From positions 390,001 to 422,000 of the forward strand of contig NC_017459.1 in assembly GCF_000237865.1 (NCBI RefSeq): 32,000 bases of DNA, in the 5' to 3' direction. Position 1 is the first letter of the stretch. Each line of letters begins with the position of its first letter. The stretch comes from Haloquadratum walsbyi C23. GTDB taxonomy: Archaea > Halobacteriota > Halobacteria > Halobacteriales > Haloferacaceae. The translations under genes were made by a program, and so were the position numbers. The notes under the pieces are model-generated. The model had not been told where the DNA came from, did not search any database, and saw only the letters and a list, made by a program, of their open reading frames with translations. Positions 1-32,000 of the stretch are shown here, in pieces.

Positions 1-208
1 TCGATAGCCTGCGAGCCGTCGCGATATCGATCTCAGACCGGGAGAACCCCTCCGGGAACTCGGCGTCGGCGAGCGTCTCATCGGAGATAGCTGTCGAGTT
101 CAACGCCGGACTTGTCGTCGGGGTGGGGTCATCAGGGGCGACGTACCCATACCCCGCGAGAGCGAGGAGACACGCGACCGCGATCGCGGCGAAGACCCTC
201 CAAGACAC
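1..208 (-). CDS. partial CDS (3' end outside window): N-terminally membrane-anchored or secreted protein
   Basis: Absent from the ORF track because it runs off the left edge. The minus-strand frame from GTG (208-206) reads MSWRVFAAIAVACLLALAGYGYVAPDDPTPTTSPALNSTAISDETLADAEFPEGFSRSEIDIATARRLS with no stop to position 1. It has a hydrophobic N-terminal segment followed by an acidic Thr/Pro-rich tail typical of haloarchaea. It is more protein-like than the Arg-rich listed ORFs 100..282 and 123..320. Confidence 0.4.
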   Translation of the reverse strand, partial: MSWRVFAAIAVACLLALAGYGYVAPDDPTPTTSPALNSTAISDETLADAEFPEGFSRSEIDIATARRLS

Positions 209-781
209 GTCATTTTTTCGTGGTCACCGGGTAATGAAGTTGTTGACGACCCGCGCTGTAATCGCTCCCGCCGACGTTTCATTTATTTGTCCCCCGATAG
301 GGGGCCGAATCGGAAACTGAGTTATCGAGGCGGCAATCCGACTGACCCATCTTCAATCCCCGCTCGGTCTGTCGGTCGCGATACCCTCCGTGCCTTCTGA
401 TAACCTCGTCGACGTGACCCCAGGCGACCGGCGGTTGACCGCCGAGAGCGCGACGTCGAGATGTTCAAGCCGCTCGTCGACCCAATCGTCATAGCCCGGA
501 CCGACTCCGGATCCTCACCCGTCCAGTCGGCGACGCCGTCGATGGCGACGCTGAGATAGAGACGTATTTGAGGTTAGAGGACCGCCGGGTCAACCTGTTC
601 GCACTCCACCAACCGGTCGCTGGTGACCTCCGGCTTGCCACCGCCTCGTTCAAGATCATTACAACCTCGAACGGGTCGATATCTCAAGTCCCCGATGCCA
701 GCGAAGCATCATAGTCTGACCTACTATTTCAATTGTAGTGAGATTGATTAACTGCTTGACCAACCGGAATAGCACGAGACG

Positions 782-1307
782 TACGCAGATCGCATCAACG
801 ACCTGCTGAGGGACCGCGACTTTACCTCGCGTGCCGAGCAACCGCAGTTTCTAGACCCGCATGGCTTTCTCGCGAGCTACAACTTCACTTATATCGATAA
901 GGCAAGCATGGCGGCCGGCGTTGAGGTCCGGGTACTACTAGCCACACACTACATCACCGAGGAGTACTTCGGCTAGCCGCTCACAAAAAAGATGATCGAC
1001 GGTCTGGAGACACCGCTGAAATCAGTCGCTCGAGATGTCTTGATCGATGAATACGTCGACTACCGAAAGGAGGGCTTTGGCTTTCCTATCGAGATCAGAC
1101 GATACTCGACTCCGAACAGATATGGAGGAACTTCAGGAGATGACTGATGACGAGCGCATCCAGCGGTTGTTCGACGTCGAAACAATCAATAGTCTCGTTA
1201 ACGACCGCTACCAGGAGCGAGCGCAGAACGCGATAAAACTCTGGAAACTCTACACGCTGTGTCTCTGGATAGAAGAGTCCGACGTGACCATCTCGGGGCG
1301 AGCGTAA
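782..1307 (+). pseudogene. asparagine synthase (glutamine-hydrolysing, AsnB-like) C-terminal fragment, disrupted
   Basis: Frame 2 reads ...FLASYNFTYIDKASMAAGVEVRVLLATHYITEEYFG, then an in-frame TAG at 974-976, then PLTKKMIDGLETPLKSVARDVLIDEYVDYRKEGFGFPIE. The tail continues in another frame as listed ORF 1047..1307 (...ERIQRLFDVETINSLVNDRYQERAQNAIKLWKLYTLCLWIEE). DKASMAxGVEVRV, RKxGFxxP and the LWxLxxLxLW tail are AsnB C-terminal hallmarks. The N-terminal glutaminase domain is missing. Confidence 0.6.
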
Positions 1308-1341
1308 CCGGTCGTCGTGGACAGGTTCGGAAACATCATCC

Positions 1342-1590
1342 TCAGTCCAACAGGTCGCTGGTATTGACATCGATGGCTTGATTCTCCCGAATGGACCGTT
1401 GCACCTCGAACGAAAGCAGTGAACCCCAGAGTAGTTCGCCCGCCGGGAACGGGAATGGGTCGCCTTCTCGTGCGTAGTCAACCAGCGTCTCGAACTGCTG
1501 ATTGTGACCTTTCTTTTGATAGTGATTAGTGCAAGTCTTTACCGCCGTGATTATCCGTGTCGGTGATTGGAGCCGCTGAATCCGCGTCAT
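1342..1590 (-). CDS. hypothetical protein or gene remnant
   Basis: 82-aa ORF from the track with no recognisable motif. It lies in a region full of decayed genes, so it may be a fragment. Confidence 0.2.
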   Translation of the reverse strand: MTRIQRLQSPTRIITAVKTCTNHYQKKGHNQQFETLVDYAREGDPFPFPAGELLWGSLLSFEVQRSIRENQAIDVNTSDLLD

Positions 1591-2894
1591 TCGACACCGT
1601 CGGTGAAACTATTCGAACTAATCACTATGAGACAGCGGAACGATGCGGTCGTTCTTGTAATTCTCGACCGTGTGTATATATTCCCCAGTGAACGCCTCGG
1701 CGTACTCGCTTGACGTCGAAGGATCGCACAGTGTACAAGATGGTGCTAACCGAACCGTTCTTAAATGAGACAGTCACCGTGAGGTTGTCCTCTGTATCAT
1801 GGGCACTGTCGCCGGAAATAGGCTGTGCGTGGACCTGCTGGAGGACGGCATTAGTGAGAAACTGGGGGTAATCGAGGAAATGACACAGTCCGGTGACGAA
1901 TTATCCGCAAACTTGGTCAAGAAGCATTGAAACAGATTGTCCGAGAAGTTCTCTGACTCATCAACAATGTACTTCATAAGAGCGTTGTTCATTAGACTAC
2001 AGAAGTATAAATATCGCCGCAGCCGTTCTTGAGACACTCTATCTCAGATCGATATCACATGCATGAGTCCACACGTTCGTCGCGCCACAACTATTGGCTC
2101 ATTGAAATCTATGTCATACTGATCCATTAAACACTAAAACAAAACGGCGATTCTCACACGCTGGACTCCTCCAGATTATACAAAATCAAGGAAAATACTT
2201 GATCCGTCGGCATCAGGATCAGTCCGATAACCCCTCTACAGTCTGTCACCAATACCATGATCCGATATCCTCCGATTTCAAACCGAATATTTATCATAGA
2301 GATGAATCTGGGTGGTTATACAGCCGTTTTGAGTACTCAGAGTCCACCGCAACACCAAGTGAAAATCAAAGTCTTCAAAAACAATCAGGTCGTGGAACCG
2401 CTGGACCGCCACGGGTGGTTGGCAAGCAAACTCTGGAATGTTCTCAGATAGTGTTTGCGAGTCTGTGAAACGTAGTTTTATGATACTGTCAACTACTACT
2501 CCAGAAAATCTGGAGTGAGACGGGCGAAATTCCCAATCAGGTCGATTTCCAGGATATCCAGCCGATCTCAAGGATGTTGGAATCGAGCATACTCCGATCT
2601 AATCACCAACAATTCCTCACCCAAGAGACGTGGATACTCAATAGCCCATTCCTAGAGGTTTTTTTCGCTCCAACAGATCCGGTTCTTACGAACTGCTTTT
2701 TATCGAGATGCTCCAGCTGTTCACTGTTTGGATCAACGGAGAACATCATTACGTCACCTATTTTTGTAAGAGATGGAGTAATCTCTCCGTCATTACGTAT
2801 GTCAGATCTATCGTTTGCGGGGGTAGCTCACTACGAGATCTTTATTTGGGAGACAAGAGCCACAAGAACAATGTAGGAGATCTTTCAACCTGTA

Positions 2895-3602
2895 TCAAAC
2901 TACTGCAATGCAAAGTCGTCCTGACAATGTAATCGACACATGTTTATTCCGTTCCTTAATCCAAGAAGTGACATACCCTGCATCCTCTAGTGAACTAACG
3001 TGTCTAGTAATTGTACTTTTAACAGCTTCCAGATTATCTGATAATTCAGGTAATGTTACTGATGAATTAGCATCAGCAACTACTCGGAGTGTCTCTAAAG
3101 CCCCCTTCGATGGCATAGTAGAAACAGATGGTAGTCCGAACTCACGAACCTGACCATCAATATCGCTGTATCCAAGCGTGGTCGTTATCGCTGCTTCGTG
3201 AGCCATCGTCGCTACCGTCAGCGGTAACAGCACATCTCGCGCACCACCGCTAAGACTCACAACGACTTCTCCATCCGCTGTTCTGAGGAGATTGCTGCAG
3301 GTCATCACAGCGTCTTCGAAATCATTATGAGGTATTGATTCAGTATGCACAACAATTTTCGGTTCGATTTCCTGCAATAGTCTTTTTACATCTTCAACAG
3401 CCTCAGTCGCTCGATTATCATTAGTTTCAGTGGCCGGACGAATCAGTTGCACTGTATCCTCGCTGTCAATTCCGTGCTCAAGCAGGCTCCGAGTCACGCT
3501 GGTCGTGTTGAAGCCGATAGGTGAGATGAACGTCTGCATAATCGGCTGCTTGTCGCTGCCAACATTTAGTGTTGCAGTATCCTGCAATTGTGGTATATAC
3601 AT
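2895..3602 (-). CDS. csa3: Csa3-like CRISPR-associated transcriptional regulator (CARF domain + C-terminal winged HTH)
   Basis: Divergent from the cas operon. The N-terminal Rossmann-like CARF pattern is MQTFISPIGFNTTSV...VVVSLSGGARDVLLPL. The C-terminal MarR/wHTH-like part is VTLPELSDNLEAVKSTITRHVSSLEDAGYV. The likely true start is the internal ATG at 3539 (MQTFISPIGF), not 3602. Confidence 0.8.
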   Translation of the reverse strand: MYIPQLQDTATLNVGSDKQPIMQTFISPIGFNTTSVTRSLLEHGIDSEDTVQLIRPATETNDNRATEAVEDVKRLLQEIEPKIVVHTESIPHNDFEDAVMTCSNLLRTADGEVVVSLSGGARDVLLPLTVATMAHEAAITTTLGYSDIDGQVREFGLPSVSTMPSKGALETLRVVADANSSVTLPELSDNLEAVKSTITRHVSSLEDAGYVTSWIKERNKHVSITLSGRLCIAVV

Positions 3603-3663
3603 TTCTGATTTGATAAGTCGCTACATTTAACATTATTGGCTGTAAGAATTGGATAACTTCGCT
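3603..3663. promoter_or_regulatory. divergent csa3/cas6 promoter region with TATA-like element
   Basis: AT-rich intergenic DNA. TTTAACATTATT (about 3625-3636) lies roughly 27-35 nt upstream of the cas6 ATG at 3664. This fits an archaeal TATA box driving a leaderless or short-leader transcript. Confidence 0.35.
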
Positions 3664-4530
3664 ATGGAAACACAGTCGGAATCAACTAGCCGCCTACGTC
3701 GGATCGAACTGACGCTCCGCGTTGACGAGCGGTTCGACGTGCCACAATCGGACGGTTACTCGGTGTACAGCGCGCTGTTGGCTCTCCTCCAATCGGCCGA
3801 CGATGAGGTGAGCCAGCGGGTACATGACTCCGAGATTGGCAGCCTGCATACCAGTGGGCTCCGTGGTCCCTTCGGCGACGGCGAGCGGTCGTATCACAAA
3901 CAAATACTCCCCAACAAAGAGTACACACTCTCGCTAGGGGTCACCGATCCCAACGACGAAGCGATATTTGAGGCCCTCGTTTCCGGGCTGGTGTTCGCCG
4001 ACGAACCGTTGGAACTGACACACGGTCAGCTCCAGGTCGAATCCTTCGAGAGCGAGAACACCTTTCACGAGACACTGCTCACGGAGACCAACAAACTCGA
4101 CGATCCGACTATCGAGATGACTTTCCAGACGGCGACCTGTATCGAGGAGGCCGGCTCGGTAACGACAATGTTCCCGACGCGGGGAGCCGTCTTCGGCAGC
4201 CTGCTCGGGAAGTGGAACAATACGGCTCCAGATGAGCTGGCACTCGATGTCGGTCGGGATACACTGATCGAGTCGGTGATCGAGAAACCCCACGCCCGAA
4301 GTTACGATACCCACAGCGTGTTGGTCAATCGCGTCGACGATCCTGATGGTGGGACACAACCTCTATTTAGGCAGGGGTTCTCGGGGACGTGCGCATACGC
4401 GTTTAAGAATGCTAGTGAATCAGTTATGAACGCGGTGACGGCTCTCGCGCTGTTCGCTGAGTATTCCGGTGTTGGGAGTGCTGTGGCTCGGGGCTGTGGA
4501 CAGGTGAGTACAGACGTAAACAAACAATGA
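3649..4530 (+). CDS. cas6: Cas6 crRNA endoribonuclease (I-D associated)
   Basis: First gene of the cas operon. The C-terminal glycine-rich loop EYSGVGSAVARGCGQV is typical of Cas6. The ORF track starts at TTG 3649; ATG 3664 (METQSES...) is the more likely start. Its stop overlaps the cas10d start (ATGA at 4527-4530). Confidence 0.8.
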   Translation: MDNFAMETQSESTSRLRRIELTLRVDERFDVPQSDGYSVYSALLALLQSADDEVSQRVHDSEIGSLHTSGLRGPFGDGERSYHKQILPNKEYTLSLGVTDPNDEAIFEALVSGLVFADEPLELTHGQLQVESFESENTFHETLLTETNKLDDPTIEMTFQTATCIEEAGSVTTMFPTRGAVFGSLLGKWNNTAPDELALDVGRDTLIESVIEKPHARSYDTHSVLVNRVDDPDGGTQPLFRQGFSGTCAYAFKNASESVMNAVTALALFAEYSGVGSAVARGCGQVSTDVNKQ

Positions 4531-7500
4531 CAAATAATAATAAACAGATCAAGTTGGATGAAGTTGAATCAGAAGAAGAGTCTCATGTTGAGGGAGTCAA
4601 TTCCTTTTCATCGGCTCTCATCGAAGATCCAGAAAAGGAATTTGGAAGTGACTCCGATTCAGAGTCCGCGGAAGCGGAACTAGATCACATCTTAACCGAG
4701 TATATTTCAGAGATCGATCCACGGCTTGTGGAAGCTGGCTGGTCGTTCCTCCCAAACAAGAGCGTCGAATATGGGAAAGTCGATCAGTCGATGGTTAACC
4801 ATACTCGAAATCTGGTGTACTTTTTACATCAACTCGGTCGGCAGGTGCAGAATACGAACCTGCCTCCAATTACATCAAAAAAGCTCCGCCATCTTGTCGC
4901 ACTTGCAGTCACTCACGATTATCACAAACTTCGGGAGGAAGACAAGAATCCAGACAAACGGTTTGATATCGAAATCGACGAGCTTGAGTCGTTTATTGAT
5001 AAAATTGGGCTGACCGATTTTAGTGCTATTCCAAATGATCCCGACTCAGCACTCACAATGCGAACGTTCCGTTCATGTGCCGTCGATCATCATGACACTG
5101 AAAACGCCAATTCGACTCGTGTGACGACGACATGGCGAGAGTATCGACCATTAATCCGTCTAGCCGACTCAATGGCTTCTTCGACAACACCGGAGGCAGC
5201 AGCGGATGCTCGCGTCCAAGATCGATTCCATGAAGCATACCCCAGCGGAAGCGTTGAACTCGCATACCACCAAACCGACCATGTCAGTGGTATTTTCACG
5301 AATTTGCTGAACAAAACGGTAAGTGAGTATTTGCGAGAGGAGCACGAGTATCAACTGCTGACAATGTATCAGGATGGCTGTGTATACCTTGCACCAGCCG
5401 AGCAAGATCAATTAGAGATTGACGAAGAAACCGTTGCTGCGATCACCTCACGATTGGGAGACAGCATCAGAGATTCTCACCCGTCATACGATGATGTTGA
5501 TCAACTACAATCAAACTTTTCGATTGTCGGGGCGCAGGGACTCTACAGTCTGAACGAGCCTGATTTCTTCTATGCTGGTAGCAGGACAATGTTACAGGCA
5601 GTTGTTCGAAAGGGAATTACCGATGGCGACGCAGATACCGGTGCCACAGACGCTGCTACAGAGTCGATGAAACTATTAGAGGCCGAACTGGGTAGTGAAT
5701 TCGAAAAAACTGAACAACAGTACGGTCTCGGTCGTTTTGTAAACACAATAAAAAGCTGGTTTGTTGACCCACTGCTCCCCAGTCATCGAACTACAAACGA
5801 TCTGATTCGCACCACTGTCTCTGTATTTGATCTTTCAGATGAGCTATCAGAGAATCTGATTGCTCTTTCTGAGGACATCGACTCAGAACTTACCGGTGGC
5901 GGTAAATGGGAGTACTCTTATGCAATCGCACAAAGGCTTCTTGATCGACATGGAACCGGCCCGGTAATTCCTACCGTTGAAAAAGAAATCGTTTCGACAC
6001 TGTCGGAGGGGCTGACCGAACTCGTTGGTGACGATACCGATTGGCAGACTCAGATTCAGAACGAACACGCAGGGAACATGTCGACAGAAGTTCAGTCATT
6101 CATCGGTGAAAACCTTCGTATCGGCGGTGGTAATCTCATTCTCACAAATGCAACAGTTGACACCTACGACGAGTATGTAAAATCATCGCGAGGGAAGACC
6201 TGTACACTGTGCAGTCGTGGCGTCGCAGCGGGTGGAAATCTTGGTCCGATGAAGTCGAAGCAATCCCTGACGACATTACAGGGGGGATTCTCGAACAGAG
6301 AAATGGTTGGCGGAATGAAGCGTGATAAACTCCTGCTGTGTTCGACCTGTCGAATCGAATTTTCGTTGCGTGAAACGGCAGCATCAAGACGGGACAACGG
6401 ACGACTATTCTTCCATTTAGTACCAGATTACTTCTATACACCCTACTCTTGGCGGCTCTATTCCCGTTTGGTCAATCGATTCACTGGTGAAAACCGGGTT
6501 CGACTGGGACGACTTGCTGAACGGGTGTTCGACATAGATTCGTTTGAAGAGTTTACTGGTATAATGAACGAACTAACACAACCGGAAGGAAACGGGAGAA
6601 CGATGATCGAATCACTCTCTCGACAGTTCGACCGTAATCAACAGTTCGGAGCACAAACAATCGGTTACTTCAAGAACCCGGACAACGATACTGAATTCCA
6701 GTTTTTCAGTGCGTTTCTGGCTCTCACCGTGAGTGCCTACACTGGGATGCGAGTATATCTGAGTTCGTCCCCAGTGCCAGAAATGCGCTCTCGTGATTTT
6801 CCGGAGTTCGCAAAGATCGGGAGCGGGTTTACACAGGTGACTAGCTTCTACGGTGAGACCATTTCGCTCACCCACCTACGTCCAGTGCTCCAGTCAGCGG
6901 CTGCCATGGTGAAGCTCGGCTACGCAATCCAAGGCAACGATCGTAACGACTCTCTGTTTGCTAAATACCTCCGGACGACACGAAACGAGCTATTACCGGG
7001 GTCATATCTCCTCAAGCGCGCTGTCCAGACCTCAGATGAGGGGCCATATATACCGGCTCTGATGAGATATGCAGTCGTGCTTGATCAGCAAAATTCAATC
7101 AGACAATCCAATTCACAAATGAGTGACACACCACATAATCGAATCACAACACTCGCGAATCTCGCATACGATGCAATTCGACCCGCAAGCGGACATGGTC
7201 GGAAACCACATCGCGTCGAACGTGTCTTCCGTGAGAGTGTCAAGGCGGTCTCGAAGACAGGAAAGCAACTTGATCGAGAGGACTACAGAATGTGTGTTTC
7301 CGGTCGGCTTCAGAAGATGATTGACCGGCAAGCTGGCAATGCAGTCTATCCGGTTAGCGCTGAGGATTCAGACGCCGGGACACCACTTCAGGAGCGTATC
7401 GAGGGATACGCGACGTACTTCGTTGATAAAATCCTCTACGGAATCGCAAACGGACGTCCATCACAATTGAAACGACTCGAAAATAACCTTGCAGACGGTT

Positions 7501-7580
7501 TCTTCGGTGCGACACTTCGAGCCGAAGCGGACTACTACGACGAAGATAACGCTGAAAAACAGACAGCAGATCAAGCCTGA
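4527..7580 (+). CDS. cas10d: Cas10d large subunit with N-terminal HD nuclease domain
   Basis: 1017 aa. The HD motif is HLVALAVTHDYHKL (HD at 4914-4919), with upstream His residues (NHTRNLVYFLHQL). Paired CxxC motifs (KTCTLCSRG and LLLCSTCRIEF) are typical of the Cas10-family zinc finger. Its position ahead of csc2/csc1 is the subtype I-D signature. Confidence 0.85.
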   Translation: MTNNNKQIKLDEVESEEESHVEGVNSFSSALIEDPEKEFGSDSDSESAEAELDHILTEYISEIDPRLVEAGWSFLPNKSVEYGKVDQSMVNHTRNLVYFLHQLGRQVQNTNLPPITSKKLRHLVALAVTHDYHKLREEDKNPDKRFDIEIDELESFIDKIGLTDFSAIPNDPDSALTMRTFRSCAVDHHDTENANSTRVTTTWREYRPLIRLADSMASSTTPEAAADARVQDRFHEAYPSGSVELAYHQTDHVSGIFTNLLNKTVSEYLREEHEYQLLTMYQDGCVYLAPAEQDQLEIDEETVAAITSRLGDSIRDSHPSYDDVDQLQSNFSIVGAQGLYSLNEPDFFYAGSRTMLQAVVRKGITDGDADTGATDAATESMKLLEAELGSEFEKTEQQYGLGRFVNTIKSWFVDPLLPSHRTTNDLIRTTVSVFDLSDELSENLIALSEDIDSELTGGGKWEYSYAIAQRLLDRHGTGPVIPTVEKEIVSTLSEGLTELVGDDTDWQTQIQNEHAGNMSTEVQSFIGENLRIGGGNLILTNATVDTYDEYVKSSRGKTCTLCSRGVAAGGNLGPMKSKQSLTTLQGGFSNREMVGGMKRDKLLLCSTCRIEFSLRETAASRRDNGRLFFHLVPDYFYTPYSWRLYSRLVNRFTGENRVRLGRLAERVFDIDSFEEFTGIMNELTQPEGNGRTMIESLSRQFDRNQQFGAQTIGYFKNPDNDTEFQFFSAFLALTVSAYTGMRVYLSSSPVPEMRSRDFPEFAKIGSGFTQVTSFYGETISLTHLRPVLQSAAAMVKLGYAIQGNDRNDSLFAKYLRTTRNELLPGSYLLKRAVQTSDEGPYIPALMRYAVVLDQQNSIRQSNSQMSDTPHNRITTLANLAYDAIRPASGHGRKPHRVERVFRESVKAVSKTGKQLDREDYRMCVSGRLQKMIDRQAGNAVYPVSAEDSDAGTPLQERIEGYATYFVDKILYGIANGRPSQLKRLENNLADGFFGATLRAEADYYDEDNAEKQTADQA

Positions 7581-7582
7581 CA

Positions 7583-8572
7583 ATGATTCCAGACAATATC
7601 ACAAACGCACTCGCAGATGGTACCGTTCCAGTCGATAGTATGACTAACACACCTGGAACAAACTATACGACACTTCTGGTACTTCGGGAATTAGAGAGTC
7701 ACGCCGTTTTTACAACGAATGGACAGGATGCAGACATCACCTCACTGCCTATCATTGACGGAGATGAAAGTATTGAGTACTCTCCCGGTCTAATGTTTAT
7801 GCGGAAACAAACCGGTAGTGATCGGCGGACTGGGAAAGCGATTCAGCGGGAACTACTGGAATACGAGCGAAGCGATTCTATGGATGTTAACGATATGAAT
7901 CCCCAATCTGTTGAATCGGCACTCTACGGCAGTGCAGCCAGTGGGGACGATGATGTCGATATTGGTGTTACGTCGAGAGTGATGTACGATACTGCGTTCA
8001 CTGTCCGTGATGCAAGTGCGTGCATTGACGAGAAATTCCAGAACGCACCAGGTGAAGGATACGCTAAAGGATCAACTGCGAATATTCGGGAACCGGATTT
8101 TTTTGAGCCAGGAACGTTGTTCCCATGCACTATTACCCTTCGAGACGCGACACCTGCTGAGGTGGCGTTCGTCACTGCGATTACGAGCCGAAATAAACGG
8201 TATGGGGCAGCAACGACTCGGCTCGGTCGGGTGAACAATCGTGTACTCGGTCTCTATACTGGTTCAGAGGAAGGCTGTTCGAACCGAGAACTCACAGCCG
8301 AGACGATTGTTTCGTTTGCCAGTGAGGGTGACCGAACACTTGGTGATATCGTCCAAGCTCCGGTGCTAAATGCTGATCAAGCAGCGACATTCGTCCGGGA
8401 GGCTTACGACGCAGCATGTGCGGAGGAAATCGCACAGGCTCCCGTCGATGATAAGATTCTTAATGAGATACTAACACTAACAGGCGACGAAGAACTCCAA
8501 ACTGTGCTTGAAACGCAACAACCACACTCACAAACGTTCATTGACGACGCAATCGCGGCAGACGAAAATTAA
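7583..8572 (+). CDS. csc2: Csc2 (Cas7-group RAMP backbone subunit, subtype I-D)
   Basis: 329-aa ORF starting 2 nt after the cas10d stop, in the position and size expected for I-D Cas7/Csc2. The assignment rests mainly on synteny. Confidence 0.75.
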   Translation: MIPDNITNALADGTVPVDSMTNTPGTNYTTLLVLRELESHAVFTTNGQDADITSLPIIDGDESIEYSPGLMFMRKQTGSDRRTGKAIQRELLEYERSDSMDVNDMNPQSVESALYGSAASGDDDVDIGVTSRVMYDTAFTVRDASACIDEKFQNAPGEGYAKGSTANIREPDFFEPGTLFPCTITLRDATPAEVAFVTAITSRNKRYGAATTRLGRVNNRVLGLYTGSEEGCSNRELTAETIVSFASEGDRTLGDIVQAPVLNADQAATFVREAYDAACAEEIAQAPVDDKILNEILTLTGDEELQTVLETQQPHSQTFIDDAIAADEN

Positions 8573-8582
8573 TTCCCAAATC

Positions 8583-9326
8583 ATGGAGGTACTCGAAGCA
8601 ACCCTGACAACACACGGGAAAGTTGGATTTGCATCCCGAGAAGTCGGTCGGATGGCTGACACCGACCCGTATATCCTCAACACCGCACTGCACTATGCAC
8701 TCAATCTCGCAGGGGGTAACTACGTAGATGTCATGCACCAGCCAACATACATAGAGGATACAGCTAACATCGTAAACGAGGTGTATGTGACACCAGCGGT
8801 GCCAGTTGCAATCAAGACAGAATCGATCCGAACAGAATATCTAACTACTAACCGGAACGCAAGAACAGATACCTATGCAACCCCAAACTATCCGGCTGAG
8901 GACGATCCCACAGGGAAGGCTAATCAGAACCTGCCGACGTTTGAACGCGAACGAGCCTTGGCACCAGGAAATCATTTCCGGTTCTATATATTTCCGTATG
9001 GTCGGACAGCCGAGTCGGTCAAAGAGACGCTTCCATCTTATATCCGACTGGGCAAAAAGCGTGGAAAAGGCCACGTTCGATATCGCATCGTCAATGCTGA
9101 GCGAAACTCTGGACAGTTTTCATTGGGTCATCCATTAAGCATTTACGATCATGAAGCAAAGCCACTCGGCGGTGTCATGATGCGTCAAATGCAACCTACA
9201 CCACTCTGGTTTGAGGGTGAATTCAAATCTGAGCACTACGCGATAGAGTCTCCAGCGGGTTCCACTGAACGCGTGTGCTACCCGGCAGATGCCAAATTTC
9301 TGGCAACAAAACGTGACGATGTCTGA
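8583..9326 (+). CDS. csc1: Csc1 (Cas5-group RAMP subunit, subtype I-D)
   Basis: The track ORF starts at 8508 and overlaps csc2. ATG 8583 (MEVLEATLTTHGKVGFASREVG...), 10 nt after the csc2 stop, is the likely start. Its size (247 aa) and position match Csc1/Cas5d. Confidence 0.7.
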   Translation: MEVLEATLTTHGKVGFASREVGRMADTDPYILNTALHYALNLAGGNYVDVMHQPTYIEDTANIVNEVYVTPAVPVAIKTESIRTEYLTTNRNARTDTYATPNYPAEDDPTGKANQNLPTFERERALAPGNHFRFYIFPYGRTAESVKETLPSYIRLGKKRGKGHVRYRIVNAERNSGQFSLGHPLSIYDHEAKPLGGVMMRQMQPTPLWFEGEFKSEHYAIESPAGSTERVCYPADAKFLATKRDDV

Positions 9327-11469
9327 ATTACCCCGATCAAGTATTCGATTGAAAGGACTCGCATTGCGGGAATATTCCAGTAGTTCGTATCCGGTCAATG
9401 ACATTCTGCCTCATCGTCATCAGTGGGCACTACATGATGCCCTGACAAATGATGTCCCAGGAGCCTTTGTGAATGACGCACCAACCGGTGCGGGAAAGAC
9501 GCTTTCTTGGCTTGCACCGACGGTTTCAGAAGGCTTAGACACGGTTACGGTGTATCCAACGAACGCACTGATCGAAGATCAACGCGAAAATATTGAGTCA
9601 CTGCTAAGTAATATAGATGGTGGTGATGACGTTCATTTATTGCCAATCTCAAGTGAAATACTCCAAGACGAGCATGCAACGGAGTATGACGTAGATTCGA
9701 ACGGTAAAGTACTCTCGTACCTCTTACGAGATGCGTTCCAGCGTCCTGAGACAGTAATTCTGCTCACAAATCCGGATATATTCGTTCTATTACGACGTGA
9801 AATATATTACAAACGAATTGATGGTATCAACCTTTTTGAAGTCGCTGTAGTCGATGAGTTTCACCGAGCGACACGGAAGGAACAAAATACACTCCTATTT
9901 TTATTAGATGAAATGCAGGAGGCTGATACTGAAATATGTCGGTTATCATATCTTATATTCCTCAGTGCGACGCCTGATGAGAAGCTAGCTGAACGGTTCG
10001 ATAAAGCAGTCTCCACATCTTATTATCCACTCACGGATTTTGGATGGCGTGATACACCACACCCAGCAATAACTGAGGACGATAACCCAGTTATCGCGTT
10101 TTCACCTGGGCAGCTACCGACCGCGTACCGTCCAGTGTTACCACCAGTTGAACTCCAATTACACCCAGCCGCGACCTTTCAGACTGCGACATGCCTATCT
10201 GAGGAACAAGAGGAAACTGTTGACCGCTTCTCGCAGGGACGAACTGTTCTGATGCTGGACGGGATACATGAGGTCGACGAGGTATACCGATTACTACAAG
10301 ATTCTGAACTCGATACTATCGAACGAATTGACGGGTTTCATTCCAAGGACATCGTAGATAAACTTGATCGATTCGATACACTTATCAGCAATTCAGCAGT
10401 CGAAGTTGGCGTCGATTTCGATACTGATCAAGTGCTGTTCTCAGCACACAGTGCCGCATCATTCTTTCAACGACTCGGTCGTCTTCGCACACGTGAAGAG
10501 ACATCTAATGCTTATGCGTACATTCCATCCCACGTATATAACGAACTCCAGCAGGAGATCAAGGAATTTGACACTGAGTGGATCAACCGAAATAGGTTTG
10601 AACAGTTGGTAAAACAACACTATATTGATAATTCGACACCAGAATCGTTTGACTGGCGGTACTCGGCTGTCGAAGCATACCATCACGTTGAAAATCGTGT
10701 CGAGAACGCGCCTTCAGATGAGACTGTATCGATCCGTAAAGAGGGCTGGAAACGGATTGACCGGCACTTTTTCAGACTGCACGGCTCTGTCATTTCAAAA
10801 CAAGATCTGAGTCGGTGTCATGAGGCAGTCCAAACAAAAATCCTTGATAAGTTACAGATGTACCGCGGTGAAAGCCTCCAACTATTAGTCTATGATCCGG
10901 ACCAACGAGTTGTACAGAATTATAACATGACGTATTTATTACGACATGGAAATCTCCGATTACTAGGGCGAGATGAATTTCTCACACGGGTTCCGGATCA
11001 TCTTGAAGAGGATGTGTTACGAGTTGAACGCTACAGCATTGGATACTGCATCTACTACGGAACCTACGACAGCGATAGCAGCGGCGATGATGGAGAGTAT
11101 ACCGGACGTGAGCTATATTTCAAACCAACTGGTGAGCTATATTCATTATTGAGCGAAGGACAAAGACAAACCCGAGAGCCCAAAGTGTCCACCGGACTCG
11201 AAGTAGAAACATCACCAGATATCGATGGATTAGGTCAACTAAAGATCAATCTCAGTGAAACTGAACTCCTCTGTTACCCGATTGAAGGACACGTCAATGA
11301 AATATCAAAACAATACCCAATTGGTAAATTCGGATTTGTCTACCCACTATTGAACCCAGAAGGGGACCCGGCCGCAATCGCATTCAGTCACGATGCCCTT
11401 TATTTGTATTGCCGGGTGCAAGATCAGCAGGAATCTGATGTACTCAATACTGAGGTGGATGAGCTGTGA
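9319..11469 (+). CDS. cas3: Cas3' superfamily-2 helicase (no HD domain)
   Basis: Walker A is NDAPTGAGKT about 65 residues from the start. The DEAH-type box is VAVVDEFH, and a later motif is SNSAVEVGVDFD. There is no room for an N-terminal HD domain; the HD sits on Cas10d instead. The track start is 9289; ATG 9319 (MSELPRS) overlaps the csc1 stop by 8 nt and is preferred. Confidence 0.85.
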   Translation: MSELPRSSIRLKGLALREYSSSSYPVNDILPHRHQWALHDALTNDVPGAFVNDAPTGAGKTLSWLAPTVSEGLDTVTVYPTNALIEDQRENIESLLSNIDGGDDVHLLPISSEILQDEHATEYDVDSNGKVLSYLLRDAFQRPETVILLTNPDIFVLLRREIYYKRIDGINLFEVAVVDEFHRATRKEQNTLLFLLDEMQEADTEICRLSYLIFLSATPDEKLAERFDKAVSTSYYPLTDFGWRDTPHPAITEDDNPVIAFSPGQLPTAYRPVLPPVELQLHPAATFQTATCLSEEQEETVDRFSQGRTVLMLDGIHEVDEVYRLLQDSELDTIERIDGFHSKDIVDKLDRFDTLISNSAVEVGVDFDTDQVLFSAHSAASFFQRLGRLRTREETSNAYAYIPSHVYNELQQEIKEFDTEWINRNRFEQLVKQHYIDNSTPESFDWRYSAVEAYHHVENRVENAPSDETVSIRKEGWKRIDRHFFRLHGSVISKQDLSRCHEAVQTKILDKLQMYRGESLQLLVYDPDQRVVQNYNMTYLLRHGNLRLLGRDEFLTRVPDHLEEDVLRVERYSIGYCIYYGTYDSDSSGDDGEYTGRELYFKPTGELYSLLSEGQRQTREPKVSTGLEVETSPDIDGLGQLKINLSETELLCYPIEGHVNEISKQYPIGKFGFVYPLLNPEGDPAAIAFSHDALYLYCRVQDQQESDVLNTEVDEL

Positions 11470-12083
11470 AACCAGTAACTTCCATCGCAGACCACGATGA
11501 GCTTGTGCATGTGAGTGCGCTGAACGAGTATCTTTATTGCCCGCGACGTTTCTACTACCAGCGATATCATGATGAGATGGGGACACCATATGAACTACTT
11601 GATGGAAGGAGCAAACATGAAAATGCTGCTCACCGAGGCGGCTGGATCAGCGAGCGATACCTGTGTGATACGTCACTCGGTCTCCATGGAAAAATTGATG
11701 TCATTGAATCTGAAGATGGTGTCCTAACACCGATCGAGCGGAAGCGGGCTGAAAGCGGGGGATACTACACTAATGATGAAATCCAGTTAGCTGGCTACTG
11801 TATGCTGTTATCTCATGTAATAAATGAGCCCGTTAATTTCGGATACATATATCTATATTCTACAGATCAGCGACATTCAATCAGAATAACTGAGGATCAC
11901 CGTCAGGCAGTCAATAAAATCGTGGAGCAGATCCAATCCATGTCGGCGAAAAACATCCCACCGCTCACCGACAACCCCTCGAAATGTGAGGCCTGTTCCG
12001 CCCGCGAGTACTGCATGCCTGAGGAAACCGCGATGCTCGAACCCGAGAAAGCACGCGGGACGGGTTGGGAGGGCGAGATATGA
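11466..12083 (+). CDS. cas4: Cas4 RecB-like exonuclease with 4-Cys cluster
   Basis: N-terminal motif LNEYLYCPRRFYY. Nuclease motifs GKIDVIE...PIERKR. C-terminal cysteines CEACSAREYC. The GTG start overlaps the cas3' stop (GTGA). Confidence 0.9.
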   Translation: MKPVTSIADHDELVHVSALNEYLYCPRRFYYQRYHDEMGTPYELLDGRSKHENAAHRGGWISERYLCDTSLGLHGKIDVIESEDGVLTPIERKRAESGGYYTNDEIQLAGYCMLLSHVINEPVNFGYIYLYSTDQRHSIRITEDHRQAVNKIVEQIQSMSAKNIPPLTDNPSKCEACSAREYCMPEETAMLEPEKARGTGWEGEI

Positions 12084-13075
12084 AAGCCACCGAAGGGATG
12101 TTCAACGAGTCGGTCGTCTACGTCACCAAACAGGGTACGCAAGTCCGCACCGACGGCGGTCGCATCGTTGTCTGGGACGTTGACGGCGACGAGGGCGAGC
12201 TCGCCTCCTTCCCGACCGAGAAGCTGGATACAATCAATGTCTTCGGCGGCGTCAACTTCTCAACACCGTTCGTCGCCGAGGCGAACAAACATGGGATCAT
12301 CCTCAATTACTTCACTGAGAACGGGAAGTATCGCGGCAGCTTCGTGCCCGAAAAGAACACTATCGCCGAGGTACGACGAGCACAGTACGCGCTTGGGACG
12401 ACCGCAGAGGTCGACATTGCCGCTGCGATGATTGCCGGGAAGATTCGAAATGCTCGGACGCTGCTCTCACGAAAGGGCGTTTATGGGACAGACATGCTCA
12501 AAGATCTTGGCTTGCGGGCGACAACCGTTGCGACGAAAGATGACCTCCGTGGCGTCGAGGGCGAAGCAGGCGGGCGATATTTCAGCCAACTTAACGAGAC
12601 GCTGACCGACGGCTGGACGTTTGAAAAACGGACCAAGCGACCACCAGAGGATCACATCAACTCACTGCTTTCGCTGACCTACGTGTTCATGAAAAACGAA
12701 GTGTTGAGCGCGTTACGACAGTATAACCTCGATCCGTTCCTCGGTGTTCTGCATGTCGACCGTCACGGTCGACCGTCACTTGCTCTTGATCTACAGGAAG
12801 AGTTCCGACCGATCTTTTGTGACGCGTTCGTCACTCGGCTGGTGAACCGCGGTGTCATAACGCACGACCAGTTCACCAAAGACAACCATCTGGGTGACGA
12901 CGCGTTCAAAACCTACTGCTCAAAATTTGATGAGTTCATGCAGGAGGAGTTCACGCACCCATATTTTGAGTACACTGTCACACGGCGGAAGTCGATTCGC
13001 CAGCAGGCGATCCTGTTGCGGAAAGCAATCACTGGTGAGTTGGACGAGTATCATGCCCTGACCTTCTCAAAATAA
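12080..13075 (+). CDS. cas1: Cas1 integrase
   Basis: About 331 aa, between cas4 and cas2. ATG 12080 overlaps the cas4 stop (ATGA); the track ORF begins at TTG 12065. The N-terminal beta-rich part (VVYVTKQGTQVRTDGGRIVV) and C-terminal helical part are typical Cas1 layout. Confidence 0.9.
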   Translation: MKATEGMFNESVVYVTKQGTQVRTDGGRIVVWDVDGDEGELASFPTEKLDTINVFGGVNFSTPFVAEANKHGIILNYFTENGKYRGSFVPEKNTIAEVRRAQYALGTTAEVDIAAAMIAGKIRNARTLLSRKGVYGTDMLKDLGLRATTVATKDDLRGVEGEAGGRYFSQLNETLTDGWTFEKRTKRPPEDHINSLLSLTYVFMKNEVLSALRQYNLDPFLGVLHVDRHGRPSLALDLQEEFRPIFCDAFVTRLVNRGVITHDQFTKDNHLGDDAFKTYCSKFDEFMQEEFTHPYFEYTVTRRKSIRQQAILLRKAITGELDEYHALTFSK

Positions 13076-13077
13076 TC

Positions 13078-13350
13078 ATGCGCTTAGCAATTACATACGA
13101 CGTCAGCGACGACGGGAATCGGCGGCAGGTGTATCAAACGCTCCAACGATATGGAGCATGGCGACAATTCAGTGTTTTTGAAGTCGATATTACCAAAGCC
13201 GAGCGTGTTGAGCTTGAAAACGAGCTGGAAGCCAAAATCGAACCCAATGACGGTGATCGCGTTCGGATCTATCGGTTGTGTAAGGCCTGTCAGGACAAGA
13301 CGACCAATCTTGGTATGGAACCACCTGATGAGCAATCGAACGTGCTCTAG
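13078..13350 (+). CDS. cas2: Cas2
   Basis: 90 aa. MRLAITYDVSDDGNRRQVYQTLQRYG...QFSVFEVD shows the typical Cas2 ferredoxin-fold N-terminus (YD motif). It starts 2 nt after the cas1 stop, directly upstream of the leader and array. Confidence 0.88.
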   Translation: MRLAITYDVSDDGNRRQVYQTLQRYGAWRQFSVFEVDITKAERVELENELEAKIEPNDGDRVRIYRLCKACQDKTTNLGMEPPDEQSNVL

Positions 13351-13465
13351 ATTAGACTACTTCAACCCTTATTAAATGACTGTACAGCCACAGTCAACGT
13401 AATAGGGGTATGATTTTGACTCCTGAGAAAGCTTTTTGAGTATTATACCCGTATTTTAACCCCCT
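13351..13465 (+). promoter_or_regulatory. CRISPR leader
   Basis: 115-nt AT-rich non-coding stretch between the cas2 stop and the first repeat. AAAGCTTTTTGAGTATTATA lies about 20-35 nt upstream of repeat 1 and is TATA-like. The degenerate repeat is at the opposite end of the array, so this is the leader-proximal side. Confidence 0.55.
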
Positions 13466-15074
13466 GTTGCAACGAAGAGAAAACCCGCTAAGGGATTGAA
13501 ACCCTTCTAATTTGGTGCACCGTTGAGACAGTGACATCGTTGCAACGAAGAGAAAACCCGCTAAGGGATTGAAACAAACCGAGTGACTGCCAGGCGTCTC
13601 CTGCCTGCCGGTTGCAACGAAGAGAAAACCCGCTAAGGGATTGAAACGGGATTGAAGTAGCTCCCGGAATTCTCCCGCTTTAATGTTGCAACGAAGAGAA
13701 AACCCGCTAAGGGATTGAAACAAGCCGAATCGCTGGGTCAATTGAACATACTACGGTGGGTTGCAACGAAGAGAAAACCCGCTAAGGGATTGAAACGCTA
13801 TCATCATCGTCACCGCCACCACCGAATGATGGCGTTGCAACGAAGAGAAAACCCGCTAAGGGATTGAAACGCGGCTCCGTCTTCACGACTAAAACAGCAG
13901 AAGATCGTTGCAACGAAGAGAAAACCCGCTAAGGGATTGAAACGTTTATCTTCCTCAGGTTCGAGTTCAAACCCAATTTGTTGCAACGAAGAGAAAACCC
14001 GCTAAGGGATTGAAACATTCCTCAGTTTTCGAGATTGGTTGGTGCTAGCCATGTTGCAACGAAGAGAAAACCCGCTAAGGGATTGAAACAATTCTCTCAG
14101 ACTGTACTGTCGTTGTGAAGCGTCGTTGCAACGAAGAGAAAACCCGCTAAGGGATTGAAACCACGTTTGGTTGTCGGGCTGGCACGGTCAACCGCGTTGC
14201 AACGAAGAGAAAACCCGCTAAGGGATTGAAACCAGTCCCAAGTAGCGCAGCATCGTCCACCCAAGTAGGTTGCAACGAAGAGAAAACCCGCTAAGGGATT
14301 GAAACTATTTGTCACGGCATTGCCATCTGTATCAGTATCGGTATGTTGCAACGAAGAGAAAACCCGCTAAGGGATTGAAACTGATTATCATTCACACACC
14401 ATGACACATTCTGCTGCTGTTGCAACGAAGAGAAAACCCGCTAAGGGATTGAAACTAACTCTCCAAAGTGTACAAATTGCGGTTCTCATGGTTGCAACGA
14501 AGAGAAAACCCGCTAAGGGATTGAAACGCAGCCCCCGTCTTCACGACAATAAATCTGGTATAAAGTTGCAACGAAGAGAAAACCCGCTAAGGGATTGAAA
14601 CGAAAATGCAAGTACAGGAGTTGGTAAAACAACTTGTGCTGTTGCAACGAAGAGAAAACCCGCTAAGGGATTGAAACAATAGACAACAGTTTAAAGGAAT
14701 AGACAGTCTTTTAGGTTGCAACGAAGAGAAAACCCGCTAAGGGATTGAAACAATTGGATGTATGAGCAGTCTGTGAAAAATGGGTTCGTTGCAACGAAGA
14801 GAAAACCCGCTAAGGGATTGAAACTGCACGGAACTCTCGAATATCGATAAGATTACCTGTGTTGCAACGAAGAGAAAACCCGCTAAGGGATTGAAACATG
14901 ACTCCGACAGAGGACCCAGTGAATACTGTTGTTGCAACGAAGAGAAAACCCGCTAAGGGATTGAAACACATGGGCAACTGGCGTAGGGTTGACTGCCGTA
15001 GAGGGTTGCAACGAAGAGAAAACCCGCTAAGGGATTGAAACAACACGGGATGATGTTCGAAAGCTACGCCGAAT

Positions 15075-15222
15075 GTTGCAACGAAGAGAAAACCCGCTAA
15101 GGGATTGAAACCTGATGTTTTGGTCACTGCTCAGAAAAACACGGCAGCGTTGCAACGAAGAGAAAACCCGCTAAGGGATTGAAACCTGATGTTTTGGTCA
15201 CTGCTCAGAAAAACACGGCAGC
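15075..15222 (+). repeat. tandem duplication of one repeat-spacer unit (2 x 74 nt)
   Basis: Spacers 23 (15112-15148) and 24 (15186-15222) are identical: CTGATGTTTTGGTCACTGCTCAGAAAAACACGGCAGC. Confidence 0.95.
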
Positions 15223-15950
15223 GTTGCAACGAAGAGAAAACCCGCTAAGGGATTGAAACTTTCAAAGCCGACGGCGAACAGCACTGCCGGCAAGTGTTGC
15301 AACGAAGAGAAAACCCGCTAAGGGATTGAAACCTCTCAGCCTCAACGGCATTCTTTGCAGCCTTAATCGTTGCAACGAAGAGAAAACCCGCTAAGGGATT
15401 GAAACTATTTGCATGAGCTAACCCACGTTATCGCTGTTTAGTTGCAACGAAGAGAAAACCCGCTAAGGGATTGAAACTCCCCGTGGTCAAATCCGCTGTC
15501 TTAACTGTATTATGTTGCAACGAAGAGAAAACCCGCTAAGGGATTGAAACAGCACGGCTAACGACGTGGTGGATCTAAGTAAGCCGTTGCAACGAAGAGA
15601 AAACCCGCTAAGGGATTGAAACTGGTTGACCGGTGAACTGGGAACACCGGGAACACAGACGTTGCAACGAAGAGAAAACCCGCTAAGGGATTGAAACATT
15701 GCTATCATTGGCTATGTGCTGCTGCAACGTGTTGTTGCAACGAAGAGAAAACCCGCTAAGGGATTGAAACCGCCGAGGAGGCAGTCGCTGCCGTGCTGTC
15801 TGTTCGGTTGCAACGAAGAGAAAACCCGCTAAGGGATTGAAACACTCCGCGAGGATAGTAATTCAAAATTGGTGAAAAGTTGCAACGAAGAGAAAACCCG
15901 CTAAGGGATTGAAACGATGATCAGCCAGTTCAACATGATGATCCAGGTCG

Positions 15951-16096
15951 GTTGCAACGAAGAGAAAACCCGCTAAGGGATTGAAACGATGAGTCGTGAG
16001 CGTAGATCGTCTGTGGTTGATTGGTTGCAACGAAGAGAAAACCCGCTAAGGGATTGAAACGATGAGTCGTGAGCGTAGATCGTCTGTGGTTGATTG
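15951..16096 (+). repeat. tandem duplication of one repeat-spacer unit (2 x 73 nt)
   Basis: Spacers 35 (15988-16023) and 36 (16061-16096) are identical: GATGAGTCGTGAGCGTAGATCGTCTGTGGTTGATTG. Confidence 0.95.
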
Positions 16097-16895
16097 GTTG
16101 CAACGAAGAGAAAACCCGCTAAGGGATTGAAACACCACTTTCCTCGTGGATTCTAACACGTTGAGTTCGTTGCAACGAAGAGAAAACCCGCTAAGGGATT
16201 GAAACCCGGCGGCTTCGTCCAAGACAATCACGGAGGGTTGGTGTTGCAACGAAGAGAAAACCCGCTAAGGGATTGAAACACCAATAGGTTAGTTCTCGCC
16301 AGTGTTCATCATGTGTTGCAACGAAGAGAAAACCCGCTAAGGGATTGAAACACCATCTAGATCAAGACAGAAACCGGTCTGCCTCAGTGTTGCAATGAAG
16401 AGAAAACCCGCTAAGGGATTGAAACCCGATCCACCGAAATTCGTGAAGTGACTACCTGGTTGCAACGAAGAGAAAACCCGCTAAGGGATTGAAACGATAC
16501 GAGTTTTCTAACTTGGTTCGGACGGTCTGTTGCAACGAAGAGAAAACCCGCTAAGGGATTGAAACAGAGTCCCCGAGTCCGTCGAGATCCGGGAGTCCAA
16601 GTTGCAACGAAGAGAAAACCCACTAACCAATAAACCCTGCCGTAATCGTCAAACTCGCAATCATGAGGGCACAACTGAGCAGCCCTACTGAATTCTCAGG
16701 ATTTTCGAGTCATATTCTCACATTATTGATCTCAGTTTAATCGTCAGTAACAACACCTTCACACGAGCTATCCTTACCATCTTTGTCTTCCTGAGCTCAG
16801 AGTTTTCTCATGTTCACGGTCGAAGTTCTCCTGAATGACTGCCTTTCTCCTCAAACTCATGCTTATCTGAAGAGATGTTGGCGTTGATAACACCT

Positions 16896-16918
16896 AAATC
16901 CTCTATTGATGAGGATTT
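16896..16918 (-). terminator. hairpin at the 3' end of the integrase gene
   Basis: Perfect 8-bp inverted repeat AAATCCTC (16896-16903) / GAGGATTT (16911-16918) with a 7-nt loop, overlapping the integrase stop codon by 1 nt. Terminator function is only inferred. Confidence 0.3.
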
Positions 16919-18009
16919 TATAATCCAAATTGGTATATTTGCTCTCTATAGATTGTCTCAATATCCTCATAATATGTATGAATATATTCGTCCATTACAT
17001 CAAGATTCTCTAGTTTTGAACCACCGGGCGTATCACCGCGCATATATTTAACCAACTCTCGGCTCAAATCCTGTTCTACCCCCCAGTAAGTTGTAAATCG
17101 ATGACGACCATAGTGACTTGTTACTGCCCGGAATCTTTCAGTCTCAGCGTATTCTGGATGAAAATAATTTTTCCATATCTTATTAATGTCACTGTATTTA
17201 AGTTTTTGACGCCCAATTTTCGATAGGAACAGCCATGGCTCATTAATATCAGGGCGAATCAAAATATATCTCAAGAGTACTTCACGCAATTCATAATCCA
17301 ATGGAAGAACGCGGGGCTTTCGAGACTTATTTCGCTCTCTGTCGTGAGGAATATAAATAGCGTTTCTACGATCATCTAACGCTTTAGCGGTCCCCATTTT
17401 AGTATAATGATCTTCAATAACAGTATTAGAGAGATGAATTTCTGAGATTTTAATGTTGCATACCTCGCTTGCACGAAGCCCAAGTTTGAGTTGTATCAAG
17501 ACAAAAGCTTGATCTCGAATATTCGTGATTTCTTGTAATTTCTTTGATAGCTCATTCACAGTTAATCGTTGTAGCTTCTTTTGCGGTTCACCGCTGAGGT
17601 CAGCGGTTTTTTTTGCTAGATCAATTGGATTGTAGTCACGTGAGTGAGGGAATGCTGCATCATCCTGCCAATATTTGTACGCTTGATTAAGATACATCAG
17701 CCGATTTTTGATCGTCCCTGCCGCATTGCCACGCTCTTCCTGCAAGTAATCAATGAACCGACTCACATGGGTTTTATTTGGACATGCAAAATGGCGCTTC
17801 TCGTTGTACATGAATTCTTGCCATTGCTGAAATGAGCGACGGTACTCCTCGTCCGTTCCCTTCGCTAAGTCTTTTTTCGACAGTCGTTCATCTATATACA
17901 ACTCAAATGGATTTATTTCGATCGAATCAAATTTCTGGGTATACTTTGCAAGTGGATCCAAATCGCGATTGAACGCATCTGCAATTGTTTGCCGATCAGA
18001 ATCACGCAT
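16918..18009 (-). CDS. tyrosine recombinase / phage-type integrase
   Basis: Catalytic-domain motifs are LKLGLRASEVCNIKISEI (Arg I), TSHYGRHRFTTYWG (H-x-x-R) and a C-terminal Tyr region (DEYIHTYY). The N-terminal core-binding-like region is HVSRFIDYLQEERGNAAGTIKNRLMYLNQAYKYW...YNPIDLA. The track ORF extends to 18048. ATG 18009 (MRDSDRQ) overlaps the upstream ORF's stop as ATGCGTGA and is preferred. Confidence 0.85.
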   Translation of the reverse strand: MRDSDRQTIADAFNRDLDPLAKYTQKFDSIEINPFELYIDERLSKKDLAKGTDEEYRRSFQQWQEFMYNEKRHFACPNKTHVSRFIDYLQEERGNAAGTIKNRLMYLNQAYKYWQDDAAFPHSRDYNPIDLAKKTADLSGEPQKKLQRLTVNELSKKLQEITNIRDQAFVLIQLKLGLRASEVCNIKISEIHLSNTVIEDHYTKMGTAKALDDRRNAIYIPHDRERNKSRKPRVLPLDYELREVLLRYILIRPDINEPWLFLSKIGRQKLKYSDINKIWKNYFHPEYAETERFRAVTSHYGRHRFTTYWGVEQDLSRELVKYMRGDTPGGSKLENLDVMDEYIHTYYEDIETIYREQIYQFGL

Positions 18010-18451
18010 TATTTCTCTCCTGTTTTTGAATCCAGACTTCGTGGGCACTACTGCCGGCTACGGAGGCAGCCATGTGGAATGGATTATATGTATGAGGGTG
18101 ATTGACATGCCATTTAAGCCATTCATATAACCCCTCAATTACATACCAGTGCTGATATGTACGATCACGAGAAAACCGGGATAATAATTTTCCTGACCAT
18201 ACTTCAACATCAGTTGGTTGAGCTAATATACAATGTCGACCCTGTTCAGACATATGCTTCCTCCATCGACGTAAAAATAATTCCCAGTCTTCGCTCATCC
18301 GATCTGAAAGCTCAGTAGTCGCTCGGTATGACTCCCAAGTCGATGTATTTTGATACCGTCCCTCGAACTGGCATAATCGGCGGGCGGTTGGGACATCCGA
18401 GAGCTGTTTAAATATACCAAGCCGATTTTGTGGCGGTCGGAACTTTTCCAT
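18002..18451 (-). CDS. stand-alone integrase core-binding (SAM-like) domain-like protein
   Basis: 149 aa. AQPTDVEVWSGKLLSRFSRDRTYQHWYVIEGLYEWLKWHVNHPHTYNPF resembles the N-terminal core-binding domain of tyrosine recombinases, but no catalytic domain follows. It is translationally coupled (8-nt overlap) to the integrase. Confidence 0.5.
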   Translation of the reverse strand: MEKFRPPQNRLGIFKQLSDVPTARRLCQFEGRYQNTSTWESYRATTELSDRMSEDWELFLRRWRKHMSEQGRHCILAQPTDVEVWSGKLLSRFSRDRTYQHWYVIEGLYEWLKWHVNHPHTYNPFHMAASVAGSSAHEVWIQKQERNNA

Positions 18452-19304
18452 CAGATATTCCTCTCATTAATCATACATTGTAATACGGTGAGACTATCTA
18501 CAGCTTTCTGTGTAGTATTCTCCATAATACAACCGTTCTTGCCGCCTTTTGCTACTAATACTCTCACAATAGAATACTGACATATTAACTGTATATCAAC
18601 ATAGCAAGTTAGACACACAGGTTATTGTGGACTTCGAGATAGCTATAATTGACAATTAACCGATATTTGTGGACGATGAGTACATGATAATCAGAAGAAG
18701 CGTTACATATTGAGATGCAGGCTTTCAGATCCGAACATTTTCGCTCAAACCAGATGGGTTGATAAAACGATTAGTTCATGCATGCTCTAGCACATCTAAG
18801 TAACATGAGTCGTAGCGAAGGTAAAATCATTGTCGCATCATAGAATGCCCAACAATATTCATCACTAGGTCTTATATTGTCGGATTTAATTGGCTGGGAA
18901 CCTCAGAGGATAATTAAAAGAGATAATATATTAATAAACTACCTACATGCTATCTAGATGAATATGAGTGCCGAGGCCAGCTTTCTATCTACACACCTGC
19001 GAGAAGAAGTGTACGGACATGGGAGAATCGTGTCTGCTACCCGCTGAGAGAGGGCGGTCGTAATCTAAAGGCGAATAGAGCACACTCCGAGACTTCCAGG
19101 AGCGATTGCCCCCGGTCTCTACACTATCTGCTTAATCCAAGTCATGATTCACCGGGATACATAACTACCGGCACTCTTCCAAGACATATGAGAGCGCTCG
19201 TACTCGCAGAGAGCTCAGGAACAGTCAATAGTGATGCTGAAACGGCTGTTGATTACTATCAGGGAAATTTTCTTCCAGTTTCACAATTGATTGATGGAAT
19301 AAAG

Positions 19305-20244
19305 GGCTGTGTTGAATCGCCATACAGCGGTGGAATTCACTGTTTCACGGCTCGCTTGATGTTATAGACCACACACATCAGCGCGATTTCTCGGAACTCA
19401 CGGAACCAAGTACGCGCTCGCACGGCGAAGCCGAGCGAGCGCTTGACAGCCGAGTTCACTGTCTCGGTCATTGAGCGCTGATTGTAGCGTTGTTCGTCGA
19501 TTCTGGCGTTATGAGCGTGGTCGTACGGAGCGAAGATACGATGTTTGATGAGCGGGCGAATCCCGAGGTCACGAAGAGATTCGCGGAGCGATTGCTTGTC
19601 GTATCCCTTGTCGGCGGCGAGCGACCGCAGATCGCCCGCGTTTCGGCGGGCGATCTGCTCGGCAAGGTCTGCGTCACTTCCCTTCCGGTTCGTCGAACAG
19701 TGTACGTCGAGGACGGCCTGCGACGCTGTATCGACGAGTTTCGTGACCTTCAATTTCTGCACGCGGTAGCTGATTCGCTGGCAGTAGTGGCGGCTCGCAG
19801 CTGAGCGTTCGTAGAAGGTAGCGTCGATCGCACCGTGTTCGGAGGGGTCGTGCAGCTGCGCCGACTGGCGCAGCAGCACTCGACAGACGCTCATGCTGAT
19901 CCGGTCGAACGCCTTACACAACGTGGATGGTGAGGGGAGATCGGCCGCTTCAAGGCCGATCTCCCCGGTTATTTGTGGCATCTCCTTCAGCAGGTCAATC
20001 GTCATCCGGTAGGACGTGTCGAGGTAAATTCGGAGACAATGGAGGGAAACGAGCGCGTAGTCGGCGAATCCGCCGCCACCTTCCGGGGCGGCGGATTCGT
20101 CTCCGTCGCCAGTAACCCTTTGAGAAATCGGGACAATCTCGCTAGTGAAGCGGGAGATTTGCGTCATGGACATTCGCAGTCTCCCGCTTCAACTCCTTTG
20201 ATTTAACGACCCATCCCGACGCCGCCTAGCGATTCAACACAGCC
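19305..20244 (-). mobile_element. 940-bp insertion sequence (IS4/IS5-superfamily DDE type) with 16-bp terminal inverted repeats and 8-bp target-site duplication
   Basis: Left end GGCTGTGTTGAATCGC (19305-19320) is the exact reverse complement of right end GCGATTCAACACAGCC (20229-20244). It is flanked by direct repeats GAATAAAG (19297-19304 and 20245-20252). It has one transposase ORF and clearly higher GC than the flanking DNA. Confidence 0.9.
19337..20173 (-). CDS. DDE transposase (IS5/IS4-like)
   Basis: 278 aa. Candidate DDE residues lie in GAIDATFYE, LAADKGYD and YNQRSMTETVNSAVKRSLG (the Y-x-x-R-x-x-x-E-x-x-x-x-x-x-K pattern of IS4/IS5 enzymes). It fills the IS between the inverted repeats. 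Confidence 0.85.
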   Translation of the reverse strand: MSMTQISRFTSEIVPISQRVTGDGDESAAPEGGGGFADYALVSLHCLRIYLDTSYRMTIDLLKEMPQITGEIGLEAADLPSPSTLCKAFDRISMSVCRVLLRQSAQLHDPSEHGAIDATFYERSAASRHYCQRISYRVQKLKVTKLVDTASQAVLDVHCSTNRKGSDADLAEQIARRNAGDLRSLAADKGYDKQSLRESLRDLGIRPLIKHRIFAPYDHAHNARIDEQRYNQRSMTETVNSAVKRSLGFAVRARTWFREFREIALMCVVYNIKRAVKQ

Positions 20245-20715
20245 GAATAAAGCCATACGGTGATGTTGAGACTCGTATAATCACAGATTCCAACAGCTTA
20301 ATCTCGGGGTCATCGAATGTGTCCGAGGAACCAGAACAATCCAATGAGGATGCTCTGGAAGCCGCTACTTCTCTCCTCATTGAATCTGGTTCCGATTTTC
20401 ACGCTGTCGTCATTTTACTTACTACCGATGTGTTTCGAGAGGTTGTAGCTGAAGATTGGGACAACATAATCGAGGAGGTAAATGAGGATGCAATCTGGTG
20501 TCTCGGAACCAGTAGATCTGGTATTTCCAGCTGTGATATCGATAACCTGCAAGAGAACATTCGAGAGCTATTCATTTACGAACGTGTTGGCGTCGCTCCC
20601 ATTGATAGTGATACACGCGAGTCGTTGTTAGCCTCCGTCGAATCTCACGACAAGGAACTACAATAGTACCTTTCCGAACCCCTATAATAGATGACGGGCG
20701 ATTGTTGCATATGAC

Positions 20716-22512
20716 TTGGACCGACGTGATATCATGAATTCTAACCCTGAGATTTCGCCGTTGAACGAGGAAATCATGTCAGATAATGGAAAGGGATCCC
20801 TCTTTTACCGGGTACACCCTTACCCCACTAAGGTTCCTCCATCTATTCTAAAACAACTGATCGAGCACTACACTGATCCTGGTGATTTGGTACTTGATCC
20901 GTTCTGCGGTAGCGGCGCAACAGGATACGCTGCAAAGCTCTCCGGGCGGGACTTTTCAATCTCAGATCTTAGTCCCTACGCAGTCCATATTGCTCGAGGA
21001 TACACTGAATCTTGCTCGACAGATGAGATCGACGATGCATTAGAGACCGTTTTCACTATCCTCAAAGAGACCCGAGATACCTACAAAACGGCTTGTCGAT
21101 CCTGCCAACGGCAAGTGGAAGGTCGATATTGGGTCTGGTCGTGGGAATTTGAGTGCCCAACATGCGAAAATACTTGGACGCTAGATCCTGATGAAGGGCA
21201 GTCGGGCCGAGGTAAAGTAACATGTCCAGACTGCGACACAGAACACTCACAGAGCGACGTACATTCTGGTCAAGATGTTCCGATTCGAGTTGCGTATAAA
21301 TGCTCGGAGTGCAACAGCAAGGCCGTCGAAAAGCAGGTATCTCCAGCAGAACAGGATCGACTTGTCGCACTGGAAGACTCCGACGTTGGATCGAGTCGCT
21401 ACGACCGACCGATGATGCACGTCGAAGATGGCACTGAGTGGGGTGACCAGTACCGTGACGGCAATCACGAGTACGTAAACTCGGTGTCTTCGTTCTTCAC
21501 TGGTCGAAATTGGGAGATATTGGTCGAACTCTGGGAAACACTAGAGTCAGTGGAAAATAATCTGGTGCGAAATGCCCTCGAATTTGCCTTTACTGCGTCT
21601 CTTTACACCTCCTCAAAAATGGTTCGCTGCCGGCCTAAACGAGATGGCCGAAGTAATAATCCAGGAACGCTATATCTCCCACCCTTAGCCCTCGAACAGA
21701 ATGTCTTCAGGGTTTTCGAAAGACGGGTTAAGAAAGTACGGAAGCTCAAGATTAAACTGTCAGGTGCAGAAGCCCAACAAATGCTGACCTCTGATGGAAT
21801 CGCCGCACGTGGGGAAGGGACCATTGGGGTTCGAGATGCGCGAGATCTCGAGGACCTGAAAGACGATTCAGTAGATTACGTGGTCACTGATCCCCCGTTC
21901 GGTGATAGTCTTCAGTACGCAGAATTGAATTTCATCCCAGAGTCGTTTATTGGCACTTTCACTGAGGCAGAGAACGAAATCGTCGTCAACGATACCCGAT
22001 CAGTTTCTGAGACGGAATATCTTGATCGGATGGGGGACGCATTTGAAGAGGCGTATCGCGTCCTCAAGTTGGGGGGGTATATATCTATTATCTTTAATAA
22101 TACCTCGCCACTCGTTTGGGCAGGGATGAAACGACGTCTCCTCAAATCTGGGTTCGAACTTCCAGCAGTAACAGGAATTGTCAAGGGACACGCAAGTAAG
22201 AACCAGACCGTGTATGCAGGATCAACGAGCCGGTTCGACCCTGTATTCCACGCACGTAAACCGAGAGACTTAGAGTCCGTATCCGAGATTATCGAATATT
22301 CAGAGGAAGAGAGTGAGGAACTCGCCATTGATGTCGCATCAGGGGTTATCGAAGAGGATTCTCACAAAGAGTTCGCGGATTCAATCGCGTATATCCACAG
22401 TCAGGTGACTCAACGTCTTCTGGAGATGGATGCAATCGTTCATCCTCCCTCTCCAAAAACACTCAAGCGTCTCTTAGAAGACGCGGGTCAAGCTGATTTC
22501 GTCGAGGCCTGA
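20716..22512 (+). CDS. DNA methyltransferase (N6-adenine or N4-cytosine), motif order X/I - Zn-ribbon insert - IV
   Basis: HPYPTKVPPSILKQLIEHYTDPGDLVLDPFCGSGATG (AdoMet motif I, residues 61-70) lies near the N-terminus. Four CxxC motifs follow (CRSC, CPTC, CPDC, CSEC; 21094-21312). Catalytic DYVVTDPPFGDS is at residues 392-395, then LKLGGYISIIFNN. The likely ATG start is 20734 (MNSNPE); the track starts at TTG 20716. Confidence 0.85.
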   Translation: MDRRDIMNSNPEISPLNEEIMSDNGKGSLFYRVHPYPTKVPPSILKQLIEHYTDPGDLVLDPFCGSGATGYAAKLSGRDFSISDLSPYAVHIARGYTESCSTDEIDDALETVFTILKETRDTYKTACRSCQRQVEGRYWVWSWEFECPTCENTWTLDPDEGQSGRGKVTCPDCDTEHSQSDVHSGQDVPIRVAYKCSECNSKAVEKQVSPAEQDRLVALEDSDVGSSRYDRPMMHVEDGTEWGDQYRDGNHEYVNSVSSFFTGRNWEILVELWETLESVENNLVRNALEFAFTASLYTSSKMVRCRPKRDGRSNNPGTLYLPPLALEQNVFRVFERRVKKVRKLKIKLSGAEAQQMLTSDGIAARGEGTIGVRDARDLEDLKDDSVDYVVTDPPFGDSLQYAELNFIPESFIGTFTEAENEIVVNDTRSVSETEYLDRMGDAFEEAYRVLKLGGYISIIFNNTSPLVWAGMKRRLLKSGFELPAVTGIVKGHASKNQTVYAGSTSRFDPVFHARKPRDLESVSEIIEYSEEESEELAIDVASGVIEEDSHKEFADSIAYIHSQVTQRLLEMDAIVHPPSPKTLKRLLEDAGQADFVEA

Positions 22513-22515
22513 AAC

Positions 22516-24147
22516 ATGTGTGAGAAAGAATCGCCTACACTTGAGGATGAGCTATCTGTGGAACGAGCGGGGACTAATTCGACTGTTTCGCGCCAAGAAG
22601 ACGTTTCAAAACGCAAGGCGACGGGCGCGTTCTACACGCCTCCAGAACTGGCAAACTTCGTCGTTGACCGGGGACTGAGCCTTCGAAACACGTCTGAGCG
22701 GCTCTCTGCTCTTGATCCTTCTGTCGGTGGTGGGGTGTTCTTAGACAGTATTGCCCAGCGGTTTCAAAATGAACCAGAAATCTCTCTTGAGCTGGTCGGT
22801 GTTGATATCGAAGAGCGTGCGCTTGCTGCCACCGAAGATGTTCTAGCAGCATACGACCAGTCGACGATGACGGTCAACCTAGCTCATGACGACTTCTTCC
22901 GCTGGCGTTGGTCGGCGATGGACGCTGATTTCGACCTCATCGTCGGGAACCCACCGTGGGGACTGACAAGTTCCGAGGCGAACGGGTCACCGATTTACCG
23001 GGAGTTGTCCCTGGATTTCGTCCATCATAGTCTCCAACTGCTGGGCGATAACGGATGTCTAAGCCTCCTCCTTCCGGGAACATGGGTATTCTCACGCTCA
23101 GATACAGAATTCCGCGATTTTCTCCTTGGCCTGAATCGGTCTATTGAGATATATCAAATCAGTCCGGACTGGTTCCCTGATGCAACTTTTACAGTTGAAC
23201 CGGTTGTCTTGATCGTGGGGTCGAAAGCGGGCGAACAGGATCCACAGCTATCAATCTATGACGCGACAAGCATCCCGATAAACAGTAACCAACTCTATCA
23301 GTTGCCGTTAGACCGCTTCCACGACTATCCCGCACAGAAGTTCCCGATCGCCCCAGCATCTTTTCATAGATTCATTAATGGGTCTGAACTGTCGAACATA
23401 GTCACTACCCCACCCGGACTCGGGTATCAGCCGTATAGCGGTGTTAAAACATATGCGAACAAGACGTATGTCTACGACGCCGTGAGCGCCATGGAAAATA
23501 AAAATAATGATGATATCGAGATTCGGATGTCGCTTGACGACAGCGAAAAGCAAAATGGCGTTGAGTCTGATTGTCCTGTTCTTATACCATATGATAAAGG
23601 CGGGCGAACCAGAGATAAAGATTGGACGGCATTCTGGACTCCCACTCGACACTACCTTCGATGGGACGCTGAGGCAGTTACATACTACCGCTCGAAAGGC
23701 GGTCTCAGAAATGAAGAGACGTATTTCACTGACGGGATTCACTTCTCATCGAGTGGCCGAAACTGCCCAGTGTTTCGGCTCTCAACCGGACTAGTCTACG
23801 ACGCCGACTTCCCGTTCGTCCCAGTCGAGGGTCGTGAGCAGTGGGATCTCCTGTCCCTGCTCAACAGTCCACCGTGCATGTATTTGATCAAGCACTGTAT
23901 CAATCCAACTGTTCATTTCAAAAACCAGGACTTCGAAGACGTTCCGCTCCCGGAGTTCAAGCAGATGGATACTGATGTGCTAGTTAACACAGGTCGCCAA
24001 ATCACGAAGGTCCGAAAAGGAGAGGGACGAGTTCCAGTCGACATGTATCGGAAGCTATCGAAGGAAAGCGCGGAGTTGTACGGATTAAGTGACGACGAGG
24101 AGGAGACGGTGTGGAAGTGGTTTGAGCGAGCTCGGCTTCAGTCCTGA
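22516..24147 (+). CDS. gamma-class N6-adenine DNA methyltransferase (Eco57I/TaqI-like) with C-terminal target-recognition domain
   Basis: GAFYTPPELANFVV, LDPSVGGGVFL (motif I) and DLIVGNPPWG (motif IV, NPPW) appear in gamma order, followed by a C-terminal region of about 350 aa. It starts 3 nt after the upstream methyltransferase stop. Confidence 0.85.
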   Translation: MCEKESPTLEDELSVERAGTNSTVSRQEDVSKRKATGAFYTPPELANFVVDRGLSLRNTSERLSALDPSVGGGVFLDSIAQRFQNEPEISLELVGVDIEERALAATEDVLAAYDQSTMTVNLAHDDFFRWRWSAMDADFDLIVGNPPWGLTSSEANGSPIYRELSLDFVHHSLQLLGDNGCLSLLLPGTWVFSRSDTEFRDFLLGLNRSIEIYQISPDWFPDATFTVEPVVLIVGSKAGEQDPQLSIYDATSIPINSNQLYQLPLDRFHDYPAQKFPIAPASFHRFINGSELSNIVTTPPGLGYQPYSGVKTYANKTYVYDAVSAMENKNNDDIEIRMSLDDSEKQNGVESDCPVLIPYDKGGRTRDKDWTAFWTPTRHYLRWDAEAVTYYRSKGGLRNEETYFTDGIHFSSSGRNCPVFRLSTGLVYDADFPFVPVEGREQWDLLSLLNSPPCMYLIKHCINPTVHFKNQDFEDVPLPEFKQMDTDVLVNTGRQITKVRKGEGRVPVDMYRKLSKESAELYGLSDDEEETVWKWFERARLQS

Positions 24148-24148
24148 A

Positions 24149-25936
24149 TTATCTCGACTCCAGATCCTCGACCAAAGTGAACGGATCGAGATAGACCCTC
24201 CATCCGCACTCTACAAGTCGTTCTAGGTTGTCACGGTGACTCCAATCACCGTCCACCCACATCCACCATTCGTCGTCGGAATATTCTGGCTCAATCTGAC
24301 CGTTTTGGACGGGGAGGTTGAGTTTACCGAACCAGCCCTTCCCTCCTTCTTCTCTGGCTCGTCGACCTTCTTCATTCTTCGTCGGTTTCGACTTGATGTA
24401 CACCGAACTGTCGTCATCCTCGAAGCTGAACTCCGCCCGTGCAAACGTCGGGCGCCACATATCCTCAGCCTCACGGAACGTAATGAGGCGGTCGACGAAC
24501 TCATCATATGGTACGTCTTTGATAAAGGAGTACCATCGGCCGCCTGTGCCTATCCGATCGCCGAACTGGAGCGACGATTCTTCGATCAGATGACTCAGTG
24601 CCCAATTAGTTGGTGTGCTATTTGTCCCATTATATGCTTGATAATTAACGGAACTCCCGATCAGTTGTCGACCCGTTCTCACCCACTCGGAACTTGATTT
24701 CCCGCTAGCGTTCGATGTGATTTGATCGACAATCTGCTCGAGGATACGTCGAGTGACAGGGTCGTCAAATCGTTCACGAGAGAAGTTCTGTTCAGTAACA
24801 CTCGTCTCTTCATAGAAATCGTCGACTGGACGTTGATACAGCGAACGTAGTGCGTTTCGGTAGGCGATACGTTGGGTCTCATCCGGGTGGTTCCAGTACT
24901 CCGCCAAGCCATCGATATCACCGGACTCACAAAGGTCGCGTATCTGTGGCAATATCGATTCGGCGTTATCCACAATGTCGCGTCCCGCTTCGACTTCGGG
25001 TATCTCCTCTGCAGCCTTGTCGAGAACGGCACGGAGAAGGGGCTGACCCTCTTCGGCGAACTGATCAAGTTCTGCGTCTCCATCCCCGATTTTCTTCCAG
25101 GCCGCTTTCAGTCCAAATCTATCCGCAGGGGTCCCTCCCGAGGTAATCTGATCATCCAGAAAGGCCATATTCAATTTGTGCTCATCGGTACCTCGGTAAT
25201 CATGTCGAGCACGGTGTTCTGTTAGACCTAATGGAGACAAAGGGAAGCCATTCTGTTTGAACTGTTCGAATCGGTCGAGTAATCGTCCTCCGACGAGGTC
25301 TATGATTTCATTGTCCGATTTGTTTTCGAGACGGTCTTTAAGCCAAGTTACGAACTCAACAGGGTCGTCAAAGGGTGCGTACGCTTCAAGAAGTGCCTGT
25401 TTGATTCCAGTGTCGGGATCAGTCGGTTCAGAATCTAAGTATTCGTACGAGGGGTACGAGACGAAGTCTAGAAAAAGCTCGTATTGCGTTGGAATCCATT
25501 TCCTGACGTATCGTCGATTACCGAATATTACGTCACCGAACGCTGTATCCTGTGGAAGTCCTTCAACGGTCGAATCAGGGGCTCTTGTTCGTGAACCGAG
25601 GAACGAGAATTCTTCCAGTGTTTCGATTGCTTTGTACGACTTATTCGGTTCCTCAGACACGTTCTTCTCGTCTTTCCAGTGGGTAACTTCTAAGACTAAC
25701 GCGCGGTCGGCGGTCTGTGATCCGTCAGCGACTTTGAATATTCCGAGGTCGAAAACATCGGGAACATCAGCGTCGGAATATTGCGGTGTGTACTGGTGAA
25801 CGATCCTCCAATCTTCAGACTTTGGAAAGGTCAGCTCTGCACAAGCCTTCGTTAGAGCTTCAAAAAGATCGCCAGCATGGACAGAGTCTCCACGGGCGCC
25901 ATGGAAGCCGCTACCACTTATGACGCTATCACTCAT
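24149..25936 (-). CDS. 595-aa acidic protein of unknown function (candidate nuclease/effector of the methyltransferase module)
   Basis: Long ORF with haloarchaeal acidic composition. Its start overlaps the upstream 255-aa ORF by 8 nt, and its stop codon lies 1 nt from the methyltransferase-2 stop. I recognised no Walker A, HNH, GIY-YIG or PLD motif. There is a weak PD-(D/E)xK-like pattern, VPDVFDLGIF...LVLEVTHWK, near the N-terminus. Confidence 0.75.
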   Translation of the reverse strand: MSDSVISGSGFHGARGDSVHAGDLFEALTKACAELTFPKSEDWRIVHQYTPQYSDADVPDVFDLGIFKVADGSQTADRALVLEVTHWKDEKNVSEEPNKSYKAIETLEEFSFLGSRTRAPDSTVEGLPQDTAFGDVIFGNRRYVRKWIPTQYELFLDFVSYPSYEYLDSEPTDPDTGIKQALLEAYAPFDDPVEFVTWLKDRLENKSDNEIIDLVGGRLLDRFEQFKQNGFPLSPLGLTEHRARHDYRGTDEHKLNMAFLDDQITSGGTPADRFGLKAAWKKIGDGDAELDQFAEEGQPLLRAVLDKAAEEIPEVEAGRDIVDNAESILPQIRDLCESGDIDGLAEYWNHPDETQRIAYRNALRSLYQRPVDDFYEETSVTEQNFSRERFDDPVTRRILEQIVDQITSNASGKSSSEWVRTGRQLIGSSVNYQAYNGTNSTPTNWALSHLIEESSLQFGDRIGTGGRWYSFIKDVPYDEFVDRLITFREAEDMWRPTFARAEFSFEDDDSSVYIKSKPTKNEEGRRAREEGGKGWFGKLNLPVQNGQIEPEYSDDEWWMWVDGDWSHRDNLERLVECGWRVYLDPFTLVEDLESR

Positions 25937-26696
25937 GTGTTTCGTCTCTAAGTAGATGGTTTCCTATTCGGTCCATATTGTTACGAAATTCATATTTATT
26001 TTCGGCCTTCAAAACTGTTGTTCCTGTTGGTAGCTCTCCACTAGCGCAAGGGTTAGAATGTTCAAGTATGGCGGCAGTATTATTGCTTCTTAGTTCACTC
26101 AGAAGATCTACCTGTTCTCTTAGACGCTCACATGATTTGTTTAATGACACTTCCATACCGAGGGTTGGGAAAATCGGTTCCCCCTGGTCTTCTGCGGCGA
26201 TCGGACCATTAGAGTTGGTTTCGGTCTTATACCGCCTCTCACCTGAACTGCTTCCACTCCAAGATACGATTACATGCTCTCCTACGAATGGATCCGAATG
26301 TTGCTCAATCTCGAAAGTCCCCGAATAGACAAGTAAATCTGGCCGGTCTCGCGATCGTAAGAACGGACTTCCTTCTCTAAAAAAAGACAGTGACTGTTGA
26401 TCTCGCTTGACTTCAAAAATTGGCGAAACCCAAGATAGGAGATCCGAGATATCCGCTTGCTGGTTTATTCCCGAGCCTTGGGTTACACGACGGTATGGTA
26501 TATGATTCGTGTGCGAAAGATCTAGCTGTTCGTCAACCGGAACAAAGTCATTTTTTAGGCAAAATTGAATTAATTTTGCTATGGTGATTGACTCAAAGCG
26601 TTTCGGTCTTCCAGGTGGTTCGTTTATAATTTCTACCCCTTCTTCGGTTAATGATAGAGAAAGCTCACTCAGTGCTTGTTTACTCCAATGATCCAT
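25929..26696 (-). CDS. 255-aa protein of unknown function (candidate small subunit or nuclease)
   Basis: First gene of the minus-strand pair, with coding-like composition. A possible PD-(D/E)xK signature is ADISDLLSWVSPIFEVKRD (D85...E95-V-K97; 26406-26444), followed by RPDLLVY. Confidence 0.7.
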   Translation of the reverse strand: MDHWSKQALSELSLSLTEEGVEIINEPPGRPKRFESITIAKLIQFCLKNDFVPVDEQLDLSHTNHIPYRRVTQGSGINQQADISDLLSWVSPIFEVKRDQQSLSFFREGSPFLRSRDRPDLLVYSGTFEIEQHSDPFVGEHVIVSWSGSSSGERRYKTETNSNGPIAAEDQGEPIFPTLGMEVSLNKSCERLREQVDLLSELRSNNTAAILEHSNPCASGELPTGTTVLKAENKYEFRNNMDRIGNHLLRDETHE

Positions 26697-26834
26697 ATCA
26701 CGGGGATTGTATCCCCATAAGTTGAGTATTTCTCAAGAGTGCTGTGAGCCATCCATAGAAGATGTTTTGTCGAGTCGGTAATTAGAAACGATCAAGCTTG
26801 AACACTGTGAGACGCTGATTCAGTAAAATCTCCA

Positions 26835-27383
26835 ATGGTTAAAGTCGTTAATATCGTAACGTCTGGGTCTCTCGGCACTGAACTAGATCTAGAGAATGTA
26901 TATCGCGATGTTGGAGCAATTGGTGAGTACGATCCCAACAAATATCCAGCAGTGTATTTCAGATTCAAAGAAGACGCTCCTTTGGTTACTCTCTATAGAA
27001 CTGGGAAGTACATCGTAACCGGAGCAGATTCAAAGGAAGAGGCGTATTCGATACGCGACCGCTTCCTCGGTCTGCTTGCAGAGCAGGGGATGATTGCAGA
27101 GCAGGATGACGAGTGGTTTCGAATTCAGAACCTCGTCTGTACGGCAGAACTGGGGGAGTCGTTGAATCTCAATGCACTCGCAATCGGTCTTGGTCTCGAA
27201 ATGACTGAATACGAGCCTGAGCAGTTCCCTGGGTTGACTTATCGACCAACCGGTACCGATAGTGTCGTTCTCCTCTTCGCCTCTGGCCGTGTCGTGATTA
27301 CGGGCAGCCCTGACCTCGATACAGCAGAGGAGACGTTCGCCGCGTTACAAGAAGAAGTGACAGACCTCCTTGCCATCGACTAA
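26835..27383 (+). CDS. tbp: TATA-box binding protein paralogue
   Basis: 182 aa with the two TBP direct-repeat halves. First half: VNIVTSGSLGTELDLENV...YPAVYFRF...LVTLYRTGKYIVTGADS. Second half: IQNLVCTAELGESLNLNALAIGL...EYEPEQFPGLTYRP...VLLFASGRVVITGSPD. Confidence 0.92.
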   Translation: MVKVVNIVTSGSLGTELDLENVYRDVGAIGEYDPNKYPAVYFRFKEDAPLVTLYRTGKYIVTGADSKEEAYSIRDRFLGLLAEQGMIAEQDDEWFRIQNLVCTAELGESLNLNALAIGLGLEMTEYEPEQFPGLTYRPTGTDSVVLLFASGRVVITGSPDLDTAEETFAALQEEVTDLLAID

Positions 27384-27589
27384 GGCACAGACCGAGAGAC
27401 TCCGAGGAGACGCGGTTTTGTGGCGAGGGGCTGAGGGATACACCGGATTCCATCTCAACTCGCAGAGCCTCGCATCTCTTGACCAGAAGATGACCTAGTC
27501 AGAGAACCGGTTTCGCTCTGTAAACGCGAAACTCCGGAATGCTCTAATCCAAAATCCCGGAATAGCGGGGTAAGACGTTTGACGCGTCA

Positions 27590-27981
27590 TCAATCCTGCT
27601 CTAAGTTGTGAGTTGGCAGGTCGATCAGCACATCTGGGTCACAGTCGAACGGACTCGGGAGTTCGTCAACGAACGCTCGCACGAATCCCGTGGTTCCTGG
27701 TTTGATCATATTACCTCTGCATCGGCGTGAGCCGTCTCACCATCCTCGTTCTCGTAGGTCGTGGGGACGAGCACGGGGATACCCTCCTCGAGATACTCCT
27801 GCGAGACGTTTCTGAGCGTCTCGCTCTCCGTGTCGAGGTTCCTGTCCGTATCTATCGTCCCGACGACTCCGCCTCGTTCATGATTCAGTATCTCGACCTC
27901 TACGACCTCGTGCGACGTCTCTGTCGTGACCTCGACGTCCTCACCGAGATTTATCGCAGGTTCATCGTTGAGGCTATTAAA
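27590..27981 (-). pseudogene. GC-rich relic: 5'-truncated acidic ORF ATGA-coupled to a 39-aa ORF
   Basis: The minus-strand frame 27981..27706 reads FNSLNDEPAINLGEDVEVTTETSHEVVEVEILNHERGGVVGTIDTDRNLDTESETLRNVSQEYLEEGIPVLVPTTYENEDGETAHADAEVI with no start codon. Its stop overlaps the ATG (27709) of MIKPGTTGFVRAFVDELPSPFDCDPDVLIDLPTHNLEQD. GC content drops abruptly near 27975. Confidence 0.35.
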
Positions 27982-27984
27982 TCA

Positions 27985-28446
27985 CTCACTATCACGAACC
28001 TTACAACAGCAGTCCCATCATTAGCTGGTCGATCCGCCCGAGTTAGCATTCATGATACACCAATTATTGACCGTGGCACGCCGACAAAGTCACTAATTCG
28101 CCGACGCGTCCTCATTGAGTCATACACAACACGTTCTCAGGATATTGTACTCGCCAACGTATCTGGGAGCGAATCGTCCAACATCTCTATTCCAGAACAT
28201 GTTGGAGACGTGACTGTATCCATCTTACCAACTACGAATCGGACAGTCCAAACTATCCGGGCAGATGGTCGGGTAGTTAGGCATAATCCAACGGGACTCA
28301 GTGTACAAAAGCATCATATTTCTTCATCGAGACATCCACTTAATATCTCGATTGTCTCAACCGGTAATACCTCAGGAAAACTACTGATTGCGTGGCAGAC
28401 AGCAGATACAACGCTCGCGTGGGTGGAGGTGCGTGTCGGTGAGTAA
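27985..28446 (+). pseudogene. probable 5'-truncated member of a pilin-like cluster (3' part of listed ORF 27727..28446)
   Basis: Only the AT-rich 3' part (...IVLANVSGSESSNISIPEHVGDVTVSILPTTNRTVQTIRADG...LIAWQTADTTLAWVEVRVGE) looks like a beta-rich secreted protein. I found no canonical in-frame start codon between the composition break and the late GTG at about 28210 (in HVGDVTVS). Confidence 0.3.
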
Positions 28447-28540
28447 CGTCTGCTGGTTATTATTTGACATACAAAATAGCAATCGTGCGCCAGTCGATAA
28501 TATCGATGAGTGTTCCCAGTGCGACAATCAAGCGGCAACC

Positions 28541-28966
28541 TTGACAGATCAAAGACGAGTAGATAGTCGCGCACAGCTAGCAACATCACTTATTGAGTCA
28601 GGCGTTGGGGCATTGGTAATTCTCGCTGTCGTGTCTGGATTTCTTTGGGCTCCAATTGATACAGCTAACTCAACACCTGAACTTGACCAACTTGCAGCAG
28701 ACACACTTTATATTCTTGACGAAGAGACTTCCTCCAATTCGGGTCAAACACGCCTCGCAGCTATGTGTCATTCATCGTCAATGTCAATGAGTGAGCAGAC
28801 GCTCCTTCGTGACCGAATAGAAACAATCTTACCACCCACTGTTTTCGCAGAAATAAAAACGCCACATGGAACTATCGGACCAGCCGCACCAGTGGGCGGG
28901 TATACTGGGCGAGCAGTATCTGTTGGGAATCACTGTACTGTTGCTATTGAGATATGGTATGTATGA
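28541..28966 (+). CDS. archaeal type IV pilin-like protein (class III signal peptide)
   Basis: From in-frame TTG 28541 the protein begins MTDQRRVDSRAQLATSLIESGVGALVILAVVSGFLW. That is a short charged N-terminus, an R-A-Q motif, then a hydrophobic helix, as in archaeal prepilins. The track ORF start (28388) overlaps the previous gene and adds an implausible Cys/Arg-rich extension. Confidence 0.5.
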   Translation: MTDQRRVDSRAQLATSLIESGVGALVILAVVSGFLWAPIDTANSTPELDQLAADTLYILDEETSSNSGQTRLAAMCHSSSMSMSEQTLLRDRIETILPPTVFAEIKTPHGTIGPAAPVGGYTGRAVSVGNHCTVAIEIWYV

Positions 28967-29544
28967 ATATGATCCGATCCTCAGGTGATACCCGAGGTCA
29001 GGTCGTTCTCGTCGCAGCAACAGTCGTCGCCATTGCGCTTCTCACAATGGTATTTGCGTATACGCAACTTGGCTCTATTAGCTTTGACACCGCAGATGAA
29101 GCCTCGTCACGCATCGATACTGGAGGGGCAATCGTGAATCCAGGCTCACCTGTGATTGCACTCGATACAGTTCACAATCAACTTACAGCATCTGTCCAGG
29201 CAGCAGTATTTGATGATCGTAAAAAGCATAATTGGAATGAACGTCAGCGTGTAATTGAGCGCGTCCGAACAGATATTACTGAAGACTTCCATCAAATTGA
29301 ATTATATCATATACAAGAGGGACGGTCACTCACACTCAATTTTGCTGCATCTCATGCTCACGAATGGGCGCACATGCAATGCCCGGGTGGTCCTAACCGT
29401 ATGTTCGGTCAGTGCCAACCAGTAAATGGAATAATCATACAATCACGTGCTGAGGAAGCAACTATTGTCGCTATAGCTGTCGAAGTTCAAGTCATTTCAC
29501 CAACAGAAACGACAAATGCGATATTCATAATTACCATTGAATAA
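28954..29544 (+). CDS. archaeal type IV pilin-like protein (class III signal peptide)
   Basis: The N-terminus M(VCMN)MIRSSGDTRGQVVLVAATVVAIALLTMVFAY matches the archaellin/pilin RGQ-hydrophobic signal. Alternative ATGs are at 28963 and 28969. It overlaps the stop of the upstream pilin-like gene. Confidence 0.6.
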   Translation: MVCMNMIRSSGDTRGQVVLVAATVVAIALLTMVFAYTQLGSISFDTADEASSRIDTGGAIVNPGSPVIALDTVHNQLTASVQAAVFDDRKKHNWNERQRVIERVRTDITEDFHQIELYHIQEGRSLTLNFAASHAHEWAHMQCPGGPNRMFGQCQPVNGIIIQSRAEEATIVAIAVEVQVISPTETTNAIFIITIE

Positions 29545-29847
29545 GAGATCTGAACACTGACAAGATTTTTATTATGTATCGGATTAATATTTAATTCGAA
29601 CCCTGAGATACTTTTTTATTAATATGTATCGACTCAACACAATATATAAATTTTAGAGGGTGTCATAAAACAGTTAACATGGTTTTCTGACACCGGTTGA
29701 GAGGACTATTGCTGCTTTTGAATAGCGGCAACATTTTCTCTCTCAGACGCCGGTTTTCTGAAAGCTACTGAGGTGTGTGAATCGTTCTATGACACCCTGA
29801 TTCTTCTCTAATTTGGGGATTCGATAATGATCAAAGCAACGAGGATA

Positions 29848-31047
29848 TCATTCTTCAATACTGTCGATGGCCATCTGTGCGACTGACCGAACATCCTCAT
29901 CAGGGTCAGTCGCAGCAAGTTCGGTCAACGTCTCTAATGCACTTGTCGCTTTTAGTCGTTTTAGAGCCCAGCAAGCATTGAACCGCGTATCAGCGGATTC
30001 GTCATTGAGCACCGCAAGCAACTCTTCTGTGGCCGGACTCACTGTATCGGGATATTCTTTCGCAACACGAGCAAGAATGGATGTTGCGTTGTATCTCACC
30101 AGCTCGTCTGGGTCTTGCACCAACTCTATTACATCTGGAATCCAAGGTTTCACCTCGGTTGGATACTCGTCGGCGATATCTGCGAGTACACCAGCAGCAT
30201 TAGACCGGATCGTGTACTGATCTGTTGATAACAACTCGCCAGCGGTCGGGGCAACGTCGACCGTGACGTTCGCATGTTCTTTACTGAGGTGGCCGATTGC
30301 CCGGAGCACCCAGACGTGAGCACGCTCCGGCTCAGTCTCTAAGAACAACTCTAGCTTCGTAACAACATCAACTAATGCGTCTGGTTGTGAGGATCCGACT
30401 GAAGCCAAGATTCGGGCTGTTGAGTCCGTATCTGTCGACTCATCTCGAAGCAACCTCGCAAGTTGCGGTATGGCATCAGTTACTACAGTGGGATCATGAT
30501 CAGCGAATTCAGCAAGAAACTGTATAGCTTCGTTCCGGAGTAAAGAGTGAGTAGACTCATCCACGAGATGGATTGCCGGTTTGACACCCGCTCGCGTGCG
30601 TTCTGGGTCCGACTCAACGACACGTGTGAGTATTCCGAGAGCCTCACCTTGTACTGCAGGGTGGCTATCACTTAGCAGCTCTATCACCAAATCAACAGCA
30701 GGGATACACTCATCAGGTGATGTTGCTGCCATCTTGGCGAGGTGAGCCAGAGCTACGCGCTGTGATTTCCCATCTGAAGACGCGATATCTGAAACGACTT
30801 CATTTACGCTCGTAGGGTCTACCGTGTCGGAGGCTTCGTTCAGGTCGCCCTCAGTGTACGTGTTTCCGAGGCTATCGACGAGACTGTACTCAGTCAAATT
30901 CCGGTCTGTCCGTACTGACATCTCGAATAATTTCAACCGATTTGTATGAGTGAGCGGCATTACCCGTTCGTCTGGCGGTTTTAGCATATCCCATTCAACA
31001 ATTTGATACCCAACTTTTGGATACGCGTTCTCAAGTGGATCTGTCAT
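29848..31047 (-). CDS. HEAT-repeat (PBS-lyase-like) protein
   Basis: 399 aa with repeated about 30-aa units such as LLSDSHPAVQGEALGIL, LVQDPDELVRYNATSILARV, LNDESADTRFNACWALKRL and ATDPDEDVRSVAQMAIDSI. Confidence 0.85.
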   Translation of the reverse strand: MTDPLENAYPKVGYQIVEWDMLKPPDERVMPLTHTNRLKLFEMSVRTDRNLTEYSLVDSLGNTYTEGDLNEASDTVDPTSVNEVVSDIASSDGKSQRVALAHLAKMAATSPDECIPAVDLVIELLSDSHPAVQGEALGILTRVVESDPERTRAGVKPAIHLVDESTHSLLRNEAIQFLAEFADHDPTVVTDAIPQLARLLRDESTDTDSTARILASVGSSQPDALVDVVTKLELFLETEPERAHVWVLRAIGHLSKEHANVTVDVAPTAGELLSTDQYTIRSNAAGVLADIADEYPTEVKPWIPDVIELVQDPDELVRYNATSILARVAKEYPDTVSPATEELLAVLNDESADTRFNACWALKRLKATSALETLTELAATDPDEDVRSVAQMAIDSIEE

Positions 31048-31174
31048 TCAGTGGGTCCTCTCTTTGGTTTATGTATTTGGTGTCGTGAGCTAAAAAGGCT
31101 GTTTGACTTTCATGCTGATCTCATATCCCAATTAACACTTAACTTTTTGTCCAAATCTATATTCTCCTGCAATT

Positions 31175-32000
31175 ATGGAATTATATCGGATTGAACCAGA
31201 CAATATGACGCGTATTAGCGAACGAAATCTGGACGAAGAGGAACAGCTAGAAAATAGATTAGTGCGCACAGAGGCAGCACAAATCGGCGATGTCGAACTT
31301 CTTTACATTGGTCGGCAAGGAACTATCGAGACTGGTGGTATATTTGATATTCTTGCTATTGATGAACTGGGTAATACAGTGGTTGTGGAATTAAAACGAA
31401 ATGAAGCGCCACGCAGCGTGATTGCTCAGGCTCTTGAATACGCAAGTGAGATTCAAGACGCTGAGTACGACTATCTAAATAGTCGATACAGTTCTTTTCT
31501 AAGAGAAGAGCAGGGGTATGGTGACGAACCTCCTTCACTCCTAGAAGCCCATGCAGAATATTTCGATCTTGATGAGCCACTCTCACCCCGTGAGTTCAAT
31601 ACTGAACAGCGGTTGATTCTGGTCGCCAGCAAATTTGATGAAGATAAGCTATTAAATATAGTAGACTTCCTCCGAAACCACGATGTTGATGTCATCGCTG
31701 TAGAGCATAGTACCTACCGCGACGACGATTCAGATATTGAGTTGCTGGCCACAGATGCTATCCGACGGCCTCTAGCACAAGAACCCTCCACAGCAGGAGA
31801 TAGAGACTCCCACTCTCGAGTGTATGGGCGAAAGTGGCACATAGAAGAGAAACCGAATCCCGAGACAGGTGAACTTATAGAAGAGATCGTAAGCCAACTA
31901 TCTACTATTGACTCCCTACAAGATCCATCTTGGAATCAGAAACCATATGTTGCGCTTGATCATCAAACTCTACAGTATCGTTTAATAATCAGGACTCAGG
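31175..32000 (+). CDS. partial CDS (3' end outside window): PD-(D/E)xK nuclease-like protein (NucS/DUF91-type core)
   Basis: Absent from the ORF track because it has no stop in the window. I translated it from ATG 31175 to 32000 without meeting a stop. It reads MELYRIEPDNMTRISERNLDEEEQLENRLV...GGIFDILAIDELGNTVVVELKRNEAPRSVIAQALEYASEI, which has the D...E-L-K core and QxxxY helix of DUF91/NucS-type endonuclease folds. Confidence 0.65.
   Translation, partial: MELYRIEPDNMTRISERNLDEEEQLENRLVRTEAAQIGDVELLYIGRQGTIETGGIFDILAIDELGNTVVVELKRNEAPRSVIAQALEYASEIQDAEYDYLNSRYSSFLREEQGYGDEPPSLLEAHAEYFDLDEPLSPREFNTEQRLILVASKFDEDKLLNIVDFLRNHDVDVIAVEHSTYRDDDSDIELLATDAIRRPLAQEPSTAGDRDSHSRVYGRKWHIEEKPNPETGELIEEIVSQLSTIDSLQDPSWNQKPYVALDHQTLQYRLIIRTQ

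What the first reader, a model, noticed from the sequence alone, without database searches (positions are those of the whole stretch)
19188..26696. Unclassified methyltransferase-linked module beside CRISPR-Cas: two dissimilar MTases converging on a two-gene operon of unknown proteins
Five co-located genes lie between the IS and the TBP gene, with no cas, transposase or housekeeping signature. (a) A 176-aa acidic ORF, now split by the IS. (b) A 598-aa MTase with motif I at the N-terminus, four CxxC motifs and DPPF. (c) A 543-aa gamma-class NPPW MTase that starts 3 nt after (b). (d, e) On the other strand, a 255-aa and a 595-aa protein that overlap by 8 nt. I recognised no named family in d or e, and no P-loop, HNH, GIY-YIG or PLD motif. 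Two different MTases plus a two-protein partner recalls Type IIS/IIT R-M systems for asymmetric sites, such as two MTases with a heterodimeric nuclease in BbvCI- or BtsI-type systems. The partner proteins here look unrelated to anything I can name. The placement next to a CRISPR-Cas locus, an integrase and an IS is the classic defence-island context.
Basis: partly seen in the sequence, partly recalled or inferred. Interest (0 to 1): 0.8.

Follow-up and report, generated by a model that had tools for sequence, protein, structure and literature searches.

The report
Two-subunit restriction enzyme with two methylases
This stretch of the Haloquadratum walsbyi C23 chromosome most likely encodes a restriction-modification defence system. 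Two DNA methylases probably protect the host, and a cutting enzyme made of two previously unnamed proteins probably attacks foreign DNA. That protein pair turns out to be conserved from archaea to bacteria.

Summary

The window is H. walsbyi C23. Proteins d (255 aa) and e (595 aa) are annotated "hypothetical".

They match nothing in Pfam, NCBIfam, PADLOC, PHROGs or PDB sequences. Even so, d, e and the two MTases form a four-gene block in all the archaeal loci sharing only 35-50% identity whose contigs reach far enough.

Distant d/e pairs in cyanobacteria, Firmicutes, Proteobacteria and a Psychrobacter plasmid sit beside different modification genes:
- an N6A MTase plus a C5 MTase;
- a fused double MTase;
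- in one subgroup, two TGT/DpdA-like enzymes with 7-deazaguanine genes.

The e model gives weak matches, and its best ones are mostly PD-(D/E)XK nucleases. Protein d carries an invariant E...RPD...ExSxxK...Q signature, but its confident model matches no solved fold.

The best reading is a Type IIT-like restriction-modification system. It would have a large recognition/nicking subunit, a small second-strand subunit, and one MTase per strand of an asymmetric site. This resembles BsrDI/BtsI in layout, but their catalytic motifs are not met.

Gene "a" is not part of the conserved core. Nuclease activity is inferred, not shown.

Interest is moderate: a new restriction-enzyme family of a known kind.

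The parts
20716..22512 (+). b: DNA methyltransferase 1. It is a circularly permuted N6_N4 (beta-like) amino-MTase. Motif I (FCGSG) is at residue 63, a Zn-ribbon region with 4 CxxC lies in the middle, and DPPF is at 392. The probable real start is ATG 20734 (593 aa).
   Evidence: Pfam N6_N4_Mtase 4e-22 in two stretches, with the N-terminus matching the end of the profile. PADLOC MTase_II PDLC03312 1e-72 and PglXI 3e-69. Motif positions. Homologues are 47-50% identical in all archaeal loci. The start is inferred from L026/L027.
22516..24147 (+). c: DNA methyltransferase 2. It is a gamma-class N6-adenine MTase (NPPW at 145) of the Eco57I/TaqI/BseCI kind.
   Evidence: Pfam N6_Mtase 1e-11 and Eco57I 4e-10. 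PDB M.BseCI 3e-7 and M.TaqI 3e-4. It is CCC39339.1 'N-6 DNA methylase' of H. walsbyi C23.
24149..25936 (-). e: putative large REase subunit (595 aa, 68 kDa).
- The N-terminal alpha-beta-beta-beta-alpha-beta domain carries E26, P59-D60/D63, E83-x-T85 and E96-P-N98-K99.
- The middle (about 170-460) is a variable helical region and a candidate recognition domain.
- The conserved C-terminal alpha/beta domain carries K515, E522, R525-R526, E529-E530 and D562.
   Evidence: AF2 model with pLDDT 78.6 and pTM 0.74. Most of the leading Foldseek PDB matches are PD-(D/E)XK nucleases, but all are weak (best E 0.02). Invariant residues. Conservation profile. No match in any family library. It is CCC39340.1 'hypothetical protein'.
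25929..26696 (-). d: putative small REase subunit (255 aa, 29 kDa). Its invariant signature is E35 ... R118-P119-D120 ... E182-x-S184-x-x-K187 ... Q195. Its stop overlaps the start of e by 8 nt.
   Evidence: AF2 model with pLDDT 90.6 and pTM 0.89. No significant fold match in PDB or BFVD. Invariant columns across 26 family members from archaea and bacteria. hhalign of the archaeal group against the distant group gives 98.2% probability, E 3.5e-14. It is CCC39341.1 'hypothetical protein'.
19188..19304 (+). a, N-terminal part (39 codons) of a 176-aa acidic ORF cut by the IS. It is an accessory gene of the haloarchaeal element, not of the conserved module.
   Evidence: Reconstruction. 92% identity to intact copies in L026/L027. 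Absent from the more distant loci. No family match.
19305..20244 (-). IS5/ISH9-type insertion sequence (278-aa DDE transposase at 19337-20173). It is flanked by the 8-bp target duplication GAATAAAG.
   Evidence: It is absent at this position in L026/L027.
20253..20666 (+). a, C-terminal part (137 codons plus stop).
26835..27383 (+). TBP paralogue. It travels with the module in the close relatives and belongs to the same transferred block (window 18963 to about 27900).
   Evidence: Pfam TBP 1e-40. The block is about 86% identical in nucleotides to Halosegnis rubeus and a metagenome contig.

Best explanation
The core is a four-gene, ATP-independent restriction-modification system of the Type IIT kind, meaning an asymmetric site and two different catalytic subunits.

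Proposed mechanism:
- b and c are both amino-MTases (DPPF and NPPW). Each methylates one strand of an asymmetric recognition sequence and so protects the host.
- d and e are co-translated from an overlapping two-gene operon and form a heteromeric endonuclease.
- e would be the large subunit. It carries an N-terminal PD-(D/E)XK-like site (D60/D63, E83, E96, K99), a variable helical middle that probably reads the sequence, and a conserved C-terminal domain that probably docks d.
- d would be the small subunit and supplies the second catalytic site (E35, D120, E182, K187, Q195) for the other strand.
- Unmethylated incoming DNA is cut.

What is shown:
- the gene anatomy;
- the MTase identities;
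- the conservation of the d/e pair and its linkage to modification genes of varying type;
- the purifying selection;
- the invariant charged residues.

What is inferred:
- nuclease activity;
- heterodimer formation;
- which subunit reads DNA;
- one strand per subunit;
- an asymmetric target.

The module sits on a horizontally transferred block next to an integrase and CRISPR-Cas. Gene 'a', upstream of the MTases, is disrupted by an IS. Whether the system is still expressed in C23 is unknown.
For: (1) Conserved four-gene block at 35-50% protein identity. All four genes are present in L001/2, L004, L005/6 and L007. Three are visible on the short contigs L008 and L009.

(2) The pair persists in distant relatives with about 17-25% identity:
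- The e-profile finds 44 clusters in 1.84 billion proteins.
- d-like genes flank e-like genes in L010, L011, L014, L018-L025 and L029.
- L019's truncated neighbour was not used in the model and still scores 2e-13.

(3) The partner modification genes change while the d/e pair stays:
- b-like plus c-like (L011, L024);
- a fused b+c protein of 1302 aa (L010);
- an Eco57I/N6_Mtase-type MTase plus a b-like MTase (L022; no TaqI_C domain was detected there);
- an Eco57I/TaqI_C N6A MTase plus a C5 MTase (L014, L018, L020, L021, L023, and the Psychrobacter plasmid L025);
- two TGT/DpdA-like proteins with DpdC-like DUF6884 and preQ0 genes (L015/16, L029, L030).

A nuclease module that swaps protective modifications is the behaviour of a restriction component.

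(4) Two MTases, separate or fused, plus unequal subunits is the published Type IIT pattern (PMC4081073 section 35; BsrDI at 56+25 kDa with N6A and N4C MTases, PMC1950550).

(5) Most of the best Foldseek matches of the e model are PD-(D/E)XK nucleases: Can2, McrC, the R2 endonuclease domain, Card1, LmuA, Bax1, AF1548 and N.BspD6I. Its N-terminal secondary structure is alpha-beta-beta-beta-alpha-beta, with conserved D at the start of strand 2 and E in strand 3.

(6) d has an invariant E / RPD / ExSxxK / Q set. The RPD lies at the start of a long strand and the E lies in a later strand followed by a helix.

(7) There is no Walker A motif, helicase or other NTPase in the module.

(8) dN/dS is 0.07-0.15 for b, c, d and e.

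(9) The neighbours in other loci are defence genes: HEPN/AbiV, TIR, GmrSD, and a DISARM-like DrmE.
Against: - No statistically significant fold or sequence match supports a nuclease. The best Foldseek E for e is 0.02 with TM 0.24 or less.
- d has none at all despite a confident model. Its best E is 0.2 against PDB and 0.05 against BFVD.
- The canonical ExK lysine is replaced in both proteins (T85 in e, S184 in d).
- In the distant subfamily the strand-3 acid of e is Q.
- In d the PD and E are 61 residues apart. That is longer than the 4-51 range quoted for known enzymes.
- One d homologue (P0028) has N instead of D120.
- One close relative (L026) has two tandem d/e pairs but only one MTase pair. 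A simple one-REase, two-MTase model does not predict this.
- No methylome or cleavage data exist for C23 in the searched literature.
- REBASE could not be queried.
Confidence: 0.62

Rival explanations
1. d and e are not nucleases. They would be accessory proteins of a methylation-based system without cleavage. Examples are target-recognition or regulatory partners of the MTases, or effectors of a BREX-like exclusion mechanism.
For: - b scores 3e-69 against PADLOC PglXI, and c matches PglX models at 3e-12 and the NCBIfam BREX-1 PglX at 2e-16.
- d has no fold match, and e has only weak ones.
- The catalytic lysines of the canonical motif are missing.
Against: - No PglZ, BrxC/PglY, BrxL, helicase or ATPase is present in the window or in any related locus next to the pair.
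- The pair also occurs with C5 MTases and with TGT/DpdA enzymes. Those would not share a specific MTase-binding partner.
- Both MTases have their own large recognition regions.
- The invariant residues are acidic/basic clusters typical of metal-dependent phosphodiesterases.
Confidence: 0.15
2. The system is a decaying relic in strain C23. The IS insertion upstream of the MTase genes, or other lesions, has silenced it. The genes are then present but no longer act as a defence system in this genome.
For: - The IS5-type element splits gene 'a', 67 nt upstream of the probable b start and in the same orientation.
- The region is a mobile-element-rich divergent segment, DV3 of the C23 genome paper (PMC3119063).
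Against: - b, c, d and e are all full-length and collinear with their homologues in Halosegnis rubeus. Lengths are 593, 543, 595 and 255 aa, with no frameshifts.
- dN/dS is 0.07-0.15.
- 'a' is not part of the conserved module, so its loss need not matter.
- Silencing the MTases alone would be lethal if d/e were active, so an intact set argues for either full function or very recent silencing.
Confidence: 0.12
3. d/e is a modification-dependent (Type IV-like) nuclease or a toxin that merely shares defence islands with MTases. The MTases would then be an independent or orphan pair.
For: Defence genes cluster in islands. The neighbours in other loci include GmrSD, HEPN and TIR genes.
Against: - The adjacency is immediate, often with overlapping or abutting stops and starts.
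- It holds in 17 of 20 paired loci across two domains of life, whatever else surrounds them.
- A Type IV enzyme next to MTases that modify the host would be self-destructive unless their specificities differ.
- The number of modification enzymes is two, or one fusion of two, wherever the contig shows the whole neighbourhood. That fits strand-by-strand protection of one asymmetric site.
Confidence: 0.06

Closest known systems
BsrDI and BtsI heterodimeric Type IIS/IIT restriction-modification systems (Xu et al. 2007, PMC1950550)
   Same: - Four genes: two MTases plus a large and a small REase subunit. BsrDI has N6A and N4C MTases.
- Similar subunit sizes: BsrDI 56+25 kDa, against 68+29 kDa here.
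- The large subunit has an N-terminal non-canonical PD-(D/E)XK site, in which residues 13 positions after the strand-3 Glu lie on the next helix, followed by a recognition region.
- The small subunit provides the second site.
- No NTPase.
   Different: The catalytic motifs are not the same.
- BsrDI-B has PD-X13-17-E-X12-QR. Protein e has PD-X19-22-(E/Q)-x-T ... E-P-N-K.
- BsrDI-A has PD-Xn-ExK(xK). Protein d has RPD-X61-E-x-S-x-x-K ... Q.

The sequences of BsrDI/BtsI were not available, so homology could not be tested directly. Both d and e are larger. Activity here is untested.
R.BspD6I / BstNBI (604-aa nickase plus 186-aa small catalytic subunit; PDB 2EWF/6QNZ and 2P14)
   Same: A large sequence-reading nickase subunit of about 600 aa, plus a small non-specific subunit that cuts the second strand. 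It is of the Type IIT class (PMC4081073).
   Different: - Profiles of d and e find no BspD6I chain in the PDB at E up to 10.
- Foldseek gives only E 0.84 (6qnz_B) and 3.0 (2p14), with TM about 0.11-0.26.
- In BspD6I the catalytic domain is C-terminal. In e the candidate site is N-terminal.
BbvCI / Bpu10I heterodimeric Type IIT REases
   Same: Two different subunits, each cutting one strand of an asymmetric site, with two MTases.
   Different: [quoted passage not shown] Here the subunits are very unequal and unrelated to each other (hhalign probability 0.1%).
BREX type 3 PglXI and DUF1156-type anti-phage MTases; MADS MAD2
   Same: MTase b is of the same permuted N6_N4 and Zn-ribbon kind: PADLOC PglXI 3e-69 and NCBIfam DUF1156_antiphage 1.6e-8. 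Both b and c weakly match MAD2.
   Different: None of the other defining BREX or MADS proteins is present. The scores are far below the NCBIfam cut-offs (33 against 1000 bits; 59 against 500 bits for PglX).
Dpd 7-deazaguanine restriction-modification system (dpdA-K)
   Same: A subgroup of e-like proteins lies among TGT/DpdA-like, DpdC-like (DUF6884) and preQ0-synthesis genes. A d-like partner was detected only in L029.
   Different: This concerns relatives, not the window. Those loci lack MTases, and Pfam identified none of the dpdD-K-type domains (SNF2/DEAD helicase, PLD) among the genes it named near the e-like gene. Several neighbouring ORFs remain unassigned, and an HNH protein and a DUF87 ATPase lie further off in L015. 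The window's system uses methylation.

Membership tests
Type IIT restriction-modification systems (functional class, PMC4081073) | Two modification MTases (separate or fused), one per strand of an asymmetric site | tested here: met
   b (N6_N4, DPPF) and c (gamma N6A, NPPW) are adjacent. Relatives carry two MTases or a fused b+c protein. The strand assignment itself is inferred.
Type IIT restriction-modification systems (functional class, PMC4081073) | REase with two different catalytic sites on two subunits or domains | tested here: inconclusive
   d and e are unrelated to each other. Each has one invariant acidic/basic cluster on a PD-(D/E)XK-like strand pattern. Fold matches are weak for e and absent for d.
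Type IIT restriction-modification systems (functional class, PMC4081073) | No NTP-dependent motor (distinguishes it from Types I, III, ISP, BREX and DISARM) | tested here: met
   No Walker A motif in a-e. No helicase or ATPase domain by Pfam, NCBIfam or PADLOC.
Type IIT restriction-modification systems (functional class, PMC4081073) | Cleavage within or next to an asymmetric recognition sequence | not testable with these tools
   This needs a methylome or in vitro cleavage mapping. None was found for C23.
BsrDI/BtsI/BsmI/BsrI/Mva1269I REase family | Large subunit or N-terminal domain with PD-X13-17-E-X12-QR | tested here: not met
   e has P59-D60/D63, then E83 (Q in distant members)-x-T85, then E96-P-N98-K99. 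The X12 spacing to the helix is kept, but QR is absent.
BsrDI/BtsI/BsmI/BsrI/Mva1269I REase family | Small subunit or C-terminal domain with canonical PD-Xn-ExK | tested here: not met
   d has R118-P119-D120-X61-E182-x-S184-x-x-K187, against D67...E82-x-K84 in BsrDI-A.
BsrDI/BtsI/BsmI/BsrI/Mva1269I REase family | Detectable sequence homology to family members (GenBank DQ367879, DQ355163, AY079085, DQ074451) | not testable with these tools
PADLOC REase models gave no hit, but whether they cover this family is unknown.
BspD6I/BstNBI large and small subunits | Sequence or fold similarity to PDB 2EWF/6QNZ and 2P14 | tested here: not met
   No PDB sequence hit at E up to 10. Foldseek E 0.84 and 3.0 with TM at most 0.26.
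PD-(D/E)XK nuclease superfamily (protein e) | alpha-beta-beta-beta-alpha-beta core with Asp at strand 2 and (D/E)xK at strand 3 | tested here: inconclusive
   The topology, D60/D63 and E83 fit. K is replaced by T85, with K99 on the next helix as a candidate. Most of the leading Foldseek hits are members of the superfamily, but with E at least 0.02.
PD-(D/E)XK nuclease superfamily (protein d) | alpha-beta-beta-beta-alpha-beta core with Asp at strand 2 and (D/E)xK at strand 3 | tested here: inconclusive
   E35 lies on helix 2 (residues 30-48). RPD lies at the start of strand 121-135. E182 lies in strand 177-184, followed by helix 189-201. A three-strand insertion sits between them. Neither PDB nor BFVD gave any significant match for this model; the best PDB hit had E 0.21.
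BREX (type 3, PglXI) / DISARM / MADS | Presence of the other core genes (PglZ, BrxC/PglY, BrxL or helicases; DrmA/B; MAD1, MAD3-8) | tested here: not met
   Only the MTases match. No other component is present in window 19188-26696 or beside the pair in related loci. A DISARM-like set in L011 is a separate neighbour.
Alw26I/Eco31I/Esp3I Type IIS systems | MTase reaching TIGR02987, and an REase of the matching NCBIfam family | tested here: not met
   c scores 51.5 bits against a cut-off of 353.5. No NCBIfam family matches e or any of 41 e-family members.

The most novel reading that the evidence does not exclude
d/e may be a previously unrecognised, portable two-subunit restriction cassette found in both Archaea and Bacteria. 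Its small subunit would have a fold not represented among solved structures. The cassette has been coupled during evolution to at least four different kinds of DNA protection: m6A+m6A/m4C, m6A+m5C, a fused double MTase, and two DpdA-like transglycosylases inserting 7-deazaguanine. If so, the TGT-linked relatives would be a compact, Type II-like restriction partner for deazaguanine DNA modification, distinct from the helicase-rich dpdD-K machinery.
Probability: 0.3. Interest if true: 0.7.

Novelty: new variant of a known kind. Interest (0 to 1): 0.5.

Why it matters
If d+e is an active heteromeric endonuclease, it adds a new pair of protein families to the small set of natural two-subunit Type IIT enzymes. 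Those enzymes are the source of strand-specific nicking enzymes used in biotechnology.

It would also give names to genes now annotated as 'hypothetical' in haloarchaea, methanogens, cyanobacteria, Bacillaceae and Proteobacteria. Defence-system finders that currently see only two orphan MTases at such loci would be improved.

For Haloquadratum, the most abundant organism of salt-saturated brines, it identifies a strain-specific, horizontally shared barrier to viruses and plasmids beside the CRISPR-Cas locus.

The linkage of relatives to 7-deazaguanine genes suggests that restriction modules can be re-coupled to chemically very different protective marks.

Tried and rejected
Searches for d and e that found nothing:
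- Pfam, NCBIfam, PADLOC and PHROGs scans of d and e returned nothing. Family-wide scans of 41 e-like proteins (Pfam, NCBIfam, PADLOC) and 26 d-like proteins (Pfam) gave only scattered single-member hits.
- Profile searches of PDB sequences with A1, A3 and A4 found nothing relevant.
- Foldseek of the d model against PDB and BFVD gave no match below E 0.05.
- hhalign of d against e shows them to be unrelated.

Collection scans:
- The genome-contig scan with the close e alignment found nothing. The species-representative genomes lack the island.
- Viral contigs (two scans) and phage records found no relatives.
- A plasmid megablast of the region and a tblastn of e found nothing. Only one plasmid, from Psychrobacter, carries a distant pair.

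Ideas considered and dropped:
- Gene 'a' as part of the system. This was rejected because it has no homologue in the more distant loci and no family match.
- BREX, MADS or DISARM membership. This was rejected for lack of all non-MTase components.
- The Alw26I/Eco31I family. This was rejected on scores.
- The small ORFs flanking the e-like gene in L015 show no similarity to d.

Literature:
- No methylome or functional study of these genes turned up.
- The C23 genome paper only notes 'restriction and modification enzymes' in region DV3.

Full report
**Source and observation**

The window is part of the Haloquadratum walsbyi C23 chromosome. Exact-sequence look-up returns CCC39339.1 (c, 'N-6 DNA methylase'), CCC39340.1 (e, 'hypothetical protein'), CCC39341.1 (d, 'hypothetical protein') and CCC39342.1 (TBP).

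The listed motifs are present too:
- b has FCGSG at 63, four CxxC, and DPPF at 392.
- c has NPPW at 145.
- No protein has a Walker A motif.

The IS5/ISH9-type element spans 19305-20244. It has inverted ends and an 8-bp target duplication, GAATAAAG. Excising it restores a 176-aa acidic ORF 'a'.

Close relatives in Halosegnis rubeus (L027) and in a metagenome contig (L026) carry the same block, corresponding to window 18963 to about 27900. The block holds a, b, c, e, d and TBP at about 86% nucleotide identity, without the IS and with 'a' intact. Those relatives also indicate that b starts at ATG 20734 (593 aa).

The surroundings are as described: cas6, csc2, cas3, cas4 and cas1, a CRISPR array at 13466-16566, and an integrase. 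[quoted passage not shown]

**Is the adjacency meaningful?**

Yes. Homologues of e are extremely rare. There are 11 clusters among 5.8 billion proteins, and 44 clusters at E below 1e-3 among 1.84 billion representatives with a profile. Homologues of d are just as rare, at 22 clusters.

Whenever a contig reaches far enough, b, c, e and d occur together in the same convergent layout. This holds even though the proteins are only 35-50% identical to those in the window (L001/2, L004, L005/6, L007). L008 and L009 show three of the four on short contigs. Gene 'a' has no counterpart in these loci.

dN/dS between the window and L026/L027 is 0.07-0.15 for b, c, d and e, so all four are functional coding genes.

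**The wider family**

The distant e-like proteins have about 17-25% identity and are 516-650 aa long. They come from:
- Nostoc
- Nodosilinea
- Oryzomonas
- Thalassobacillus
- Priestia
- a Lachnospiraceae MAG
- alphaproteobacterial and Oligoflexia MAGs
- a Methanoregulaceae MAG
- a Psychrobacter plasmid

All are annotated 'hypothetical'.

Next to them lies a 243-286-aa protein that is homologous to d. hhalign of the archaeal group against the distant group gives 98.2% probability and E 3.5e-14. An HMM of the combined family also recognises a truncated neighbour in L019 that was not used to build it (2e-13).

The pair is adjacent in every orientation: d then e, e then d, or convergent.

What changes is the modification partner:

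| Partner genes | Loci |
|---|---|
| b-like plus c-like | L011, L024 |
| One fused b+c protein of 1302 aa | L010 |
| An Eco57I-type MTase plus a b-like MTase | L022 |
| An Eco57I/TaqI_C N6A MTase plus a C5 MTase | L014, L018, L020, L021, L023, L025 |

In a further subgroup there are no MTases at all (L015/16, L029, L030). Here the e-like gene is 622-636 aa, and a d-like neighbour was detected only in L029 (8e-20). Instead there are two TGT/DpdA-like proteins, DpdC-like DUF6884 proteins, JAB proteins and QueT. L015 also has FolE, QueD, QueC and QueE. Together these are the genes for 7-deazaguanine modification of DNA (DUF6884 = dpdC per PMC11888242).

A module that keeps its identity while swapping the protective modification behaves like the restriction half of a restriction-modification system. 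Wherever the contig shows the whole neighbourhood there are two modification enzymes, or one fusion of two. That points to an asymmetric target protected strand by strand.

**What d and e look like**

Neither protein, nor any member of either family, matches Pfam, NCBIfam, PADLOC (which includes Type II REase models) or PHROGs. Profiles of both families find nothing in PDB sequences. The two families are unrelated to each other.

Protein e:
- The AF2 model has pLDDT 78.6 and pTM 0.74.
- It has an N-terminal alpha-beta-beta-beta-alpha-beta domain, a long helical middle and a C-terminal alpha/beta domain.
- Its best PDB matches are weak (E at least 0.02, TM at most 0.24).
- Most of the leading matches are PD-(D/E)XK nucleases: Can2, McrC, the R2 endonuclease domain, Card1, LmuA, Bax1, AF1548 and N.BspD6I.
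- Residues conserved across the family sit where that fold's catalytic residues lie: E26 on helix 1, P59-D60/D63 at strand 2, E83-x-T85 in strand 3, and E96-P-N98-K99 at the start of the next helix.
- The middle of e is its least conserved part, as expected for a recognition region.
- The C-terminal domain is well conserved and carries K515, E522, R525-R526, E529-E530 and D562.

Protein d:
- The AF2 model is confident, with pLDDT 90.6 and pTM 0.89.
- It has no significant match in PDB or BFVD.
- Ten residues are invariant across 26 members from both domains of life: E35, P67, P92, G109, R118, P119, E182, S184, K187 and Q195. D120 is nearly invariant.
- RPD sits at the start of a long strand. 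E182 sits in a later strand followed by a helix. A three-strand insertion lies between them.
- I read this as a PD-(D/E)XK-like site with a displaced lysine. That reading is an inference from sequence and secondary structure.

**Comparison with known systems**

The published description of Type IIT enzymes fits closely. In enzymes such as BsrDI, BtsI and BspD6I the larger subunit recognises the sequence and cuts one strand. The smaller subunit lacks specificity and cuts the other. [quoted passage not shown]

BsrDI has subunits of 56 and 25 kDa with N6A and N4C MTases. Its large subunit has an N-terminal non-canonical site, PD-X13-17-E-X12-QR, followed by the recognition region (PMC1950550). 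Here the subunits are 68 and 29 kDa. Protein e keeps the same 12-residue spacing from the strand-3 Glu to conserved residues on the next helix.

The motifs themselves differ, however. Protein e has EPNK rather than QR, and d has ExSxxK rather than ExK. Membership of that family is therefore not supported. BspD6I, which is in the PDB, is not detectably related.

MTase b is of the PglXI/DUF1156 kind and c resembles PglX- and Alw26I-type MTases. None of the other BREX, MADS or DISARM components is present.

**Points that do not fit neatly**

- The canonical lysines are missing.
- The distant e subfamily has Q at the strand-3 position.
- One d homologue has N for D120.
- L026 carries a second, divergent d2/e2 pair (36% and 44% identity) between e1 and c, with only one MTase pair.
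- The IS in 'a' lies just upstream of the MTase genes, so expression in C23 is uncertain.

**Verdict**

The most likely function is a Type IIT-like restriction-modification system whose two REase subunits belong to new, unannotated families. Confidence that d/e is the restriction component is about 0.6. Confidence in the detailed division of labour is lower.

The kind of system is known and the components are new, so it is filed as a new variant of a known kind. Interest is moderate, because REases are notoriously diverse. The cross-domain conservation of the pair, the unmatched fold of d, and the coupling of relatives to 7-deazaguanine modification raise it above routine.

Noticed in passing
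L015 1702-12669 (same as L016/L028); L029 276-10219; L030 10-7336: A subgroup of e-like proteins (622-636 aa) lies among two TGT/DpdA-like genes, DpdC-like DUF6884 genes, JAB genes and QueT, with no DNA MTase. A d-like neighbour (249 aa, HMM E 8e-20) is present in L029. L015 also has FolE, QueD, QueC and QueE. This suggests a restriction partner for 7-deazaguanine DNA modification that differs from dpdD-K.
   Followed up: partly
L026 10001-18603: A close relative of the window's element has two tandem pairs: d1/e1 (88-91% identical to the window) and d2/e2 (36% and 44%). These are followed by a single c and b MTase pair. It is unclear how one MTase pair would protect against two divergent nuclease pairs.
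   Followed up: partly
L010 3944-7852: A single 1302-aa protein fuses a b-like and a c-like MTase (phmmer 3e-96 and 2e-41), next to an e-like and a d-like gene on a 217-kb metagenome contig. This fusion links the two MTases functionally.
   Followed up: yes
window 18963-27900; L027 (Halosegnis rubeus) 8807-16789: The whole block a-b-c-e-d-TBP is shared at about 86% nucleotide identity between two haloarchaeal genera, next to integrase genes. The TBP paralogue therefore travels with the mobile element rather than being a host housekeeping gene.
   Followed up: partly
window 19188-19304 and 20253-20666 (gene a): Gene 'a' differs from its neighbours. Against L026/L027 its synonymous divergence is much lower (dS 0.12-0.13, against 0.43-0.79 for b, c, d and e) and its dN/dS is higher (0.28-0.35). 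This suggests a more recent exchange or a different constraint. It matches no family.
   Followed up: partly
protein P0028 (d homologue, metagenome): This homologue has Asn in place of the otherwise conserved Asp120 of the RPD motif (RERPNLLVY). It may be an inactive variant or a sequencing error.
   Followed up: no
L011 9941-16974; L005 8651-10710; L004 295-2904; L001 3371-8416: In other genomes the four-gene module sits beside other defence genes:
- a DISARM-like set (DrmE_C, a helicase, and a C5 MTase fused to HhH-GPD);
- GmrSD plus RelA/SpoT;
- a TIR-domain protein;
- HEPN/AbiV genes.

This is typical of defence islands.
   Followed up: no
window 3649-16566: The CRISPR-Cas locus has Cas6, a 1017-aa large subunit without a Pfam match, a Csc2-type Cas7, Cas3, Cas4 and Cas1. 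Its array has the 37-nt repeat GTTGCAACGAAGAGAAAACCCGCTAAGGGATTGAAAC. A Csa3-like regulator lies at 2895-3602 on the opposite strand.
   Followed up: no
window 18002-18451 (-): A 149-aa ORF overlaps the start of the integrase gene by 47 nt. It has no match in Pfam or PHROGs and may be an excisionase-like partner or may be spurious.
   Followed up: no

What the first reader, a model, noticed from the sequence alone, without database searches (positions are those of the whole stretch)
19188..20666. IS insertion cleanly splits a 176-aa ORF at the head of the methyltransferase operon; the gene can be reconstructed exactly
The 940-bp IS has perfect 16-bp inverted repeats (19305-19320 and 20229-20244) and an 8-bp duplication, GAATAAAG. 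Deleting the IS and one duplicate joins ...QLIDGIK (ending 19304) in frame to PYGDVETRII... (from 20253). That frame runs into listed ORF 20319-20666 and gives a 176-aa acidic protein starting MRALVLAESSG. The intact inverted repeats and duplication indicate a recent insertion. The IS has markedly higher GC than its surroundings. The hit gene is the first gene upstream of the MTase pair, so the insertion may have inactivated a module component, such as a regulator or toxic effector. It may also have changed MTase expression through read-out transcription.
Basis: seen in the sequence. Interest (0 to 1): 0.6.

Follow-up and report, generated by a model that had tools for sequence, protein, structure and literature searches.

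The report
Known IS splits a methylase-partner gene
A catalogued 940-bp insertion sequence (ISHwa3) has cleanly cut a real 176-codon gene in a Haloquadratum walsbyi defence island, which is ordinary in itself, but the broken gene belongs to an unnamed protein family that sits next to the DNA methylases of haloarchaeal BREX-type anti-virus systems.

Summary
There is a 940-bp element at 19305-20244 with perfect 16-bp terminal inverted repeats and an 8-bp duplication, GAATAAAG. Its 278-aa IS5-family transposase lies on the minus strand. Its GC is 58%, against 42-49% in the flanks. It matches ISHwa3, published in 2011 as a single-copy IS of H. walsbyi C23, inside the strain-specific island DV3.

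Removing the IS and one duplicate restores a 176-aa ORF. Intact, collinear 176-aa homologues (63-93% identity) exist, and the empty target site is seen in related contigs. The reconstruction is therefore right.

The family has about 96 clusters at 50% identity and is under purifying selection. It is nearly always next to a large DNA methyltransferase, in three settings:
- this two-methylase module;
- DUF499/PglZ/DUF1156-methylase loci;
- canonical BREX type 5 loci, between pglX and pglZ or the helicase, where it is annotated "hypothetical".

The family itself has no Pfam, PADLOC or NCBIfam hit. Its most divergent relatives link it to DUF6884/DpdC/YaaA.

The transposase points away from the methylases. 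The methylase gene has its own conserved TATA-like spacer. The IS event is ordinary and already known; the gene family is the modestly new part.

The parts
19154..19165 (+). Conserved promoter-like motif GGGATACATAAC, centred about 28 bp upstream of the ATG. This fits the TATA box of a leaderless haloarchaeal transcript (inference).
   Evidence: GGATACATAAC is invariant in all six aligned class-A loci, although the surrounding upstream DNA diverges.
19188..19304 (+). 5' part of the disrupted gene (codons 1-39, MRALVLAESSGT...QLIDGIK). It now reads through into the IS as a 59-aa ORF, 19188-19367.
19297..19304 (.). Left copy of the 8-bp target-site duplication GAATAAAG.
   Evidence: A single copy is present at the empty site in L001.
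19305..20244 (-). ISHwa3, a 940-bp IS5-family insertion sequence (ISH9-type, ISHvo3-like).
   Evidence: Length 940, inverted repeats 21/25 and 8-bp duplication are identical to the ISHwa3 entry in Table S8 of PMC3119063. It is 91.4% identical in DNA over its full length to ISHvo3 on Haloferax volcanii pHV4. That copy also has an 8-bp duplication.
19305..19320 (+). Left terminal inverted repeat GGCTGTGTTGAATCGC.
19337..20173 (-). Intact DDE transposase, 278 aa, antisense to the disrupted gene and to the methylases.
   Evidence: Pfam DDE_Tnp_1, E 2.4e-16. NCBIfam IS5 family transposase NF033579, 244.7 bits against a cut-off of 140. 266 identical residues against the 276-aa ISHvo3 transposase.
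20229..20244 (-). Right terminal inverted repeat.
20245..20252 (.). Right copy of the 8-bp target-site duplication GAATAAAG.
20253..20666 (+). 3' part of the disrupted gene (codons 40-176 plus stop). The 115-aa GTG ORF 20319-20666, annotated in public records as 'hypothetical protein [Haloquadratum walsbyi]', is a fragment of it.
   Evidence: (P0009).
20667..20733 (+). Highly conserved spacer between the disrupted gene and methylase 1. It contains CGAA (20675-20678) and CTATAATA (20682-20689), a candidate BRE/TATA for an independent methylase promoter (inference).
   Evidence: Mean identity is 93% across six loci, including loci whose upstream gene is only 66-77% identical in protein.
20716..22512 (+). 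DNA methyltransferase 1 (N6_N4 type with an internal zinc ribbon, PglXI/BrxXI-like). The likely start is the ATG at 20734.
   Evidence: Pfam N6_N4_Mtase, 4e-22. PADLOC PglXI, 3.3e-69. It is full length compared with its homologues.
22516..24147 (+). DNA methyltransferase 2 (N6_Mtase / Eco57I-like, PglX-like C-terminal region).
   Evidence: Full length, 543/543 aligned.
24149..26696 (-). Two convergent conserved genes of unknown function (595 aa and 255 aa) that complete the module in all related loci.
   Evidence: Synteny in L002, L006, L013 and L014. No hits in Pfam, PADLOC, NCBIfam or PDB sequences.

Best explanation
The element is ISHwa3, an IS5-family (ISH9-type, ISHvo3-like) insertion sequence of Haloquadratum walsbyi C23.

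Shown:
- Its DDE transposase inserted it into the target GAATAAAG between codons 39 and 40 of a 176-codon gene and duplicated 8 bp.
- The insertion separates the N-terminal 39 residues from the remaining 137 residues. The N-terminal piece carries the family's conserved ExSxT segment and the promoter. This is a null allele.
- The gene is real. It is the first gene of a conserved module: gene, then a PglXI-like N6/N4 methylase, then an Eco57I-like methylase, then two convergent unknown genes.
- The module lies in the strain-specific island DV3, next to a type I-D-like CRISPR-Cas locus and an integrase.
- The protein family is small, is not matched directly by any of the family libraries searched here, and is mostly haloarchaeal. 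It is found almost exclusively beside large DNA methyltransferases, including between pglX and pglZ/brxHII of BREX type 5 loci and in DUF499/PglZ/DUF1156-methylase loci.

Inferred:
- The protein is a methylase-associated DNA-binding accessory of the DUF6884/DpdC/YaaA superfamily, so the insertion has knocked out one component of a methylation-based defence module.
- The two methylases are probably still transcribed from their own promoter in the conserved 67-bp spacer, not from the IS.
- The event is young relative to the divergence of the gene, but it may predate arrival of the island in C23.
For: IS identity:
- Anatomy.
- Transposase family.
- 91% identity in DNA to ISHvo3, which also makes an 8-bp duplication.
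- Exact match to the published ISHwa3 descriptors (940 bp, repeats 21/25, duplication 8 bp, one complete copy in C23).
- Match to the description and size of island DV3.
- The C-terminal fragment is a RefSeq H. walsbyi protein from a 3,148,033-bp contig.

Gene reality:
- 15 homologues of 171-176 aa, eight of them exactly 176 aa (P0001-P0008) at 63-91% identity and full coverage, with no gap at the junction.
- Empty site in L001.
- dN/dS of 0.16-0.24 among intact copies.
- 96 clusters at 50% identity in a 1.84-billion-protein library.

Module membership:
- Identical gene order in L002-L006, L013 and L014.

Methylase association beyond this module:
-.
- Annotated BREX-5 loci in Halobacterium salinarum pHS3, Natrinema pellirubrum, Halorubrum ezzemoulense and Halorarius halobius.

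Superfamily lead:
- The family profile finds P0095, P0102, P0106 and P0107 at E 2e-10 to 1e-4.
- These four hit Pfam DUF6884 (P0106 at 37 bits, above the cut-off of 30), YaaA, and PADLOC DpdC/PDC-M57A.
- hhalign probability 99.1%.

Promoter inference.

Relative youth of the insertion.
Against: - The window protein itself hits no Pfam, PADLOC or NCBIfam model.
- A very confident AlphaFold model (pLDDT 96.6) finds only generic flavodoxin-like or vWA folds in the PDB, with TM at most 0.45. YaaA (5caj) is not among the top 50.
- The DUF6884 signature CxxxK is replaced by ExSxT. In the window copy the Gly of the LSAxxG-like motif is Ser.
- The hhalign test is partly circular, because its targets were found with the same profile.
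- No expression or methylome data were available, so the state of the methylases is inferred only from a conserved spacer.
- The window copy carries six private substitutions at positions invariant in its five closest relatives. One of them is G54S, at a Gly that is at least 90% conserved. Some decay, or some earlier impairment, cannot be excluded.
- Identity of the window with strain C23 is inferred, not proven base for base.
Confidence: 0.8

Rival explanations
1. Polar knock-out. The 176-aa gene and the two methylases form one transcript from the promoter at about 19160, so the IS abolishes methylase expression and the whole module is dead in this strain.
For: - The genes are co-oriented and only 67 bp apart.
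- Methylase 2 starts 4 bp after methylase 1.
- The gene order is strictly conserved.
- The transposase is antisense, so it cannot supply read-through.
Against: - The 67-bp spacer is more conserved (93%) than the upstream coding sequence. It holds a CGAA...CTATAATA motif about 45 bp before the methylase ATG, as expected for an archaeal promoter.
- Both methylase genes and the two convergent genes remain full length, with no decay.
Confidence: 0.2
2. The family is the BrxB/BrxF-like 'inactive STAND' (iSTAND) sensor described for BREX and DUF499-centred BREX-related systems, not a DUF6884/DpdC relative.
For: [quoted passage not shown]
- It evolves faster than its neighbours.
- It sits in loci with a DUF499 ATPase, a standalone PglZ and a DUF1156 methylase, which is where PMC12839542 reports an iSTAND gene.
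- ESSGT after strand 1 and LLTTD after strand 3 could be read as eroded Walker A and B motifs (inference).
Against: - None of 71 members hits the BrxB or BrxF models of PADLOC.
- Foldseek finds no AAA+/STAND/ORC neighbour among the top 50.
- The three-stranded cap after strand 4 that defines BrxB-type iSTAND is absent from the model.
- BREX-5 loci that carry the family also carry a separate BrxB gene.
Confidence: 0.12
3. The insertion did not happen in strain C23. The gene was already interrupted in the donor, and the broken module arrived with the 25-kb island DV3. 'Recent' then refers only to the age of the event, not to activity of the IS in this genome.
For: - ISHwa3 has a single complete copy in C23 and no strain-specific insertions were scored for it.
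- It lies inside the strain-specific replacement DV3 together with an integrase.
- Its GC (58%) and its closest relatives (Halorubrum and Haloferax, 91%) point to a high-GC haloarchaeal origin.
Against: - The module itself has Haloquadratum-like GC.
- Its closest relatives in metagenomes and one MAG (91-93% protein identity) are uninterrupted.
- No contig with the same filled junction was found, but none was specifically searched for.
Confidence: 0.35
4. The split ORF is a chance reading frame and the IS landed in non-coding DNA.
For: No family library hit for the reconstructed protein.
Against: - Full-length homologues exist down to about 30% identity.
- dN/dS is 0.16-0.24.
- An AlphaFold model has pLDDT 96.6.
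- Synteny is conserved.
Confidence: 0.01

Closest known systems
ISHwa3 / ISHvo3 (IS5 family, ISH9-type insertion sequences of haloarchaea)
   Same: - Length of 940 bp.
- Terminal repeat GGCTGTGTTGAATCGC, 21/25 over the extended repeat.
- 8-bp target duplication.
- A single DDE transposase of about 277 aa.
- DNA 91% identical, and transposase 96% identical, to ISHvo3.
   Different: Nothing material. This appears to be the catalogued ISHwa3 copy itself. What the accessible literature and RefSeq protein naming do not state is which gene it interrupts.
Transposon-disrupted brxHII of the Halobacterium salinarum R1 BREX-5 locus (PMC7002104)
   Same: A haloarchaeal methylation-based defence locus in which one non-methylase component is interrupted by an IS while the rest stays intact. 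The broken gene disappears from the protein databases.
   Different: The component is different (a helicase there, the small methylase-adjacent protein here), and so are the IS and the system.
DUF6884 (PF21818; B. subtilis YfjM), YaaA/DUF328 (PF03883) and DpdC
   Same: - Divergent members of the family hit these models above or near threshold.
- They share the I/L-S/T-x-x-x-G segment that aligns with LSAxxG, and an alpha/beta core.
- DpdC is a precedent for this superfamily acting on DNA bases inside a restriction-modification-like defence system.
   Different: - The CxxxK motif is replaced by ExSxT.
- There is no direct model hit for the core family.
- No Foldseek match to YaaA (5caj).
- An extra conserved C-terminal Y-x-R-V-G-V-A-P-I motif.
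- The partner is a methyltransferase, not a transglycosylase.
BrxB / BrxF iSTAND components of BREX
   Same: A small, fast-evolving alpha/beta protein encoded inside BREX-type loci.
   Different: - No sequence-model match.
- No P-loop structural neighbours.
- No cap subdomain.
- It coexists with a bona fide BrxB.
BREX type 5 (haloarchaeal) and DUF499-centred BREX-related systems
   Same: Relatives of the disrupted gene are embedded in these loci, directly after pglX or after the DUF1156 methylase. Methylase 1 of the window is PglXI-like.
   Different: The window's own module has no BrxC/DUF499 ATPase, no PglZ and no helicase. Instead it has two methylases and two unknown proteins. It is therefore not a BREX system by definition.

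Membership tests
IS5 family insertion sequence (ISH9-type; ISHwa3) | DDE transposase of the IS5 family | tested here: met
   Pfam DDE_Tnp_1, 2.4e-16. NCBIfam transpos_IS5_2, 244.7 bits against a cut-off of 140.
IS5 family insertion sequence (ISH9-type; ISHwa3) | Terminal inverted repeats bounding the element | tested here: met
   16/16 perfect and 21/25 extended. Unique in the window.
IS5 family insertion sequence (ISH9-type; ISHwa3) | 8-bp target-site duplication typical of this group | tested here: met
   GAATAAAG on both sides. The ISHvo3 copy on pHV4 has GTTTGCAG on both sides. Table S8 lists a duplication of 8 bp.
IS5 family insertion sequence (ISH9-type; ISHwa3) | Identity with the ISfinder reference sequence of ISHwa3 | not testable with these tools
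   ISfinder is not available. Only the published descriptors (940 bp, repeats 21/25, duplication 8 bp, one copy in C23) could be matched.
DUF6884 / YaaA (DUF328) / DpdC superfamily | Significant match to PF21818 or PF03883 | tested here: inconclusive
   The window protein and 67 of 71 family members give no hit. Four divergent members do: P0106 scores 37 bits against a cut-off of 30 for DUF6884 and 29.8 against 29.6 for YaaA. Two members reach 1.4e-7 against PADLOC DpdC. These four are found by the family profile at E 2e-10 to 1e-4. hhalign gives 99.1%.
DUF6884 / YaaA (DUF328) / DpdC superfamily | CxxxK and LSAxxG motifs (PMC11701544) | tested here: not met
   The N-terminal position reads ExSxT (E8, S10, T12) instead of CxxxK. 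The second motif is retained only as I-[TL]-[DS]-x-x-G, and the window copy has S54 in place of the Gly.
DUF6884 / YaaA (DUF328) / DpdC superfamily | 'Cantaloupe' alpha/beta fold like YaaA (PDB 5caj) | tested here: inconclusive
   Foldseek of two models (pLDDT 84 and 96.6) against the PDB gives only generic flavodoxin-like or vWA hits with TM at most 0.46, and 5caj is not in the top 50. In the library of predicted viral structures (BFVD), a phage DUF6884 protein appears at rank 16 with TM 0.31. No direct superposition was possible.
BrxB/BrxF iSTAND | Match to BrxB/BrxF models, or P-loop (STAND/ORC) structural neighbours | tested here: not met
   None of 71 members hits PADLOC BrxB or BrxF. No AAA+/STAND chain appears among the top 50 Foldseek hits.
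BrxB/BrxF iSTAND | Three-stranded antiparallel cap inserted after strand 4 | tested here: not met
   In the pLDDT-96.6 model, DSSP shows helices 127-131 and 135-141 between strands 120-125 and 144-149, and no beta insert. The criterion comes from PMC12839542.
BREX system (for the window's own module) | Presence of PglZ and a BrxC/PglY ATPase | tested here: not met
   No PglZ, BrxC or DUF499 homologue is encoded in 19-27 kb of the window. The 595-aa and 255-aa proteins hit nothing. Relatives of the disrupted gene do sit in true BREX-5 loci.
Restriction-modification controller (C) protein or other transcription regulator | Helix-turn-helix DNA-binding domain | tested here: not met
   No HTH family hit. 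The model is a single five-stranded alpha/beta domain.

The most novel reading that the evidence does not exclude
The disrupted gene represents an unrecognised, conserved component of haloarchaeal methylation-based immunity. It is a roughly 175-aa DpdC/YaaA/DUF6884-like DNA-binding protein, possibly one that flips bases. It is encoded immediately after the specificity-determining methylase in BREX type 5, in DUF499/PglZ BREX-related loci and in a two-methylase module. It would work with the methylase, for example by reading the modification state of target sites or by assisting methylation. In several BREX-5 loci it lies with pglX in a variable cassette between conserved flanks. If this is correct, the published gene lists of BREX type 5 are incomplete, and strain C23 is a natural knock-out.
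Probability: 0.4. Interest if true: 0.55.

Novelty: already known. Interest (0 to 1): 0.3.

Why it matters
As an IS insertion it matters little. ISHwa3 and island DV3 were described in 2011, and IS hits in defence islands are routine.

There are two practical points:
- The public 115-aa 'hypothetical protein' of H. walsbyi is a fragment of an interrupted gene and should be annotated as a pseudogene.
- The intact family is a consistent, unnamed neighbour of PglX/PglXI-type methylases. It lies inside the reference BREX type 5 locus of Halobacterium salinarum pHS3, yet it is absent from the published component lists and from the individual gene deletions named in the Haloarcula hispanica study. 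It is therefore a concrete gene to delete in a tractable haloarchaeon, to see whether BREX-5 methylation or defence depends on it.

Tried and rejected
Searches and tests that gave nothing or were rejected:
- Direct family assignment of the 176-aa protein by Pfam, PADLOC and NCBIfam gave nothing. The only hit was a sub-threshold IcmF-related match, treated as noise.
- Sequence-profile searches of the PDB with alignments A1, A3, A4 and with P0106 gave nothing significant and did not find YaaA.
- The BrxB/iSTAND idea was tested and not supported.
- The anti-defence or viral-origin idea was rejected. No relative was found in 2.9 million viral contigs.
- The 595-aa and 255-aa module proteins gave no hits in Pfam (even at E up to 1), PADLOC, NCBIfam or PDB sequences.
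- The genome-contig scan did not return H. walsbyi itself. The species representative presumably lacks DV3.
- The one match of at least 99% to the IS in the plasmid collection is a 35-bp fragment and is irrelevant.
- The Haloarcula hispanica BREX-5 record could not be fetched.
- No tRNA gene is present in the window that could mark an integration site.
- The sigma-70 promoter scanner was not used, because it does not model archaeal promoters.
Full report
**1. Observation.**
Positions 19305-20244 hold a 940-bp element. It is bounded by perfect 16-bp inverted repeats (GGCTGTGTTGAATCGC), which extend imperfectly to 21 of 25 positions. It is flanked on both sides by GAATAAAG. The repeat occurs nowhere else in the window, even with two mismatches allowed, and the chance expectation is 0.03. 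The 8-mer occurs only at the two flanks. The element has 58.4% GC, against 42.0% and 48.6% in the adjacent 2 kb. Joining 19188-19304 to 20253-20666 gives a 531-nt frame of 176 codons.

**2. The mobile element.**
The only long ORF inside is 19337-20173 on the minus strand, 278 aa. It is a DDE transposase: Pfam DDE_Tnp_1 at 2.4e-16, and NCBIfam IS5-family equivalog at 244.7 bits against a cut-off of 140.
- The whole element is 91.4% identical to ISHvo3 of Haloferax volcanii pHV4 and to copies in Halorubrum.
- It is 71-89% identical (mostly above 80%) to copies in Natrinema, Haloarcula, Natribaculum, Halobacterium and others.
- The pHV4 copy is flanked by an 8-bp duplication of its own, GTTTGCAG, and its transposase is 96% identical.

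The genome paper for Haloquadratum walsbyi C23 lists ISHwa3 as ISH9-type, 940 bp, inverted repeats 21/25, target duplication 8 bp, with one complete copy in C23 (PMC3119063, Table S8). Every descriptor matches.

[quoted passage not shown] The window contains exactly that:
- Csa3, Cas6, Csc2, Cas3, Cas4, Cas1 and Cas2 genes at 2.9-13.4 kb;
- a CRISPR array with a 37-nt repeat at 13466-16566;
- a tyrosine integrase at 16918-18048;
- the IS, two DNA methyltransferases, and then pilin-like DUF7261-7263 genes.

The C-terminal ORF fragment is a RefSeq 'hypothetical protein [Haloquadratum walsbyi]' from a 3,148,033-bp contig. I conclude that the window is the DV3 region of strain C23 and that the IS is the catalogued ISHwa3. 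This is inferred from matching descriptors, not from a base-for-base comparison.

**3. The interrupted gene is real and the reconstruction is exact.**
- A search of 5.8 billion proteins returned 15 homologues of 171-176 aa. Eight are exactly 176 aa with 63-91% identity and full coverage. The H. walsbyi 115-aa fragment was also returned.
- In the alignment there is no gap at the K39|P40 junction.
- At the DNA level, contig L001 (MAG GCA_042218875.1) reads ...CAATTGATTGGTGGAATAAAGCCATACTGTGATG..., the unoccupied target with a single GAATAAAG. L013 and L014 carry intact copies at 93% and 91% protein identity.
- Among intact copies dN/dS is 0.16-0.24. This is purifying selection, but weaker than on the neighbouring methylase 2 (0.09-0.14) and the 595-aa gene (0.05-0.11).
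- The window copy against its nearest relatives gives 0.31-0.35, not about 1, and neither half carries a stop or frameshift. The insertion is therefore young relative to the roughly 5% nucleotide divergence.
- The window copy does carry six private substitutions at positions invariant in its five closest relatives. One is G54S, at a glycine conserved in at least 90% of the family.

**4. Consequence for the gene.**
The N-terminal 39 codons carry the first strand and the conserved E8-S10-T12 segment. They now run into the IS as a 59-aa ORF. The remaining 137 codons have lost their promoter and start codon. This is a null allele (inference from anatomy).

**5. Relation to the methylases.**
In every close relative the order is the same:
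- the 176-aa gene;
- a 593-aa N6_N4 methylase with an internal zinc ribbon (PADLOC PglXI, 3.3e-69);
- a 543-aa N6_Mtase/Eco57I-like methylase;
- two convergent genes of 595 and 255 aa with no recognisable domains;
- a TBP paralogue.

In the window all of these are full length, so the IS is the only lesion in the module.

The transposase is antisense to this array. A TTAAAT about 27 bp upstream of its ATG fits a leaderless transposase promoter that fires away from the methylases (inference).

The 67-bp spacer between the 176-aa gene and methylase 1 is 93% identical across six loci, including loci whose upstream gene is only 66-77% identical in protein. It contains CGAA...CTATAATA about 45 bp before the methylase ATG. 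A comparable invariant GGATACATAAC lies about 28 bp before the ATG of the 176-aa gene. I read these as two separate archaeal promoters. On that reading the methylases are probably still expressed. This is inference only.

**6. What the protein family is.**
- The window protein hits nothing in Pfam, PADLOC or NCBIfam.
- A profile search of 1.84 billion cluster representatives found 96 proteins at E of 1e-3 or better. Nearly all full-length ones are 163-239 aa and single-domain.
- No relative occurs in 2.9 million viral contigs.
- With the 71-sequence alignment, AlphaFold gives a very confident model (pLDDT 96.6, pTM 0.92): a five-stranded alpha/beta/alpha domain.
- The four most divergent profile hits (P0095, P0102, P0106, P0107; E 2e-10 to 1e-4) match Pfam DUF6884. 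P0106 scores 37 bits against a cut-off of 30, and also matches YaaA/PF03883 at 29.8 against 29.6.
- In PADLOC, members of the family (presumably these same four; not identified individually) match DpdC (1.4e-7) and the candidate family PDC-M57A.
- hhalign between the core family and these four gives 99.1% probability over 155 columns. This is partly circular, because the four were found with the same profile.

Pfam's curators describe DUF6884 as a relative of the DNA-binding protein YaaA, with CxxxK and LSAxxG motifs and a predicted base-flipping pocket (PMC11701544). DpdC (DUF328) converts preQ0 to ADG in DNA within the restriction-modification-like Dpd system (PMC12839542).

In the present family CxxxK is replaced by ExSxT, and LSAxxG survives as I-[TL]-[DS]-x-x-G. 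There is also an additional strongly conserved Y-x-R-V-G-V-A-P-I near the C-terminus. I therefore treat the family as a probable, divergent offshoot of that superfamily with an altered pocket. Membership is not established.

**7. Gene neighbourhood of the family.**
I examined 45 contigs that carry a member: the window, 37 metagenome or genome loci, three more for divergent members, and four annotated megaplasmids. A large DNA methyltransferase lies within two genes in all but three contigs, which are short or decayed. Four arrangements recur.
- Class A is the two-methylase module above.
- Class B is DUF499 ATPase, standalone PglZ-like protein, DUF1156/N6_N4 methylase, DUF8076, the family gene, and sometimes a Cas4-like PD-(D/E)XK nuclease.
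- Class C is BREX type 5. The upstream 1409-aa protein scores 1990 bits on the NCBIfam BREX-5 PglX model, and the flanks are BrxC-like and SNF2/BrxHII-like.
- In a few loci the family gene is convergent with a methylase. One is a low-GC, non-halophile-looking contig in which a DUF6884-like member faces an Eco57I-like methylase.

In annotated records the family gene, labelled 'hypothetical protein', sits between pglX and pglZ in Halobacterium salinarum R1 pHS3, Natrinema pellirubrum pNATPE02 and Halorubrum ezzemoulense Fb21. It sits between pglX and the helicase in Halorarius halobius. The Halorubrum locus also has a separate BrxB, so the family is not BrxB.

In class C, PglX (54-83% identity) and the family protein (69-75%) vary between loci, while the flanking BrxC (90-94%) and helicase (93-97%) are nearly constant. 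This suggests that the methylase and the small protein are exchanged or diversify together.

This protein is not mentioned in any of these:
- the original type 5 scheme, as summarised in PMC7002104;
- the 2026 comparative survey (PMC12839542);
- the individual gene deletions named in the Haloarcula hispanica type V study (10.64898/2026.04.28.721311).

**8. Alternative identity tested.**
The 2026 survey describes small, fast-evolving 'iSTAND' proteins (BrxB/BrxF) in BREX and in DUF499/PglZ loci. The present family shares the size, the rate of evolution and the context. It differs in four ways:
- it has no BrxB or BrxF model hit in any of 71 members;
- it has no P-loop structural neighbours;
- it has no beta cap after strand 4;
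- it coexists with BrxB.
I rate this rival at about 0.12.

**9. Mechanism, with its status.**
- Shown: ISHwa3 inserted with an 8-bp duplication into codon 39/40 of a conserved gene. The gene is part of a conserved methylase module. The family is methylase-linked across three system types.
- Inferred: the protein is a DNA-binding accessory that acts with the methylase. The insertion removes that function. The methylases keep their own promoter.
- Not decidable from sequence: whether loss was neutral, or selected (for example to relieve a costly defence function). The same applies to whether the insertion occurred in C23 or in the island's donor. The IS is single-copy in C23 and of high-GC origin.

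**10. Verdict.**
The observation and the main interpretation are correct. The event itself is an ordinary insertion by an already catalogued IS. The residual interest lies in the interrupted gene: an unnamed, conserved partner of PglX/PglXI-type methylases, including in canonical BREX type 5 loci. C23 is a natural knock-out of it.

Noticed in passing
window 2895-13350 and 13466-16566: A complete CRISPR-Cas locus (Csa3 regulator, Cas6, a 1017-aa large subunit with no Pfam hit, Csc2, Cas3 helicase, Cas4, Cas1, Cas2). It is followed by an array of about 43 repeats of the 37-nt unit GTTGCAACGAAGAGAAAACCCGCTAAGGGATTGAAAC. It matches the published crispr-1 locus of H. walsbyi C23.
   Followed up: partly
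window 16918-18451 (minus strand): A tyrosine integrase (376 aa) and a 149-aa ORF with no hits lie between the CRISPR array and the disrupted gene. No tRNA gene is present anywhere in the window to mark an attachment site.
   Followed up: partly
L011, L015, L018, L022, L024, L026, L028 (BREX-5 loci): PglX (54-83% identity) and the small family protein (69-75%) form a variable cassette between nearly invariant BrxC (90-94%) and SNF2 helicase (93-97%) genes. This suggests allelic replacement or joint diversification of the methylase and its small neighbour.
   Followed up: partly
window 19188-24147 compared with L013: Mosaic divergence inside the module. The 176-aa gene differs from L013 by dS 0.115, but methylase 2 differs by dS 0.51. 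This implies recombination between module variants.
   Followed up: no
window 19347-19349 (codon 54 of the reconstructed gene): The window copy has Ser where at least 90% of the family has Gly, at the position aligning with the Gly of the DUF6884 LSAxxG motif. It is one of six private changes at sites invariant in the five closest relatives, and could reflect decay or earlier impairment.
   Followed up: partly
L001 9107-10567 (MAG GCA_042218875.1): An intact 176-aa gene is followed by a truncated methylase 1 (486 aa instead of 593). There is no second methylase, and the flanks are housekeeping genes (TGT, deoxyhypusine synthase, ArgZ-like). This looks like a decayed or relocated remnant of the module.
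   Followed up: no
window 24149-26696 (minus strand): Two strongly conserved genes (595 and 255 aa; the 595-aa gene has dN/dS 0.05-0.11) always accompany the two methylases, yet match nothing in Pfam, PADLOC, NCBIfam or PDB sequences. They are candidates for the unknown effector of this module.
   Followed up: partly
L042 (Halobacterium salinarum R1 pHS3), L043, L044: A second unnamed conserved gene follows pglZ in the BREX-5 loci of Halobacterium salinarum and Halorubrum ezzemoulense (about 425 aa, 'hypothetical protein'). In Natrinema the pglX gene appears split into two ORFs.
   Followed up: no
H34, Haloarcula sinaiiensis plasmid NZ_CP073370.1 52089-53028: Another copy of this IS group (88% identical) overlaps an annotated 'Eco57I restriction-modification methylase domain-containing protein'. 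This is a second case of the IS type sitting in a methylase-related gene.
   Followed up: no
L002 376-621, L006 480-743: In more distant class-A loci an 81-87-aa ORF with a weak winged-helix signal (HTH_45, E 0.005) precedes the 176-aa gene. The window has the integrase region there instead.
   Followed up: no
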